Origin: Longimicrobiales bacterium
GTDB lineage: Bacteria; Gemmatimonadota; Gemmatimonadetes; Longimicrobiales; Gaopeijiaceae
Assembly: GCA_041690395.1 (NCBI GenBank)
Contig: JAWLHJ010000007.1
Coordinates: 32,001-96,000, forward strand
Direction: 5' to 3'
DNA: 64,000 nt
Shown here: positions 1 through 64,000 of the stretch, piece by piece
How the letters are laid out: each line of letters starts with the position of its first letter
Numbering within the stretch: the first letter of the stretch is position 1
Position numbers and translations under genes: made by a program
The notes under the pieces: generated by a model
The model's input: only the letters and a program-made list of their open reading frames with translations
What the model was told of the DNA's origin: nothing
Database searches by the model: none

Positions 1-1
1 G

Positions 2-340
2 GTCGGCGAGCTCGGTCAGGAGATGGAACGCCACATGGAGGAAGAGGAGACGGTCCTCTTCCCGAGAATCGCGGCGCTGACATCAGCTGCCGGCGCCGTG
101 GATCTCGGTGACGTTCTCATGCCGTTGGAGGACGACCACGAGCGAGCGGGTGCGCTCATCGCCCGGATACGGACTTTGAGCGGCGGGTTCCGCCCACCTG
201 CGGACGCGTGCACGGCCTACCGTGCGACGTATGCGAAGCTGGAGGAGTTCGAGGCGGACCTGCATCGTCACGTGCATCTGGAAAACAACGTTCTGTTTCC
301 TCAGGCGCGGGCCGCGGCGGAGAACGCGAGGTCCGCGTGA
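2..340 (+). CDS. ric: Iron-sulfur cluster repair di-iron (hemerythrin-like) protein, 5' truncated by the window edge
   Basis: Motifs HMEEEETVLFP, DH..AG, PPADACTAY and DLHRHVHLENNVLFP typical of the Ric/YtfE/ScdA C-terminus; frame open to position 2. Confidence 0.9.
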   Translation, partial: VGELGQEMERHMEEEETVLFPRIAALTSAAGAVDLGDVLMPLEDDHERAGALIARIRTLSGGFRPPADACTAYRATYAKLEEFEADLHRHVHLENNVLFPQARAAAENARSA

Positions 341-1035
341 TCCACGCGTCGGTGGAGCGCGGTGGGAGCGGTGTGCACGCACCGGGATTGGGCGAAAGTC
401 GACGAGCGATCCTCTCCGCCCTGAAGCAGTCGGGCGGCGCGACGGTCCCGGTGCTGGCGCGGATCGTGGATCTCAACATCGAGACGGTCCGCGAGCATCT
501 TCGGACCCTCAGGTCGCAAGGGCTCGTGGAACGCCGTGGCACGCGAAGCGAAGGCCCGGGTCGCCCGACCGTGGTGTACGGCCTGACGGCCGATGCCGAC
601 GCGCTCTTCCCTCGTCGTGAGGCGGAAGTGCTGCGTGAGTTGGCCCTGTTCTTGGAGGAAACAGGGAGGAATGAGGTCCTGAGCGAGTTCTTCGACGATT
701 ACATCCGGCGGACGCGTAGGGAGGCGCTGGAGCGCGTCCAGGGCCTCGAGGGACGGGAGCGACTGGAAGAGGCCGCCCGCATCCTGTCGGAGCAGGGTTT
801 CATGGCGATCGTGGAAGAGAGAGACGGCGTCCCCGAGCTACGCCTGTGCCATTGCCCGCTTCGGGAGTTGGTCGAGGTATCGAAAGTCCCCTGTCGCGCG
901 GAGGTCGAGTTCGTCGGAGCGCTGGTGGGGGAGAAGCTCGTGCGCATCGGGTACATGCCGGATGGGGACGCCACGTGCTGCTATCGTGGCGTGGCGTCAG
1001 CGCTGCGGACCAACTCCACGACAACCGGAAAGTGA
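337..1035 (+). CDS. SufR-like HTH transcriptional regulator with Cys-rich C-terminus
   Basis: GTG at 337 overlaps the ric stop (GTGA); wHTH ETVREHLRTL..QGLV..GPGRPTVVYGLT; C-terminal CHCP...C...CCY. Confidence 0.8.
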   Translation: MIHASVERGGSGVHAPGLGESRRAILSALKQSGGATVPVLARIVDLNIETVREHLRTLRSQGLVERRGTRSEGPGRPTVVYGLTADADALFPRREAEVLRELALFLEETGRNEVLSEFFDDYIRRTRREALERVQGLEGRERLEEAARILSEQGFMAIVEERDGVPELRLCHCPLRELVEVSKVPCRAEVEFVGALVGEKLVRIGYMPDGDATCCYRGVASALRTNSTTTGK

Positions 1036-1814
1036 TCCGAGGCCATGCGCTCGTCCACGACGCCGGCCTCGAGGACGTCCCAGCCGGACGTCGGCGCCGC
1101 GAAGACGAAGTCGATCTCCTTCCGGGGATCGTCCGTGGAGAAGGTGTAGCGATAGCCTTCGGCCTTGGCGGCCTCGGCTGCGCGCTCCTGGAAGAGGGCC
1201 AGTGTCCGTGATCCCGGCTCGTCGTTGAAGTCGCCGAGCAGGATCCAGGGGTGGGGCAGAGTGTCCAGGACCCGGCTCAGGGCGGAGGCCTGCCGGAAGC
1301 GATCGACGTCGTCATCGATCCAGTCGAAGTGGACGTTTACGGCCACGATGGTATCACCCTCGGGGAGGACGACTTCGGCCGCCAGCGCGATTCGCGGTTC
1401 CTGGCCTTGGGGGAGCTCGATCTCCCAGGAACGCTCCAGGGGAAGACCCGAGAGGATGGCCATGCCGTACTGCCCGCCCTGGTACTCCATGAAGGCGCCG
1501 AAGAGCGGCGTCATGTCCAGGAGGCGTCCCAGCTCTGCCGCCTGGTCCACCGATCCGCTTCGCTCTGCCTCTCGATCCACTTCCTGGAGCCCGATGAGGT
1601 CGGCTCCGACCACGCGAAGCACGTCGGCCGTGCGCTCCAGGTCGACGGTGTCGTCCATCCCTCGGCCGTGGCGGATGTTGTACGTGACGACGCGGAGAGC
1701 CTCGCGCGCGTCGGCCCCGTCCGCACCCGTGTCTGCCCCCGGGTGGGTGTCGGCAGGCCCGCAGCTCCACGGGCCGAGCGCTAGAAGCAGAAGCGCCGGC
1801 CACCTCCGGCTCAG
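981..1814 (-). CDS. Endonuclease/exonuclease/phosphatase (EEP) family protein, probable lipoprotein, non-canonical CTG start
   Basis: LRVVTYNIRHG, DLIGLQEVD, ILLGDFND, IDFVF, SDHFPV; the first motif lies upstream of the ORF-track ATG at 1658; CTG at 1814 has GGAGGAGG 7 nt upstream. Confidence 0.85.
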   Translation of the reverse strand: MSRRWPALLLLALGPWSCGPADTHPGADTGADGADAREALRVVTYNIRHGRGMDDTVDLERTADVLRVVGADLIGLQEVDREAERSGSVDQAAELGRLLDMTPLFGAFMEYQGGQYGMAILSGLPLERSWEIELPQGQEPRIALAAEVVLPEGDTIVAVNVHFDWIDDDVDRFRQASALSRVLDTLPHPWILLGDFNDEPGSRTLALFQERAAEAAKAEGYRYTFSTDDPRKEIDFVFAAPTSGWDVLEAGVVDERMASDHFPVVVELVRSADATPR

Positions 1815-3208
1815 AGCCGCACCTCCTCCACCGAGCCAGCCAGCCGGCTCCGCTCCGCCGCGAAGGCCATGACGTGGCTCTCGACCGAAGCGCCGAGGGA
1901 CGAGGTGAGGAGCGAGCTGTCCTGCTGCGACACCGCCTGTACCCAGTTCGCGATGAGCCTCCAGTCTCCGCCACCGTGGCCCGAGCCCGCGTACCGGTCC
2001 ACGTCCAGCACCCGGCTCTCGATGACCTCCCGAGATCCCGTACGGAAGTCATAGACGGTCATCTCGCTCATGTCACCCTCGATGTAGCCCATGCTCCCCA
2101 TGACCCGGGTACGGCGCCCACCCCAGGGGGTGAAGGCCTCCATGGAGAAGCTCGCCGTCACCCCGCCCTCGAAGAGGATGTTCGTGACATAGTGGTCGCA
2201 CTGGTCGTTGTCCATCCGGTAGACGCAGCGCCCGTAGTTCGTCGTGCGGAGGTACTCCAGGATGGCGTCGCCCCACGCCTCGCGGTCGTCCGGCAGGTCG
2301 AACACGTAGAGCCAGGTCCGGTCCCGGTGATAGATCTTCAGGGCGGAGTAGGGGCACTCGGCCTCCACCGCGCATCCGTCCATGCAGCGGGCGGTGCTGC
2401 CCTCGGGCGCGTTGCCCGAGTGGAACCAGGAGAGATCACCGAACGCCTGGATCCGCTGGCTGGGGCGGTCGATCAGCCAGCGGAGCATGTCCAGGTCGTG
2501 CGACGACTTGGCCAGGATGATGGGCGCGGTGGCCACGCTGTCGTGCCAGTTCCCCCGGACGAAGGAGTGGGCCATGTGCACGTGCTCGATGGGCTCGAAG
2601 TGCTGCACGCTTACGACCCGACCGATGGCGCCCGAGCGCATGAGCTCCCGGAGCTTCACGAAGTACGGCGCGTAGCGGAGCACGTGGCAGACGGCCACGA
2701 TTCGACCCGTCTCCTCGGTGAGGGCCAGGATGTCCCGGCATTCCTGTTCGGAGGGCGAGATGGGCTTCTCCAGCAGCACGTCGTACCCCATGCGGAGCGC
2801 CGCCATGCACGGGCCGTAGTGGAGGTCGTCCGGCGTGGTGATGATGATGGCGTCGGCGAACTTCGGCCGGTCGAACACGTGCTCCCAGGTGACGAAGCGG
2901 TGCTCGTCCGCGATGGCGTGGGCCTGTGCGTAGCGCTCGTTCCGGATGGGGATCGGCTCCGCGACGCCCACGATGTCGATCTGATCGGGGTAGGCCAGGG
3001 CGAAGTCACCGTAGGTGTTGCCTCGTGAGCCGGCGCCCAGGGTGATGGCGGTGACGGGCCGCTCGGGCACGCGGAGCGCCTCGGGGTCCGGCAGGATGAG
3101 CGGCTCCCCCGCTTCGTTCCGGGCGTGGGCGGACCACGGGAAGAAGGTGCCTCCGAGAAGAAGGCCCATCGTCTTCAGCGATTCCCGGCGCGACAGATTC
3201 GAGGACAT
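1811..3208 (-). CDS. Tat-exported Gfo/Idh/MocA family oxidoreductase
   Basis: Twin-Arg signal LSRRESLK; GAGSRG, TPDDLH, LLEKP, HDLD; GGAGG before ATG 3208. Confidence 0.88.
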   Translation of the reverse strand: MSSNLSRRESLKTMGLLLGGTFFPWSAHARNEAGEPLILPDPEALRVPERPVTAITLGAGSRGNTYGDFALAYPDQIDIVGVAEPIPIRNERYAQAHAIADEHRFVTWEHVFDRPKFADAIIITTPDDLHYGPCMAALRMGYDVLLEKPISPSEQECRDILALTEETGRIVAVCHVLRYAPYFVKLRELMRSGAIGRVVSVQHFEPIEHVHMAHSFVRGNWHDSVATAPIILAKSSHDLDMLRWLIDRPSQRIQAFGDLSWFHSGNAPEGSTARCMDGCAVEAECPYSALKIYHRDRTWLYVFDLPDDREAWGDAILEYLRTTNYGRCVYRMDNDQCDHYVTNILFEGGVTASFSMEAFTPWGGRRTRVMGSMGYIEGDMSEMTVYDFRTGSREVIESRVLDVDRYAGSGHGGGDWRLIANWVQAVSQQDSSLLTSSLGASVESHVMAFAAERSRLAGSVEEVRL

Positions 3209-3298
3209 GAACGCCTCCATGGGGTGCGGAGGGGGATGGCGTGCGTGCGCCGCTAGAGTACGCGTCGGTCCGCCCCCCAGCAACGAGCGGTGGCTCGC

Positions 3299-4765
3299 TC
3301 AGACCAGCCGGAACGCCGCCGGTCCGGCGCCTGTCGACAGGAACGCGCACGCACCTTCGCGGTCCGGGAACCGCCGGACGTAGTCGGTGCGCCACGCCGC
3401 GAGGAAGCGGGTCACGTCCCCGGCCGGCACCAAGGCCCAGACCGCGCCCCCGAACCCGGCCCCGAAGGCTGAAGCCGCCGGGGCGCCGAGCTCCCGGGCC
3501 GAAGCCACGAGATGGCTCGTTTCCGGGACCTGGTTCCCCAGGACCTCCTCGGCGAGGGCCTGCGAACGTGCGGCGAAGTCCCCCAGGGCGTCCAGGTCAC
3601 CGGCCTGGATCGCGACCGCGGCGCCGGGGACGAGCTCCGAGGACTCGGTGGCGAACTGACGGAATCGGGCGAGGAGACGGGTATGGCCCCCTCGGCGTAG
3701 GATATGCTCCATTCGCGTGGCTGCGTCGGGCGAAACGTCCAGAATGGCGCCCAGATGGGGCTCCTCCCTTCCGGTCTCCTCCCGCCAGATACGGGCCGCG
3801 GCGTGCGTCTCCTCGGCCAGGCGGTTATAGACGTCTTTCGCCCCCGCCGCCTTCTCCGCGCGTAGGCCACTGGACGCCACGGCGAAGACCCAGCCCGGGG
3901 GGACGGGTGCGGCTTCTTCGAAGCGCGTGGGGAGAAATCCGTACCGGACTACCTGACCCGGGCGCGCCGCAAGAATGGCAGCATGGTCCTCGTTGCCTCC
4001 GTCGGTGCCCACGCCGGTGGGTCCTTCCAGGCTCGCGGTGGATCGCGGGTGTTCCGCGCCGAGGCCCGGGAAGGGGCGCCCCGCCTCCACCGCCGCGAGG
4101 TAGGCCGCCAGCCGTTCCCGGGCGCCGAAGTCGGCCGGGACGCCCGCGGCGAGTCCGGACCCCAGCGCGTCGGTGGGCGAGGCCGGGCCCTCCGGATCGA
4201 GCCCGGCGGGCCGTTCGGGCCCTGCTGCCCACTCGAGCCCCGCGGCCAGCGCCAGGAACGTGCCCACCACCAGGGCGCTCGAGCTGCTCATCCCCGACGC
4301 GGGAGGAAGATCGCTGACGAAGGCGACCGAGACGCCGCCTGCCACCTCGGGGAAGTCCCGAGCCAGGCGTCGAACCACGGTGGTGGGGTACAGAGCCCAG
4401 CCCCGGGCCGGGGCTGCCGGCGGGGGCCGGAGGGGGAGCCTCAGCGTCTTTCCTCCCTCGGCGTCGAGCATGAGTACCCCGTCTCCGACGGGCTCGCCGC
4501 GGCCTACGAAGCCGAAGCCCCACTCCATCGCAGCGAGTAGGCTGCGACCGCCCGCGTAGTCGGTGTGCTTGCCCAGGACCTCGATGCGCCCGGGCACGAA
4601 GAAGGCGAAGTCCGGGGCCCCACCGGTTCGGGCCTGGAGGCAGGCACTCGCCTCGACCAGGCCTCGGGCCACACGCTCCGAAGCACCTGTTGACAGCCCT
4701 CCGGCTTCGAGGCGCGCCGTCCAGGCGTCGGGCCCGTCCCGTCGCGCGGGCGCCGGTCCGCTCAC
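3299..4765 (-). CDS. Galactokinase-like GHMP sugar kinase
   Basis: PGRIEVLGKHTDYAGG, PPASGMSSSSA and GAGFGG GHMP motifs. Confidence 0.85.
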   Translation of the reverse strand: MSGPAPARRDGPDAWTARLEAGGLSTGASERVARGLVEASACLQARTGGAPDFAFFVPGRIEVLGKHTDYAGGRSLLAAMEWGFGFVGRGEPVGDGVLMLDAEGGKTLRLPLRPPPAAPARGWALYPTTVVRRLARDFPEVAGGVSVAFVSDLPPASGMSSSSALVVGTFLALAAGLEWAAGPERPAGLDPEGPASPTDALGSGLAAGVPADFGARERLAAYLAAVEAGRPFPGLGAEHPRSTASLEGPTGVGTDGGNEDHAAILAARPGQVVRYGFLPTRFEEAAPVPPGWVFAVASSGLRAEKAAGAKDVYNRLAEETHAAARIWREETGREEPHLGAILDVSPDAATRMEHILRRGGHTRLLARFRQFATESSELVPGAAVAIQAGDLDALGDFAARSQALAEEVLGNQVPETSHLVASARELGAPAASAFGAGFGGAVWALVPAGDVTRFLAAWRTDYVRRFPDREGACAFLSTGAGPAAFRLV

Positions 4766-5592
4766 AAGCGCACCTCCCGCCCTTCGAGCAGCGTCTCGAC
4801 CCGGGGTATGTCCGAGCGCCTCGTGAGGTCCAGCACGCCGGCTTCCACGGGGACCACGCGGACGCAGGCGCCGTCTTCACGCATCCGTAGACGGACCGCG
4901 TCGGGGAGCTCGTACTCACCCCGAGCGGAGAGCGGCACGCGTCGGCAGGTGTCCAAGGTGGCCGGCGTGAGGCGCCAGCAGGTCATGCTCACCATGGGAT
5001 CCGCACCGAAGGTGGCGGCCTCGCCCTTGTCCGGCTTCTCCACGATCCGGTCCATGCAACCCTGCCCATCGACGGAGATCAACGCGAATGACGCGATCCG
5101 CGAGGCCTCGATGCCCGACTTCTCGACGAGCGCTCGCGCCCGGAATCCCGCCAGGCCGTCTCCCTCCAGGCGGCGCACTTCCGAGACCACTGCGGCCGGG
5201 TAGAGGTTGTCGCCGTTGACGACCAGGACCGGATCGTCGTCGGCGAAGCCTCGAGCGGCGAGCAGCGCGTGGGCGGAGCCCGTGGGTTTCTCCTGTACCG
5301 CAACATGCACCTCGAGACGCCGGGAGCCCCTCCGGACCTCTTGCTGTCGCAGGTATCTCCCGATCGGATCGTCGCCCGGGCCCACCACCACGCACACATC
5401 CTGGATGCCACCGTCGGCGAGGGCGCTCATGACGTGGGCCAGGAAGGGGTGGCCGTGGAACGGGATGAGCGTCTTCAGTCCGAGGTCGGCCCAGTGTGCC
5501 TGCCGTTCGTCCAGCGTAGGGTCGCCTGCGTGACTCGCCCGCATGCGCGATCCCCGACCCGCGGCCAGCACCACGGCCTTCGCGGCGCTCAC
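4762..5592 (-). CDS. Sugar-1-phosphate nucleotidyltransferase (NTP_transferase family)
   Basis: KAVVLAAGRGSRMR, QEKPTGSAHA, VVNGDNLY, IVEKP, RGEYELPDA; GTG start at 5592. Confidence 0.88.
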   Translation of the reverse strand: MSAAKAVVLAAGRGSRMRASHAGDPTLDERQAHWADLGLKTLIPFHGHPFLAHVMSALADGGIQDVCVVVGPGDDPIGRYLRQQEVRRGSRRLEVHVAVQEKPTGSAHALLAARGFADDDPVLVVNGDNLYPAAVVSEVRRLEGDGLAGFRARALVEKSGIEASRIASFALISVDGQGCMDRIVEKPDKGEAATFGADPMVSMTCWRLTPATLDTCRRVPLSARGEYELPDAVRLRMREDGACVRVVPVEAGVLDLTRRSDIPRVETLLEGREVRL

Positions 5593-5651
5593 GCGCCGCG
5601 GACGGGGCCGCCGCCCACGGGTGCGCCGCCCACGGGCGCGCCGCCGCTCAT
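5589..5651 (-). CDS. 20-aa bridging mini-ORF MSGGAPVGGAPVGGGPVRGA
   Basis: ATG overlaps the PQQ gene stop (ATGA); its TGA overlaps the GTG of the nucleotidyltransferase (GTGA). Confidence 0.45.
   Translation of the reverse strand: MSGGAPVGGAPVGGGPVRGA
5601..5645 (-). repeat. Three imperfect 15-bp tandem repeats (GGCGGCGCNCCCGTG)
   Basis: Minus strand reads GGCGGCGCGCCCGTG GGCGGCGCACCCGTG GGCGGCGGCCCCGTC. Confidence 0.8.
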
Positions 5652-7576
5652 CGACCCGCGGGAAGCGCGAGCGCCACGAGCTCGGCCGGCTCACCGTTTC
5701 CTCCGACGGACATGACCACGTACTGCCGTCCGCGGTGCATGTAGGTCATGGGAAGACCGACCTGAGGTGCGGGCAGGGCAATCTCGGCGACGACCTCGCC
5801 GGTGGCCTTGTCGTAGGCACGAAAGATGGGGTCGCCCGACGCGCCCTCACCCCCCATCAGCAAGGTGCGGGTCACGACGAGGCCTGCCCGGGACGTCTGG
5901 CCGGTCTGCGGGATGAGCGCCGGATCCAGGCCCAACTCCTCGGCCACGTGCGGCGGCGTTCTGCCGTTCGGCACCATCCAGGCATGCTCCCCCGAGGTCA
6001 GGTCGATGGCCGTGATCCGCCCCCACGGAGGCTCGACGATGGGGACGCCGGGGGCGAGTTGGGCACGGGCAGGGCCCGCGATGTAGTCCATGTCGGAGAG
6101 ATCGCCTCCGGGCACGAGGGCCAGCACCGAGGGCGACGTGTGGGACCCGACGTAGAGGAGCCCCGTTTCAGGGTCCAGCGCGCCCCCTTCCCAATTGGCA
6201 CCGCCCAGGGAGCCCGGCAGCGACAGGGTCCCTTTCGTGCCGTCGGGGGCGTCCGCAAGCGACGGCGGGGTGAAGATCGGTCCCATCCGGTAGGCTCGGG
6301 AGATCTCCAGGGCGCGCGCCCTGATCTCCGGCGTGAAGTCGATCAGGTCGTCTTCGGAGAAGCCCTGGCGCTCGAATGGTGCCGGCCGGGTGGGGAAGGG
6401 CTGGGTGGCGGCCGTCCATTCACCGGGGACATCGGTCTGGGGCACTGGACGCTCTTCGATGGGCCACACGGGCTCCCCCGTCAGGCGGTCGAAGACGTAG
6501 ACCCATCCCTGCTTCGTGAGCTGCGCGACGACCTTCCGCGGACGACCGTCGATGACGATGTCCGCGAGGATCGGTGCCGTCGGGTTGTCCCAGTCCCAGA
6601 TGTCGTGATGGATGAGCTGGAAGTGCCAGACCTTTTCTCCGGTCCGACTGTCCAGACACACGAGGCTGGTAGAGAAGAGGTTGTTTCCGGGCCGGTGGCC
6701 GCCGTAGTAGTCGCCCGTGGCGGCCTCGGTCGGGAGGTACAGGTAGCCGGTCTCCGGGTCCCAGGAGATCTGAGCCCACACCGCGGCGTTGCCCGTGTAG
6801 CGCCAGGCGTCGTCGAGCCACGTGTCGTGGCCTTCCTCCCCGGGGTCCGGGATCGTCTGGAAGGTCCAGAGCTCCACACCGGTCCGAACATCGAAGGCCC
6901 GGACGTCGCCCGGGGTGTTGACCCTCGAGGGCGGGCGCATGCCGACGTGGTGCGCGGAGCCCACCACGACGATGTCGCCGACCACGGCGGGAGGCGAGCT
7001 GGCCCCGATGGAGCCCACCAGATCGATTCCGTCCCGGGTGCGGTGCCCCCGGTGCAGGTCGATGACGCCCGCATCCCCGAACTCCGGCACCGGGAGCCCG
7101 GTCGAGGCGTCGAGCGCCACGAGCTGGTAGCCGGGCGTGATGGCCAGCACGCGGCCCCGACCGTCTTCGTCCGCCCAGTACGCCACGCCGCGCCCGGGGT
7201 TGGCCCGCGGCGCGAGGTCGAGCCGCTCGCCTTCTTCGATGCTCCAACTCCAGAGCGTCTCGCCGGTCCCCCCGTCGATGGCGACCACCGACCGATCGAT
7301 GCCGGCAGTGGCATACAGGACGCCCTTCACCATGAGCGGCGTCGTGGCGCTGCGGATGAGCGGGTTGCTGCCGTAGTCGCGCGCGCTCCAACGCCACGCG
7401 ACCTCGAGGTCGCGAACGTTGCTCCGGTCGATCTGGTCGAGCGGAGCGTATCGCGTGTGCCCGGGATCCCCACCATAGACCGGCCAGGCGCCGTCGGGGG
7501 CGCCTGACTGAGCGGTTGCGGATGCGGTGAAGAGCCAGAACGAGAGAGTCGCGACGAGCAGCGGCGGACGTGGCAT
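5648..7576 (-). CDS. Exported PQQ-dependent dehydrogenase (glucose/quinate dehydrogenase family)
   Basis: Signal peptide ending ATA-Q; WPVYGGD..RYAPLDQI, Trp-docking repeats, HHDIWDWD, GGANWEG, PPWGRITAIDL, PMTY..GRQYVV. Confidence 0.9.
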   Translation of the reverse strand: MPRPPLLVATLSFWLFTASATAQSGAPDGAWPVYGGDPGHTRYAPLDQIDRSNVRDLEVAWRWSARDYGSNPLIRSATTPLMVKGVLYATAGIDRSVVAIDGGTGETLWSWSIEEGERLDLAPRANPGRGVAYWADEDGRGRVLAITPGYQLVALDASTGLPVPEFGDAGVIDLHRGHRTRDGIDLVGSIGASSPPAVVGDIVVVGSAHHVGMRPPSRVNTPGDVRAFDVRTGVELWTFQTIPDPGEEGHDTWLDDAWRYTGNAAVWAQISWDPETGYLYLPTEAATGDYYGGHRPGNNLFSTSLVCLDSRTGEKVWHFQLIHHDIWDWDNPTAPILADIVIDGRPRKVVAQLTKQGWVYVFDRLTGEPVWPIEERPVPQTDVPGEWTAATQPFPTRPAPFERQGFSEDDLIDFTPEIRARALEISRAYRMGPIFTPPSLADAPDGTKGTLSLPGSLGGANWEGGALDPETGLLYVGSHTSPSVLALVPGGDLSDMDYIAGPARAQLAPGVPIVEPPWGRITAIDLTSGEHAWMVPNGRTPPHVAEELGLDPALIPQTGQTSRAGLVVTRTLLMGGEGASGDPIFRAYDKATGEVVAEIALPAPQVGLPMTYMHRGRQYVVMSVGGNGEPAELVALALPAGR

Positions 7577-7696
7577 CGGCCCTCGGTGTAGGTGTGCGGC
7601 TGGAATCCGGCTCGCAATATGGAGCGGGGGCCAGGAGGGCGCGACCATGTAGGATCCGGGGCTGGCACGCCGGCCTTAAGTCCCTCTGACTCTAGG

Positions 7697-7820
7697 ATTG
7701 CATGGATCTGTACAAGCGGCACGCGATTGCATAATTTAATGCACTTCAAGTTCTGGATCGGAGCCACCCATCGTGCATCTTTTCGTACACGGCGACGCGA
7801 CTTGCCCGAATCCATGCAAT
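7697..7820. promoter_or_regulatory. Array of four 18-bp palindromic operator-like boxes between the divergent PQQ operon and satD
   Basis: TTGCA-TGGATCTG-TACAA 7698-7715; TTGCA-TAATTTAA-TGCAC 7727-7744; GTGCA-TCTTTTCG-TACAC 7773-7790; TTGCC-CGAATCCA-TGCAA 7802-7819; 29-bp spacing within each pair. Confidence 0.75.
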
Positions 7821-7855
7821 ACGGGCCCGTCCGGGCATCCCTTCGGCACCCCGCG

Positions 7856-8488
7856 ATGAGCTACTTTGCGATCATCGGGGACCTCGTCGGCTCGAGGCAG
7901 ATGAACGACCGCGCCGCGGTGCAGCTTCGCTTCCGCGAGGCGGTTGACGAAGCCAACGATGTGGCCCACGGACATCTCACCGTGCCTCTCAAGCTGACGG
8001 CGGGTGACGAAGTGCAGGGCATCACGGGCCGGCCGGAGACGCTCGTCGAGATCATGGTGCGCGTGTCCGACGCCCTCGCGCCAGCGAGCCTCGCCTGGGG
8101 TTGGGGATACGGCGAGCTCACCACGGACCTGGTGGACGACGTCTCGTTGCTGGACGGACCCTGTCTGCACCGAGCCCGTGACGCTGTGGAGGCGGCGAAG
8201 AAGGCCTCGAGCTGGCTCGAAATTTCGGGTTTCCCCGAGCCTTCCGCCCAGGTCCTGTCTGCGTTGATGAACCTCATCGGCTCCGTTCGCGCGGGCTGGA
8301 CGGAACGGCAAGCCGAGGTCGTACGGGCCTCCAGGGGGAGGCTGCAGGTGGAGGCGGCGGAGCTGCTGGGAGTCGGCCCATCGACCGTAAGCCGCGCACT
8401 GAGCTCCGCACATGCTTCCCGTGTGTTCGCTGGAGAAGAGGCAGCCAAGGCGCTCCTGGAGAGCCTGACCTGGAGCCGCACCCCGTGA
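7856..8488 (+). CDS. SatD family protein (nucleotidyl-cyclase-like N-domain + C-terminal HTH)
   Basis: YFAIIGDLVGSR, TAGDEVQG, DGPCLHRARDA, WTERQAEV, Q.EAAELLGVGPSTVSRAL. Confidence 0.8.
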   Translation: MSYFAIIGDLVGSRQMNDRAAVQLRFREAVDEANDVAHGHLTVPLKLTAGDEVQGITGRPETLVEIMVRVSDALAPASLAWGWGYGELTTDLVDDVSLLDGPCLHRARDAVEAAKKASSWLEISGFPEPSAQVLSALMNLIGSVRAGWTERQAEVVRASRGRLQVEAAELLGVGPSTVSRALSSAHASRVFAGEEAAKALLESLTWSRTP

Positions 8489-9309
8489 CGATCCTGGATA
8501 CACTCGAGCGCCTCGACCTCCTGGTGCCGCTCCTTACCGCGCACCTGTTGGCCGACTTCGTGTTCCAGACCGACCGGATGGCGGCGGGCAAGGACCGATG
8601 GGGTGCTCTGCTGGGCCACGTGACGGTCGTGGCGATCACGAGCTGGGCTCTGATCGGCCACGTGGGTGCCGTGCAGCTGATCGTCCTCGTTTCGCTGCTC
8701 CATCTCCTGATCGACATGGCGAAGACCACGGTGGAGCGACTGGCATTGACCGGCCGCGGGGATGACGCTTCGGAGCTGGCGTCGGGGTTCTGGCCTCGGA
8801 ACGGTCGTCCGACGCTGTTCCTGGGCGATCAGGCGCTCCACGTCGTGTCCCTGGTCGTCGCCGTGCAGGTGACGGCCGGGGTGCCGTTCCTCTCCGTTCC
8901 TCCTCCGGACGGGGGTATCTGGGCGGCCGCGCTCGGCCCCTCGTACCTCCGCTTCCTCGTGCTCGTGTCGGGCTGGGTCGTCGCCACCACGGGCGCCGGG
9001 TACTTCTTCGCCCAGTTCCTCGAACGCTTCGAGACCCAGCTGGAGCCTGATCAGCGTGGCGGGCTCTCGAAGGGCGGGTATTGGATCGGCGTGACCGAGC
9101 GGTCCCTCATCTACCTCTTCATCCTCGTCGGCGAGCCGACGGGCATCGGCTTCCTCGCCGCCGCCAAGTCCGTCTTCAGAATCGGGGAGCTGAGAGAGTC
9201 GAAGGACCGAAAGCTGGCCGAGTACATCCTGATCGGCACGTTGCTCAGCTTCGCCGCGGCGATGGTGGTCGGTCTCGCGACCCGGGCGGCGCTCGACGCG
9301 TTGCCGTAA
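8485..9309 (+). CDS. DUF3307 (SatE-like) polytopic membrane protein
   Basis: AHLLADFVFQT, HLLID, DQALH, GYWIGVTER, AAKSVFR, EYILIGTLLSF; GTGA overlap with satD. Confidence 0.8.
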   Translation: MTILDTLERLDLLVPLLTAHLLADFVFQTDRMAAGKDRWGALLGHVTVVAITSWALIGHVGAVQLIVLVSLLHLLIDMAKTTVERLALTGRGDDASELASGFWPRNGRPTLFLGDQALHVVSLVVAVQVTAGVPFLSVPPPDGGIWAAALGPSYLRFLVLVSGWVVATTGAGYFFAQFLERFETQLEPDQRGGLSKGGYWIGVTERSLIYLFILVGEPTGIGFLAAAKSVFRIGELRESKDRKLAEYILIGTLLSFAAAMVVGLATRAALDALP

Positions 9310-9324
9310 GGCGTCCGCCCGCCC

Positions 9325-10761
9325 TCAGCCGTCCCGCCGCCCCACCTGGCCCCCCACGCGGATCCAGCGCACCTCACCGGACTCATCGCGGATGAAGTCG
9401 CAGTTGATTCGGTCGCCACGGGTGTGGAACGCCACGTCCTCGCCGTAGAAGAGGACCGGTTCCGCCGGGTCTCCCACCAGCAGCCCACCGTCCGGAGCCG
9501 ACCGGACCTCGCGGGAGCGGCCGCGTCCGGTCCGGTAGCTGCCCACGTACTCGTCCGGTGATGGCTGACGGGCCAGGGGTGTGACGTGGTCGAGGGTCTC
9601 GGTGTGGCCCCGGTATCCGCAGATGGCCTGGTCGGAGGCCAGGGAGAGCCCTTCGTAGGCGCTCAGCGTGGCGCGTTCCACGACCTGGAGCAGCCGCCAG
9701 CCCTCGGTGTGGTTCGTGAGGATGGCGAACGCGAGGCGCCGCTCCGGGACGAGTTGGATGTGGCAGCGATGCCCCGCGCCCGCCGTCCCCCCGTGGGCTG
9801 CCGTGAGCACGCCGTCGAGGGTGCGCAGATGGAACCCCAGCCCCATCTGCTCGGTGGTGGGCTCCTTACGCAGTTGGGGACGGCGCATCGCTTCGCGACC
9901 CTGCCGGCCGAGGGCGCCGGGGCCCTCCCCGTCGTGCTCGCCCAGATGGAATGCCAGGTAGGTCATCAGGCTGTCGAGGCTCATGTTGACCCCGCCGGCG
10001 GGGATGCTGGAGCCCATGGAGTAGGGCCGCACGACCTGGGGCTCGCCTCCCGTCCCCGGGCGATGCCCCAGCGCCACCGGCCAGGTCACGATCTCCTCGA
10101 GCCGGGTGGACGCCCGCTCGAGTCCCACCGGCCCGAAGACCAGTGTATCCAGCGCATCGCGGAACTCCACGTCCGTGACCACTTCCACCAGACGCCCCGC
10201 CAGGCCGTACGCTGGGTTGTTGTAGCTCCACACCCGACCCGGAGGGGCGATCTGCTCGAGATCCCCCATGGTGGGGACCCACCGGGCGAGGGCGTCGGGC
10301 CCCTCGCCGACGTCGTAGCGCGCCTCCCAACCCGGTGAATGGGTGAGGAGGTGGCGCACCGTCACGTTCGAGCTGGTGATCGGGTCGCGGACGCCGAAGT
10401 CCGGCAGGTAGCGGCGGACGGGCGCGTCCAGATCCAGATGCCCCCGCTCGACGAGGGTCAGCACGGCCGTGGCGGTCACGGTCTTCGACAGGGACGCCAA
10501 CTCGAAGACCGTGTCCGTGGTCACCGGCCGCGGGTCCTCGACGCTCGTGACGCCGAAGCCCCGGGTGCGCAGGGTGCCGTCCTTGATCACCCCCAAGGCC
10601 GCCCCGGGAATCCGGTGCTCGGCCATCAGGCTCCGGACCCGGTTCGCCAGGTCGTCGAACGGTTCCGGCTGCGCGGGCCGCGGGCGCGCTGGAGCGTCCG
10701 CGACGCCCCGGAGCGCGGCCGGCAGCGCGAGGCCGGTGGCGAGGAAATGTCTTCGGTCCAA
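9325..10761 (-). CDS. Tat-exported serine hydrolase (class C beta-lactamase / PBP-like family)
   Basis: DRRHFL signal; SLSK (SxxK), YNN (YxN), HGG; LLTH. Confidence 0.88.
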   Translation of the reverse strand: MDRRHFLATGLALPAALRGVADAPARPRPAQPEPFDDLANRVRSLMAEHRIPGAALGVIKDGTLRTRGFGVTSVEDPRPVTTDTVFELASLSKTVTATAVLTLVERGHLDLDAPVRRYLPDFGVRDPITSSNVTVRHLLTHSPGWEARYDVGEGPDALARWVPTMGDLEQIAPPGRVWSYNNPAYGLAGRLVEVVTDVEFRDALDTLVFGPVGLERASTRLEEIVTWPVALGHRPGTGGEPQVVRPYSMGSSIPAGGVNMSLDSLMTYLAFHLGEHDGEGPGALGRQGREAMRRPQLRKEPTTEQMGLGFHLRTLDGVLTAAHGGTAGAGHRCHIQLVPERRLAFAILTNHTEGWRLLQVVERATLSAYEGLSLASDQAICGYRGHTETLDHVTPLARQPSPDEYVGSYRTGRGRSREVRSAPDGGLLVGDPAEPVLFYGEDVAFHTRGDRINCDFIRDESGEVRWIRVGGQVGRRDG

Positions 10762-10975
10762 GGTGCCGCTCCGCGGTTCGGGTGAGGTGATGGGCGCGCC
10801 GGCCCGCCTGCACGGACCGATCTACGGGATCTCCGCCTCCTGCACCACCCTCGGGGAGGGGCGGGTGAGGATCCCCGGAGGCGGTGTCCGACCGGAGCGT
10901 CGCGTCCTGGCGGCGCCTGCCGCTGACCGGCGCCATCGGAATGGTCACCACATCAGTCTTTACGCCCTGTTGGCG

Positions 10976-10991
10976 AGGCTCGCTTCTTGCT
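10976..10991 (+). promoter_or_regulatory. Possible sigma54 -24/-12 promoter of the RCC1-Fn3 gene
   Basis: AGGCTCGCTTCTTGCT has GG-N10-GC spacing, 60 nt upstream of ATG 11051. Confidence 0.4.
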
Positions 10992-11050
10992 TGTCGATTT
11001 CCTGGGAGGCGTGTCTGGCGCCTAAGATGCTTGAGGGCGAGGGGGCGGCC

Positions 11051-12880
11051 ATGAAGCGGGCGGCGTTCATCGGATTGGCGGGGTTTCTCGTGGGTGTGAG
11101 CGGGTGCGCACCGGATGCTCTTGCGCCCGAACTCATGGATGATCCCGGCACCCTCGCGGAGCTCGGTCACTCCGGCGCGCTGGAGGGAGCTGGGTTCATG
11201 CTGATCAGCGCGACCGGCGCCCCTTTCACGTGCGCTCTGAAGTCGCCCGGGGTGCCCTACTGCTGGGGCGTGGGCCGCGGCGCCGTCCCCACAGTCGTGA
11301 CCGGCGCGCCTGAGTTCATCCATCTCAGTGTCGGGCACGGTCATACCTGCGGAATCGACGCGGACGGCAACGCGTACTGTTGGGGGCAGAACGATTTCGG
11401 GGCGCTCGGGGACGGGGCCACGACGGTGCGCTCGCTGCCCGGGATGGTGACTGGTGGACACCGCTTCACGTCCATCAGTGCCGGATTCAGTCATACGTGC
11501 GGCCTCGAGGCCGATGGCGATGTGTACTGCTGGGGGAGCAACGCGACTGGCCAGCTCGGTGACGGTACGACCCTACATCGGCAAGAGCCTGTCGTCGTGA
11601 TGGGAGGGCAGCGCTTCGTTTCCATCGACGCCGGGTGGTTCCACACCTGCGGGCTCGAGGCCGACGGGTCCGCCTATTGTTGGGGTCTGGGTCGCGACGG
11701 GCGACTCGGCCACGGAGGAACGGACGACCGTTCCGTGCCCACTCGGGTGAGCGGCGGACTCATGTTCGCGTCGATCACCGCCGGAGGCTCACACACGTGC
11801 GGCACCGATACCGTAGGCGATGCCTACTGCTGGGGTAACAACTACTATGGAGCGCTGGGCGCATCAGGCGATCCCCACGCGCCGGCGCCAGTTATCGGGG
11901 CGTTCGCGTTCACCTCGATCAGCGCCGGAAGTTTTCACACATGTGCATTGGACCGGGAAGGACATGCCTACTGTTGGGGCGACGCCGAGTCCGGCAAGCT
12001 CGGTACGACGACCCATGCGCCCGGACCGAATCCCGTGGTGGGTGGCCTGGTCTTCGCGTCCATCAGTGCGGGAAGCGAGCACACGTGCGCCATCGACATG
12101 GAGGGAGACGCCTACTGTTGGGGCCAAAACGTGTGGGGGCAGATCGGCGATGGGACGACGGTGGACCGTGCGGTTCCCACAGCCGTCGTCGATCCGAGCG
12201 GTCACTCGGGCGCCGTGCCGACCGCCGCCGTCACCGATCTTTACCCCTGGGTCGTGACGGATACGCTGGTCCTCGTGCGCTGGACCGAGGTGGACGATGG
12301 GACCGGAGCTCCGGCGGACTACCGAGTGAAGTATTCGGAAGGGCAGCTGGCCGACTGGAAGACCGCCACCGTCGGTTGCGATCGCTGGGTCCGAGGTGAG
12401 GCGGTGGGCGCATTCATCCAGTGCGAGGTGGAAGGGTTGGAGCCGTCGACCGAGTATGAGTTCCAGCTCATGTCCTTCCGCATGGAGGATGGCCGCTGGG
12501 CCGGCGCGCGTTACTCCAATACGGCCAGGGCCACGACCCTCCAGCTGCGCACGGATCCGGTGACGGACCTGGCGGCTCGGGACGTGACGGAGGCCAGCAT
12601 GACCCTGGCCTGGACGCAGGTCGACGATGGCACCGGCGAGCCAGCCCGCTACCGGCTGAGATATGGTCCGGAGCCGATGATTCCTTGGCGAAGCGGTGCC
12701 ATCGGGTGTGACCTCGCGGGCGACGCCATCGGGGCGGAGATCGAATGCACCATCGATGGTCTCGAGCCCGGCGTCACCTACAGGGCCCTGCTCATGTCCT
12801 TCCGCCTGGAAGACGGAGTGTGGGTAGGAGCGCGCTATTCGAACTACGTCCTGATCACCACGGCGGAGAGCGGCGGCTGA
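11051..12880 (+). CDS. Lipoprotein with seven RCC1-like repeats and two Fn3-like domains
   Basis: Lipobox VSGC; seven F.SI.AG..HTC....G.AYCWG repeats; two VTDL..WT.VDDGTG.PA.YR..GLEP..LMSFR..GARYSN domains. Confidence 0.85.
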   Translation: MKRAAFIGLAGFLVGVSGCAPDALAPELMDDPGTLAELGHSGALEGAGFMLISATGAPFTCALKSPGVPYCWGVGRGAVPTVVTGAPEFIHLSVGHGHTCGIDADGNAYCWGQNDFGALGDGATTVRSLPGMVTGGHRFTSISAGFSHTCGLEADGDVYCWGSNATGQLGDGTTLHRQEPVVVMGGQRFVSIDAGWFHTCGLEADGSAYCWGLGRDGRLGHGGTDDRSVPTRVSGGLMFASITAGGSHTCGTDTVGDAYCWGNNYYGALGASGDPHAPAPVIGAFAFTSISAGSFHTCALDREGHAYCWGDAESGKLGTTTHAPGPNPVVGGLVFASISAGSEHTCAIDMEGDAYCWGQNVWGQIGDGTTVDRAVPTAVVDPSGHSGAVPTAAVTDLYPWVVTDTLVLVRWTEVDDGTGAPADYRVKYSEGQLADWKTATVGCDRWVRGEAVGAFIQCEVEGLEPSTEYEFQLMSFRMEDGRWAGARYSNTARATTLQLRTDPVTDLAARDVTEASMTLAWTQVDDGTGEPARYRLRYGPEPMIPWRSGAIGCDLAGDAIGAEIECTIDGLEPGVTYRALLMSFRLEDGVWVGARYSNYVLITTAESGG

Positions 12881-12942
12881 CCTGGCTGGTGGCTTTGGGG
12901 GCTGCGCATTCGCCGTAGGCTGGGCCGTGAGGTGGCCGCCCT

Positions 12943-14040
12943 CTAGGGCAGCGACACCTGCTGATCCTCCGGCATGTGGAATCCGGGCGTCGACACCGAG
13001 AGGGCCTTCTCCTCCTCCGTCATCCCTTCGGGGATGTCTTCGAAGAGCGGGGACGAGAGGTAGCGCTCTCCCGTGTCCGGGAGCATGCAGCAGATGACCG
13101 ACCCGGGCTCCGCGTCCTCGGCCACCTTCAGGGCGGCGCCGAAGGTCGCGCCTCCCGAGATGCCGGTGAAGATGCCCTCCGACCTCGCGAGCTTCCGTGA
13201 CCAGGCGATGGCGTCGGGTCCAGCGATGGGGACGACCCGGTCGACGTACCCCCCGTCCAGCGCTTCCTGCATGACGTGTGGGATGAAGTCGGGCGTCCAT
13301 CCCTGGATCGGGTGCGGCTCCCAGGACGGGTGGCTCTCCGCCGGCGCGTGCCCGGCGCCCCGCTTCTGGGGAATGCCGGAGCCGACGAGGGCGGCGTTGG
13401 TGGGCTCGCTCATGACGATCCGCGTCTCGGGACGTTCCCTACGGAGCACGCGTCCCACACCCGTCAACGTGCCGCCGGTGCCGTATCCGGTCACCCAATA
13501 GTCGAGGCGCTCCCCCTCGAAGTCGGCGAGCAGCTCCCGCGCCGTCGTATTCTCGTGGATCTTCGCGTTGGCGTCGGTCTCGAACTGCCGGGCGAGGAAC
13601 CAGCCGTTGGCCTCGGCCAGCTCCTTGGCCTTCATGTACATGCCGTACCCCTTCGCCGCCCGGGGCGTGAGCACGACCTTCGCGCCGAGGAAGCGCATCA
13701 GCCGCCTTCGCTCGATGGAGAAGCTGTCGGCCATCGTCACGACCAGCGGATAACCTTTCGCCGCGCACACCATGGCGAGGCCGATGCCGGTGTTGCCGCT
13801 CGTCGCTTCCACCACCGTCTGCCCGGGCTTCAGCGCCCCGCTGCGCTCGGCCTCCTCGATGATGCTGATCGCGAGGCGGTCCTTCACCGATCCGGCGGGG
13901 TTGAAGAGCTCCGCCTTCACGTACATCCGGACGTGATCCGGGGCGAGCCTGCGGACTCGCACGCACGGGGTGTCGCCGATCGTGTCGAGGATGCTGTCGT
14001 ACAACCGGCCGCGGCCGGACGTGGTCCTGGAGGAAGCCAT
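12943..14040 (-). CDS. cysK: Cysteine synthase (O-acetylserine sulfhydrylase)
   Basis: NPAGSVKDR, EATSGNTG, GTGGT, HPIQG, GISGGA, PDTGERYLS. Confidence 0.9.
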   Translation of the reverse strand: MASSRTTSGRGRLYDSILDTIGDTPCVRVRRLAPDHVRMYVKAELFNPAGSVKDRLAISIIEEAERSGALKPGQTVVEATSGNTGIGLAMVCAAKGYPLVVTMADSFSIERRRLMRFLGAKVVLTPRAAKGYGMYMKAKELAEANGWFLARQFETDANAKIHENTTARELLADFEGERLDYWVTGYGTGGTLTGVGRVLRRERPETRIVMSEPTNAALVGSGIPQKRGAGHAPAESHPSWEPHPIQGWTPDFIPHVMQEALDGGYVDRVVPIAGPDAIAWSRKLARSEGIFTGISGGATFGAALKVAEDAEPGSVICCMLPDTGERYLSSPLFEDIPEGMTEEEKALSVSTPGFHMPEDQQVSLP

Positions 14041-14148
14041 GGTGAGCCCTCGAATGGGTGTCTTGGATCGTACGGGCAACGGTAGTGTCCGCGCCGTGAG
14101 CCCCGGTCGCAAGGAGAGGCCTCGAGCGGTGGTCGTGTGCCCCTGTTC

Positions 14149-14184
14149 ATACATTGCAGCGTTATGTATACTAGATCTATGTAT
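14149..14184. promoter_or_regulatory. AT-rich inverted repeats upstream of padR, probable PadR operator
   Basis: ATACAT-N9-ATGTAT at 14149-14169 overlapping ATAC-TAGATCTAT-GTAT at 14168-14184. Confidence 0.55.
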
Positions 14185-14204
14185 CATGCCAGGCATCGCT
14201 CTCC

Positions 14205-14585
14205 ATGAGCATCAACAAGGATCTGGTCGCGGCGTCCTCGACGCCCATGGTCCTCGCCATCCTGGCCGAGGGCGACAGCTATGGCTACGCCATCCTGCAG
14301 CGGGTCCGTGAGCTCTCCGGCGGAGCACTGGAATGGACCGACGGGATGCTCTATCCGGTGCTCCATCGCCTGGAGAAGGCGGGCTTCGTTCAGTCCCGCT
14401 GGGAGAAGGCGGAGACGGGCAGGCGACGGAAGTACTATCGGGTGACCGAGGCAGGGCGGGAGCAACTGGCCGACGAGCGCCGCCAATGGCGGACCGTCGA
14501 CGACACGCTCCGTAAGGTCTGGTCCGCCCTGTCCGAGACCGCGCAGGGTGACGCGGGGCCCGTTCCCCTTCCTCGGTGGAGCTGA
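14205..14585 (+). CDS. PadR family transcriptional regulator
   Basis: SYGYAIL, GMLYPVLHRLEKAG, RRRKYYRVTEAG. Confidence 0.92.
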   Translation: MSINKDLVAASSTPMVLAILAEGDSYGYAILQRVRELSGGALEWTDGMLYPVLHRLEKAGFVQSRWEKAETGRRRKYYRVTEAGREQLADERRQWRTVDDTLRKVWSALSETAQGDAGPVPLPRWS

Positions 14586-14590
14586 GTCCG

Positions 14591-16003
14591 ATGGATCCGA
14601 GTCATCCGGGTGACGTCGCGGCGGGCTCGCTCGAGCAGCAGATCGACGCCTGGCGGGCCCACCTCCGGAGGAGTCGGGCCATCGCGGGCTCCGATGCAGA
14701 GGAGTTGGAAGACCACCTCCGTGAGCAGATCGCCACCCTCGGCGAGCACGGCCTATCCGATGACGAGGCCTTCCTGGTGGCGGTCAAGCGCATGGGCGCC
14801 ATCGACGCCCTGACCCGGGAGTTCGCGCGGGAGCACTCGGATCGTCTCTGGAAGCAGCTCGTCCTTGCGGGGGACGGGGCGGGCGGGGTCGGTGCCGAGC
14901 CACTGTCGGCCTATGGTTCCCGGCGCATGCGGATGGCCCTCGCCCTGGCGGTGGCCGCCGGCGTGGCCATCAAGGTTCCGGGGCTCTTCGGGATTCCGTT
15001 CGACCCGGACGCGAGCCTTTTCTACCCCGTCAACATCGCGTTCTTCACCCTCCCGTTCATTGCGGCGTACTTCGCGTGGGAACGGCCCCTGTCGACCTCC
15101 GGCCGGCTCTGGGCGGCGGGTGCGTTCATACTCGCGGCGGTCGCGGTCAACACCTTTCCGTTCTCCTTCGCGCCCTCCGAGGAGGCCGACACGCTCATCC
15201 TCACCATGCTCCACCTGCCCATCACACTCTGGATGGTCGTGGGCTTCGCCTACGTCGGTGGCCGGTGGCGGGGGAGCGAGCGGCCGATGGACTTCATCCG
15301 CTTCACCGGTGAGCTCTTCATCTACTACGTGCTCATCGGTCTGGGCGGGGGCGTCCTCATAGGGCTGACGTTCGTCCTTTTCGAAGCGATCGGCATCGAC
15401 GTGGAGCCCCTCGTGCAGGGGTGGATCCTGCCCTGCGGCGTCGCGGGCGCCACCGTCGTCGCCACGTGGCTGGTGGAGGCCAAGCAGAGCGTGATCGAGA
15501 ACATGGCGCCGGTGCTGGCGCGGATCTTCATCCCGCTCTTCGCGCTGGTGCTTCTCGCCTTCGTCGCGACCATGGCCGCGACGGGCCGGGGCATCGACGT
15601 GGAGCGGGAGATTCTGATCGCCGTCGACCTGCTGCTCGTGGTGGTCTTCGGATTGCTGCTCTATTCGATCTCGGCCCGGGATCCCCTGTCACCTCCCGGA
15701 CTCCTCGACGGGCTCCAGCTCACGCTGGTGGGGACCGCGCTGCTCGTCGACGTCCTCGCGCTGTGGGCCATCGGCGCCCGCATCTCGGAGATGGGGTGGA
15801 CGCCCAACCGCTTCTCGGCGCTGGGTATGAACGTGGTGCTACTGGTCAACCTGGCCGGCTCGGCCTTCCTCTACACACGGTTCCTCCGGGGCAGGGTCGT
15901 GTTCTCACGGCTCTGGGATTGGCAGATGACGTACGTCTGCGTCATTGCCGCATGGGCGGCTGTCGTGGCTTTCCTGTTTCCGGTGGTGTTCGGGTTCCGC
16001 TGA
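14591..16003 (+). CDS. Membrane protein with N-terminal permease-prefix (HAAS-like) domain, PadR partner
   Basis: ELEDHLREQ..L...GLSDDEAFLVAVKRMG followed by about 11 hydrophobic segments; alternative GTG start at 14576. Confidence 0.75.
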   Translation: MDPSHPGDVAAGSLEQQIDAWRAHLRRSRAIAGSDAEELEDHLREQIATLGEHGLSDDEAFLVAVKRMGAIDALTREFAREHSDRLWKQLVLAGDGAGGVGAEPLSAYGSRRMRMALALAVAAGVAIKVPGLFGIPFDPDASLFYPVNIAFFTLPFIAAYFAWERPLSTSGRLWAAGAFILAAVAVNTFPFSFAPSEEADTLILTMLHLPITLWMVVGFAYVGGRWRGSERPMDFIRFTGELFIYYVLIGLGGGVLIGLTFVLFEAIGIDVEPLVQGWILPCGVAGATVVATWLVEAKQSVIENMAPVLARIFIPLFALVLLAFVATMAATGRGIDVEREILIAVDLLLVVVFGLLLYSISARDPLSPPGLLDGLQLTLVGTALLVDVLALWAIGARISEMGWTPNRFSALGMNVVLLVNLAGSAFLYTRFLRGRVVFSRLWDWQMTYVCVIAAWAAVVAFLFPVVFGFR

Positions 16004-16039
16004 GGCAACGGGCACGCCTCGGAGAACTCCGGCGGCCGG

Positions 16040-16900
16040 CTACCTTCTGACCCAGACGGACTTGGGACCGTTGAGCAGCCGCATGTGTCCGGATCGGTCG
16101 ATGGCGAGCTGGAGGAGGTCGGGGCCGTCGGGCCTCTGGTATTCCAGGGTCACGATGCGCTTGCCCTCGTCGCTCTTCGTTTGGGCTTCAGTGATCACAC
16201 CGCCGACGCGAACGTCTCCTGGTCCGAAGTGGCTGAACGCATAGCCCGGCGCGATCCGTATGGTCCGGCCCTCGAGACGCTCGTCCATGGTCGTCCAAAC
16301 GCCGCGCACGATATCGGGCGCCAGCCCATCTCCCACGGGCTCCGAGACGTGGCCTCCCGCGGAGAGCCTGAGCCCAACCAGCCCGAGCGCGGCGATCCCG
16401 AGCAGACCCGCCAGAACGAACCTCAGGGGCACGCCACCGTCGTCTTCGGGGACGGGCGTCTCCACGACCGTGGGCCGGGGCACCGTTGTTGTCGGGCCTC
16501 CGAGCGACCAGGCGATCCCAGGCTGGTTACGGAGGTGCATGGTTCCGTCCGGACGCGTGACCATCTCCAGGCTGTTCGGTCCTTCCCGGGTCTGGTACTC
16601 GAGCCGGACGACCCGGTCGCCTTCCGCCTCGAACGCCCGGGCGGAGGTGAGTCTTCCGACCAGGGGCTCGGCGTCGCCGCGCTGGAGGACGACGGTGGTC
16701 GCCGACACCTCGATGCCGCGACCGGCGTAACGGGCGTCCGACGTCGTCCATTGCCCGCGGACATCCGCTGGAGCTTCCTCCAAGGCGGCGCCGGGCTCCC
16801 GGAGCACCCACCACCGCACGCCCACCGTCACGAGGAGCAAGGTTCCCAGAACGAAGTAGATCGCGACCGGTCGACGCTTGGCCTCTTTCTGCGCGACCAT
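16040..16900 (-). CDS. Hypothetical two-TM protein with two copies of a ~90-aa beta-rich domain
   Basis: VRGQWTTSDARY..RVVRLEYQ..MHLRN..W and VRGVWTTMDERL..RIVTLEYQ..MRLLN..W; ATG overlaps the pilin stop. Confidence 0.7.
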   Translation of the reverse strand: MVAQKEAKRRPVAIYFVLGTLLLVTVGVRWWVLREPGAALEEAPADVRGQWTTSDARYAGRGIEVSATTVVLQRGDAEPLVGRLTSARAFEAEGDRVVRLEYQTREGPNSLEMVTRPDGTMHLRNQPGIAWSLGGPTTTVPRPTVVETPVPEDDGGVPLRFVLAGLLGIAALGLVGLRLSAGGHVSEPVGDGLAPDIVRGVWTTMDERLEGRTIRIAPGYAFSHFGPGDVRVGGVITEAQTKSDEGKRIVTLEYQRPDGPDLLQLAIDRSGHMRLLNGPKSVWVRR

Positions 16901-17352
16901 CAGAAGATCTCCGCGAGGCCGATGAACCCGCCGTCGTTGGCGCGGACCACGTCATCCAGGGCGTTCGCCGCCGAGAAGGCCGCGGTGGTGGAGCCGTCCG
17001 GCCCGAGGCTGTAGAGGTCGAAGTCGCTGTTGACGTTCACCAGGAACTGGTCCTTCCGCTTCTCGGACTCGGCCGCTCCGGCGTGATCGAGGTAGACGTA
17101 CGCTCGACCCCAGGGGTCGAGCTCCATCGACCGGCCGACCTCCGCGAGGTTCGCGGGCAACCGGTTGTTGAGGATCCTGAACTCGTTGATCTCCTGTTGG
17201 AGCGCCGAAATCTCACCCACCGCATTGGCGACCTGTGCCCGCTCTCGCACGTCCTCGAAGGTCGGGATCGCGATGCTGGCCAGGATTCCGATCAAGCTCA
17301 TCACGACGAGGAGCTCGATGAGCGTGAAGCCCTTGTTGTCGTTGGGTATCAT
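16900..17352 (-). CDS. Orphan type IV pilin / GspG-like pseudopilin
   Basis: Class III signal KG|FTLIELLVV; DPWG.AY and DLYSLGPDG motifs. Confidence 0.85.
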   Translation of the reverse strand: MIPNDNKGFTLIELLVVMSLIGILASIAIPTFEDVRERAQVANAVGEISALQQEINEFRILNNRLPANLAEVGRSMELDPWGRAYVYLDHAGAAESEKRKDQFLVNVNSDFDLYSLGPDGSTTAAFSAANALDDVVRANDGGFIGLAEIF

Positions 17353-17412
17353 GTCCGGCTCGAATGCAACTCGATCAGTTCCCGAGGCGTTTCTCCGCAT
17401 CGCCGGTGGTTG

Positions 17413-17428
17413 ACAAGATGCGTGCCAA
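17413..17428 (-). promoter_or_regulatory. Sigma54 -24/-12 promoter of the pilin gene
   Basis: Minus strand TTGGCAC-GCATC-TTGT, about 60 nt upstream of ATG 17352; the -12 element is GT instead of GC. Confidence 0.6.
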
Positions 17429-17866
17429 CGCCCGCTGTCGCGCCCCTCACCGAGCGGGTGCGCTACGTGCGCGCGCCGCTCGCACGCCCTCTTGGATGGT
17501 CCGGAAACCCCCCGGCCCGCACGGGTGTGGCGCCCTATCGAGGGTGCGTAACGGGTCAGGTGACGCTCCGCAGCACAAGTTCTGCCGCCCCCTGTGCGGA
17601 GCGGCGCCCGGCGGCCCCGACTCTCGCGGGACGCCAGACTCTCGCGCAGAACTCAAAGGGGAGGCGCCCCCGCGCGGTCAGTCTGCTCCCGGCGCCCGCA
17701 CCGGATCGACGTTGCCGCGCGCCGGGCCGGCGCACGACAGGCGGCTGAGGCCGATAGCGCGATCCACGGCGGCCCCATAGGCGTCGGCGTCCGCTTTCGG
17801 GTGGCCGTTGCGCGCGGATTTCGGCGTACGTGCCCGACCTTGCTTCCGGGTGCATAACTTTGGAGC

Positions 17867-20434
17867 ATGCCCGACCGTCTACCCGAGCCTCGCGCCACCC
17901 TGCCCGACCTTCCCGTCGTTCCCGTCCTCGACGACGTGGCGCGGGCCCTGGCCCACCATCGCGGTGCGGTGCTCGTGGCTCCGCCCGGTGCAGGAAAGAC
18001 CACCCTCGTGCCGTTGGCGCTTCTGGACGTCGAATGGCTGGGGAAGCAGAAGATCATCGTTCTCGAGCCGCGCCGTCTGGCCACCCGGTCGGCCGCCCGG
18101 CGCATGGCCTCGCTGCTCGGCGAGGACGACGCCGGCGGAACCGTGGGCTACCGGGTGCGGATGGACACGAAGGTCGGACCCCGCACCCGCATCGAGGTCG
18201 TGACGGAGGGGGTGCTTACGCGCATGCTGCTCGACGACCCGGGGCTAGCCGGTGTCGGGCTGGTCGTCTTCGACGAGTTCCACGAGCGGTCGTTGCACGC
18301 CGACCTGGGGCTCGCGCTCACGCTGCAGTCCCGTCAGTTGCTGCGCGACGATCTGCGCCTTCTGGTGATGTCCGCGACGCTCGATCCGGCGCCGGTCGCG
18401 GAGCTCCTGGGCGACGCGCCGATCGTGCGGAGCGAGGGGCGGAGCCATCCGGTGGAGACCCGGTTCCGGGACCGGCCGGTGGAGGGATGGATCGAGCCCA
18501 CGACGGTCGCCACGATCCTGGACGCGCTGGACCGAGACGAAGGGGACGTCCTGGTCTTCCTTCCCGGAGCGGGAGAGATCCGGAGGACGGCGGATCGGCT
18601 ACGCGAGGCGGGCCTCGCGCCCCAGGTCGACGTTCACCCGCTCTTCGGCGCGCTCCCCCGGGACGAGCAGGACCGGGCCATCGCGCCGAGCCCGCGGGGA
18701 CGAAGGAAGATCGTGCTCGCCACCGCGATCGCGGAGACCTCCCTCACCATCGAGGGTGTGCGCGTGGTGGTCGACAGCGGCCTCATGCGGGTTCCGCGCT
18801 TCGATCCGCGGAGCGGCATGACAAGCCTGGCTACGGTGACCGTGACGCGCGACTCGGCGGATCAGCGACGCGGACGCGCCGGTCGCACGGCGCCCGGCGT
18901 CTGCTACCGGATGTGGACCAAAGGGGAGGACCATGGCCTGGTACCGACCCGCAGGCCCGAGATCGAGGAGGCCGATCTGGCGCCGCTCGCCCTCGACCTC
19001 GCGGTCTGGGGCGCTCGTCCGGAGGAGCTGCGCTGGATGACGCCGCCGCCCGCGGCCTTGCTGGCCCAGGCGTCCGAGCTGCTCCGTGAGTTGGATGCCA
19101 TCGACGAGGACGGCGTGATCACCGGGCACGGCCGCGAGCTCGCGGGTGCGGGCGTCCATCCACGTCTGGCGCATATGCTCGTCCGGGGCCGGGAGCTCGG
19201 TCACGGGGGCGTGGCCTGCGACGTGGCCGCGCTGCTCGGCGACCGGGACATCCTGGACGGCCCGGGTCGCGCGCCGGACGCCGATCTCCGTCTCAGGGTG
19301 GAGGCCATGCGGCGAGCGCGGGCGCAGTCCGTCTCGCGGGTCGGGTCCGTCGGTGGCCAGCGCGTCCGGGGGGGCGGGCTCCACCGGGCCCTCAAGGAGT
19401 CGAGCCACCTGCGCCGCTCCCTCGGCGTTCCCGATCGCGACGGCGGCCCCGAAGAGGTGGAGCACGTCGGGCTCCTCCTGGGCTTCGCGTATCCGGACCG
19501 GATCGCGCGGCGGCGGGAGGGAAGTCGTGGGCGCTTCCTGCTCCGCAACGGGAAGGGGGCCGAGCTCGGCGACGGGGAAGGGCTCGGCGATGCCGAATGG
19601 ATCGTGGCCGCGGATCTGGACGACCGCGGACGGGACGCCCGGATCTTCCGCGCCGCGCCCGTCGACCAGGAGGAGATCGAGCGGCACTTCGCGGGTCACG
19701 TCCGGGTGGTGGAGGAGGTCACGTGGCGCGCGGACGCCGGCCGGGTCGAGGCCCGCCGCCGCGAGCTGCTCGGCGCGATCACCTTGCGGGAGGCGCCCCT
19801 GAGTGATCCCTCGAGAGACGCGCTCGTGGCCGCGCTCCTCGACGGGATCCGGGCGGAGGGAGTCGGGAGCCTGCCCTGGACGAAGGACGCCGAGCACCTC
19901 CGTGACCGATTGGCTTTCCTGCACGGGATCGATCCGGAGCGCTGGCCCGATCGCTCGGACGACGCTCTCCTCACGGGGCTCGAAGTCTGGCTCGTCCCCT
20001 TCCTGTCGGGCATCGCGTTCCCGCGCCGACTCGGAGACCTCGACCGGATCGACCTCCAGGAGGCGCTGCTCTCCGGTGTGGACTGGGGCGACCGGGCCCG
20101 GCTCGACGAATGGGCGCCCACCCACCTCGAGGTGCCGAGTGGCGCGCGCGTCCCGATCGACTACTCGGACCCGGAGGCCCCGGCGCTCGCGGTCAGGCTC
20201 CAGCAGGTGTTCGGCATGACCGAGACGCCGCGCCTCGGAGGCGGCCGGGTCCCGCTCACCATGAAGCTGCTGTCACCCGCCCACCGGCCGGTGCAGGTGA
20301 CGCGCGATTTGGAGAGCTTCTGGCGGGACGCGTACTTCGACGTCCGCAAGGACCTGCGGGGGCGATATCCGAAGCACCCGTGGCCGGAGGACCCTCTGGT
20401 GGCGGAGCCTACGAACCGGACGAAGCGGCGGTAG
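17867..20434 (+). CDS. hrpB: ATP-dependent RNA helicase HrpB
   Basis: APPGAGKTT, EPRRLA, DEFHER, MSAT, QRRGRAGR, LSPAHRPVQVT.DL..FW, GRYPKHPWP. Confidence 0.95.
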   Translation: MPDRLPEPRATLPDLPVVPVLDDVARALAHHRGAVLVAPPGAGKTTLVPLALLDVEWLGKQKIIVLEPRRLATRSAARRMASLLGEDDAGGTVGYRVRMDTKVGPRTRIEVVTEGVLTRMLLDDPGLAGVGLVVFDEFHERSLHADLGLALTLQSRQLLRDDLRLLVMSATLDPAPVAELLGDAPIVRSEGRSHPVETRFRDRPVEGWIEPTTVATILDALDRDEGDVLVFLPGAGEIRRTADRLREAGLAPQVDVHPLFGALPRDEQDRAIAPSPRGRRKIVLATAIAETSLTIEGVRVVVDSGLMRVPRFDPRSGMTSLATVTVTRDSADQRRGRAGRTAPGVCYRMWTKGEDHGLVPTRRPEIEEADLAPLALDLAVWGARPEELRWMTPPPAALLAQASELLRELDAIDEDGVITGHGRELAGAGVHPRLAHMLVRGRELGHGGVACDVAALLGDRDILDGPGRAPDADLRLRVEAMRRARAQSVSRVGSVGGQRVRGGGLHRALKESSHLRRSLGVPDRDGGPEEVEHVGLLLGFAYPDRIARRREGSRGRFLLRNGKGAELGDGEGLGDAEWIVAADLDDRGRDARIFRAAPVDQEEIERHFAGHVRVVEEVTWRADAGRVEARRRELLGAITLREAPLSDPSRDALVAALLDGIRAEGVGSLPWTKDAEHLRDRLAFLHGIDPERWPDRSDDALLTGLEVWLVPFLSGIAFPRRLGDLDRIDLQEALLSGVDWGDRARLDEWAPTHLEVPSGARVPIDYSDPEAPALAVRLQQVFGMTETPRLGGGRVPLTMKLLSPAHRPVQVTRDLESFWRDAYFDVRKDLRGRYPKHPWPEDPLVAEPTNRTKRR

Positions 20435-22946
20435 GGGGCGCCTCGGCTTCCGACTCCCGGGCCTCCTGCTCGATGGCCTCGGCTTCGCCGACGCGTCCGA
20501 GCTCCCTCAGCACCAAGGCGTAGTCCGTCAGGATGATCGGGTGGACCGGGCCGGAGCGCCTCAGGAGACCGACGGCTTCGCCGAACGCCTCCGCCGCACC
20601 GGGCCAGTTCTCCTGGAGCCTGCGCGTATTGGCCACCCCGAGAAGGGTGGACACGGCCGCGGGGTGATCCGGCCCGAGCCGGGTCTGACGGATCTCCGTC
20701 GCCCGGACCCACAGCGCCTCGGCCTCGGCGAGATTGCCCTGCTGCTGCCGGAGCGAGGCCAGATTGTTCAGGACCGTGGTCGTGAGGAGCTCCTCCTCGC
20801 CGAAGATCCGTGTGCGGAGCTCGAGCGCCTCGAGGAGATATGGCTCGGCCTCTTCCAACCGGCCCATGTCGGCCAGCATGCTGCCCAGATTCGCGATGGT
20901 CTGGACCGTCTGTGCGTTCTCCGGCCCGTACACCACCCGCTGGATCGGAAGGACCCGCTCGAAGAGCACCGAAGCCGAGTCGAAGAGGCGCATCGAGGCG
21001 TAGGTCGCCGCCAGCCCCTCGGTGGCCTCGAGGATCCCGGGGTGCCGGGGGTCCAGCTCGGGCTCATAGACCTCGAGGGCCCTCCGATAAAGTGGAATCG
21101 CGTCCTCGGGGCGGCCGAACCTGTTGTACCCGGTGGCCAGCCCGATCATCGACTCGCCTACCGCCTCGGCGTTGGGACCTCCCAGACGCTCCCGGAGGCG
21201 AACTCCCCGCTCGAGGGCCTCGACGGCCCGCGCGGAGTCTCCGAGGTCGGCCAGGACCAGGCCGCGCTCTTGCAGGCCGACGACCAGGGCGTGGGACAGC
21301 TCCGGCGTGCGACGCATGGACGGGCCGTCGGTGGTATCCACGACCGCCTCCACCTCGGCCATGAGGGTGTCGAGGACGGCGAACGCCTCGTCGTATTGGT
21401 CGGTGTATCGTAGGGCGCCGGCGAGCGAGTGAGCGATGGTGGCCCGGAGCTCGGGCGTGTCGGCCAGGTCGAGCGCCTCGCGATAGAGGCGCTCCGAGCG
21501 CTCGAAGTCGTCGAGCGCTCCGTAGCTACCCGCCATCACGTTCTTGAGTCGGGCCTGGAGCACGGGCTGCCCCACGAGCTCGGTGTCGATGCGCTCGACG
21601 CCCCGGTCGAGGAGCTCACGAGCGGTCGCCTCCTCGCCAAGTGAGTTCTGTGGATCGGACTCGCCGAAAAGGCCGACCAGGAAGTCCGAGACCTCCTCCG
21701 CCACCCGGGCCTCCTCGAGGGCCGAAGCCTCCGCGGCACGTGCCCTGAGCATACCGGTGGTCGCGGCCGCCGCGCCTCCGACCACCGCGGCGGTCGCGAC
21801 GAGTGCGGCCACCACCGCGGCCCGGTTCCGCCGGACGAACTTTCGGGTGCGGTAGGTCAGGGTCGGCGGGCGCGCCGAGATCGGCAGGGAGCCCTGGAAG
21901 GCCGCCACGTCCTGCATGAGCCGGTCCACGCTCGGGTAGCGCTCGGCGGGATCCCTCCGCATGGCGGTCAGAACGATCGTGTCCAGGTCGCCGGCGAGGC
22001 TCCTGTCTCCGGAAGCCACCGACGGCGGTTGGGGGTCGGAGTCCGTGATGCGGCGCGCGAGCTCGGCCGAGGTCGTGGCCGTGTCGTGTGGGCGCCGGCC
22101 CGTCAGCAGGAGGTAAAGGAGCCCGCCGAGCGCGTAGACGTCGGTGACGACGGTGGCCGGCTCGCCGGAGACCTGCTCGGGGCTGGCGAAGCTGGGCGAC
22201 ATGATGCGTGTGCCGGCCGCGTCCGGATCCCCGGGCTCGAGGAGCTTCGCGATCCCGAAGTCGAGGAGTCGAGGCGTGCCCGTCCGGTCCACGAGGATGT
22301 TTGCGGGCTTGATGTCCCGGTGGATGACCAGCCGCGCATGTGCGTGACGCACCGCGTCGCATATCTGGAGGAAGAGGTCGAGGCGGGCCTCGAGGTCAGG
22401 GGCGTCCTCCTCGCAGAAGCGGTCGACGGGGCGGCCATCGACGTACTCCATGACGACGTAAGGCACACCCTCGGGCGTGCTCCCGCCGTCCAGGAAGCGT
22501 GCGATCGCGGGATGCTCGAGGCCGGCCAGAATCCGGCGTTCGTTGCCGAAGCGCCAGGCCATCTCTTCGGAGTACAACCCGCCGGGCAGGAGCTTGACCG
22601 CCACGATCTGCTCGAAGTCCGCGTCTTCCCGGACGCCGAGGTAGACTACGCCCATGCCGCCCCGGCCGATCTCCTCCGTCAGGCGATAGGGCCCGATCTT
22701 CAGCCCCACGGCGCTCCCGGGCCTCGCGTCACCCTGCGCGGCGGCGACCAGGTCGCGCATGCGATCGGCGACCCGGGTCTCGGCGTGCGCCAGCAGGCTC
22801 TCGACCTCCGCGACGACCCGGGGATCGTCCCCGGCCGCGCGCCGCAGGTACCCGATGCGCTCTTCCTCCGGGAGGGACATCACCTCGGAGAAAAGGCGCT
22901 CGACGCGCGCCCAGACGTCGGGCCCAAGAGGTTCGCTCATGTTCAC
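20409..22946 (-). CDS. Membrane Ser/Thr protein kinase with C-terminal TPR array (ECF-associated type)
   Basis: GRGGMGVVY, VAVK, HRDIKPAN, DFGIAK, SPEQ, TM segment, TPRs. Confidence 0.92.
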   Translation of the reverse strand: MNMSEPLGPDVWARVERLFSEVMSLPEEERIGYLRRAAGDDPRVVAEVESLLAHAETRVADRMRDLVAAAQGDARPGSAVGLKIGPYRLTEEIGRGGMGVVYLGVREDADFEQIVAVKLLPGGLYSEEMAWRFGNERRILAGLEHPAIARFLDGGSTPEGVPYVVMEYVDGRPVDRFCEEDAPDLEARLDLFLQICDAVRHAHARLVIHRDIKPANILVDRTGTPRLLDFGIAKLLEPGDPDAAGTRIMSPSFASPEQVSGEPATVVTDVYALGGLLYLLLTGRRPHDTATTSAELARRITDSDPQPPSVASGDRSLAGDLDTIVLTAMRRDPAERYPSVDRLMQDVAAFQGSLPISARPPTLTYRTRKFVRRNRAAVVAALVATAAVVGGAAAATTGMLRARAAEASALEEARVAEEVSDFLVGLFGESDPQNSLGEEATARELLDRGVERIDTELVGQPVLQARLKNVMAGSYGALDDFERSERLYREALDLADTPELRATIAHSLAGALRYTDQYDEAFAVLDTLMAEVEAVVDTTDGPSMRRTPELSHALVVGLQERGLVLADLGDSARAVEALERGVRLRERLGGPNAEAVGESMIGLATGYNRFGRPEDAIPLYRRALEVYEPELDPRHPGILEATEGLAATYASMRLFDSASVLFERVLPIQRVVYGPENAQTVQTIANLGSMLADMGRLEEAEPYLLEALELRTRIFGEEELLTTTVLNNLASLRQQQGNLAEAEALWVRATEIRQTRLGPDHPAAVSTLLGVANTRRLQENWPGAAEAFGEAVGLLRRSGPVHPIILTDYALVLRELGRVGEAEAIEQEARESEAEAPPTAASSGS

Positions 22947-23057
22947 ATTCTACGGCCCTTCGGAGCATCCGGCATGTAGACGCCAGGCCGCGCGAGCTAC
23001 ACGCGCCTCCCCCGCGAGGCTACGCAGCCCTGGACGAACGCCGCGGGGCGTTGAATC

Positions 23058-23642
23058 GTGGACGACATGGACATTCCTCCACCGGACGAACGAGCCGACG
23101 TCACCGCCCTCATCCGCCGCCTCACCTCGGGGGACGAGGAAGCCCTCGACCGGCTGATTCCGCTCGTGTACGACCAACTCCGGGCCGTGGCCCACCGGAG
23201 ACTCCGCTCCGAGCGCACCGGTAACACGCTCCAGACGACGGCGTTGGTGCATGAAGCATACGCCCGCCTGGCGGGCGCGGAGCTGAGCCTGCGGGACCGG
23301 GCCCACTTTTTCGCCCTCGCGGCGCGCACCATGCGCAGGGTCCTGGTGGACGCATCCAGAGCTCGCCTGGCGGGGAAGCGCGGCGGTGGGGCCGAGGTCG
23401 TTCCAATCGGGGCGGCGGCGCTCGAGCTGGCGGACGGGCGCGACGCCGAACAGGTCCTCGAGCTGCACGAGGCGCTGGAACGGCTGGAGGCCCAGGATCC
23501 GCGCAAGGCGAAGGTCATCGAGGCCCACGTGTTCGCGGGGATGACCCGCGACGAGATCGCCGAGGCCGTGGGCGTCTCCACGCCGACGGTCGATCGGGAT
23601 CTCCGGATGGCGCGGGCCTGGCTGGCCCGGGAGCTGGCGTAG
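23058..23642 (+). CDS. ECF sigma factor, kinase-associated type
   Basis: LIPLVYDQLR, TLQTTALVHEAY, MRRVLVD, KRGG, TVDRDLRMARAWL. Confidence 0.92.
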   Translation: MDDMDIPPPDERADVTALIRRLTSGDEEALDRLIPLVYDQLRAVAHRRLRSERTGNTLQTTALVHEAYARLAGAELSLRDRAHFFALAARTMRRVLVDASRARLAGKRGGGAEVVPIGAAALELADGRDAEQVLELHEALERLEAQDPRKAKVIEAHVFAGMTRDEIAEAVGVSTPTVDRDLRMARAWLARELA

Positions 23643-23744
23643 CAGCCCTGAACGGCCACCACCGGCTCGTGGGTCGATGATAGGGTTCCTTCGGATTTTC
23701 CGCGCAGGGGGGTGAAGGCTCACACGCTTCACCTCGGAGGAACC

Positions 23745-25853
23745 ATGGACCCGCGCAACTCCTGGCCTGTACGCCCGGCCACGATGCTCGCCCTCTTCGC
23801 GACGTTGACGCTCACCCTCGTGGCTGCTTGCGGCGAATCGCCGACGGCGCCCCCCGCCGGAAACGGCGACCCCGATCCGGATCCACCCGCGGACACCGTG
23901 CCCCCGATCGAACAGCTACCGGTGTCCAATCTCACCCGGGACGACCTCGAGGCGACGGGGACGGTGGTCGATACGGAGGACGGCTTCACCGTGGATGGCG
24001 CGCTCACCATGACAACGAGCGACACCAGCGCGGTCACCTTCACGAACGCGGAGCTCGTCGTGCGCCACGACGAGCAGGGTCGCGTGCGTAGCATCAGCGG
24101 GAAGGCCGAGATCCCCTCACCGCACGAGCGTATCGAATTCGAAGACCCCGTGCGGGCCGACGTGGGCTTCTTTCCCGGGAAGTGGCTGAACGAGAACCGG
24201 GACCTGGGGATCACGCTTCAGGAGGACACGGACTACTTCGTGTTCGATTTCGAGGCGCGCCTCCAGATGAACATCGCGACCGGGGAGACCGGTGAGGACG
24301 CGGTCCGGGCCGTGTCGGTGCAGGCTCCGGTCGGCGGCCGGGCGCTCATGGTGATGGATTTCGCCGATCCCATGTACTACGTGTACGGCCAGCAGGACCT
24401 GCTGGGGAACGTCGGGACGGGGTGGTCGCTCAACCAGCGGATCCCGTTCCGGCCGAGCCGAAGCGTGGGGGCCGGCGTGGTCGACTTCGGCGCCTTCGAC
24501 GGGGGCGCGATCCGCAAGGGCTCGTTCCCGATCTTCAAGATCATCAAGGTGACCGGGGTCTCCGTGGACAACGCGTACACGGAGTTCCACATGAGCACCG
24601 AGGACCCGCTGTCGTCCGATCTTCGCGTCGGCTACCGGCTGGGCTCCGAAGGGGAGGCTGAGCTCGACCTCGGCATCAAGGACATGGTCGGGATCTCGAT
24701 CCCGCTGGCGTCGTCGAGCTCGGGGGTCTGGGCGGAGGCGAGCGTGCAGGACGTTTTCAACGGCTACTACTACGCCGAGGGCCAGACGTCCGACGACCGC
24801 TCGTGGTGGCCGAGCTTCATTCCGGTGAAGCCGGCCAACGTGCTGGCGGCGAACGCCTATGTGACCAGCGAGGGCGCCTTCGAAGTCGGGCTGTCGGGCA
24901 CATACGGCTGGGAGTTTCCCGACGGGCTCCACACCATGGGCGGCGTCTTCAACCTGAACAACGACGCCATGCTCCTCGAAGGCCGGGTGGTCTCGGGCGA
25001 CATCGAATACGCCGTGGGCGGCCGTGTCACCGAGCAGGAGACCCGCGCGTACTTCCAGCCACCCCAACAGCTCATGGACGAGATCGCCTCGACGGTGAAC
25101 GACGAAGTGCTTCCGCGGATCGACGAGGCGGAGGCGGCCTGGAACGATGTCCAGGAAGCCACCCAGGACTACGAGTTCGAGTTGAGCCTGCGGGGTCTGC
25201 GTGAGGACATCCCGCCGATGATCGACGAGGGGAGGGCCCAGCTTTCGGCGGGCGTCGCGTCTGCGATCGCCCAGCAGGACGGAAAGGCCTGGGAGAGTGA
25301 CTTCCGGTCGAAGATCACCGCCGCGGACAACGTCTACCACGATCAGCTCACCCAGCTCCGGAACGCCGCGACCAACGCGACCGACAACGCCACGACGCGC
25401 GCGGTGCTCGAGCGGGAGCTCAGGGAGATGGCTGCGCGCAAGATCTTCAGCTTCACGTATCGCTACCAGGTCTTCGGCGTGACCGTGTACTCGACGACCG
25501 TCACCCGCCGGATCCTCTCGGACACCCAGGCGAACCGACTCCTGCAAGCCGCCGACAACGTGCACCGTATCGGCGAGACGTCGGACATCAAGGTCCAGAT
25601 GGAGCAGGTCTACGAGACCGTGAACGAGCGCGAGCTCTTCGAGGACGTGCGTGACGACCTCGAGAACGGCGTGCTGCGCATGGCGGCCATCGACGAGATG
25701 GGCTTCGTGGTCGTGCACGACGAAGGCAGCTTCGGCCTGTACGCGGGAATCGCCGGCGAGCACTACGAGCTCGGTACGATCTCGGCGCTGACCATCGAGG
25801 AGCTCATGAAGGAGCTCCCTGACGCGATGATCGAGGCGCTGCGGGGGAACTGA
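23745..25853 (+). CDS. Large hypothetical lipoprotein (beta-rich N-half, helical C-half)
   Basis: GGAGGA before ATG 23745; lipobox VAAC; Pro-rich tether; long open frame with host-like codon usage. Confidence 0.75.
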   Translation: MDPRNSWPVRPATMLALFATLTLTLVAACGESPTAPPAGNGDPDPDPPADTVPPIEQLPVSNLTRDDLEATGTVVDTEDGFTVDGALTMTTSDTSAVTFTNAELVVRHDEQGRVRSISGKAEIPSPHERIEFEDPVRADVGFFPGKWLNENRDLGITLQEDTDYFVFDFEARLQMNIATGETGEDAVRAVSVQAPVGGRALMVMDFADPMYYVYGQQDLLGNVGTGWSLNQRIPFRPSRSVGAGVVDFGAFDGGAIRKGSFPIFKIIKVTGVSVDNAYTEFHMSTEDPLSSDLRVGYRLGSEGEAELDLGIKDMVGISIPLASSSSGVWAEASVQDVFNGYYYAEGQTSDDRSWWPSFIPVKPANVLAANAYVTSEGAFEVGLSGTYGWEFPDGLHTMGGVFNLNNDAMLLEGRVVSGDIEYAVGGRVTEQETRAYFQPPQQLMDEIASTVNDEVLPRIDEAEAAWNDVQEATQDYEFELSLRGLREDIPPMIDEGRAQLSAGVASAIAQQDGKAWESDFRSKITAADNVYHDQLTQLRNAATNATDNATTRAVLERELREMAARKIFSFTYRYQVFGVTVYSTTVTRRILSDTQANRLLQAADNVHRIGETSDIKVQMEQVYETVNERELFEDVRDDLENGVLRMAAIDEMGFVVVHDEGSFGLYAGIAGEHYELGTISALTIEELMKELPDAMIEALRGN

Positions 25854-25864
25854 CGCGCGGAGAC

Positions 25865-25902
25865 GGGGCCGGGGCGGGGGGCGGTTCCCTGGCCCCGGCT
25901 CC
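25865..25902 (+). terminator. GC-rich hairpin after the lipoprotein gene (no U-tract)
   Basis: GGGGCCGGGGC pairs with GCCCCGGCTCC. Confidence 0.4.
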
Positions 25903-26275
25903 ACCCGACGCCACTCGGCGCGGCTCCCGGACCGGGGCCTCTCGCCGGTTGTGGCGCCCGTCCATCGCCTTTCGGTCGGTGAGACGATCGCGTGGATGCG
26001 CCCAGGAGCGGCCGGACTGCGCGTGCCGAAGCATCCGCCGTGCCACCGGGGGAAGTCCCTGGTCTGAATGGATTTGTGACGACGCGACCCTCCATGTCGG
26101 CAACGAATCCCGCCCTGCGGCATGGAATGCAGCCTGCTCGCGATGTGGCGCCTATGCAACGGCACGTCCTGTTCCGGTCGAGCACTTAGTGCCTCGAAAG
26201 GAGCGAGCCGGTCCTGGTCCAGTGACCCACCGAAAACCCATGCGCGCCAAGCGATATCGCCTGTCTGAAGTGCCG

Positions 26276-26291
26276 GGGCACACCGGTTGCC
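26276..26291 (+). promoter_or_regulatory. Sigma54 -24/-12 promoter of the flp/tad operon
   Basis: GGGCAC-ACCGG-TTGCC, about 90 nt upstream of flp ATG. Confidence 0.7.
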
Positions 26292-26379
26292 CCCCATGTG
26301 TGCCACGTGGCGCGGCGTCCGCAGTGACCCGCCGACTCTCACTTCACGCATGCGGCCCGAGCGGGCCGAGGAGCACACG

Positions 26380-26583
26380 ATGCAGGCAATGTTCGCGCGG
26401 TTCTGGAGCGACGACTCCGGGCAGGGGCTCACCGAGTACGCGCTGATTCTGGCGCTGGTCTCGATCGGGCTCATCGCGGTTCTGGTGGTCTTCCGTGATG
26501 CCATCGGCGGCATCTTCGACCGGGTCGCCCAGGTTCTCCAGGGTGCGCCTTCGGAAGGCTTCACCCCGGGCGCCGGCGGCTGA
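26380..26583 (+). CDS. flp: Flp family type IVc major pilin
   Basis: FWSDDSG|QGLTEYALIL; GAGGAG RBS. Confidence 0.93.
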   Translation: MQAMFARFWSDDSGQGLTEYALILALVSIGLIAVLVVFRDAIGGIFDRVAQVLQGAPSEGFTPGAGG

Positions 26584-26710
26584 GCCGGACGCCCCGCCTT
26601 CGGTTGAACGCCCTCGGGCGTCGGGCGGCACCCGGGTCAGACCGGTGGTCGTCCGGCGCGCGGGGCGGGCCGGGGCACGCTTCCCCCCCATCCCCCCACG
26701 AGTCGATCCG

Positions 26711-27253
26711 ATGCCTTCGCTATCACCCATCTTCTCGGAGCTGCTGCCCGCGACGCTGATCGTCGTCCTCGGCCTGGCCGTGTGGTTCGACGTACGCGAG
26801 CAGCGGATTCCGAACGTGGTCACGGCGGGAGGCTTCCTCGCCTTCCTGGCCGCCCGCGCGGTCGTGGGTCCGGAGGCATTCCTCTCCGGTCTCGCCGGAG
26901 GCGTGGTCGGTCTCGTGCTCGGGATCGCGCTGTTCGCGGCCGGTGCGATGGGCGCGGGGGATGGAAAGCTGTTGGCGGCCGTCGGGGCCGCGCTCGGTCT
27001 CGAGGTCTTCCTCCTGTGTCTTCCCCTCATCGGCGCGTTCGGGGGATTCCTCGCGCTGGTGGAGGCCGGAAGGAGCGGGACGCTGATCGCGACGTTGCTG
27101 CGCTTCCGGCAGCTCCTCTTCTACGTGGTGACCTTCGGCCGCATCGGCGCGCGCAGGACGCTCGCCATGCCCGGTGCCGTCACGGTCCCCTACGGCGTCG
27201 CCGTCGCTGCGGGCGCGGCCACGGCGTGGCTCGGATGGGGACTCGGGCTATGA
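26711..27253 (+). CDS. cpaA: A24 prepilin peptidase (TadV/CpaA)
   Basis: FDVREQRIPN, GAMGAGDGKL, VPYGVAVA. Confidence 0.9.
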   Translation: MPSLSPIFSELLPATLIVVLGLAVWFDVREQRIPNVVTAGGFLAFLAARAVVGPEAFLSGLAGGVVGLVLGIALFAAGAMGAGDGKLLAAVGAALGLEVFLLCLPLIGAFGGFLALVEAGRSGTLIATLLRFRQLLFYVVTFGRIGARRTLAMPGAVTVPYGVAVAAGAATAWLGWGLGL

Positions 27254-27672
27254 GTCCCCGCTCGCTCGGCCTTTGGCGGTCCCGGAGCGGTCAGGCACTC
27301 ACCGAGTTCGCACTCGTCGTTCCGGTACTCCTGCTGATGATCCTGGGGCTCGCGGAGTTCTCACGCGCCTGGAGCACCAAGCAGGTCCTTACCGACGCCG
27401 CCCGTGAGGCACTCCGGAGCTCGGTCGTGGCCAACCCCGACTTCACCTACGAGGCGATGCGGTCCCTCGTCGACCAGGCGCTCGTCCGCGCCGCGCTCGA
27501 TCCGTCCAAAGCCGACGTCGCGGTGGACGGTTGGAAGGCCGGCACCGGCACGCCGGCCCGCATCCGCATCGACTACCTGTACGAGTTCGGCTTCCTCGGT
27601 CCCGTCGTGGGATGGGCCACCGGCGGCCGGAGTCTCGCCCTCACCACCTCCTTCGTCATGCGCAACGAGTGA
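27250..27672 (+). CDS. tadE: TadE-like minor pilin
   Basis: RSG|QALTEFALVVPVLLL..AAREALR. Confidence 0.85.
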   Translation: MSPRSLGLWRSRSGQALTEFALVVPVLLLMILGLAEFSRAWSTKQVLTDAAREALRSSVVANPDFTYEAMRSLVDQALVRAALDPSKADVAVDGWKAGTGTPARIRIDYLYEFGFLGPVVGWATGGRSLALTTSFVMRNE

Positions 27673-27685
27673 TCGGAAGACCCCT

Positions 27686-28528
27686 ATGAACACCTCAAGA
27701 ACATGGTGGATGCTCTTCGGGGCGGCCGTCTCCGGGCTTCTGGCCGGGTACGTCGCGCTGGTCTACGTGAGTGAGGAGCCGACGCCCCTGCAGGCGGCGA
27801 CCCCTTCGCGGACCATCGTGGTTGCTGCCCGGGATCTTCCCGCCGGGACCATCGTCAGCCGGGAGGACGTGGAGGCGGTGGCCTGGCCCGGCTCGGCGGT
27901 GCCCGAGGGGATCGCCCAGCAGGCCGGCGACGTCGTCGGCCGAGGGTTGATCGTGGAGGTTCGCAAGAGCGAGCCGATGCTGGCCTGGAAGATGGCGGAC
28001 CGGGAGGCCGGAGGCGGGCTCCCGATCACGATTCCCGAGGGGATGCGGGCCGTTTCCGTCGAGGTCGACGAAGTGGTGGGCGTTGCCGGCTTCGTTCTCC
28101 CCGGGACCCGGGTCGACGTCCTCGCGACGGTCATGCCCGGCACGGACCGGACCCAGACGACGACCCGGATCATCCTGCAGAACGTGCGCGCGCTCGCCGC
28201 GGATCAGCGCTATCAGCAGGACATCCAGGGCGAGCCGCAGTACGTGACGGTGGTGACGCTCCTGGTCACCCCCGAGCAGGCGGAGGCCCTCACGCTGGCC
28301 GCCACGGAGGGCCGCATCCAACTGGCCCTACGCAACACGCTGGACGCCGACGAGGTCGAGACCTCGGGACGGAGGATCATCTCGCTCCTGACCGTTGGGG
28401 GGCCGAGCGCGCCCCGCGCCACCTCGACACCCCGGCCGGTCACGCCGGTCGACCCGGAGCGTGTGATCGAGAGCTACGAAGGTGGTCAGAGAACCCTGCT
28501 GCGATTCGGAACCGGAGGCGGTCGATGA
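27686..28528 (+). CDS. cpaB: Flp pilus assembly protein CpaB/RcpC
   Basis: SAF domain VVAARDLPAG; GMRAVSV, GFVLPGTRVDV, LQNVRALA, LALRN. Confidence 0.92.
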   Translation: MNTSRTWWMLFGAAVSGLLAGYVALVYVSEEPTPLQAATPSRTIVVAARDLPAGTIVSREDVEAVAWPGSAVPEGIAQQAGDVVGRGLIVEVRKSEPMLAWKMADREAGGGLPITIPEGMRAVSVEVDEVVGVAGFVLPGTRVDVLATVMPGTDRTQTTTRIILQNVRALAADQRYQQDIQGEPQYVTVVTLLVTPEQAEALTLAATEGRIQLALRNTLDADEVETSGRRIISLLTVGGPSAPRATSTPRPVTPVDPERVIESYEGGQRTLLRFGTGGGR

Positions 28529-29811
28529 AGGGCTCGTGGAAGGTGGCGATTCTGGTGGTGGCGACGGTCCTGAGCACGGCCCGTCCGGCCTCGGCGCAGC
28601 GGTTCATCACCGAGCCGGAGGGCTCCGTGAGCCTGGCCAGGGGAACGTCGGCGGTGCTCGTGAGTCCGGTCCAGTTCAACCGGATCTCCATGGCGGACCC
28701 GGAGGTCGCCGAAGCGGTGGTGATGTCGCCGACCGAGGTCCTCATCAACGGCCGCAACCTCGGGAGCACGACGTTCGTGGTCTGGGACGAGGCGGGAGTT
28801 CGGAGGATCTACGGCGTGGAAGTCACGGCCGACGCAGGCGCCCTCGGACGGTCCTTCGCCACGCTCTTCCCGAACGAGACGATCGATGTCCAGGCCCGGG
28901 GCAACACCCTGATCCTCTCGGGGCCCGTCAGCTCGGCCTTCGTGGCCCGGCGCGCGCTCGAGCTGGCCGAAGGTACGGGGGCCGTCCTGATCAACAACCT
29001 GCAGACCCCCGCGCCGAGCCAGATCCTGTTGCACGTGCAGTTCGCGGAGGTCAGCCGGACCGCGCTGGCCGGTATGGGTAACCAGGTCGTCGACGTCCTC
29101 AACCCGCACGAGATCCACGAGAGCGGCGACTGGCGGGGGCAGACCGACTCGGATGGTGCCATCGAGCTCTCGCTCATCAACAGCAACGCACACCTGCGGA
29201 CCATCCTGAACGCGTTCCGGGAGAGCGGAGACTTCAGGAGCCTGGCGGAGCCGACGCTGCTCGCGCTCGACGGCGAGACGGCGTCGTTCCTGGCGGGCGG
29301 TGAGTTCCCCTTCCCGACGGTGCAGGGCGCCCAGAACAGCAACGCGGTGAGCATCGAGTGGCGGGAGTTCGGGGTGCGCCTCGACTTCACGCCCTCGGTC
29401 ACGAACATCGGAAACATCCGGCTCGACATCGCGCCGGAGGTGTCGTCGCTCGACTTCGCCAGTGGGCTCACGATCTCCGGCTTCCAGATGCCGACGATCC
29501 TGTCGCGGCGCACGGAGACGCAGGTCGAGCTCCGCGAGGGACAGCACCTGGTGATCGCGGGGCTGCTCGACCGGTCCATCCAGGAGAGCATCCGGAAGAT
29601 CCCGCTCCTCGGTGACATCCCGATCCTCGGTTCGCTGTTCCGGTCGTCCGACGACCGCCAGCAGGTGACCGAGCTCCTGGTGATCGTCTCGCCGCGGATC
29701 GTGGAGCCGGTGGACACGCGTCCCGACCTGCCGACCGGAGCTCCGGAGGACTGGGATTGGGATGACCGGCTCGCACCCGCCGACACGACGCGGACCGGGC
29801 CCGGGCGCTGA
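28525..29811 (+). CDS. cpaC: Tad secretin CpaC/RcpA
   Basis: LAEPTLLA..GETASFLAGGEFP, EVSSLDF, KIPLLGDIPILGSLF, ELLVIVSP. Confidence 0.93.
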   Translation: MKGSWKVAILVVATVLSTARPASAQRFITEPEGSVSLARGTSAVLVSPVQFNRISMADPEVAEAVVMSPTEVLINGRNLGSTTFVVWDEAGVRRIYGVEVTADAGALGRSFATLFPNETIDVQARGNTLILSGPVSSAFVARRALELAEGTGAVLINNLQTPAPSQILLHVQFAEVSRTALAGMGNQVVDVLNPHEIHESGDWRGQTDSDGAIELSLINSNAHLRTILNAFRESGDFRSLAEPTLLALDGETASFLAGGEFPFPTVQGAQNSNAVSIEWREFGVRLDFTPSVTNIGNIRLDIAPEVSSLDFASGLTISGFQMPTILSRRTETQVELREGQHLVIAGLLDRSIQESIRKIPLLGDIPILGSLFRSSDDRQQVTELLVIVSPRIVEPVDTRPDLPTGAPEDWDWDDRLAPADTTRTGPGR

Positions 29812-29841
29812 GCGCGGACTCAGGAAACGGAGAGCAAGATC

Positions 29842-31350
29842 ATGAGCGATTCGATGCGGAACGAGCGGAAGACCCTGTGGCGCCGGTGGCGGTCGGACCA
29901 GCGCGGCTCGGTATCGGTCATCGTGGCGCTCTCGATGTCCGCGCTGCTGGCTCTGCTGGCGCTCGGGATCGATCTGGGTGCTCTGTTCGACGCCCGCTCC
30001 GAGGCGCAACGCGCGGCCGACGCTGCCGCGCTCGCGGGAGCCAGTGCGTTTCTCGACTTCCAGCAGGCCCAGGCGCAGCAGGCCGCCGTGATCCGCGCCA
30101 CGGAGTTCGCGACGGGAAACGCGATCCGGAGTGAGCCGATCGCCCCGGAGGACGTGAGCGTCGCGGTCGATGTCGACGCCTCGACGGTCCGGGCCCGGGT
30201 GCAGCGAACCGGTGTGCCCACCTGGTTCGCGCGGCTCGTCGGAATCGACTCGGTCGACATCGGGGCCGAGGCCACCGCCTGGGCCGGGAGCGCCGGGGCC
30301 GCGCAGTGCGTGAAGCCGTTCGCGGTGCCCGACATGTGGGAGGAGCGCTCCGACGATGTGAACGGGAACCGCATCTGGGACGAGGGCGAGCGTTGGAGCT
30401 ACGACCCCGGGAGCGGCGACCGGTACGCGGGCTACAGCGGGGGCGGGAGTGGCGTCGATGAGACCGGCTACGGGAGCGGGTGGCGCGACGGGCGCGTGGA
30501 CGCCGATGGACAGCGGTTCGACGGCGACTACGGACGGCGCATCACCATCAAGGTCACGAACCCGCGCGACACGTTCGTCCCGTCGTTCTTCCTGCCCTGG
30601 GTGCTCCCCGGCGACGACGGGCAGGCGGAGTGCGGGTCCGGCCTGCCCGGCGGTGGCGGGAACGGCGGCGGTGGCAATGGAAACGGCGGTGGGAATGGGA
30701 ACGGTGGCGGTGGGAATGGCGGCGACCCTGACGGGGGCGACGGGGCGGCGGATCCGCCCGGCGAAGGAAATGGAGGTGCCCTCGGCTGGTTGAAGTGGTG
30801 GGAGAAGCGTGAAGACCTCGGCGTCCCGAGTGGTGGGGGAGGCGGGAACGGTGGTGGGGCCGGCGGCTCGGGCGGCGGCGGCGTCTCGGGCGGCACCGGT
30901 GGTGGTGTGCGTCGCGTGGACGGACCGCGCGGTGCGGCTGCTTATCGGCGAAACATCTGCTCCTGCAACCGCTCCATCATCGATCTCGACAGCGAATACC
31001 TCATCGAGCCGGGCAACATGGTCGGGCCCACGCATCAGGGCGTCAGTGCCCTGATCGCTATGGACCCGGACGCCTACTGGGACGACCGCACCGGCACCGT
31101 CGTGAGCGAGTACGGCATGGACAGCCCTCGCGTGGTCACGGTCGGCCTCTTCAATCCGGCCGAGATCAAGAAGCCCGGCCGCCAGTACATCCGCTTCAAC
31201 AACTTCGCCCGGGTCTTCATCGAGGAGCAGGCATCTCGCCAGGACCCGGTCACGGGCCGTTTCCTCTACTACGTGCGCGGAGCGGGGCTGGCCGGCCGGG
31301 CGGGTGAGACGACCGGCTCTCTCGTACGCGTGCTGCAACTCATCAAGTGA
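29842..31350 (+). CDS. TadG-like minor pilin/adhesin with a Gly-rich insertion
   Basis: QRG|SVSVIVAL..IDLG..AQRAADAAALAGA; Gly/Asn-rich insert; C-terminal LVRVLQLIK. Confidence 0.8.
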   Translation: MSDSMRNERKTLWRRWRSDQRGSVSVIVALSMSALLALLALGIDLGALFDARSEAQRAADAAALAGASAFLDFQQAQAQQAAVIRATEFATGNAIRSEPIAPEDVSVAVDVDASTVRARVQRTGVPTWFARLVGIDSVDIGAEATAWAGSAGAAQCVKPFAVPDMWEERSDDVNGNRIWDEGERWSYDPGSGDRYAGYSGGGSGVDETGYGSGWRDGRVDADGQRFDGDYGRRITIKVTNPRDTFVPSFFLPWVLPGDDGQAECGSGLPGGGGNGGGGNGNGGGNGNGGGGNGGDPDGGDGAADPPGEGNGGALGWLKWWEKREDLGVPSGGGGGNGGGAGGSGGGGVSGGTGGGVRRVDGPRGAAAYRRNICSCNRSIIDLDSEYLIEPGNMVGPTHQGVSALIAMDPDAYWDDRTGTVVSEYGMDSPRVVTVGLFNPAEIKKPGRQYIRFNNFARVFIEEQASRQDPVTGRFLYYVRGAGLAGRAGETTGSLVRVLQLIK

Positions 31351-32667
31351 GCGACGACATGAACGGCTTCGAACACGACGGATCGCGGCAGCACGGTGCG
31401 CCCCAGCAGCTCGGGGCCGTGCTGGTGTCATCCGACGAGCGGATCCGGGACACCGTGTTCCGATGCATCCAGGACCTCGGGCTGCCCCTTCAGGTGGGCC
31501 TCGAGATCACGGCACCCGAGCGACCGCTTCATCCGGAGCACGTCGAGCGGCTGCGCGCGAGCAACCCGCACGTCGTGCTGCTCGACATGGCCAGGGACCC
31601 CGAAGGCTCGATACGGGCGGCCGCGGCCATCGCCGCCGGTACCCCTCGTGCCGCCATCGTGGGGGTCGGACCGGAGCTCGAGTCGTCTCGGTTGCTCGAC
31701 GCCATGCGTGCAGGCCTGGTGGAGTATCTGCCGCAGCCCGTGGACGCGGCACAGATGGCGGATGCGCTATCGAGGGTCATGAGGAAGCGTGGTTGGGGCG
31801 ACGTGGCCGACGGCCATCGCCTCGGGAAGCTACTCGCCTTCTTCTCTCCCAAGGGTGGATCGGGATCGACGTCCGTGGTCACCAACGTCGGGATCGAGCT
31901 CCACCGCATGACCGGCCGCAAGACGCTCCTGGTGGATCTGGACCTCGAGCTCGGCGAGATCGCGTCGCTCCTCGGCGTGCGGCCGCGGTTCCACTTCGTG
32001 GATCTCGTCCGGAACTTCCACCGGATGGACGCGGACCTGCTGGCCTCCTACATCGAGAGCCACGAGTCCGGCGTCCAGGTGCTGTCGGCCCCGTTCGAGC
32101 CCGAGATGGCCGAGGCGGTGACCGGTGAGCAGATCGGGCGGATTCTGGCGTTCCTCCGCAACCACTACGACTACGTCCTGGTCGATACCTCGAAGTCGCT
32201 CGCGCCTCCCGCGCTCGCGGCCTTGCAGGCGGCCGACCCCATCGTCCTCGTGACGAACATGGACGTCCCGTCGCTCCGGAACATGAAGCGTTGCCTGCCG
32301 ATCCTCGACAAGGTGACCGGCGGCGACGCCGAGCGACTTCGCCTCGTCGTGAACCGGTACAACCCGAAGAGCCTGGTTCGCCTCGAGGATCTCGAGGAGA
32401 CACTGGGCCTCGAGGTCTTCCACACGCTCACGAACGACTACGAGACCGTCATCCAGGCGAGCAGCACCGGTCGTCCGCTCGTGCTCGAGGGCGGCTCGCG
32501 GTATGCGGAGGAGCTGGGTGCGCTCGCGCGCAGCATCGCCTACGGACCCGGCGGGGGGACGGCGACCAAGCCGTCCCTGGTGAAGCGCCTGTTCGGTGGG
32601 CTCCGGTCCTCGTCCGGAACGCGGACCTCCGTGCCGCTGGGCGCGGCGCCGGTGGAGGCATCGAACC

Positions 32668-32675
<8 letters not shown>
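31347..32675 (+). CDS. cpaE: CpaE/TadZ (receiver-like domain + MinD/ParA-like ATPase)
   Basis: Degenerate receiver; [27 protein letters not shown]. Confidence 0.88.
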
Positions 32676-34080
<1,405 letters not shown>

Positions 34081-34092
34081 GGAGGGTCGACG

Positions 34093-35070
34093 ATGCCACG
34101 CCCCGAACCCTGGATGCTCGCCCTCCTGGCCGCTCTCAGCGCCGCGCTTGCCGTGTTCGTGCTGTTTCAGGCCTTCATGGTGCTCCGCGAGTGGCGGATA
34201 CGACGCGACGCGCTGGCGTCCCTGGGCCGGGCCGACCGTCCACGGAGCGACACGCAGTCGACCACCTCCGTCGTTCGGCAGGGCGACGTGGAAGACGACG
34301 TGCTCGTCGCTCTGGGTGACCGTGTTCCGCAGCTGTGGGACCTGCACCACGCGTTGAGTCAGTCCGGTCTGGGCTGGACGCTCGGCGGGTTCGCGACCCG
34401 GACTCTGGTCGCCGCGGCCGCAGGAGGGTTGGTGGGCTTCGTCCTGTCGGGTCCCATGCTGGCGCTCGCGGTGGCCCTGTTCGGCGGCATGGCTCCCTAT
34501 ATGCTCGTCCGCTGGAAGCGGACCCGGCGGATTCTTTCGCTCGAGAGCCAGCTCCCCGACGCGATCGACCTGCTCGCACGTGCCGTGCGCGCGGGACACC
34601 CGCTCTCCGAAGGTCTGCGCATGGCCGCGGAGGAGGCCCAGGACCCGCTGGCGTCCGAGTTCCGGATCACCTTCGACGAGCAGAAGTTCGGCCTCCCGTT
34701 CGAAGAGGCGCTGCTCGGCCTCGGCGACCGGGTGGAGATCGTGGACATGCGGATCCTCATCACGGCGATCCTCGTCCAGCGTGAGGTCGGGGGAAATCTC
34801 TCCGAGATCCTCGACCAGATCGCGGAGACCATGCGGGCGCGATTCACGCTCAAGCGACAGGTCCGCGTCTATACCGCACAGGGGCGGATGAGCGGCTACA
34901 CACTGGCGGCGCTACCGGTCGTGGTCGGCTTCGTCATCACGCTCATCAACCCGAGCTACATGACGACGCTGTTCCAGGAGCCCCTGGGTCAGGCCCTGCT
35001 CGGCGGCGCGGTCCTCCTCCAGGGGATCGGATTCCTCTGGATCCGTCGCATCGTCGACGTCCGGTACTGA
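34093..35070 (+). CDS. tadB: TadB platform protein
   Basis: QLPDAIDLLARAVRAGH, QREVGGNLSEIL, TAQGRMSG. Confidence 0.92.
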   Translation: MPRPEPWMLALLAALSAALAVFVLFQAFMVLREWRIRRDALASLGRADRPRSDTQSTTSVVRQGDVEDDVLVALGDRVPQLWDLHHALSQSGLGWTLGGFATRTLVAAAAGGLVGFVLSGPMLALAVALFGGMAPYMLVRWKRTRRILSLESQLPDAIDLLARAVRAGHPLSEGLRMAAEEAQDPLASEFRITFDEQKFGLPFEEALLGLGDRVEIVDMRILITAILVQREVGGNLSEILDQIAETMRARFTLKRQVRVYTAQGRMSGYTLAALPVVVGFVITLINPSYMTTLFQEPLGQALLGGAVLLQGIGFLWIRRIVDVRY

Positions 35071-35071
35071 G

Positions 35072-36010
35072 GTGCTGATCATGCCCTATCTGGTCGCGAT
35101 CCTGGCGGGCGCGTGCGTGACGCTCCTTCTCTACGGCCTCTACGAGCTGGCCGCGGCTCCCACGCGCGCGGTCACCCGGGAGATCGAGGAGATCCGGAGC
35201 TTCAATCCCAGTCCCTTCGGCGCGACGTCTCGTCGCCGCCGGCAGTCCCGGAAACAGCAGCTCGGCGACGTCATCCGGAAGCTCGGGGCGCACGTGGAGC
35301 GTGGCGGCCTCGATCTCGAGGGGTGGGCCCGGCGCCTCGTGCAGGCCGGATACTGGAGCCCGGACGCCACTCGGATCTTTTTCGGGGCCCGGGTGGCCGT
35401 GGCCGCCAGTTTCGCCTTCGCCGGTCTCGGAACCGGCGTCATGCTCGACGCCCGGCTCTTCGCCATGCTCGTGCTGGCGGTCTGGCTGGGCGGATGCGGA
35501 TGGGTCCTCCCAGCGTGGTACGTGCTCCGGAAGCGGAACGCGCGGCGCACCGAGATCCACCGCACGCTCGCCGACGCCCTCGACCTCCTCGTGGCGTGCG
35601 TGGAAGCCGGCATGGGTCTGAACCAGGCGATGGTGCGGGTCGCCGACGAGATCCGGAACCTGAGCCAGGCGCTGGCCGAGGAGCTCTCCATGGTCAACCT
35701 GGAGATCCGGGCGGGCACGTCGCGCTCCGACGCGCTTCGAAACCTCGGCGCCCGAACGGGCATCGACGACGTCGAGGCCCTCGTTTCCACACTCATCCAG
35801 ACGGACCGTTTCGGCACCTCGGTCGGACGCGCGCTCCGCGTGCAAGCGGGTACGCTGCGGCAGAAGCGGCGTCAGCGCGCGGAGGAGGCCGCGGCAAAGA
35901 CCACGATCAAGCTGATCTTCCCGCTCGTGTTCTTCGTCTTTCCGGCGCTGTTCGTCGTGATTCTCGGGCCGGCCGTGATCCAGGTGATCCAGGCTCTGGG
36001 GGACATGTAA
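35072..36010 (+). CDS. tadC: TadC platform protein
   Basis: DALDLLVACVEAGMGL, Q.DRFGTSV, AEEAAAK..KLIFPL. Confidence 0.92.
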   Translation: MLIMPYLVAILAGACVTLLLYGLYELAAAPTRAVTREIEEIRSFNPSPFGATSRRRRQSRKQQLGDVIRKLGAHVERGGLDLEGWARRLVQAGYWSPDATRIFFGARVAVAASFAFAGLGTGVMLDARLFAMLVLAVWLGGCGWVLPAWYVLRKRNARRTEIHRTLADALDLLVACVEAGMGLNQAMVRVADEIRNLSQALAEELSMVNLEIRAGTSRSDALRNLGARTGIDDVEALVSTLIQTDRFGTSVGRALRVQAGTLRQKRRQRAEEAAAKTTIKLIFPLVFFVFPALFVVILGPAVIQVIQALGDM

Positions 36011-36360
36011 TGCGCGAGGTGAGCGTGATCCAGGCGAGCTCGGGCGTGCGCGTCGCGACCAGGGCCATGGTGGCCGATTCGTGGTGGGGTCGCCTGCGCG
36101 GTCTACTCAGACGACCCCCTCTCGAAGCGGGGCAGGGAATGCTGCTCATGCGTTGTGGATCGATCCACACGGTAGGCATGGCCCACCCGATCGACATCGC
36201 CTTCCTCGACGCCGACGGGCGGGTCGTGCGGCGCCTCGAGCGCCTCCGGCCGTGGCGCGTGGGCTTCGGAGGCCCGACGGCCGAGCATGCGCTCGAGCTG
36301 CCCGCCGGGCGCCTCGAGGAAACCGGAACCGCGCCGGGCGACCGGCTGAGCTGGAGCTGA
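36010..36360 (+). CDS. DUF192 family protein
   Basis: ADSWWGRLRGLL, GMLL..CGSIHT.GM..PIDIAFLD, LELPAG; TAATG overlap with tadC. Confidence 0.85.
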   Translation: MREVSVIQASSGVRVATRAMVADSWWGRLRGLLRRPPLEAGQGMLLMRCGSIHTVGMAHPIDIAFLDADGRVVRRLERLRPWRVGFGGPTAEHALELPAGRLEETGTAPGDRLSWS

Positions 36361-36362
36361 CC

Positions 36363-37808
36363 ATGGCACCGCTGGACTCGACCACGATGACGCGCCCCGC
36401 CTCGGAGAACGGGGCGGGACCGGATTCCGCTCCCGCGGCCCGGAGCTCGCTGGGCCGGGAGGGAACGGTGCCGCCGCCCCCTGAGACGCTGGCCGAAACG
36501 GGCCTCTCCGAGGCGTTCGTCTCGGGCCTGGTCCTGAAAGCGCTCTACGTCCGGGGTGAAGCGCTCGGGGTCGAGCTGTTCGACCAGCTCGCGCTCCCGA
36601 TGTCCGTGCTCGACGACGTCATCGAGCAGCTCCAGGAGTGGCGCCTCGTGGAGGTGCACGCGACCCGCGGGCCACGCCGCGGTGAGTGGATGTTCCGCTT
36701 GACGACCGCCGGGAGGAAGCGAGCCGCCGAGGAGCTCGAAGTGTCCCGCTACGTAGGACCCGCTCCGGTGCCGTTCGACGATTGGGTCCGTTGCGTGGAG
36801 GCGCAGGCGCCTGAGCGGGCCCGCTTCGACGAAGACGAGCTGCGGCGAGCGTTCGAAGGTGTCGTGCTTCCGGACGGCATCTTCGACCTCCTCGGGCCGG
36901 CCATCAACTCCGGGCGCTCCCTCTTCCTGCATGGCGGACCGGGGAACGGGAAGACCCTTCTGGCCGAGCGGATCGCCCGGTTGTTCGGGGACCGATACTA
37001 CGTGCCGTACGCCGTACTGGTGGACGGTAGCGTCATGATCGTCCACGACCCGGTGCTGCACGACGCGGAGCCCGCCGAGGTCCAGGCGGACGCGACCGGT
37101 AGCCGGGAGAAGGACGCCGCCGACCATGCGCGCCGGGAGATCCTCCGGCCGGTGTCGAAGCACGATCGGCGGTACGCCGAGGCCCGGAGACCGGTGGTGG
37201 TGACGGGCGGCGAGCTCACGCTCGAGCAGCTCGACCTCCAGTGGGACCCATCGGGTCGCATGTATCAGGCCCCTCCGCAGCTGAAGGCCGCAGGGGGGGT
37301 GCTCGTCGTGGACGATCTGGGCCGCCAGCGGGTGCCCGTGCGCGACCTGCTGAATCGTTGGGTCGTACCCCTCGAGCACAGGCGCGACTACCTGACGCTT
37401 CGGAGCGGACGGAAGATCGTCGTGCCGTTCGACTGCTTCGTGATCTTCTCGACCAACCTGGAGCCGGGATCCCTCGCCGACGAGGCGTTCCTCCGCCGGA
37501 TCCACTACAAGATCCACGTTCCGGACCCGGACCGCGAGGAATACACGAGCATCTTCCGGGCTTGCTGCGAAGAGCGCCACATCCCCTTCGACGAAGATGC
37601 CGTGGGCTTCCTCTACGCCCGCTTTTACGCCGACGGAACCGTAACGCCCAGGCGGTGCCATCCCCGGGACGTCCTGGAGCACCTGCGTCACCTCGCGGAC
37701 TACCGCGGCACGCAGACGCGACTCGACCCGGAGCTGCTCGATCAAGCGTGCCGGAGCTACTTCCTGCCGTCCGGCGCTGACGGCACTTCGACCCCGATAG
37801 GAGCCTGA
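36363..37808 (+). CDS. AAA+ ATPase with N-terminal winged-helix-like domain
   Basis: GGPGNGKT, LVVDDLGRQ, FSTNL, DEAFLRRI; N-terminal FRLTTAGR. Confidence 0.85.
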   Translation: MAPLDSTTMTRPASENGAGPDSAPAARSSLGREGTVPPPPETLAETGLSEAFVSGLVLKALYVRGEALGVELFDQLALPMSVLDDVIEQLQEWRLVEVHATRGPRRGEWMFRLTTAGRKRAAEELEVSRYVGPAPVPFDDWVRCVEAQAPERARFDEDELRRAFEGVVLPDGIFDLLGPAINSGRSLFLHGGPGNGKTLLAERIARLFGDRYYVPYAVLVDGSVMIVHDPVLHDAEPAEVQADATGSREKDAADHARREILRPVSKHDRRYAEARRPVVVTGGELTLEQLDLQWDPSGRMYQAPPQLKAAGGVLVVDDLGRQRVPVRDLLNRWVVPLEHRRDYLTLRSGRKIVVPFDCFVIFSTNLEPGSLADEAFLRRIHYKIHVPDPDREEYTSIFRACCEERHIPFDEDAVGFLYARFYADGTVTPRRCHPRDVLEHLRHLADYRGTQTRLDPELLDQACRSYFLPSGADGTSTPIGA

Positions 37809-37812
37809 TCCG

Positions 37813-38445
37813 ATGAACCATGGCATGTCTGACCCGGCCACCCTCGGGGGGGGCACTGCGGGAGCGGCCTCCGACTCGGACTACCGGATCCGGGAGTCGG
37901 AAGCGCGTCTCGAGCGGAGGATCGCGGGGCTGGAAGCACGGCTCGTCCGAGGGCGTTGGCTCGCCCGCCTGGGTGTCGTGAGCCTGGTCGTGAGCATCGC
38001 CGCCGCGGTGGTGGTGTTGCGCGCGCTCGCCCCCGGAGACGGGGTCTGGGCCGTCGACAGCGTCTCCACGCGCGAGGTGGTGCTGCGCGACACGGACGGG
38101 ATCGAGCGCGGCCGACTGGCGACCGACGACGACGGCCGGGCGCACCTGGCGCTGTCCGACCGCGAAGGGCGCGCGCGCATCCGGCTCACCGTCCTCGCGG
38201 ACGGCTCGCCGGGCGTCACGATCCACGACGGCGAGTCCCGTCCGCGCGCCGTGCTCGGGTACCTGCCCGACGGTACGGCCAACCTGGTCTTCGCCGACGC
38301 CGAGGGGGTCAGCCGGGCGGTGCTCGGCCTCGAGCCCGACGGCTCGACACAGGCGCTCTTCGCCGACCGCTTCGGCACACTCCGGACCCTGGTCGGCGTC
38401 GGCGCCGACGGGGCTCCGTCCGTCTCGACGTTCCCCACGCCGTGA
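37813..38445 (+). CDS. Hypothetical membrane-anchored protein with five 23-aa beta repeats
   Basis: Coiled coil, TM segment, then repeats of h.h.D..G..R..LG...DG. Confidence 0.7.
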   Translation: MNHGMSDPATLGGGTAGAASDSDYRIRESEARLERRIAGLEARLVRGRWLARLGVVSLVVSIAAAVVVLRALAPGDGVWAVDSVSTREVVLRDTDGIERGRLATDDDGRAHLALSDREGRARIRLTVLADGSPGVTIHDGESRPRAVLGYLPDGTANLVFADAEGVSRAVLGLEPDGSTQALFADRFGTLRTLVGVGADGAPSVSTFPTP

Positions 38446-38447
38446 GG

Positions 38448-39389
38448 ATGAGCATGGGCACCACGCATCGGGCCAGAGCGCTGGCCTCCCTTCTGATCGT
38501 CGCGGCCGCGCTGGCCGCGTGCGGAGATGCTCCTCTCGAGTTGCGGGTGGAGCAAGCATGGTCGGACGAGGAGTTCGACTTCTCCGCCCGCGACGTGATC
38601 GCGTTCGAGTCGCACCGCGACGGGAACCGCGAGATCTACCTCATGGCCGACGACGGGATGGACGGAATCAACATCACGAACCATCCCGCTCAGGACGGAG
38701 ATGCGTCGTGGTCGCCGGACGGCGAGCGGATCGCTTTCGCGTCCACCCGGGACGGCAACACCGAGATCTACGTGATGGATGCGGACGGCTCGAACGTCAC
38801 GCGCCTGACCGACCACCCCGCGATCGACCGGTTCCCCAGCTGGTCCCCGGATGGCGAGCGGATTGCCTTCTCATCGACCCGGGACGGGAACTCCGAGATC
38901 TACGTGATGAACGCGGACGGTTCGGCGGCCGAGCGCCTGACCGACCACGAGGACGAGGACTCCGAGCCGCAGTGGCTCGGCCCGGCCACGCTCGTGTTCT
39001 TCTCGACCCGCTCCGGAAACGGCGACATCTGGAGGATGAGCGTCGACGGAAGCGGACTCGAGAACATCACCGACGACCCCGCGTTCGACGGAGCTCCCAA
39101 GACGGTGCCCGGCTCCACGGCGCCGGGCAAGATCGCGTTCGTCAGCGACCGTGCCGGAGGCAACATGGACCTCTACACGATGAATGCCGACGGGTCGGAC
39201 CTCCGGCGGATCACGACGCACCCAGGGGACGACTTCGACGCCTCCTGGTCGTCGGACGGAGCGCTCCTCGCGTTCGACACCGACCGGAACGGCAGCTGGG
39301 ACATCTACGTCGTCGAAGCCGCCGGCACCAACACCGTACGCCTGACCGCCACTGACGCGGACGACGAGCGTCCCGTCTGGCGACCCTGA
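38448..39389 (+). CDS. TolB-like PD40-repeat beta-propeller lipoprotein
   Basis: Lipobox LAAC; repeated WSPDGERIAF.S.RDGN.EIYVM.ADGS. Confidence 0.88.
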   Translation: MSMGTTHRARALASLLIVAAALAACGDAPLELRVEQAWSDEEFDFSARDVIAFESHRDGNREIYLMADDGMDGINITNHPAQDGDASWSPDGERIAFASTRDGNTEIYVMDADGSNVTRLTDHPAIDRFPSWSPDGERIAFSSTRDGNSEIYVMNADGSAAERLTDHEDEDSEPQWLGPATLVFFSTRSGNGDIWRMSVDGSGLENITDDPAFDGAPKTVPGSTAPGKIAFVSDRAGGNMDLYTMNADGSDLRRITTHPGDDFDASWSSDGALLAFDTDRNGSWDIYVVEAAGTNTVRLTATDADDERPVWRP

Positions 39390-39424
39390 TGGAATCCCGC
39401 AGCGTAACCCAAGGAGAACACAAG

Positions 39425-40210
39425 ATGTACCAGCGCAATCATATTCCGAGCCGACGGAAATTCTGGGGCGTCACGGTCGCCCTGGTGGCCCTCACCGCCT
39501 CCGGATGCGACGAGAGCACGGTCGCGCCACCCGTCGAGGAAGAGGAGGAGGTCCTGCCGGGGGCGATCGCGGTGACCACCGAGACGTCTGGCTTCATGAA
39601 GGACAACGGCTACGAGCTGATGGTGGACGGCGAGAGCACGGGGGCCATCGGACCGAACGAGCAGATCACGATCGCGGACCTCGATCCCGCGACCTACGAG
39701 GTCGCGCTCGGAGACGTGGCGGACAACTGCTCGGTGGACGCCGTTTCCGTGGATGTCGGTGCCGACCAGACGGCCGAGGCGACACTGAGCGTGGTGTGCG
39801 CGCCCGGCGATGGCACCGAGTACACCATCCAGTTCGGGCGGGAGCGGCCGAACCTCGATGACGGTGAGGTCATCGTGTGTCCGTTCAGCATCTGCTCGGA
39901 CAACACGGTGTGGGACATCTATGTGCACAACAGCACCCAGACCGACCCGCACGCCGTCATCCGGCAGAACCAGACGCTCGGAACGGAGATCGCGCATCTC
40001 CCGGGCATCACGCTCGACGTGCTCACCGAGGAGGACGTAGCGGGGGCGGTGTTCACCACCGACCTCGTCGCCGATCCGTTCGACGCCGAGCGCGTGATCC
40101 TGATCCGGACGAGCGCAGGTGGCGTCTATGCCCTCGGCAATCCGGTCGAGGATGGAACGGCACTGACGCTCACGTTCGACGCGGTCCTGGTCGTGGATCC
40201 GAGTCCGTAG
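39425..40210 (+). CDS. Hypothetical lipoprotein (Ig-like N-domain, possible HmuY-like C-domain)
   Basis: AAGGAG RBS; lipobox ASGC; VADNCSV..VVC disulfide pair; WDIY..IRQN and VILIRTSAGGVYAL. Confidence 0.7.
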   Translation: MYQRNHIPSRRKFWGVTVALVALTASGCDESTVAPPVEEEEEVLPGAIAVTTETSGFMKDNGYELMVDGESTGAIGPNEQITIADLDPATYEVALGDVADNCSVDAVSVDVGADQTAEATLSVVCAPGDGTEYTIQFGRERPNLDDGEVIVCPFSICSDNTVWDIYVHNSTQTDPHAVIRQNQTLGTEIAHLPGITLDVLTEEDVAGAVFTTDLVADPFDAERVILIRTSAGGVYALGNPVEDGTALTLTFDAVLVVDPSP

Positions 40211-40235
40211 ATTCCGGCAGCCGGTCCCGAACACG

Positions 40236-40271
40236 AAGCGGCTCCGGGTCGAAAGGCCCGGGGCCGCTTTT
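40236..40271 (+). terminator. Rho-independent terminator ending the extended tad operon
   Basis: AAGCGGCTCCGGGTC-GAAA-GGCCCGGGGCCGC-TTTT. Confidence 0.8.
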
Positions 40272-40826
40272 CTAATCCACGATGCGCCGGGCGGCGACCA
40301 GCCGTTGCCGCCAGTAGGGGTTTGAGAGGTCGGACACCCTCACTCCGTTCGAGCTGCTGTGGATGAACTCACCGGCCCCGACGTAGAGGCCGACGTGGTC
40401 CGTCGCGCCGTCACCGTCTTCCGTGAAGCCGAGCACGTCGCCGGGCCGGAGGAGTCGAGGGTCGGGGGCGACAGGAGAGCCCGATCCGATCTGGGCCCGG
40501 CTGATGCGCGGGAGCAGGATGCCCACCTGCGCGTACGCGTACTGGATGAGGCCCGAGCAGTCGAAGCCACCGGCGCCGGTGCCCCCCCACACGTACGGGG
40601 TGCCGATGGATGCCAGCGCGATCTCGACGACCTGGCTCGTGACCCGGTTGGCCTCGGTCGCGGGGTCGTCGAGGACCGGACCGGGCGCGGGTGTGGCCGG
40701 CCGGTCGGGAGCGGGCGCGCGCACGACCTCCGGCGGTGGACGGACGGGCGCGGGCGCACCGACCATCGTACAGGCCCCGAGGAGCGATGACGCCGAGGCG
40801 ACCAGGAACAGACGGTGAAGGCTCAT
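40272..40826 (-). CDS. NlpC/P60 (C40) peptidase lipoprotein
   Basis: Lipobox LGAC; GTPYVWGG..GFDCSGL, HVGLYVG..FIHSS. Confidence 0.92.
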   Translation of the reverse strand: MSLHRLFLVASASSLLGACTMVGAPAPVRPPPEVVRAPAPDRPATPAPGPVLDDPATEANRVTSQVVEIALASIGTPYVWGGTGAGGFDCSGLIQYAYAQVGILLPRISRAQIGSGSPVAPDPRLLRPGDVLGFTEDGDGATDHVGLYVGAGEFIHSSSNGVRVSDLSNPYWRQRLVAARRIVD

Positions 40827-40919
40827 CCTTCCACGGTGGGAGTCCCGGTCCGCGGAAGTCAACGAAAATCCCGCGGGACCGCCGTCACCGGTTGAGGTCC
40901 GGGACGACGTCGTGGATAC

Positions 40920-43127
40920 TTGGAGGTCGTGACCCTGGGTCCCGTTTCGGGAGGTGGTGTGCTGGACTCCCTGTTCTTCCCGCGCTCGGTGGCGGTCGTG
41001 GGCGCCTCGCGCGATCCGCAGGCCGTCGGTCACCGCATCGTGACTGCGCTCCTCCACGCCGGGTTGCAGGGGGCGATCTACCCCGTGAACCCCAGTGCGG
41101 ACGCCATCGCCGGCGTACCCGCCCATCCGTCTCTGGCCTCGGTCGGTCGTCCGGTCGACCTGGCGGTGATCGCGGTCCCCGCGGCGCGCGTTCCCGAAGC
41201 CGTCGACGATTGCGCCGAGGCCGGAGTTCGTGCGCTGGTCGTGGTCACCGCCGGCTACGCCGAGGTGGGCCCGGAGGGGGCACGCCGCCAGGCGTCGCTC
41301 GTGGATCAGGCGAAGGCCCACGGCATGCGTCTCGTGGGACCCAACTGTCTGGGCGTGATTCAGACCGACCCGAACGTGCGCATGAACGCCACCTTCGCCC
41401 CGGACATGCCGCCACGGGGCAGGGTGGCGTTCTGCTCCCAGAGCGGCGCCCTCGGGGTCGCGGTCATCGCTCTGGCACGCGAGATCGGATTGGGGATGTC
41501 CACGTTCGTGAGCATCGGCAACCGCGCCGACGTATCCGGGAACGATCTTCTGGAGTACTGGGAGAGCGACGAGAGCACGGACGTGATGCTCTACTACCTG
41601 GAGTCGTTCGGAGACCCCCGGCGCTTCGCTCGCCTCGCCAGGCGGGTCGGGCGACAGAAGCCCATCGTCGTCGTGAAGTCGGGACGGTCGGAGGCAGGTC
41701 GCCGCGCCGCCTCCTCGCACACCGCGGCCCTCACCTCGCCGGATACGGCCGTCGAGGCACTGGTCCGCCAGGCCGGGATCATCCGTGCCGACACGCTCGA
41801 GGAGATGTTCCACGTGGCGAGGGTCCTCGTGCACCAGCCGCTCCCCGAGGGGCGCCGGGTCGGCGTGGTCACCAATGCCGGCGGTCCGGCCATTCTCTGC
41901 GTGGACGCGCTCCAGGCCGCCGGCCTGGAGGTTCCCGAGCTGGGTGCCGACGTCAAGGATACGTTGGCGGGATTCCTTCCCGCCGAGGCCAGCTTCCGGA
42001 ATCCCGTCGACATGATCGCCGCCGCCGGCCCCGAGGAGTACCGCCGAGCCGTCTCGGTGCTGCTGGCGGACGATGGGATCGACGCCCTGGTCGTGCTCCA
42101 CACACCCGTAGGCGTCCACTCGCCGGAAGCCATGGCGCGCGCCGTATGCGACGGACTCGACGAGGCCCGCCGGAGCGGTGGGGTCGACAAAACGGTCGTG
42201 GCTTCCATCGTGGGGTCCGGGCTCCGGACCTACGAGCTCCGGTCGGGTGAGGGGGAGGTCGTGCCCGTCTTCCTCTTCCCTGAAGAAATCGGGGCCACGC
42301 TGGGCAAGATCGCCCGGTACGCCGAATGGCGGGCGGCTCCTCTCGGCGACTACCGGACGTTCGACGACCTCGCGCTGGAGCGCTCGCGAGATATCTGCCG
42401 AAGCGCGCTCGAGGCGCGGGGCCCGGGGTGGCTCGGTGTCGCCGAGGCACGAGCGGTGCTGGAGGCGGCCGGGATCGTCACCACGCCGGGAGGTGTGGCG
42501 GGCTCGGGGGAAGAGGCCGTCCGCCTCGCCGACGGCGTGGGATACCCGGTCGCCCTCAAGCTGGCTTCCACCGGACTCGTCCATAAGACCGAGGTCGGTG
42601 GCGTGCGGCTGGGGCTCGAAGATGCCGAAGCGGTGCGGACGGCATTCCGGGAGATCCGTGAGCGCCTTGCCGACGAGGGACGAGAGGAGGACATCGAGGG
42701 CGCGCTCGTCCAGCCGATGCTGACGGGTGCGGCGGAGATCATGATCGGCGCCCAGGCAGATCGCTCTTTCGGACACATCCTGGCGTTCGGGCTCGGCGGG
42801 ATCCACGTGGAGATCCTGCGGGACGTTTCCTTCGGGGTGGCACCGCTCACCGACACGGATGCCGAGCAGATGGCACGGGGCATCCGTGGCTTCCGCCTCC
42901 TCGAGGGCTACCGCGGCCACCCGGCCGCGGACGTGCCAGCCCTGGAGGAGGCCCTTCAGCGCGTCTCGCGGCTCGTGGAGGCGGTCCCGGAGATCGAGGA
43001 GATGGACCTGAACCCGATCTTCGCGCTGGAGCCCGGACAGGGCTACCGGGTGGCGGACGTGCGCATCGCGGTCGCCGAGCCGGCGGGGAATCCGGAGGCG
43101 GCCCCGCCGGACGACCGGAAAGGTTGA
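40920..43127 (+). CDS. ADP-forming acetate/acyl-CoA ligase, fused alpha-beta (exact start uncertain)
   Basis: PRSVAVVGAS, GPNCLG, SQSGAL, SSHTAAL, NPVD, HKTEVGGV, EMDLNP. Confidence 0.9.
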   Translation: MEVVTLGPVSGGGVLDSLFFPRSVAVVGASRDPQAVGHRIVTALLHAGLQGAIYPVNPSADAIAGVPAHPSLASVGRPVDLAVIAVPAARVPEAVDDCAEAGVRALVVVTAGYAEVGPEGARRQASLVDQAKAHGMRLVGPNCLGVIQTDPNVRMNATFAPDMPPRGRVAFCSQSGALGVAVIALAREIGLGMSTFVSIGNRADVSGNDLLEYWESDESTDVMLYYLESFGDPRRFARLARRVGRQKPIVVVKSGRSEAGRRAASSHTAALTSPDTAVEALVRQAGIIRADTLEEMFHVARVLVHQPLPEGRRVGVVTNAGGPAILCVDALQAAGLEVPELGADVKDTLAGFLPAEASFRNPVDMIAAAGPEEYRRAVSVLLADDGIDALVVLHTPVGVHSPEAMARAVCDGLDEARRSGGVDKTVVASIVGSGLRTYELRSGEGEVVPVFLFPEEIGATLGKIARYAEWRAAPLGDYRTFDDLALERSRDICRSALEARGPGWLGVAEARAVLEAAGIVTTPGGVAGSGEEAVRLADGVGYPVALKLASTGLVHKTEVGGVRLGLEDAEAVRTAFREIRERLADEGREEDIEGALVQPMLTGAAEIMIGAQADRSFGHILAFGLGGIHVEILRDVSFGVAPLTDTDAEQMARGIRGFRLLEGYRGHPAADVPALEEALQRVSRLVEAVPEIEEMDLNPIFALEPGQGYRVADVRIAVAEPAGNPEAAPPDDRKG

Positions 43128-43201
43128 TCCTGGACGTACCGCGGTCGGAGGACGCAGGTTGTCGGTCCGAGCCGTCCGCACCCCAGGCCGAGGTGATCAT
43201 C

Positions 43202-44179
43202 ATGCGCCGAGCCCGTATCGTCCCCGTCGCGATCCTGCTGTCCTGCCTCCTTCCGGCGGCCTGTCGTGACGCGCCGCCCCCCGACTCGGCCGACGCGAGC
43301 GATACACCGAACCCCGCCCATCTCGCTCCCGACCCGCTCACGGTGCCGCAGACCGTCTCACTCCTCGGCGAGGAGCTCTACGCCATGGAGGACACGACCG
43401 GCGCCATCGCCGCGGCCGACTCGGCGCTGGCCGAGGCCCCGGACGACGTCGAGCGGCTGATCGAGGCGGGAAGGGTCCGCAGGAACTTCTGGCACTACCG
43501 GCAGGCCATGGCGCTCTACACGCGGGCGGCGGAGCTGGCCCCGGAGGACTGGCGCCCCTACCGGTTCCGCGGGCACCGCTACATCTCGCTCAGGGACTTC
43601 GACGAGGCCATCGTCGACCTCGAGCGGGCCCGGGAGCTCGCGCCGCTCAACTGGGACGTGTCCTATCATCTGGGGCTCGCCTACTTCCTGGCGGGACGCT
43701 TCGACGACGCGGCGGACGAGTATCTGCGATGCCTTGGCCTGGCCAACGACGATGCGGCCCGTGCGGCGGCGTCTCCGGACTTCCGCTCCTGCTCGGCCAA
43801 CGGAGACGACCCGGAGTCCTGGGTGGCCATGACCGAGTGGGCGGTGCGAGCCCTCATGCGAGCCGGGAGGAACGAGGAGTCCGAGCGGCTCCTGGCCGAA
43901 GTGCCGAGCGAGCTCGATGTCGAGGAGAACATCGCCTACTACCACACGCTCCTGCTGTACAAGGGCGAGATGACCGCGGATGATCTGCTGAACCCGGGGC
44001 CGGATGCGCCGTACCGGCTGGAGACGGTGGGGTTCGCGGTGGCCAACTGGATGCTCGCCCGGGGGGAGACGGCCGAGGCGCGTGCGGTGCTCGAGCAGCT
44101 CGTGGAGGATCCCTGGTGGCCCGGGTTCGGACGTATCGCCGCTGAAGTCGAGTTGGCGCGGATGGGCGGTCCCGGCTGA
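43202..44179 (+). CDS. TPR-containing lipoprotein
   Basis: Lipobox PAAC; YRFRGHRYISLRDF..A..D, YHLGLAYFL. Confidence 0.8.
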   Translation: MRRARIVPVAILLSCLLPAACRDAPPPDSADASDTPNPAHLAPDPLTVPQTVSLLGEELYAMEDTTGAIAAADSALAEAPDDVERLIEAGRVRRNFWHYRQAMALYTRAAELAPEDWRPYRFRGHRYISLRDFDEAIVDLERARELAPLNWDVSYHLGLAYFLAGRFDDAADEYLRCLGLANDDAARAAASPDFRSCSANGDDPESWVAMTEWAVRALMRAGRNEESERLLAEVPSELDVEENIAYYHTLLLYKGEMTADDLLNPGPDAPYRLETVGFAVANWMLARGETAEARAVLEQLVEDPWWPGFGRIAAEVELARMGGPG

Positions 44180-44272
44180 GTCGGCCGCGGCCGACCGCGT
44201 CGCGTTGGTTTGACGCGGGCGCCCGCGGTCCGTAATTGTCATCCAACCCACTCTTGCTTGTCGAGGAACACC

Positions 44273-47233
44273 GTGAAGGGAATCCATTTCGCGTTGGCGC
44301 TGGCGCTCCTGCCCGTCGGGGTCGCCGCCCAGCAGACGACCCGCACGCAGCCCGTCGAGGGCATGCGGGAGAACACGGCCACCTTCCATGCCCTGACCGG
44401 GGCGCGGGTCGTCACCGCTCCGGGCCAGGTCATCGACGGCGCGACCGTCGTCATCCGGGACGGGATCATCCAGGCGGTGGGACCGAACGTCAGCCCTCCG
44501 GCGGGAGCCCGGGTGTGGGACCTCAGCGGGCACACGATCTACCCCGGCTTCATCGACGCCCACGCCGATCTCGGCCTGGACGCCGTTCCCGAGGACGGTG
44601 ACATCGGTCCGACGCACTGGAATCCGCAGGTGCGCGCGTGGTTCAGCACCACGATGAACCTGACCGACGAGTCCGAGCGGAGAAGCTCCCTCCGCTCGCA
44701 GGGCTTCGGCGTGGCCCTCGCCGTGCCCAAGCAGGGAATCTTCCGCGGGAAGGGATCGGTCGTGAACCTCGGCGACGGTGGCCCCCGCGACCGCGTCCTC
44801 CGGCCCGACCTGGTGCAGGCCGTCGGCTTCCAGAGGAGCTTCCAGCTGGGCGGGTCGTATCCGAACTCGCCCATGGGGACCGTCGCGCTCATGGAGCAGA
44901 CGTTCATGGACGCAGACTGGTACCAGCGGGCGTGGGCCGCGTACGAGTCCAGCGGAAGGGCGTTCCTGCCGCCCGAGACGAGTGCGGCCCTCGAAGCCCT
45001 AGAATCCGTGATCGCGGGCCGGCAGCCGGCCCTCTTCGAGACGGGATCCGAGGAGGAGTACCTGCGGGCCCATCGGATCGCCGGCGAGTTCGGCGTGACA
45101 CCATGGTTCCGGGGCAGCGGTCAGGAGTACCGCATCGTGGACGTTCTCCAGGGCCGGACCGATCCGTTGATCGTTCCGCTCGACTTCCCCGACGCGCCGG
45201 ACGTCGACGACCCGGAGGCGGCTCTCAATACCTCCCTGGCGGAGCTGCGTCATTGGTACCTCGCTCCCACGAGCCCGGGAGCGCTGGCGCGCGCCGGGGT
45301 CCCCTTTGCGATCACCTCGGACGGGCTCGCCTCGCTGAACCAGTTCCTTCCCAACCTGCGTATCGCGGTGGCGCGGGGTCTCAGCCCCGCGGACGCACTG
45401 GCGGCGCTCACCGTCACGCCGGCCGGTTGGTTGGGCATCGAGCGGACCCACGGCACGATCGCCGAGGGGAAGGTGGCGAACCTCGTGGTGGCGGACGGGG
45501 ACCTCTTCACGCAGGAGGCCGACGTCGTGGACGTCTGGATCGACGGCCGCGCCTACGACGTGACCCGCTCTCCGGTCATCGACGCCCGTGGCACCTGGCG
45601 GATCGCGTCCAGCGACGACTTCGGCTTCGAGGCCGAGCTCAGACTGGAAGGACCGTTGAACCGGCTCGAGGGACACATCGTGGTCGCACCGGACGGACCG
45701 GGCGGCGGTATCACGATCCCGCTTACCGCCGCATCGGTGGTGGCCGAGACCGGGGGGCTCGAAGTGCGCTTCCCGGGCGACCCGCTGGAGTACGAGGGGA
45801 GCATCCTCCTGGCCGGCTCGGTGGCCGGCGACGAGTTCTTCGGCTGGAGCAGCCTGCCGAACGGAGCGGATCCGGCGTTCAGCGGATCCCGCACCCAGGA
45901 GTACACGGGCGACGTGCGCGGGACCGTGGCGATGAACGTCCCGGAGCTGGATCTCCCGTTCATTCGTCCGATGATGGAGTACGGACGTTCCTCGATTCCC
46001 GACCAGCCCGCGGCCGTTCTGGTGCGCAACGCCACCGTCTGGACCCAGGGGCCCGACGGGCGCATGGAGAATGCGGACCTCCTGATCCGGGCGGGAGAGG
46101 TCGCCGAGGTCGGGCAGAACCTGAGCGCCCCCTCGGGCGCCGTGGTGATCGACGGCACGGGCAAGCACGTGACGCCCGGCCTGATCGACCCGCACATCCA
46201 CTCGGGAACGAACGGCGTCAACGAGAGCGGCTTCGCCATCGTGCCCGAGGTGCAGATGGGCGACGTGGTGACCCACAACAACATCTGGATGTACCGGCAG
46301 CTCGCCGGGGGCCTCACGACCGCCCACATCAAGCATGGCTCGGCGAACCCGATCGGTGGCGAGAACGTGTTCGTGAAGATGCGCTGGGGTGCCCTCCCGG
46401 AGGATCTGAAGCTCGAGGGCGCCCCGCGGACGGTGAAGTTCGCGCTGGGTGAGAATCCGAAGCGGCGGTCCGAGCGTTATCCGGATACGCGCATGGGGGT
46501 GCAGGAGATCGTGCGCGACCACTTCCTCGCGGCCCGGGACTACGAAGCCGAGTGGAACCGGTGGGAAGCCACCGGGGAGGGCATCCCCCCGCGTCGTGAC
46601 CTCCGCATGGAGGCGATCCTGGACATCCTCGATCAGGAGTTGCTGATCTCGTCCCATGGGTATCGACAGGACGAGTTCCTGGCGCTGATCCGCCTCGCCG
46701 AGGAGTTCGGCTTCCGGGTGCAGACGCTGCAGCACGGGGTCGAAGCCTACAAGATCGCGCCGGAGCTGGCGGAGGCGGGTGTGGCCGCCGTGGTGTGGAG
46801 CGACTGGGGGGCGTTCAAGCTCGAGGCGTACGACGCCACGATCTACAACGCCCGGATCCTGATGGAGGCCGGCGTGCTCACGTCCCTCCACTCGGACAAT
46901 TCCGAGATCGCGAGCCGCATGAACTGGGAGGCTGGTAAGCTGCTCAGGACGGGACTCACCGAAGAGCAGGCATTGTCCCTGGTCACGAATCAGGCGGCGC
47001 AGGCGGTCGCCATCGATGAGCACGTGGGGTCGCTCGAGGTGGGCAAGGACGGTGACTTCGTGATCTGGAGCGGAAATCCGCTCTCGCAGTTCACCCGCGC
47101 GGAGCAGACGTGGGTGGACGGCCGGCGCTACTTCTCGCTGGAGGAGGACGCCGAGCTGCGGGCACAGATCGAAGACGAACGAGCGAGACTGATCCAGGCG
47201 ATTCTCGCCTCCGACGGGGGGACGGACCGATGA
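44273..47233 (+). CDS. Exported two-domain amidohydrolase-family protein
   Basis: Signal peptide; IYPGFIDAH and TPGLIDPHIH; KFALGENPK, HSD, GSLEVGKDGD. Confidence 0.88.
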   Translation: MKGIHFALALALLPVGVAAQQTTRTQPVEGMRENTATFHALTGARVVTAPGQVIDGATVVIRDGIIQAVGPNVSPPAGARVWDLSGHTIYPGFIDAHADLGLDAVPEDGDIGPTHWNPQVRAWFSTTMNLTDESERRSSLRSQGFGVALAVPKQGIFRGKGSVVNLGDGGPRDRVLRPDLVQAVGFQRSFQLGGSYPNSPMGTVALMEQTFMDADWYQRAWAAYESSGRAFLPPETSAALEALESVIAGRQPALFETGSEEEYLRAHRIAGEFGVTPWFRGSGQEYRIVDVLQGRTDPLIVPLDFPDAPDVDDPEAALNTSLAELRHWYLAPTSPGALARAGVPFAITSDGLASLNQFLPNLRIAVARGLSPADALAALTVTPAGWLGIERTHGTIAEGKVANLVVADGDLFTQEADVVDVWIDGRAYDVTRSPVIDARGTWRIASSDDFGFEAELRLEGPLNRLEGHIVVAPDGPGGGITIPLTAASVVAETGGLEVRFPGDPLEYEGSILLAGSVAGDEFFGWSSLPNGADPAFSGSRTQEYTGDVRGTVAMNVPELDLPFIRPMMEYGRSSIPDQPAAVLVRNATVWTQGPDGRMENADLLIRAGEVAEVGQNLSAPSGAVVIDGTGKHVTPGLIDPHIHSGTNGVNESGFAIVPEVQMGDVVTHNNIWMYRQLAGGLTTAHIKHGSANPIGGENVFVKMRWGALPEDLKLEGAPRTVKFALGENPKRRSERYPDTRMGVQEIVRDHFLAARDYEAEWNRWEATGEGIPPRRDLRMEAILDILDQELLISSHGYRQDEFLALIRLAEEFGFRVQTLQHGVEAYKIAPELAEAGVAAVVWSDWGAFKLEAYDATIYNARILMEAGVLTSLHSDNSEIASRMNWEAGKLLRTGLTEEQALSLVTNQAAQAVAIDEHVGSLEVGKDGDFVIWSGNPLSQFTRAEQTWVDGRRYFSLEEDAELRAQIEDERARLIQAILASDGGTDR

Positions 47234-48534
47234 GGGCGATGTCGATGAGCGTGAGGGTCTGCGCGACTGCAGCGGCCCTGGTCCTCGGCGGAGCGGCCGT
47301 GGCGGAGGCGCAGGTCCGGATGACGGTCCCGGCGCAGTCGGAGCCGATCGCCCTCCGGGGGGCCACGATCCACACCGTGTCCGACGGCGTGATCGAGAAC
47401 GGAACCATCGTCTTCGAGGACGGGGTCATCACCGCGCTCGGGACCGACGTGCAGATCCCCGCTGGGGCCCGCGTGGTCGATGTGTCCGGCAAGCACCTCT
47501 ATCCCGGACTCATCGACGCCTACAGCACGGTCGGCATCACCGAGATCGGCGCCGTCGACGTCTCCAACGACGTGAACGAGCTCGGTGACTTCAACCCGAA
47601 CGTGCGTGCTGAGGTCGCGGTCAACGCAGAGAGCCGCCACATAGGCACCAGTCGCACCGCGGGCGTCCTCGTCACCGTGAGCACACCGGGGGGCGGACTG
47701 GTGTCGGGCATGTCCTCGGCGCTCAACCTCGAGGGTTGGACATGGGAGGAAATGTCGCTCGAAGGGACCGCGGCGCTCAACGTGAACTGGCCGGATCCCC
47801 TGGAGACGGACGAGGACGAGCCGTCCTACGTGTCGCAGGTCGAGCGTCTGCGCGATTTCTTCGCCGACGCCAGGGCCTACCGTGACGCGGTCGCGGCGGG
47901 TGAGTCCGTGCGGACGGACTCCCGCTACGCGGCGATGATCCCGGCCCTCGATCGCGTGATCCCCGTGGTCATCGCGGCGGACGGTGTGGCGCAGATCAAC
48001 GACGCGATCACGTTCGGCCTCGAGGAAGGCCTCGATGTCGTCATCCGCGGCGGACAGGACGCGATCCACGTGGCCGACCGGCTGGTGGCCCACGACATTC
48101 CCGTGATCCTGACGTCGACCATGGCCGCGCCCGGGCGCGACTGGGAGGGGTACGATCACGAGTACACCGCGGCCGCGCGGCTCCACGAAGCCGGCGTCCG
48201 GTTCGCGATCTCGGGTGGTTCGAGCGCGGCCTACTCCAACCGGCTGCCTTGGGAAGCGGGCGTGGCCGTCGCGTTCGGCCTCCCCGAGGAGGAGGCGGTC
48301 CGGGCCGTGACGCTGAACGCCGCCGAGGTCATGGGTATCGACGACCGGGTCGGGTCGCTGGCGGTCGGAAAGGACGCCACGCTGATCATCACGACCGGAA
48401 ATCCGCTCGACACCACGAGTGACGTCGAGCAGGCGTACATCCAGGGGCGAGAGCTGAACATGCTCGACATCCATCGATTCTTCTTCGAGAAGTACATGGA
48501 GAAGGTGCGGATGTTCAGGCGGCTGGCGTTGTAG
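47230..48534 (+). CDS. Exported amidohydrolase-family protein with degenerate metal site
   Basis: [28 protein letters not shown] overlap. Confidence 0.85.
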
Positions 48535-48668
48535 CAGCGGTAACCACGCGGGAGGGCGGGGGGCAGGATTGCCCGGAAGTGCGTTCGGGGCCACTTTTTG
48601 ACGCTGTCCCCCGCCGAGCGCGGGCGGCTCGAAACCGTCCGAGGCCGGCACCCTGCTTCTCCAGCCCG

Positions 48669-51089
48669 ATGCCCGTGTCGACGCCTCAAGACCATCTCGC
48701 GGTCGCGCCCGAGCTCAGCCGGGACGACATTCTCTCCGACTACCGCACCGCCTACCTCAGCCGCCAGATGAGCATCGTGGCGCGACGGGAGGTGCATGCG
48801 GGTCGGGCCAAGTTCGGGATCTTCGGAGACGGTAAGGAGGTCGCGCAGGTCGCGATGGCTCGGTCGTTCCAAGCGGGAGACTGGCGGGCCGGGTATTACC
48901 GCGATCAGACCCTGATGATGGCGTTGGGCCTTCTCACGCCGCAGGAGTACTTCGCGCAGCTCTACGCGCACGCCGACGTCACCGCCGACCCGGCGAGCGG
49001 CGGACGCTCGATGGGGGGGCATTTCGGGAGCCGACTCCTGGACGAGAAGGGGCTCTGGACGAGCCACCTCGCCCGGCCGAATTCGTCGGCCGACGTGTCG
49101 CCGACCGGGGAGCAGATGCCGAGGCTCGTCGGACTCGGCTACGCTTCGCGCCTCTACCGCGAGCTCGAGGAGCTGCATCACCTTACCGAGTTCTCGGACA
49201 AGGGCAACGAGATCGTCTTCGGCACCATCGGGAACGCGAGCTGCGCCGAGGGGCTCTTCTGGGAGTCGCTGAACGCGATCGGCGTGCTGCAGGCTCCGGT
49301 CATCGTCTCGATCTGGGACGACGGCTACGGGATCTCCGTGCCCGGCGAGCTCCAGGTGCTCGGAGGCAACCTCACCGAGCTCCTGCAGGGCTTCCGGCGT
49401 CGGGACGACCTGCCCAACGGCTTCCACCTGCATACCGTGCGCGGGTGGGACTATCCGGAGCTCCTCTCGGTGTACCGACGCGCCGCGGACAACACACGGA
49501 ACGGACGGATCCCGGCCATCGTGCACGTCGTGGAGATGACCCAGCCGCAGGGACACTCCACGTCCGGCAGCCACGAGCGGTACAAGCCGCAGGAGCGGCT
49601 CGACTGGGAGACCGAGTACGACCCGCTGACGAAGATGCGTGCCTGGATGATCGCGGAAGGGATCGCGGAGGAGTCGGATCTCGCGGTCATCGAATCCGAG
49701 CTCGACAAGAAGGTCTTCGAGTACCGGGACGAGGCCTGGGATGCCTTCCGGAAGGAGCCTTGCGCCGAGGCGGACGAGCTGGCGGGCCTGATCGAAGAAG
49801 CCGCTGGGCACTCGGATCGTCGCGAGGAGCTCTTCTCGGTGGCGAGCAAGCTGCGCGCGATGGAGGCGCCGTTCCGGAAGCAGCTCGTGGAGTCGTGCCG
49901 CTCCGCGCTCATGATCGTCCGGACCGAGCAGAACCCGGTCGAGGCCCGACTCGCGGCCTGGAACCGTAAGGCGCTCGCCGAGGGCCGGGCCATCTTCGCG
50001 CGTCACCTGACCAGCGAGTCGGAAGAGTCTCCGCTCAGGGTACCCGCGGTCCCCCCGGTCTACGGCGACGACCCCGAGCAGCTCCGTGGCTTCGAGATCC
50101 TGAACAAGGCGTTCGACGCGATTCTGGAGCGCGACCCGCGCGTGCTGATCTTCGGTGAGGACGTGGGCAAGCTCGGTGGGGTGAACGCCAGCCTGACCGG
50201 GCTCCAGGACAAGTACGGGGAGCACCGTGTCGGCGATACCGGCATCCGTGAGGCGACGATCGCGGGGCAGGCGGTGGGCCTCGCCGTGCGTGGGCTCCGC
50301 CCGATCGCCGAGATCCAGTACCTCGACTACATCCTCTACGCGATCCAGGTGCTCTCGGACGATCTCGCGATGATGCAGTGGCGATCCGCGGGCGGTCAGA
50401 AGGCTCCGGCCATCATCCGCACGAGGGGTCACCGGCTCGAGGGCATCTGGCACTCGGGCTCACCGATGGCTGCGCTCGTCGGGTTGCTCCGCGGCATGCA
50501 CGTCGTGGTGCCCCGGGACTTCACGCGTGCGGCCGGCTTCTACAACACGCTGCTCCAGGGTGACGACCCCGCGCTCGTGATCGAGGTCCTGAACGGATAC
50601 CGCCTGAGGGAGCCGGTGCCGGAGAACCTGACCGAGATGACGATTCCCCTCGGTCAGCCCGAAGTGCTGCGCTCGGGACGCGACGTCACGCTGGTGACGT
50701 ACGGGGCGTGCTGCCGCATCGCCGAGTCCGCGGCCGACCTGCTCGCGGAGGCCGGGATCGAGGTCGAGATCATCGACGTGCAGACGCTGCTCCCGTTCGA
50801 CCTGGATCACCGGATCGTCGAGTCGGTCAGGAAGACGAGCCGGCTGGTCGTGCTCGACGAGGACGTTCCGGGTGGGGCGTCCGCCTACATCGTGCAGAAA
50901 GTGGTCGAAGAGCAGCAGGGGTTCATGTGGCTCGATGCGCCCCCGACGACGATCACGGCGCAGGAGCACCGTCCGGCCTACGGGTCCGACGGGGACTTCT
51001 TCAGCAAGCCCGGCGTCGAGGACGTCTTCGAGGCGGTCTACGCGCTCATGCACGAGTTCAAGCCGAGTCGGTACCCGCGGATCGGCTGA
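48669..51089 (+). CDS. Fused alpha/beta E1 of a 2-oxoacid (probably branched-chain) dehydrogenase
   Basis: [57 protein letters not shown]. Confidence 0.92.
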
Positions 51090-51098
51090 CGCGCGAGG

Positions 51099-51159
51099 GA
51101 CGGGGCGAGCGCGACGGCGCGTCCCCCGGTAGGGGTAGCGCCGTCGCGCCGGCCCCGTC
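51099..51159 (+). terminator. Long GC-rich hairpin after the E1 gene (no U-tract)
   Basis: GACGGGGC..GCGCGACGGCGC pairs with GCGCCGTCGCGC..GCCCCGTC. Confidence 0.5.
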
Positions 51160-51242
51160 ACGTTGGGGGTGCGTCTCGGATGCGATCCGGGGCGACCGCG
51201 TCGTGCCGGCGCGGTCCGGATCCCTCCCGCTCCGCCGCATTC

Positions 51243-51854
51243 ATGGACGACTCCGAACGCCCGGTCGACGTGCTCGTCGTCGACGACGTCGAGGAGAACC
51301 GCCTCGAGCTCACGACCTTTCTCGAGCATCCCAACCGGCGGCTGATCACCGCTCCAGACGGGGAAAAGGCACTGGCCTGGCTCGCGGAGCACGACTTCGC
51401 GGCGGTCGTGCTGGACGTGCATCTGCCGGGGCTCAGCGGATTCGATGTCGCGGAGCGGATGCGGCAGGAACCGCGTACCGAGCACGTCCCGATCCTCTTC
51501 GTCACCGCGGTCATGCAGCAGCCCCAGGACGTCTTCGTGGGTTATGAGGTGGGGGCCGTGGACTACCTGCTTCGCCCCATCGATCCGCACGTGCTCCGGA
51601 GCAAGGTCACGATCCTGTGCGACCTGTGGGTGCAGCGGCGAATCATCGAGGAGAAGAATGCGCAGCTGGAGCGCCACCTCGCGGAGATCGAGACATTGCG
51701 CGGCTTGATTCCGGTCTGCGCGCGCTGCCACCGGATTCGCGACTCGGACGGACTCTGGGAGCGCTGTGTCAGCTATATGACACGGCACACCGAGGCCGAG
51801 TTCACCCACACGATCTGCGAGACCTGCTCGGAGGTCCTCTACCCCGACGAATGA
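51243..51854 (+). CDS. Orphan response regulator with C-terminal Cys/His domain
   Basis: VLVVDD, LDVHLPGLSG, FVTA, GAVDYL.RP; C-terminal CARC..HTICETC. Confidence 0.88.
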   Translation: MDDSERPVDVLVVDDVEENRLELTTFLEHPNRRLITAPDGEKALAWLAEHDFAAVVLDVHLPGLSGFDVAERMRQEPRTEHVPILFVTAVMQQPQDVFVGYEVGAVDYLLRPIDPHVLRSKVTILCDLWVQRRIIEEKNAQLERHLAEIETLRGLIPVCARCHRIRDSDGLWERCVSYMTRHTEAEFTHTICETCSEVLYPDE

Positions 51855-51971
51855 CGGTTGTCCTCCGGGGCGGTAGGGCACGCGGTCCCGGGTCCGTACA
51901 CGCCGCGCAACTTGTGGGTGGCTCGGACCGTAGGGAAGAGAGTCACGATCGTTCCTCACCGGAGCTCACCC

Positions 51972-52250
51972 ATGGGCCTCGACTTTCTCGTTCCGATCTT
52001 CGGTATCCTGCTCGTGCTGGTGCCGGTTACCGGCCTCACGGCGGTCTTCACACTGCGCTATGGAGGCAAGCCGTTCATCGAGACCCTCGCGCGCGAGTTG
52101 CGGGGGGCCGGTACGCTTCCTCATCCCGAGTCCTCGCGGCAGATCGAGGTGCTTACCGAACAGGTCGAGCAGCTCACGGCCGAGGTCGAGCGCCTGAGGG
52201 AGGCTCAGAGCTTCGACGAGCGGCTCCTGGAGCGGGAGAAGCGGGGCTAG
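51972..52250 (+). CDS. Small membrane protein with C-terminal coiled coil
   Basis: GGAG RBS; N-terminal TM; LTEQVEQLTAEVERL. Confidence 0.65.
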   Translation: MGLDFLVPIFGILLVLVPVTGLTAVFTLRYGGKPFIETLARELRGAGTLPHPESSRQIEVLTEQVEQLTAEVERLREAQSFDERLLEREKRG

Positions 52251-52355
52251 TAGTCCGCCTGGTGGTGGACGTCTTGCTCATCGCGGACTCACCCGCGTTC
52301 GTGTGTACACCGTGGGGTGGGGCCCTCGATGTGAACACCGATCCAGGAGGTACGC

Positions 52356-53312
52356 GTGCCGGAAGCCCAGCTGCATGTCGTTTTCGGAGCAGGGCAGGTC
52401 GGGTGGTACCTCGCCAGGGATCTCCTCACGCACGGCGCTCGAGTCCGCGTGGTCAAGCGATCGCCCGGTGACCTCCCCGAGGGTGTCGAGACGCTGCTCG
52501 GCGACGCGACCGATCCCCGGTTCTGCGAGGAAGCCGCTCGCGGCGCGGATGTCGTCTATCACTGCATGAATCCGGCGTACGACACCCGCGAGTGGGCGCA
52601 GCTCCTCCCGCGCTTCCTCGAGAACCTGATCGGGGCGGCGGGCAGGGTGGGTGCTCGCCTGGTCGTGATGGAGAACCTGTACATGGTCGGTCGCGGTGGA
52701 GACACGGCCATCGACGAAGAGACGCCGATGAACCCGGAGAGCCGGAAAGGTGAGATCCGCGCGCGCCTGGCCGAGCAGCTCTTCGAGGCCCACGAGCGCG
52801 GCGACGTACGGGCGGTCTCCGGCCGCGCCTCCGACTACTACGGGCCGCGCGGCGTGGGGACGCACTTCGGCGGCGCGTTCTGGCGGCCGGCGTTGAAAGG
52901 TAAGCGGGCGGCCTTCCTCCCCGACGCGGACACGCCGCACAGCTACCATTACATCCCCGACGTGGGGTGCGCGCTCTCGGAGCTCGGGCGTGCCGAAGAC
53001 GATGTCCTCGGGCGGCACTGGATGCTCCCGTGCGCACCCGGGGAGCCGAGCCGCTCGCTCGTCGCCCGCTTCGAGCGCGTTCTCGGGCAGCCGATCGAGC
53101 TACGGGGGATCCCGCGCCCCGTGGTGAGACTACTCGGCCTCTTCATGCCTATGCTCGGCGAGATCGGCGAGATGCTCCACCAATGGGACGAGCCGTTCGT
53201 CGTGGACGACCGGAGATACCGGGCGCGCTTCGGGGGCACGCCCACCGCCCCCGACGTGGGTGCCGCCGCCACCGTGGCGTGGGCCCGCGAACAGTTCGCC
53301 CGGGCCGGCTGA
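52356..53312 (+). CDS. NAD-dependent epimerase/dehydratase (atypical SDR)
   Basis: VVFGAGQVG, NLYMVG, SRKGEIR, RASDYYGP; AGGAGG RBS. Confidence 0.85.
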   Translation: MPEAQLHVVFGAGQVGWYLARDLLTHGARVRVVKRSPGDLPEGVETLLGDATDPRFCEEAARGADVVYHCMNPAYDTREWAQLLPRFLENLIGAAGRVGARLVVMENLYMVGRGGDTAIDEETPMNPESRKGEIRARLAEQLFEAHERGDVRAVSGRASDYYGPRGVGTHFGGAFWRPALKGKRAAFLPDADTPHSYHYIPDVGCALSELGRAEDDVLGRHWMLPCAPGEPSRSLVARFERVLGQPIELRGIPRPVVRLLGLFMPMLGEIGEMLHQWDEPFVVDDRRYRARFGGTPTAPDVGAAATVAWAREQFARAG

Positions 53313-53425
53313 GGGGGGCGGAGTAAGGGGGGGCCGGTTGGGCTGACCCGCTCCGGGGCGTATCTTGCGAGCTTCCGGGCGCGCATCTGCGTCCATCCCT
53401 GAGACACACGATACCGGGCAACCCG

Positions 53426-55531
53426 ATGTCCGAAGTCGAAGACCAGAAGCTGTCGAAAGAGCTCGGCCTATTCGACGTGTTCGCCATCAGCACTGGCGCC
53501 ATGTTCAGCTCGGGTTTCTTTCTCCTTCCGGGACTGGCCGCCGCCGAAGCGGGGCCTTCCGTGGTCCTCGCGTACTTGATCGCGGGAATCCTCATGCTGC
53601 CGGCCATGCTGAGCATGGCGGAGCTTTCGACGGCGATGCCGCGGGCGGGTGGCGCGTACTACTTCCTCGATCGTGCGCTCGGCCCGGTCGTCGGGACGGT
53701 CGGCGGCGTGGGAACCTGGATCGCCCTGATCCTGAAGAGCGCCTTCGCGTTGATCGGGATGGGCGCGTACCTGGGACTGTTCTTCGACGTCCCGGCCAAG
53801 CAGTTGGCGGTCGCGCTCACGGTCCTGTTCACGGTGGTGAACATCGTGGGGGCCAAGGAGACGGGGCGCCTCCAGCGGTGGCTCGTGGTGATCCTGCTCG
53901 CCGTCCTGTTCTTCTTCCTGGTCCAGGGATTCCTGGAGATCGCATCGCTCGGGGTCGGTCAGGTCCGGGAAAACCAGTTCTCGCCGTTCATGCCGTTCGG
54001 GCTCACGGGTCTCTTCGCGACCGTGGGGCTGGTCTTCGTGTCGTACGCCGGACTCACCAAGGTCGCGAGCGTCGCCGAAGAGGTTCAGAACCCCGACGTG
54101 AACATCCCCCTGGGGATGACGTTGTCGCTGATCGTCGCGACGGCGGCCTACGTCCTCGGCGTTCTGATCATCGTGGCCGTGCTGGAGCCCAGCGCGCTCC
54201 ACGACGACCTCACGCCGGTGGCGACGGCCGCGCAGTCCTTCTTTGACTGGCTGCCCGGGTCGACCGGCGTCATTCTCATCGTGATGGCGGCGATCGCGGC
54301 GTTCGCCTCGACGGCCAATGCCGGCATCATGTCGGCGTCGCGCTACCTGTTCGCCATGGGGCGGGACAAGGTCGTGTCGCCGGGGTTCGCCAGGGTCGGA
54401 CGGTTCAAGACGCCGACGCGCGCGGTCTGGGGGACGGGCGCGGTCATGGTGGTCATCCTGGTCTCGTTCGACGTGATGTCCGTCGCCAAGCTCGCCAGCG
54501 CGTTCCAGCTGCTGATCTTCGCGATGCTCAACCTCGCCGTGATCGTGCTGCGGGAGAGTCGTATCGAAGGGTACGACCCCGGGTACCGCTCGCCGTTCTA
54601 TCCCTGGATCCAGGGGGCCGGGACGCTGATTCCGCTCTGGCTCATCACCCAGATGGGCGGTATCACCATCCTGTTCACCTTCGGTCTCATCGGCGCCGCG
54701 CTCTGGTGGTACGCCTACTACGCCAGGGAGCACATGGCGCGGGAAGGGGCCGTGCTCCACCTCTTCGAGCGCCTCGGCCGGCAGCGCGATCCGGGGCTGG
54801 AGCGGGAGCTCCGTGAGGTCCTGCTCGAGTCGGACCGTGCGGGTCGGGACCCCTTCACCGAGCTGGTCGCCGAGTCGCGCGTCATCGATCTCGAGGAACC
54901 GACCGAGTACGAGACCATCGTGTGGCGGGTGTCGGCACGGTTGTCCGCGGAGTACGGCATCGCCGCCGACGATGTGGCCGAGGGCATCCTGACGGAGTCA
55001 CGGGTCGGATTGACGCCCGTGGCCAACGGCGTCGCGCTGCCACACGTGAAGCTCGCCGATCTCAAGACGTTCCACCTCGTGTTGGTGCGTACCTGTGAGG
55101 ACGTGTGCCTCACCGTGGAAGGTGGCAGGACGTCCAAGCCCGTTCGCGCGCTGTTCTTCCTGGTGAGCCCGGAGTCCAGGCCCAGGCGCCACCTCGGCCT
55201 GCTGGCGTCGCTCGCGGGCCGCATGGACGACGACGTCTTCATGGAGGAGTGGCTGTCGGCCGAGACCGAGCAGGAGCTGAAGGAGGCCGTCCTCCAGGAG
55301 GAGCGGTTCCTGTCGCTCGAGATCGCCGAGGAAGGAGCTACGGCCGAGCTGGCCGAGCACGAGGTTCGGGAGATCGAGCTCGTGGAAGGCGCGTTGATCG
55401 CGCTGGTCCACAGGAACGGCACCGTGGTCATCCCCAGGGGGAGGACAAGGCTGGAAGAGGGCGACCGGCTGACCATCGTCGGGGAGCCGGACGCGATCAG
55501 GGAGCTGCGGTTGCGGTTTGCGGGGGACTGA
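53426..55531 (+). CDS. APC amino-acid permease fused to PTS EIIA-like and TrkA-C/RCK_C domains
   Basis: GAMFSSGFFLLPG, AEEVQNP, SASRY; TPVANGVALPH; IALVHRNG..IPRG.T.LEEGD.L.IVG. Confidence 0.88.
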   Translation: MSEVEDQKLSKELGLFDVFAISTGAMFSSGFFLLPGLAAAEAGPSVVLAYLIAGILMLPAMLSMAELSTAMPRAGGAYYFLDRALGPVVGTVGGVGTWIALILKSAFALIGMGAYLGLFFDVPAKQLAVALTVLFTVVNIVGAKETGRLQRWLVVILLAVLFFFLVQGFLEIASLGVGQVRENQFSPFMPFGLTGLFATVGLVFVSYAGLTKVASVAEEVQNPDVNIPLGMTLSLIVATAAYVLGVLIIVAVLEPSALHDDLTPVATAAQSFFDWLPGSTGVILIVMAAIAAFASTANAGIMSASRYLFAMGRDKVVSPGFARVGRFKTPTRAVWGTGAVMVVILVSFDVMSVAKLASAFQLLIFAMLNLAVIVLRESRIEGYDPGYRSPFYPWIQGAGTLIPLWLITQMGGITILFTFGLIGAALWWYAYYAREHMAREGAVLHLFERLGRQRDPGLERELREVLLESDRAGRDPFTELVAESRVIDLEEPTEYETIVWRVSARLSAEYGIAADDVAEGILTESRVGLTPVANGVALPHVKLADLKTFHLVLVRTCEDVCLTVEGGRTSKPVRALFFLVSPESRPRRHLGLLASLAGRMDDDVFMEEWLSAETEQELKEAVLQEERFLSLEIAEEGATAELAEHEVREIELVEGALIALVHRNGTVVIPRGRTRLEEGDRLTIVGEPDAIRELRLRFAGD

Positions 55532-55652
55532 GGCCCGGCTCGATCGAGGGTCGGCCGAGTTGCGTTGACCTCGTGGTCCCCCGCCACTAGCCTCCCACGT
55601 TCTTCCGGCCCCCGAAGGGTGCCGGACCGTCGTCTTCCACCGCCTCCGCTCC

Positions 55653-56756
55653 ATGCTCAAGGTCGGCATCGTCGGCCTGCCCAACGTGGGCAAGTCGTCT
55701 CTTTTCAATGCGCTCACCGCGGCGGGCGCCCCGTCGGAGAACTATCCGTTCTGCACGGTCGACCCGAACATCGGGACGGTCGAGGTCCCCGACACCCGGC
55801 TCGACGAGATCCATCGGCTGACCGGCTCGAAGACCCTGGTGCCGACGGTCATCCAGTTCGTGGATATCGCTGGGCTGGTGGAGGGCGCCTCCGAGGGGGA
55901 GGGGCTCGGGAACAAGTTCCTCGGTAACATTCGGGAAGTCGACGCGGTCGTGCATGTGCTCCGCTGCTTCGACGATCCGGACGTCACACACGTGCTCGGG
56001 GACGTCGACCCCGCCCGGGACCGCGACATCGTGGAGACGGAGCTGGCCCTCGCCGACCTGGACACCGTGGAACGGCGGCTGGAGCGCGTCGAGAAGAAGG
56101 CCAAGTCGGGTGAGAAGGAGGCCATCAAGGAGAAGGCCGTCCTGGAGAAGGCGCTCGACGCGCTGACGTCCGGACGGCCGCTCCGGTCCCTCGACCTCGC
56201 CGACGACGAGCGGCAGATCCTGAAGGGATTCCAGCTGCTGACCTCGAAGCCCGTTCTCTACGTCGCGAACGTGTCCGAGGAGGACCTCCCGGAAGGAGAG
56301 AACGCCTGGACCGCGGCTCTGCGGAAGGCCGTGGACGAGGGCGCTGGGGGACGCGAGCAGGTCGTCACCATCTGCAGCGCGATCGAGTCGGAGCTCGCTG
56401 AGCTGGACACCGAGGAGCGGGACCTGTTCCTGGCCGATCTGGGGTTGGAGGAGACCGGCCTCAATCGGTTGATCCGGGCCGCGTACGATCTGCTCGGCCT
56501 CGCGACGTTCTTCACGACCGGCGAGAACGAGAGCCGTGCCTGGACCATCCGGGCCGGCAGCACGGCTCCCGAAGCAGCGGGCACGATCCACACGGACTTC
56601 GAGCGCGGCTTCATCCGAGCCGAGACGATCCATGTGGACGAGTTCAGGCGTGTCGGCTCGTGGAAGGACGCGCGCGACCAGGGGGTCCTGCGGTCGGAGG
56701 GGAGGAGCTACGTTGTGAAGGACGGCGACATCATGTTGTTCCGCTTCAACGTGTAG
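55653..56756 (+). CDS. ychF: Redox-regulated ATPase YchF
   Basis: GLPNVGKS, NYPFCT, DIAGLV, GEGLGNKFL, IHTDFERGFIRAE, FRFNV. Confidence 0.97.
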   Translation: MLKVGIVGLPNVGKSSLFNALTAAGAPSENYPFCTVDPNIGTVEVPDTRLDEIHRLTGSKTLVPTVIQFVDIAGLVEGASEGEGLGNKFLGNIREVDAVVHVLRCFDDPDVTHVLGDVDPARDRDIVETELALADLDTVERRLERVEKKAKSGEKEAIKEKAVLEKALDALTSGRPLRSLDLADDERQILKGFQLLTSKPVLYVANVSEEDLPEGENAWTAALRKAVDEGAGGREQVVTICSAIESELAELDTEERDLFLADLGLEETGLNRLIRAAYDLLGLATFFTTGENESRAWTIRAGSTAPEAAGTIHTDFERGFIRAETIHVDEFRRVGSWKDARDQGVLRSEGRSYVVKDGDIMLFRFNV

Positions 56757-56777
56757 CAGAGGTGCTGATCTAGACTC

Positions 56778-57050
56778 ATGGACGTCACCCACGACGAGCG
56801 GCACGAGCGCTTCGTGATCGAGCACGAAGGGACCCTCTCCATGGTCCAGTACCGGAAGACCACGCCCGGTGTCCTGCATCTGGTGAGGACCTGGGTGGCG
56901 CCCGAGTACCGGGGCGGGGGCTTCGGCGCTGAGCTCGTGCGCGCGGCGCTCGACTACGCCCGCGAGGAAGGGCTGAAGATCACGTCGTCATGCTGGTTCG
57001 TCGACGAGTTCATCGAGCAGGTCCCCGGATACGACGACCTCCTGGCCTGA
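56778..57050 (+). CDS. Small GNAT acetyltransferase (YjdJ-like)
   Basis: T.VAPEYRGGGFG..LVRAALDYAR..C.FV. Confidence 0.85.
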   Translation: MDVTHDERHERFVIEHEGTLSMVQYRKTTPGVLHLVRTWVAPEYRGGGFGAELVRAALDYAREEGLKITSSCWFVDEFIEQVPGYDDLLA

Positions 57051-57138
57051 CCGCTGGGTGGTGGCCAACAGGAACCGCAACCCCTCCGAGCGGTGAGCCG
57101 CGGCGCGTCGGTGACCCGCTGTCCGGCGATCCGGTCGG

Positions 57139-58020
57139 TCAGCGAGGCAGGGTCGTGCCGGCGATCACGTCGAGGTTGGGCAACATCACGATCTCGATCC
57201 GGCGGTTGCGCCGCCGCCCCGCCGCGTCGTCGTTCGAGGCCACCGGTTGGAATTCCCCGAAGCCGGCGCCCGACACCCGCACCGGGTCGACTCCCGCCTG
57301 GATGAGGACCCGGACCACCGACAGGGCCCGGGCGCTCGAGAGCTCCCAGTTCGACGGGAAGCGCTCGGTGGAGATCGGGACGTCGTCGGTGTGGCCTTCG
57401 ACCTGGAACTCCCGATCGTCGAGCTCGGCGATGACCGATCCGACCTCCTGAAGGGTCCGCCGGCCTTCCGCGCCGATGTTCGCGCTCCCCGACGCGAACA
57501 GGATGTCCTGCGGGAGTTGGATGACCATGCGCCCCCGGACGATGTTCACCGAGACCTGGCCACCGTCGATGAGCGACTGGAAGCGCCCGATCATGTCTTC
57601 GTAGATCCGGTTGCGGTCGCGGATCTCCTCCTCGATGGCGCGCAGCGTGGCGAGCTGTTCGCGGAGCGCCTCGTACTCGCTGCCCCTCTGGCTCAGGAGC
57701 AGCTGGAGCCGCTCGACTTCGGAGCGCGTGGTGTTGAGGCCGACCACGGCCTCGGAGCGGAGGGCCTCGAGCGTCCGGACCTCGCGCTCCAGCTCGGCGA
57801 CGCGTGCCTCGAGTCGGGCCTCTCGCTGGCCCAGGGCGTCCAACTCCCGCTCGAGCTCGGCCTCACGCTCTTCCTGAGCGGCGACCCGGTTCCTGAGCTC
57901 CTCGCCTTCCTCCCTGGCCTCCGCGAGACTGGCCAGCGCGACCTCGTGCGTGCTCTTCTTGACGCACGCCGAAAGGGGCATGAGCAGAGTGAGTGCCAAC
58001 CAGATGGATCGCCGGGGCAT
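57139..58020 (-). CDS. OmpA/MotB-domain lipoprotein with long coiled coil
   Basis: Lipobox LSAC; ILFASGSA, VEGHTD, SNWELSSARA, NRRIEI. Confidence 0.88.
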   Translation of the reverse strand: MPRRSIWLALTLLMPLSACVKKSTHEVALASLAEAREEGEELRNRVAAQEEREAELERELDALGQREARLEARVAELEREVRTLEALRSEAVVGLNTTRSEVERLQLLLSQRGSEYEALREQLATLRAIEEEIRDRNRIYEDMIGRFQSLIDGGQVSVNIVRGRMVIQLPQDILFASGSANIGAEGRRTLQEVGSVIAELDDREFQVEGHTDDVPISTERFPSNWELSSARALSVVRVLIQAGVDPVRVSGAGFGEFQPVASNDDAAGRRRNRRIEIVMLPNLDVIAGTTLPR

Positions 58021-58138
58021 TGTCTTTCCTCCGAGGAATACGGATACGCGACGAGAAAAGGTATCGGCAGAGCGCCGTCGTGTCTTGCTCCGCATCCGGG
58101 CCGACGTGACCTTGAGGGTGGATAAGCCACGGACGCCA

Positions 58139-58567
58139 ATGATGAGCGAGGACCAGATGACGCCCCGATCCGGAGACGCCGCCGACGAACGGCTCAGACC
58201 CCCGCCCTCGGAGCGGTTCGGCGGTCCGAGCCACATGTTCGATCTCGACGAGGTCGCGCGTAATCTGCGTGCGGAAGATCATCCGTCCCGGCATGGTCAC
58301 CGCCAGATGACCCTCTTCCAGCGAGACCACATCACGCATGTGGTCTTCGTCTTCGACGAGGGCGGGCACCTCGCGGAGCACTCTGCTCCTGGGCTGGTGA
58401 CCATCCACGCCCACTCGGGACGGATCCGCGTGACGGAGAACGAGAACACGCATGAGCTGAGCGCCGGTAAGCTGGTCGTCCTGGCTCCCGGAGTCCCGCA
58501 TGCCGTCGAAGCGACGGAGCCGAGCGTGATGTTGCTCACCGTGCATGTGGAGCGGCATGATCGCTGA
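58139..58567 (+). CDS. Cupin domain protein
   Basis: G..LAEHSAPG..TI...GR and LAPGVPHAVEA. Confidence 0.82.
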   Translation: MMSEDQMTPRSGDAADERLRPPPSERFGGPSHMFDLDEVARNLRAEDHPSRHGHRQMTLFQRDHITHVVFVFDEGGHLAEHSAPGLVTIHAHSGRIRVTENENTHELSAGKLVVLAPGVPHAVEATEPSVMLLTVHVERHDR

Positions 58568-58609
58568 CATGCCTCGCCCGGCCCGGGTTCGAGAGGGCCG
58601 CGCGCGCAG

Positions 58610-59551
58610 GTGACCTGGCTCTTCGGTGTGGCCGGGCTCCTCCTGCTCTTCGTGGGAGGAGAGGCACTCGTGCGCGGCGCCGCCGCGCTGGCGCTCCGTT
58701 TGGGGCTCTCACCACTCGCCGTCGGGCTCACGGTCGTGGCGTTCGGGACGAGCACGCCGGAGCTCGTCGTCTCACTCGACGCCGCGTTCGCCGGCGTTCC
58801 CGACATCGCGGTCGGTAACGTGATCGGCTCGAACATCGCCAATGTGACGCTCATCCTGGGCGTGGGCATGTTGTTCGGCCCGGCTCGGGTCGTCGCGCGG
58901 ACCGTGCGGGTGGACGCGCCTCTCGTCGTGTTGGTCTCGGTGGTGATGGTGCTGATGCTGGGAGACGGCACGGTATCCCGCATCGAGGGCATCGCCCTCG
59001 TGACCGCCCTTTGCGCGTTCACCGGCATCACGTTGATCCAGGGACGGAAGGAGCCGGCCGGCGTCAAGCAGGAGTTCGAGGGCGCGGTCGAGGGACCGCC
59101 GCACACGGTCCTCTTCAGCGTGCTACTCGTGTTGGCTGGGCTCGGTGGGCTGGTGCTCGGTGGTCAGCTCTTCCTCAATTCGGCCGTACAGCTCGCCCGT
59201 GCCCTCGGCGTGACTGAGGCGGTGATCGGGCTGACCGTCGTGGCGGTGGGTACGAGCCTGCCCGAGCTCATCACCTCGGTCGTGGCCGCGCTCCGGGGGC
59301 AGGGCGATATCGCCATCGGCAACGTGCTCGGCAGCAACATGTTCAACGTGCTGGGCATCCTGGGCGTCACCGCGGTCGTGCTGCCGCTCCAGCCGGGCGG
59401 GATCACGGGGGCTACGCTCGGCGTGCTCGTGGGCTCCGCGGTCGTGGTCGCGGGAATGGCCGTGACGGGACGTCGCATCACGCGGCTCGAGGGCGGGGTG
59501 CTGGTCGCCGGCTACATGGCCTACACCGTCTGGCTCGTAGGTGGCGGCTGA
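58610..59551 (+). CDS. Calcium/sodium antiporter (YrbG-like)
   Basis: Two alpha repeats GTSTPE..GNVIGSNIAN and GTSLPE..GNVLGSNMFN. Confidence 0.92.
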   Translation: MTWLFGVAGLLLLFVGGEALVRGAAALALRLGLSPLAVGLTVVAFGTSTPELVVSLDAAFAGVPDIAVGNVIGSNIANVTLILGVGMLFGPARVVARTVRVDAPLVVLVSVVMVLMLGDGTVSRIEGIALVTALCAFTGITLIQGRKEPAGVKQEFEGAVEGPPHTVLFSVLLVLAGLGGLVLGGQLFLNSAVQLARALGVTEAVIGLTVVAVGTSLPELITSVVAALRGQGDIAIGNVLGSNMFNVLGILGVTAVVLPLQPGGITGATLGVLVGSAVVVAGMAVTGRRITRLEGGVLVAGYMAYTVWLVGGG

Positions 59552-59554
59552 CTG

Positions 59555-62350
59555 CTACCCGGTTCCGGAATCCAGGAGCTGCGCGATGCGCGAATCCTGC
59601 CGAAGCACGACGAAGTCGTGGTGGCCGGACGCGTGCATCCACGGGAAGCCGGAAGACCCGTGGTCGAGCGACTGGGCCAGCGCGTCCAGGGCCCGGCCGG
59701 GCTGGCCCAGGATGGCCGCGGCTCGCGCCGCGTAGATGAGGCGATCTCCGACCTCGTATCCCCAGGATTCGGGGCTGAGGTACTTTTCGGCCGCCTCACG
59801 GTCGCCGAGGCGCGCGGCGGCCACCGCGGCCATCCCCAGGTACGCCGTCGAGGTGGGGTTCGACTCCAAGAGGGCGACGAACGTCGAGAGCGCCTCGTCC
59901 CAGCGCCCCAGGTCGTAGAGGGCGCTCCCCTTCCAGTACCCGTGGGCTTGGTAGTCGGGCTCCGCTTCGATTTGCCGGTCGAGCCATTCCAGCGCCCGGA
60001 GCAGGTACGGCCGAGCCATCTCGGCTGAGGCATGCGCGAGGAGCTCCTCTCCGGCGACGACGAGGGCTGCGCCGTGTGACCAGTAGGTTCGGGGCGGACG
60101 CACGGCGGACCCCTCCAGGCTGACCTCCAGCGCTGTGAGGTCCCCGGCGGCAGCGAGCGCACGGGCCTCGAGGACGGGAGCGAGGGTTCGTTCCGGGTGC
60201 CGACGGATCATCTCGCGGGCGGCCCGTGCCTCCTCCCCGTGGCGAGCCAGGAGGTGGTTGGCGTGCGTCACCTGGGTCCAGTACTGGGCCCAGCCGCGCA
60301 TGGGTCCGTTGTCCGGATCGATGCGCTCCAGAGCCTCTATGGCCTCGGCCGGCCGGTTCATGATGATCGCCTGCCGGGCGAGGTTGTACCCGGCCTGCGA
60401 GCCGGGGGCGATGCTCTCGGAGCGTCTCAGCACCCTCAGGATCTCCTGGCCGTCGGCGCGGAGCATGGCGTCGAGGAACTGCCAACGCAGATCGTCGTAC
60501 TCGCTCAGACGAGCCCGGCGCGCACCGACCACTCGTACGAGCGAGTCGGTGAGTCGACGGTCGCCGTGGTTCCAGGCAGTGGTGGCGCCGTACAGCAGGC
60601 TCATGGTGAATGTGGTGTCCTGCGCGTACGCCTCGAGGAAGACGGGCGTCGCCTGCGTGTACTCCTGGGCCAGGTAGTGGCTCATGGCACGGTCGAACAG
60701 CCGGTAGGCCTCGAACGTCGGCGCGCGGTTCGCCAGCCCGGGGAGGGCTCCCGCGCGCGCTCCGCCGAGGACGGCCAGGCCTCCCATGATGCGGTCCCGG
60801 AGCTCGGCGATGCCGTCTTCCGGCCGGTCGGCGGGGACCCGGACGGATTCGAGCGCGAGTCGCACCCGCTGGCGTTCCGCGTCCACGACCTCCGCCTGGA
60901 AGCGAAGCTCGTCGCCTACCCGGTAGAAGGCCCCGGCGACGACCGTGCGAGCCCCGGTCGCATCGCGCAGATGGGGCGTGGGGTCCACCGCTCCAGCGGT
61001 CCGCGCCTCGCCGGACGCGGCCAGCGCCGAGGGCCATGGCACTACCTGGGCCACGTCGAGGTCCTGAAGTCCCTGGGTGAGCCAATCGCCCGCCAGGCGG
61101 CCCACGAAGTCGAGGGACGGATCACCGGTCTCGTTGCGGAACTCGGCGACGGCGACCGGACCCGGCAGCGCCGCTGCCGTGGCCGCTCCCGGCGCCCCGG
61201 CGCCACGGGTCAGGCCGAAGACGAGCACGACGCCGGCCGCCGCGGTGCCGAGCAGCCAGCCCGCGCTCCGTCGTGGGCGGGCGGTCGCGCGCCCGTCGCG
61301 GGTCTCCACCGCCCCCGTCAGTCGGTCGAGCTCTATCACGATCTCGCGCGCCTCCGGCCGCGCCTCGCGCTCGGGTGAGAGGGCCCGGGCGACGAGCCGG
61401 GTGATGCCCCGGGGCAGGTCCGGGTGCGTGTCCCGGAGGCGCTCGGCGACCTGCTCGCCCGTGGTCCAGGGCGCAGGCCGGACCGCGCCGGTCAGACACT
61501 CGTGGGCGAGCTGGCCCCACGCGAAGACGTCGGCGGGCGGCCCCACGTCGGGGCGCGCCTCGATCTGTTCGGGAGCCATGTACCGCGGTGTCCCCGGCAC
61601 GAAGCCGACTCGTGTCCGAGGCGCGCCATCCGGCGCCGAGCGAAGCGCCTTCGCCACCCCGAAATCCATGAGGTAGGCGTGAGCCCCGGCGCAGAGGACA
61701 TTCCCGGGCTTGAGGTCACGGTGCACGACCCCTTCACCGTGCGCGTAGGCCAGCGCCTCCGCGACGTCGCGAAGGAGGGGGACGGCGGACGCAACGGGGA
61801 TGGGCGCCTCGCGCTGTAGGCGCTCGTACAGCGGCTCGCCCTCCACGTGGGGCATGACGTAGTAGAGCAGGCCGTCCGCGCGTCCCGAGTCGATGAAGGG
61901 CAGGATGTGCGGGTGCGACAGCGCCGAAGCGAGTCGGACCTCCTCGAGAAAGCGGTCCTGTCCGAAAAGCACCTGGGCGTCGGGACGCATGACCTTGAGG
62001 ACGACACGGCGGTCGTGCTTCTTCTCCCACGCCAGGAAGACGACGGCGGTGCCTCCCTCGCCGAGCCGTCCCACGATGCGGTACCGGTCCGCGAGGGCAT
62101 CGGCGACGCGTGCCTCCAGATCGGGCTCTTCCACCGGCGGGCCGAACGCCCCGTCCAGGATCCCGTCGCGTTCGTGCGCGGCCAGGAGCGCCATGACCTC
62201 GCGCGCGAGACGGTCGTCCCCGCCGGAACGCTCCTTCACGAAGGCCTCCCGTCCGCGGGCCGGCTGGTCCAACGCCTGGGCGAACAGGTCGCTGGCGCGA
62301 CGGAACAACTCCCGGTCGGGTCGGGACGATCCCTCCGAGGGTGCGCTCAC
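59555..62350 (-). CDS. Membrane Ser/Thr kinase with TolB-N-like and TPR sensor region (ECF-associated)
   Basis: GEGGTAVV, HRDLKPGN, DFGVAK, GTPRYMAPEQ, TM, VAVAEFRNETGD; GTGA overlap with the ECF gene. Confidence 0.9.
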   Translation of the reverse strand: MSAPSEGSSRPDRELFRRASDLFAQALDQPARGREAFVKERSGGDDRLAREVMALLAAHERDGILDGAFGPPVEEPDLEARVADALADRYRIVGRLGEGGTAVVFLAWEKKHDRRVVLKVMRPDAQVLFGQDRFLEEVRLASALSHPHILPFIDSGRADGLLYYVMPHVEGEPLYERLQREAPIPVASAVPLLRDVAEALAYAHGEGVVHRDLKPGNVLCAGAHAYLMDFGVAKALRSAPDGAPRTRVGFVPGTPRYMAPEQIEARPDVGPPADVFAWGQLAHECLTGAVRPAPWTTGEQVAERLRDTHPDLPRGITRLVARALSPEREARPEAREIVIELDRLTGAVETRDGRATARPRRSAGWLLGTAAAGVVLVFGLTRGAGAPGAATAAALPGPVAVAEFRNETGDPSLDFVGRLAGDWLTQGLQDLDVAQVVPWPSALAASGEARTAGAVDPTPHLRDATGARTVVAGAFYRVGDELRFQAEVVDAERQRVRLALESVRVPADRPEDGIAELRDRIMGGLAVLGGARAGALPGLANRAPTFEAYRLFDRAMSHYLAQEYTQATPVFLEAYAQDTTFTMSLLYGATTAWNHGDRRLTDSLVRVVGARRARLSEYDDLRWQFLDAMLRADGQEILRVLRRSESIAPGSQAGYNLARQAIIMNRPAEAIEALERIDPDNGPMRGWAQYWTQVTHANHLLARHGEEARAAREMIRRHPERTLAPVLEARALAAAGDLTALEVSLEGSAVRPPRTYWSHGAALVVAGEELLAHASAEMARPYLLRALEWLDRQIEAEPDYQAHGYWKGSALYDLGRWDEALSTFVALLESNPTSTAYLGMAAVAAARLGDREAAEKYLSPESWGYEVGDRLIYAARAAAILGQPGRALDALAQSLDHGSSGFPWMHASGHHDFVVLRQDSRIAQLLDSGTG

Positions 62351-62940
62351 GCCTCCTCCTCCGGCAGCTCCTCCGACAACTCGCGGTGCAGCCAGGCGCG
62401 GGCCTTCACCCAGTCTCGCTGGACGGTGCGGCGGGTGACACCGAGCGCCTCGGCGATCTCCTCGTCCTGCAGGCCCCCGAAATACCGGAGCTCCACCACC
62501 TGTCGGAGACGGGCATCGAGCGCGTCCAACCGGTCGAGGGCCTGGTCGAGCGCGAGGATCTGCTCCGGCTCCGAGCCCACCCCCGCGAGCTCCTCGTTTA
62601 GCGTCACCGGGACGGCGCCCCCTCCGCGCTTGCTGGCGGACCAGGCGCGGGCATGATCCACCAGAACCTGGCGCATGGCACGCGCCGCGACCCCGAGAAA
62701 GTGGCTCCGGTTCTCGGTGCCTTTCGGGGGACGCTGAACCAGCTTGAGGTACGCTTCGTTGACCAGCGCCGTCGGCTGGAGCGTGTGGCCGGCGCGCTCC
62801 CGTCCGAGCTGCGCGCGGGCGATACGCTGCAGCTCCTGATACACGAGCGGAAACACCCGCTCGAGCGCCTGGTCGTCTCCGTCCTCGGCCCGCTTCAGGA
62901 GAGCCGTGACGTCGCCGCCGTCGATGGGATGATCGGACAT
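62347..62940 (-). CDS. ECF sigma factor, kinase-associated type
   Basis: FPLVYQEL, HTLQPTALVNEAYLKL, KRGG, ELRYFGGL, TVQRDWVKARAWL. Confidence 0.93.
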   Translation of the reverse strand: MSDHPIDGGDVTALLKRAEDGDDQALERVFPLVYQELQRIARAQLGRERAGHTLQPTALVNEAYLKLVQRPPKGTENRSHFLGVAARAMRQVLVDHARAWSASKRGGGAVPVTLNEELAGVGSEPEQILALDQALDRLDALDARLRQVVELRYFGGLQDEEIAEALGVTRRTVQRDWVKARAWLHRELSEELPEEEA

Positions 62941-63087
62941 GGTCCCCACGTGGATACGATAGACAGGCATGATGGCGACGGCGATCGGCGATCGCCAGGG
63001 CTCCCCCCTACGGTGTCACACGGTTCACGGATTCAGCGCATCTCCCGGTAACGAGTGCGTGATCCACCTTCTGCCGAGGACAACTCC

Positions 63088-64000
63088 GTGAAGACCGCCA
63101 TGCGCTCCGCCGATCTGGACGAGGAGGTCCGGGACGCCTTCAGGGCGCGCCTCCGCGAGATCCACAACAGCGGAGCCCTCGCCCTGGCCGTATCGCTCGG
63201 GCATCGTCTCGGGCTGTTCGACCTCATGGCCGGCATGACGCCTGCCCTGAGCGGGGACGTGGCCGAGGCCGCGGGGCTCGACGAGCGGTACGTGCGGGAA
63301 TGGCTCTCCGCCCTCACGGCGGGGGGCATCGTGGACCTGGATCCGGTCACCGGCACCTTCGTCCTTCCTGCCGAGCACGCGAGCCTCCTCACCCGGCGCG
63401 CGAGCCCCGAGAACATGGCCGTGTCGCTGCAGTTCATCCCGCTCCTCGCCTCGGTGGAGACGGAGCTCGTCACCCGGTTCCAGGAGGGGGGCGGGCTCGG
63501 ATACGAGCATTACGACCGGTTCCACGACGTGATGGCGGAGATGAGCAGCCAGACCGTCGTCAGCGCGTTGTTCGACAGGGTCCTGCCCCTCGTGCCCGAG
63601 CTGCCGGGTCGCTTGCAGCTGGGGATCGACGTGATGGACGTGGGGTGCGGGCGGGGCAGGGCCCTCGTAGCGCTGGCGAGCGCTTACCCGAACAGCCGCT
63701 TCCTCGGGATCGACATCTCCGACGACGCCATCGCCGTGGCTCGTGCCCGGGCCGAGGCGCTGCGCCTGAGAAACATCCGTTTCGAGGTCGTCGACGCGGC
63801 GCGCATGCCCGACGGGAGCTTCGAGCTGGTCACGGCCTTCGATGCGATCCACGATCAGGCCGAGCCGGAGCTCGTGCTGTCGCGGATCCGGTCGCTGCTC
63901 CCGGAGGACGGGGTCTTCCTCATGCAGGAGATGGCGACCAGCAGCCACCTGGAGCGGAATCGCGACCATCCGCTCGGCGCGTTCCTCTACACGCTGTCCT
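63088..64000 (+). CDS. Class I SAM-dependent methyltransferase with N-terminal HTH, 3' truncated by the window edge
   Basis: Missing from the ORF track (no stop in window); GAGGA + GTG 63088; SLGHRLGLF, ERYVREWL, DVGCGRG, AFDAIHD. Confidence 0.85.
   Translation, partial: MKTAMRSADLDEEVRDAFRARLREIHNSGALALAVSLGHRLGLFDLMAGMTPALSGDVAEAAGLDERYVREWLSALTAGGIVDLDPVTGTFVLPAEHASLLTRRASPENMAVSLQFIPLLASVETELVTRFQEGGGLGYEHYDRFHDVMAEMSSQTVVSALFDRVLPLVPELPGRLQLGIDVMDVGCGRGRALVALASAYPNSRFLGIDISDDAIAVARARAEALRLRNIRFEVVDAARMPDGSFELVTAFDAIHDQAEPELVLSRIRSLLPEDGVFLMQEMATSSHLERNRDHPLGAFLYTLS

Follow-up and report, generated by a model that had tools for sequence, protein, structure and literature searches.

Two genes, satD and satE, lie side by side on the plus strand of the window, the 64,000-nucleotide stretch of Longimicrobiales DNA that was analysed. 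satD (7856-8488) encodes 210 aa and is a candidate antitoxin and autorepressor, and satE (8485-9309), which begins with GTG, encodes 274 aa with 8 predicted membrane helices and is a candidate toxin. As the initial annotation described, they form a two-gene cassette that is translationally coupled by a GTGA overlap at 8485-8488. The satD product matches the Pfam family SatD (PF16264; E 1e-18, 68 bits against a curated cut-off of 29), and the satE product matches DUF3307 (PF11750; E 5e-17, 62.6 bits against a cut-off of 23) over residues 12-129 only. The pair is a member of the SatD and DUF3307 families. Both genes are under purifying selection, with a dN/dS of 0.11 for satD against the same-genus genome G002 and of 0.23 for satE against a same-genus genome (0.29 in the DUF3307 half and 0.15 in the C-terminal half). 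Close homologues with names belong to Gemmatimonadota/Longimicrobiales. Neither a sigma-70 promoter nor a terminator was found at the locus.

On either side of the pair lies a minus-strand gene, one of the PQQ-dehydrogenase family and one for a beta-lactamase-family hydrolase. The cassette had been proposed to be inserted between such unrelated genes. The orientation of the flanks is as proposed, and the patchy occurrence of the pair (7/61 relatives) partly shows insertion. Evidence against it is that the GC content of satDE equals that of the genome, that the nearest relative has the same downstream neighbour, and that a search of 5 same-genus genomes yielded no empty site. Because the GC content matches and an empty site was not seen, satDE is not a recent arrival.

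The AF2 model of SatD (pLDDT 97) contains a palm domain at residues 1-126 (7856-8233, plus strand), delimited by fold searches and conservation, and an HTH at residues 150-184 (8303-8407, plus strand), whose recognition helix, PSTVSRAL, was assigned from the model and from co-variation. A Pfam search gave weak HTH matches at residues 150-187, in agreement with the C-terminal HTH that had been read from the sequence. The palm superfamily matches the model over residues 1-126, and the scores are tied between families: guanylyl cyclase 3et6 (Z 12.7, rmsd 2.5, 124 residues aligned), GTP cyclohydrolase III 2qv6 (Z 12.5), AC2 (Z 12.2), GGDEF (Z 11.9), Panoptes OptS 9mnr (Z 11.8, rmsd 2.3 over 103 residues) and PycC 7r65 (Z 9.7). 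Foldseek matched SatD with Rv1900c at E 9e-5. The structures 3onq and 9f80 (palm-plus-HTH) and 6yii (ATP-binding cyclase-like) likewise match the fold; we take 3onq and 9f80 to be non-catalytic regulators of the CdaR/PucR type. The cyclase or palm fold that the initial annotation put up for structure prediction and Foldseek is seen in the model, and it is the palm fold of class III enzymes.

The SatD motifs AIIGDLVGS, TAGDE and DGPCLHRAR are present as described, and they had been aligned by eye with those of class III cyclases. This alignment holds for the metal site: D9 and D51 fall on Asp1 and Asp2 (HHalign against 20 domains; probability 40%, E 3e-4), and they are kept in 341/348 and 347/348 single SatD proteins. 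It does not hold for the other catalytic positions. H105, which is His or Tyr in the SatD family, sits at the catalytic Asn position, R108 precedes the position of the catalytic Arg by one residue, and Leu47 stands where the Lys that specifies adenine would be. Neither the VNxAxR residues nor a specificity pair (Lys/Asp or Glu/Cys) is found in SatD. SatD shares its palm fold and the Asp pair with Rv1900c, Ma1120, the adenylyl cyclase (AC) C1/C2 domains and PycC, but it differs from them in these positions, in its short palm of about 126 residues and in the fused HTH; it falls outside the canonical class III cyclases.

The conserved residues of SatD form two faces, a metal/phosphate face (D9, S13, R14, R19, Q23 and G50-D51) and a partner face (Q54, T90, D100, H105 and R108). 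R108 is kept in 343/348 single SatD proteins, and every site position compared with the fusions described below is kept in 321 to 347 of the 348; one divergent SatD, at locus L105, is without D100 and R108. The family consensus TxGDEFQ resembles GGDEF, and GGDEF cyclases and GTP cyclohydrolase III are as close in fold score as the class III enzymes. Unlike them, SatD has a second conserved face (Q54, D100, R108) that would be given in trans, and the Pfam models for mCpol, GGDEF and GCH-III did not match SatD at E 0.1. Judged from the model, SatD may work like a palm nucleotide enzyme.

Natural SatD-SatD fusions (n=10) are informative about how the two faces are used. Their N halves keep D9, S13, R/K14, R19, Q23 and G50-D51 in 10/10, and keep Q54, D100, H/Y105, R108 and W148 in 0/10 and T90 in 1/10. 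The C halves show the opposite pattern in 10/10. The nine listed fusions share 34-39% identity with P0306, and the fusions are counted as one event because they appear to form a single clade. At one fusion locus an intact partner gene lies directly upstream of the fusion. Mammalian adenylyl cyclases divide conserved residues between their C1 and C2 halves in a like manner. The reciprocal loss of residues therefore points to one composite site that is built from two subunits and is under selection. For SatD in general, this pattern of residues suggests a composite nucleotide site under selection, be it for catalysis or for binding.

The second protein, SatE, is all-helical and multi-pass, without strands, in its model (pLDDT 92). 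Its N-terminal part is a four-helix His/Asp bundle, DUF3307 (8518-8871, plus strand), with H20, D24, H45, H73, D77, D115, Q116 and H119. The rest is a C-terminal membrane domain (8932-9306, plus strand) that conservation and co-occurrence mark as the obligate partner of SatD. The motifs HLLAD, HLLID and DQALH of the bundle are present as the initial annotation stated, but since many partners are without them, they do not make up the module's core. In 61/144 loci (some of them duplicates) SatD occurs with both partner domains in one ORF, and in 57/144 with the C-domain while DUF3307 is undetected, although a divergent DUF3307 may occur in some of these. DUF3307 stands alone, without SatD, in 13/144 loci and SatD alone in 8/144; the partner is split in 4/144, and 1/144 is cut by a contig end. 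In one family, 16 of the 17 SatD-positive genomes have partners of about 185 aa without the His/Asp motif, and the seventeenth has a longer partner that is likewise without DUF3307. Partners of 118-135 aa also exist beside SatD. Because partners without the His/Asp motifs are common, the obligate partner of SatD is the C-domain and not DUF3307. The DUF3307 bundle is an accessory module and likely a metal site. A YdjM/phospholipase-C-type hydrolase was also considered for DUF3307, but none of the searches indicated one.

In the C-domain, G202, E205, R206, K228, R232 and S255 are found in 77/77 rows of the alignment, and Y247 (75/77) and T252 (74/77) are near-invariant. Counts by the positive-inside rule place the conserved residues in the cytoplasmic half of the membrane. 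The C-domain may therefore hold a basic pocket for a phosphorylated ligand. Fold searches with SatE gave no clear match among solved folds (the highest Z was 7.9, and Foldseek E values stayed above 0.2). Solved structures yielded no match by sequence either, and a search of the ESM Atlas returned unnamed clusters only. A match to the HD region of Cas10d (Z 7.0) was within noise and was rejected. No Pfam, NCBIfam or PADLOC model matches the C-domain.

The conserved hydroxyls of this domain bear on a possible direct neutralisation of SatE by SatD, through binding, as in type II systems, or through nucleotidylation, as in type VII systems, without a diffusible signal. Y247, T252 and S255 are candidate acceptors, nucleotidyl-transferases such as Thg1 also belong to the palm superfamily (PMC12657218), and the strict translational coupling would suit such a mechanism. 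However, these hydroxyls lie within a predicted membrane helix. A 1.9-kb insertion between satD and satE is tolerated at one locus (G146) and the gene order is reversed at some loci, so the coupling is dispensable. We consider direct neutralisation improbable.

Upstream of satD are four palindromic boxes of 16 bp, starting at 7699, 7728, 7774 and 7803 with spacings of 29, 46 and 29. Box 1 (7699-7714, TGCAT-N6-GTACA), which is likely a SatD site, is followed after 29 bp by box 2 (7728-7743, TGCAT-N6-ATGCA). Box 3 (7774-7789) has the same pattern as box 1 and was likewise recovered in the pattern scan, and box 4 (7803-7818), 29 bp after box 3, is almost the same in G002. Boxes 1 and 4 form a 20-nt inverted repeat. 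Positions 7696-7760 have a GC content of 45% and positions 7696-7820 one of 50%, whereas the satDE genes reach 67%; the AT-rich operator array noted at first is present and consists of these boxes. A pattern derived from the four boxes themselves has 388 single matches in the 4.33-Mb genome, and the array is the genome's only cluster of at least three boxes within 130 bp. Its score of 27.6 exceeds that of each of 20 shuffles, the highest of which scored 26.2. In 40/80 related loci, all 20 shuffles were likewise exceeded by the top-scoring set of upstream palindromes (4 more loci were skipped), and among these 40 the spacing was 28-29 bp in 53/80 spacings.

The sequence of the boxes changes with the recognition helix of SatD. 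The helix STVSR[AT]L is paired with TGCA/TGYA boxes, STVSES and SVVSES with TCGG/TCGC, ATVSKAL with a TAGC box and AVYKNI with a TAACC box. Operator similarity was best explained by 9-residue windows of SatD starting at 169-177 (partial rho up to 0.42), whereas the median SatD window gave 0.03 and the palm, given the helix, 0.04. This test covered the 58/80 loci that have a pair spaced by 27-30 bp and controlled for palm-domain similarity; its loci include kin, which are not independent, and it carries no P value. Since the box sequence co-varies with the recognition helix, SatD likely binds the four boxes. From the position of the boxes, it likely represses its own operon, and the autoregulation suggested earlier gains support from the phasing and the co-variation, both of which are features of sequence.

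The array and the HTH raise the possibility that SatD is a nucleotide-sensing repressor without a product, in which an NTP or a signal nucleotide held by the composite site would switch DNA binding, and that loss of satD simply over-produces SatE, which would be harmful at high dose. The co-variation of phased operators with the HTH, the non-canonical catalytic positions and the palm-plus-HTH layout of 3onq and 9f80 are all as expected of such a protein. The CdaR/PucR-type regulators resemble SatD in having a palm-like domain and a C-terminal HTH, but SatD differs from them in keeping both metal Asp residues, in an array that is likely found at its own operon only and in having one membrane partner. 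Sensor palms usually keep fewer metal-site residues than SatD. Of the 348 single proteins, 341 and 347 keep the two metal Asp residues and 343 keep R108, and these residues are split intact between the fusion halves. The invariant basic residues on the predicted cytoplasmic side of SatE point to a phosphorylated ligand. On these grounds we regard a purely regulatory SatD as rather unlikely.

Transposon data from streptococci show what happens when satD is lost. A streptococcal-type locus, topA-satD-satE-trmFO (trmFO by eye), encodes a SatE with both DUF3307 and the C-domain, and its two products are homologous to the window proteins, with 27% (SatD) and 24% (SatE) identity; the streptococcal pair has the same order and overlap. 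All essentiality data are streptococcal, at about 27% identity to the window SatD. Antitoxins typically show up as accessory genes that resist loss beside a neighbour that tolerates it. In PMC11323703, satD is the only accessory gene of S. pyogenes to rank in the top quarter for essentiality; it is present in 178/249 genomes and is Essential in 9/9 Tn-seq sets, while its operon partner is Non-essential in 9/9. The authors read this as lineage adaptation. Two of the nine sets come from the study PMC4440532, which names the pair satD (E) and satE (NE), with an 8-bp overlap; satD was not found in its main text. In S. agalactiae, where the gene context of satDE differs from that in S. pyogenes, the logFC is -12.1/-9.7/-9.8 for satD and +0.36/+0.57/+0.28 for the overlapping downstream gene (PMC4881062). 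In S. mutans, the in vitro ratios are 0.41/0.21/0.21 for satD and 1.46/1.31/1.66 for satE, and the loss of satD is costly without being lethal; in the mouse column both genes have values near zero (PMC5806208). The names satD and satE are absent from the S. sanguinis supplement.

Because the downstream gene is dispensable, the satD phenotype is not due to polarity. By analogy, an essential satD beside a dispensable satE would be the signature of an antitoxin, and the toxin-antitoxin option of the initial annotation is supported by this asymmetry in the streptococcal homologues. That SatD restrains a harmful SatE is in our view quite probable. The milder phenotype of S. mutans satD would also suit a SatD that acts as a repressor without a product. 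De-repression of a membrane protein by itself would give the same Tn-seq pattern as would a guard.

The SatD family is found in bacteria and archaea. Its profile matches 5,784 clusters at 50% identity (E 0.001), some of them probably through the HTH alone. The pair is bicistronic and patchy, as is typical of toxin-antitoxin operons: besides the 7/61 relatives, it occurs in 26/301 genomes of the phylum, in 58/401 genomes sampled around one Halanaerobiales genome and in 17/125 genomes of one family. Most loci were seeded with SatD, and the count over 301 genomes is the sole two-sided one. In it, the C-domain is present in 27 and SatD in 26 genomes, 25 of which are common to both, and an intact C-domain without an intact SatD was seen in 0 of 301. 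The only genome with SatD alone has it at a contig end. The two genomes with the C-domain alone carry remnants, one with a truncated satD beside it and the other without the G-E-R motif and K228. Elsewhere, an intact satD stands with a stub, frameshifted or absent partner at six loci (L056, L067, L083, L258, L259 and L265). This asymmetry in gene loss counts in favour of a SatD that restrains SatE. A frameshifted satD lies beside an intact partner at L298, a metagenome contig with a possible assembly indel, and both genes are broken at L303 and L325, where assembly error is possible. In metagenome loci with room downstream, the C-domain is present in 50/53.

The initial annotation had also proposed a layout like that of Pycsar or CBASS, in which a phage would activate SatD and the nucleotide would turn the membrane effector on. 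The synthase-plus-membrane layout and the presence of PycC 7r65 among the fold matches agree with it. Two SatD-seeded scans of viral contigs gave no SatD, nor did phage records; a partner-seeded scan found the pair on 12 IMG/VR viral contigs, one of which (L089) has an integrase and a helicase nearby. If the synthase activated the effector, however, the synthase gene should be dispensable, yet it is the essential gene in streptococci, the opposite of the prediction. The expected enrichment in defence islands was not seen either. No restriction, CRISPR, CBASS or Abi family was found among 296 neighbours scanned (of 335 proteins, with crude gene calls and no background rate), and neither SatD nor SatE matched PADLOC at E 0.1 or NCBIfam at E 0.001. 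The neighbours include a few PIN, ParE, DUF433 and nucleotidyltransferase genes and four transposase/integrase genes, and SatD is also carried on 3 haloarchaeal plasmids. A defence role is not supported by genomic context, and activation by phage is very unlikely.

The contexts of satDE are also relevant to a housekeeping role in the membrane or in acid tolerance, as the name "sat" would have it. The name comes from the S. mutans ffh operon, and in the parts of the literature available the genes are read in terms of acid tolerance or lineage adaptation and not as a toxin-antitoxin pair. In both S. agalactiae and S. mutans the pair is part of the ffh operon, it lies in the birA-coaX-groESL region (biotin ligase / pantothenate kinase / groESL) in 12 loci, and 17/125 genomes of one family carry it, all of which would fit a cellular function. 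However, it is accessory (178/249 S. pyogenes genomes, and the 26/301 and 58/401 above), it is found in unrelated operons, with lolA/rarA, ilvH/ilvC and polysaccharide (EPS) loci among its other contexts, and satE is dispensable. We give a housekeeping role very little credence.

Among known systems, Panoptes offers the closest logic. It consists of mCpol (OptS) and S-2TM-beta (OptE) and works by an inverse guard (PMC12657218). Like satDE, it is a two-gene operon in which an upstream palm-fold protein with two Asp residues at catalytic positions is followed by a membrane partner, and in the reports on Panoptes and PanDA (bioRxiv 10.64898/2026.08.10.743972) the loss of the upstream function is harmful, as it appears to be for satD in the streptococcal homologues. 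SatD differs from OptS in belonging to its own Pfam family and not to mCpol, and in carrying an HTH and an operator array. SatE is multi-pass and helical, unlike the Panoptes effector, with no beta-barrel, CARF, SAVED, or 2TM plus soluble nucleotide-binding domain, and no linkage of satDE with CBASS was seen. SatD is not mentioned in the main text of the Panoptes paper (PMC12657218). satDE thus belongs neither to Panoptes or Pycsar nor to the canonical class III cyclases.

Our preferred reading, which we hold tentatively and with somewhat less than even confidence, is that satDE is a self-repressing, Panoptes-like guard toxin-antitoxin module. Its basis is the anatomy of the locus, conservation, the split in the fusions, co-occurrence, the co-variation of operator and helix and the essentiality asymmetry in streptococci. 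Points that weigh against it are the non-canonical catalytic positions, the fold matches to 3onq, 9f80 and 6yii, the divergent SatD at L105, the non-lethal loss of satD in S. mutans, the frameshifted satD at L298, the probable single origin of the fusions and the neighbourhoods poor in defence genes. In a SatD dimer, one subunit would give D9/D51 and S13/R14/R19/Q23, and the other Q54/T90/D100/H105/R108. The composite metal-nucleotide site of the dimer would make a small nucleotide, which may bind the cytoplasm-facing basic pocket (R206, K228, R232) of the SatE C-domain and so hold SatE off. The HTH of SatD would act at the four phased palindromes to repress the operon. If SatD or the nucleotide were then lost, whether because the gene is gone, NTPs run low, or a phage sponge or phosphodiesterase is at work, SatE would be freed and repression might be lifted as well. 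That the restraint goes through a nucleotide made by SatD is a proposal from sequence features to which we would assign a little under an even chance.

A broader version of the guard, in which satDE is a widespread but unrecognised nucleotide-guarded killing module of bacteria and archaea and the signal is also read by SatD to repress the operon, is more doubtful. Here the His/Tyr and the Gln/Asp at the base pocket would favour a non-canonical nucleotide, probably neither cAMP nor c-di-GMP. The membrane toxin, which has no solved fold, would stay shut only while it holds this nucleotide, and a phage sponge, a phosphodiesterase or a collapse of the NTP pool would fire it. Such a module would explain the one essential accessory gene of S. 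pyogenes.

No mechanistic study of SatD or SatE was found in the literature searched, which left subscription papers and bioRxiv supplements outside its scope. The same searches found no paper pairing SatD with DUF3307 or mCpol, and SatD together with cyclase returned unrelated titles only. A toxin-antitoxin pair of satD and satE is likely undescribed. If this reading is true, it would solve a published puzzle, namely that all S. pyogenes Tn-seq sets score as essential a gene that is accessory and linked by name to acid tolerance. Should the composite site prove catalytic, the gain would be a nucleotide signal and a membrane effector domain that are both new, together with a synthase that doubles as the repressor of its own operon. 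The domain picture of the family is corrected as well: the domain that is always with SatD has no Pfam model, and DUF3307 is accessory and also occurs alone in short phage proteins (phrog_2470).

The association of SatD with its membrane partner SatE takes several forms among the homologous loci. The partner gene lies 5' of satD, so that the order is reversed, at L222, L233-L236, L264 and L278, and in G146:C68:8045-11538 (loci L165 and L203) an intact satD and an intact partner stand apart, with about 1.9 kb of unrelated sequence between them. Tandem SatD-SatD fusions were found in the homologues P0306, P0269, P0318, P0351, P0303 and P0374-P0378 and at L248:3179-5254, where the partner gene is upstream of the fusion. 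The two halves of these fusions have reciprocally lost conserved site residues, and both HTHs are retained and differ from each other (SSVSQ versus STVxxH).

Other domains are also joined to these proteins. SatD is fused to TPR repeats in P0270. In P0162, a VanZ-like domain is fused to a region with 67% identity to part of SatE, and this region is likely to be the C-terminal membrane domain of SatE (C-domain). A VanZ-like gene (L067:9417-9878) is also located immediately upstream of satD in locus L067.

The pair is present in IMG/VR contigs L089-L100, followed by a helicase-like gene encoding 720-750 amino acids; L089 has a tyrosine integrase nearby. Another viral contig carries a divergent SatD (L105:7050-7990) with a GDSFQ motif, which lacks the conserved palm residues D100 and R108 and has repeated, long and near-perfect upstream sites. 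DUF3307 occurs without the C-domain and without SatD at L101-L104, L106, L153, L155, L156 and L158-L162, and the five viral members of this set match phrog_2470.

In Streptococcus suis, satD mRNA is reported to be bound by the sRNA rss03 (PMC12005413), and a comparison of S. pyogenes M1global with M1UK places SatD among the cytosolic proteins that differ most (PMC10210942).

Elsewhere in the window, 26350-36007 resembles a Flp/Tad pilus locus, as judged by eye from our own gene calls. A kinase-like gene adjoins an ECF-sigma-like gene at 20412-23639, and a second ECF-sigma-like gene lies at 62350-62970; the genes of both intervals cluster with a kinase-TPR protein and ECF sigma proteins from other loci.

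Follow-up and report, generated by a model that had tools for sequence, protein, structure and literature searches.

Two kinds of described systems come closest to the gene pair treated here. Pycsar and Panoptes consist of a cyclase or an mCpol together with a membrane effector. The AbiE type IV TA systems (AbiEi; Rv2827c) are described as two-gene operons whose promoters carry repeats bound by the product of the first gene. For Rv2827c the promoter is reported to contain two repeat pairs between -1 and -131, and binding to this two-pair promoter to be negatively cooperative (PMC7319586).

The DNA analysed here, called the window, is a stretch of 64,000 nucleotides from a Longimicrobiales bacterium (assembly GCA_041690395.1, contig JAWLHJ010000007.1, positions 32,001 to 96,000 of the forward strand). 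Its plus strand encodes satD (7856..8488, 210 aa), the product of which matches PF16264 in a profile search (E 1.2e-18, 68 bits versus a cut-off of 29). The name SatD comes from the sat operon of Streptococcus mutans. The DUF3307 gene (8485..9309, plus strand, 274 aa; PF11750, E 4.9e-17) overlaps the stop of satD. The acid-tolerance label for SatD is repeated in PMC10326533. Literature searches, which excluded supplements and reached few subscription papers, returned no function, operator or cyclase activity for SatD-DUF3307; a prior mention is possible. Like AbiE, the pair is a two-gene operon whose first product would bind repeats in its own promoter, the binding of SatD being predicted. The 23-bp repeat of AbiE is described as taking up one monomer, whereas each satD box is itself a palindrome; the AbiE toxin is a DUF1814 nucleotidyltransferase, whereas the partner of satD is a membrane protein. 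Also unlike AbiE, the predicted binder SatD has a cyclase-like fold and a C-terminal helix-turn-helix. Pfam gives SatD and DUF3307 only and PADLOC gives none, so that the pair does not fall into the AbiE type IV TA systems.

The predicted SatD protein consists of a class III cyclase-like domain (about residues 1-145) and a C-terminal helix-turn-helix (150-184). Its structure model has a pLDDT of 95.8 and places the terminal helices at 150-159, 164-171 and 175-184; profile matches to helix-turn-helix families are weak, below the Pfam cut-offs, and were obtained for 34 of 55 homologues. No significant match came from sequence searches against solved structures. In Foldseek the top match is 7r65, a Pycsar cUMP synthase (E 4.9e-5), which aligns with Z 9.8. 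Residues 1-144 align with class III cyclases, GGDEF, GTP cyclohydrolase III and mCpol at Z 11-12.5, among them the class III cyclase 3et6 (Z 12.5, rmsd 2.9, 131 aligned) and the OptS mCpol (Z 11.5, rmsd 2.3, 103 aligned). According to the model the fold is class III cyclase-like, with GGDEF, mCpol and GTP cyclohydrolase III within about 1 Z. The order of genes, cyclase-like and then membrane protein, and the fold matches to 7r65 and the OptS mCpol are shared with Pycsar and Panoptes; unlike there, other class III cyclases fit SatD as well as or better than 7r65, and SatD has its own helix-turn-helix and predicted operators. PADLOC holds no model for satD or the DUF3307 gene at E<=1, and in Pfam the partner matches DUF3307 only, with no cyclic-nucleotide-binding domain, so that the pair is not assigned to Pycsar.

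D9, S13, D51, G101 and R108 are invariant in all 111 SatD proteins compared, which is why the pocket looks active or ligand-binding. By their position D9 and D51 are the putative two metal-binding aspartates. H105, found in 101 of 111, and R108, found in 111 of 111, may correspond to the transition-state Asn/Arg pair of cyclases, the register being judged from the cyclase motif. No fused longer forms of SatD scored, which counts as weak evidence. Histidine in place of asparagine at the transition-state position is reported for Rv1900c, and class III cyclases are reported to work as dimers, in a study whose subject is DUF2652 and not SatD (PMC4886424).

Upstream of satD the whole array occupies 7697..7820 and has a GC content of 0.50 versus about 0.67-0.72 for the flanking genes. 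As the initial annotation had proposed, it contains four boxes, each an 18-bp palindrome whose 5-bp arms flank a core of 8 bp (5-8-5). Box 1 (7698..7715) reads TTGCA-TGGATCTG-TACAA, box 2 (7727..7744) TTGCA-TAATTTAA-TGCAC, box 3 (7773..7790) GTGCA-TCTTTTCG-TACAC and box 4 (7802..7819), which has one mismatch, TTGCC-CGAATCCA-TGCAA; all are predicted SatD operators and, like the array and its linkers, carry no strand. A close to identical copy of box 4 is present in a congener locus (L002). From each box start to the next the distances are 29, 46 and 29 bp, and 28 bp separate pair 1 from pair 2, the latter lying in the predicted leader. Both 11-bp linkers (7716..7726 and 7791..7801) contain ACGCGA and an outer 11-bp inverted repeat (7697-7707 / 7810-7820) brackets the array, again as described before; the repeat extends to 20 nt at 80%. 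Neither feature is supported as a conserved element: the relatives keep the length of the linker and not its sequence, and inspection by eye showed only an imperfect outer repeat in L047 and no evident one in L003. A sigma-54 site in linker 1 was likewise rejected, the spacing from GG to GC being 9 and not the 10 of the consensus.

The 4.33-Mb genome contains 16 single boxes that match the symmetric consensus perfectly. Pairs at 29 bp with at most one mismatch are limited to the two of the window, with one other at 3 mismatches, and the box pairs are therefore not due to chance. In a scan with a matrix derived from 60 half-sites of 9 relatives, the window being excluded, the two window pairs take the top two ranks in the genome (39.0 and 30.5 bits), and box 1 is also the best-scoring single site. 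As the next best pair scores 11.7 bits, there is no genome-wide regulon.

The array sits in the intergenic region that satD shares with a divergent gene for a PQQ-dependent dehydrogenase (5648..7576, minus strand; start set by orthologue alignment), and this common position is what speaks for the alternative, raised in the initial annotation, that a regulator of the divergent PQQ and sugar genes reads the boxes. CATATT (7616..7621, minus strand) is a candidate -10 for the PQQ gene; it is partly conserved in two orthologues and lies about 75 bp from box 1. The initial annotation had also named the test, namely whether the motif tracks with satD or with the PQQ gene. Two congeners without a satD match carry the PQQ orthologue at 82% and 80% DNA identity. 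No box pair is found upstream of it in either of them, the best candidates having 7 and 8 mismatches versus 0 in the window, and the upstream similarity to the window stops near 7650, around the candidate -10 of this gene. Relatives of satD in different neighbourhoods, on the other hand, retain the array. The boxes thus move with satD and are missing before the PQQ orthologues, and elsewhere in the genome no pair comes close to those of the window in score. The array belongs to satD and not to the PQQ gene, and we regard its reading by a PQQ regulator as extremely improbable. With that, one part of the TA/Abi-like autoregulation first suggested for this DNA stands, the ownership by satD; the likeness to TA/Abi is an analogy, and neither gene is in a known TA/Abi family.

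The minus strand from 981 to 7576 encodes consecutively a PQQ dehydrogenase, a nucleotidyltransferase, a galactokinase-like kinase, a GFO oxidoreductase and an exo/endo-phosphatase. This gene row is no conserved operon, since in congeners the PQQ gene is located away from the sugar genes. At 10469-12880 the window encodes a protein with RCC1 repeats and fibronectin type III, which is probably secreted and likely starts later than the listed ORF.

The generality of the paired geometry was examined in a set of 155 loci, which comprised 121 distinct near-full-length satD copies, 119 of them above 60 bits. Removal of duplicates at 90% left 113, and 111 of these had enough unmasked upstream DNA. 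Among the loci are, according to the record titles, Gemmatimonadota, Chloroflexota, Planctomycetota, Pseudomonadota and haloarchaea. A motif-blind scan of the 111 upstream regions over spacers of 2-14 and periods of 20-41 has its maximum at a spacer of 8 and a period of 29, where the excess is 15.4 versus about 1-3 at most other periods; a weaker ridge is seen at period 28. A phased pair with p<=0.05 is found in 86 of 111 loci but in only 4 of 106 control stretches further upstream; the p value of each locus comes from dinucleotide shuffles and has a floor of 0.01, which 76 of the 111 attain. With four geometries (8/29, 7/28, 7/29, 8/28), picked after the data had been seen, the numbers are 101 of 111 versus 3 of 106, and 10 loci stay without a significant pair. 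A metagenome scan added only 5 distant satD loci.

Fifteen loci encode a SatD with Thr177 and Arg180. Six of them besides the window (L049, L059, L047, L134, L003, L026) show the arrangement 29-X-29 with X from 27 to 61, and L062 is similar; the others have two or three boxes at 29 bp. Exceptions are L139, where two single boxes stand 52 bp from each other, and L071, which combines an STVSR helix with TTAGC boxes. Because X varies to this extent among relatives, the pair appears as the fixed unit, with a free distance from one pair to the next. Fixed phasing between the pairs is ruled out by the same variable distance of 27-61 bp from box 2 to box 3. In the family f4 (L021-L044), a clade that mostly occupies a single conserved locus, the helix reads SA(I/V)SH and 17-bp TGAC boxes occur at a 28-bp period, the first starting with TTGACA; its partner protein matches only the C-terminal half of DUF3307.

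While the geometry is conserved, the half-site varies by lineage. Covariation with the protein was analysed in 79 loci, which are the 86 significant ones less 5 with another geometry or boxes far upstream and less 2 long branches. The top five mutual-information columns of about 200 are 180, 181, 177, 174 and 176, all of which are at the recognition helix of the helix-turn-helix; residues 176, 177, 180 and 181 of the predicted helix (175-184, codons at 8378..8407, plus strand) covary with the half-site. A second base other than T accompanies Gln or Asn at 176 (11/12 versus 0/67), and this association arises at four separate places on a tree made from the cyclase domain only. C at base 3 goes with Glu180 (30/31 versus 2/48), a pyrimidine at base 4 with Arg180 (13/16 versus 2/63) and A at base 4 with Ala177 (20/21 versus 2/58). 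A rule linking Lys or Arg at 180 to G failed (16 of 31), the pairs against it outnumbering the pairs for it.

Fourteen further loci outside the 79 obey the rule for residue 176 when inspected by eye. Gln176 occurs there with half-sites of the TCAAC, ACAAC, TCAAG and GCAAG types (L177, L178, L179, L180, L182, L183, L185, L192, L193, L205) and other residues with T (L176, L181, L186, L197); L177 and L182, both in this held-out set, are near-identical. The very distant SatD of L181, from a Vibrio plasmid, combines an Ala-Thr-x-Ser-Lys helix with a TTAGC half-site as in an unrelated clade, and L004 has a TCAAC half-site nested among TTGYA loci. Tree-aware tests of independent pairs were underpowered, with 2-5 pairs on well-supported branches, none of them significant, and relatedness could for that reason formally be the cause. 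The site sequence tracks the predicted recognition helix of SatD. Together with the linkage to satD this supports the earlier proposal that the boxes are operators for the SatD helix-turn-helix, and we consider it very probable that they are operators and that SatD is the binder.

One might instead see in the boxes the sites of a host factor or a recombinase, or an RNA structure, with SatD not binding at all. Palindromes of the 5-8-5 type resemble the core sites of recombinases, the cassette is located in varied places, and the array of the window has its outer inverted repeat. This repeat is not conserved, however, one integrase was found among 103 flanking proteins, and the half-sites switch with the SatD helix even among close relatives, as in L004. 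Since the box pattern spans bacteria and archaea, a host factor is a poor explanation, and readings of this kind appear to us very improbable.

A CATAAT hexamer lies inside box 2, as already pointed out in the initial annotation, and is the candidate -10 of satD-DUF3307 (7730..7735, plus strand); it has no good -35, and a sigma-70 scan found no full promoter at the array. By eye the same register reads TATAAT in L003, TATCAT in L047 and L050 and TATTCT in L052. Because the candidate -10 is in box 2 in the window and in the same register in these four relatives of the clade, repression is the favoured mode of action. It is likely, in our judgement, that SatD represses satD-DUF3307 through the array. 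SatD would dimerise via its cyclase-like domain, and a helix-turn-helix would sit on each of the TTG(C/T)A half-sites; one dimer would occupy a box and two dimers would be in contact on a pair. Cooperativity of binding is suggested by the fixed period of 28-29 bp only. Pair 1 would block the promoter and pair 2 would supply extra sites in the leader, and the repression might be relieved by depletion of SatD or by a change in the state of its active site. On this view the cassette would be self-limiting, holding the membrane protein DUF3307 low until needed.

SatD could also bind the array and activate the cassette promoter, or both activate and repress it. Room for activation is left by the poor -35 and by the -10 counts: a strong -10 lies inside the best pair in 28 of 86 loci, which compared with a shuffle mean of 20.5 and a maximum of 30 is no clear or significant enrichment. 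The call of a full promoter is missing as well, and pair 1 starts upstream of the candidate -10. Against activation, half of the sites lie downstream of the -10, which in the clade is itself inside box 2, and in many relatives hexamers like TTGACA and like a -10 overlap or adjoin the boxes, a consensus promoter being nearby in 38 of 86 (a raw count). Activation is unlikely, and autorepression is kept as the preferred reading.

The DUF3307 protein is all-helical and hydrophobic, with invariant H20, Q28, H45, H73, Q116, E205 and R206. No Foldseek match at E<=0.001 was obtained and the best Z is 7.9, which is no proof of a new fold. A DUF3307-like gene follows satD in 103 of the 105 loci with room downstream. 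In the reverse search, 30 loci from 35 matches were inspected; the C-terminal motif of DUF3307 is present in 25, and in 23 of the 25 satD lies upstream, the remaining two being a decayed remnant and a locus near a contig edge. In L204 (G646) satD appears deleted together with the first half of DUF3307, and a TTGGY box pair persists before the C-terminal remnant. L075 has satD with a strong TTCGG box pair; a DUF3307 gene was not detected downstream of it, and a gene for a GmrSD nuclease adjoins. Stand-alone short DUF3307 proteins that comprise only the N-terminal His-rich half occur without satD (L212-L216), and the long DUF3307 therefore looks like a fusion of two modules.

The presence of satD is patchy (3 of 7 congeners and 35 of 401 genomes of the phylum). 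Seven plasmid loci were examined, out of 3 and 17 records matched. SatD-DUF3307 is the sole apparent cargo of two small Rop-bearing ColE1-like plasmids from E. coli and Klebsiella; the loci L177 (1792-3481 of NC_019077.1, the 3.8-kb E. coli plasmid pEC34A) and L182 (362-1937) encode a distant SatD with DUF3307. Upstream of both there are 17-bp boxes at a 29-bp period, and SatD is annotated only as hypothetical. DNA of the pEC34A type had no match in complete E. coli genomes, and the cassette had none among viral contigs and phages. On a plasmid of Enterobacter kobei (L178, 1-7324) SatD-DUF3307 is located directly downstream of a Gabija system and an IS3. The flanking proteins were assessed with Pfam for the 103 nearest of 236 crudely called ones at 45 loci; there is one GmrSD nuclease and one integrase, 26 have no family and the rest are housekeeping proteins. 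The cassette may have a defence or toxin-antitoxin role, for which its patchy distribution, its position as plasmid cargo and its place next to Gabija on one plasmid speak, and against which the mostly housekeeping neighbours speak. We put forward as a tentative and rather doubtful reading that SatD-DUF3307 is a cross-domain nucleotide-signalling module for defence or addiction, in which SatD would be both second-messenger cyclase and autorepressor. Upon infection SatD would make a nucleotide that activates DUF3307 as a His-rich membrane effector, and would free its own operators, and the family would form an orthogonal repressor-operator library with a readable helix-to-base code.

Self-repression via promoter repeats is a familiar principle; here it would belong to an uncharacterised cassette of a cyclase-like protein and a membrane protein. 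A cyclase-like enzyme fused to its own predicted repressor and accompanied by a membrane protein of no recognised fold has a layout like that of nucleotide-signalling defence systems. The SatD family offers many naturally orthogonal pairs of predicted repressors and operators. As the geometry is conserved and the letters are lineage-specific, the predicted binding is directly testable via helix swaps, and the distant copy on pEC34A, where it is the only cargo, is a ready test case. For a widespread gene pair that has been labelled only through the acid-tolerance phenotype of a neighbour, the array provides a first functional handle.
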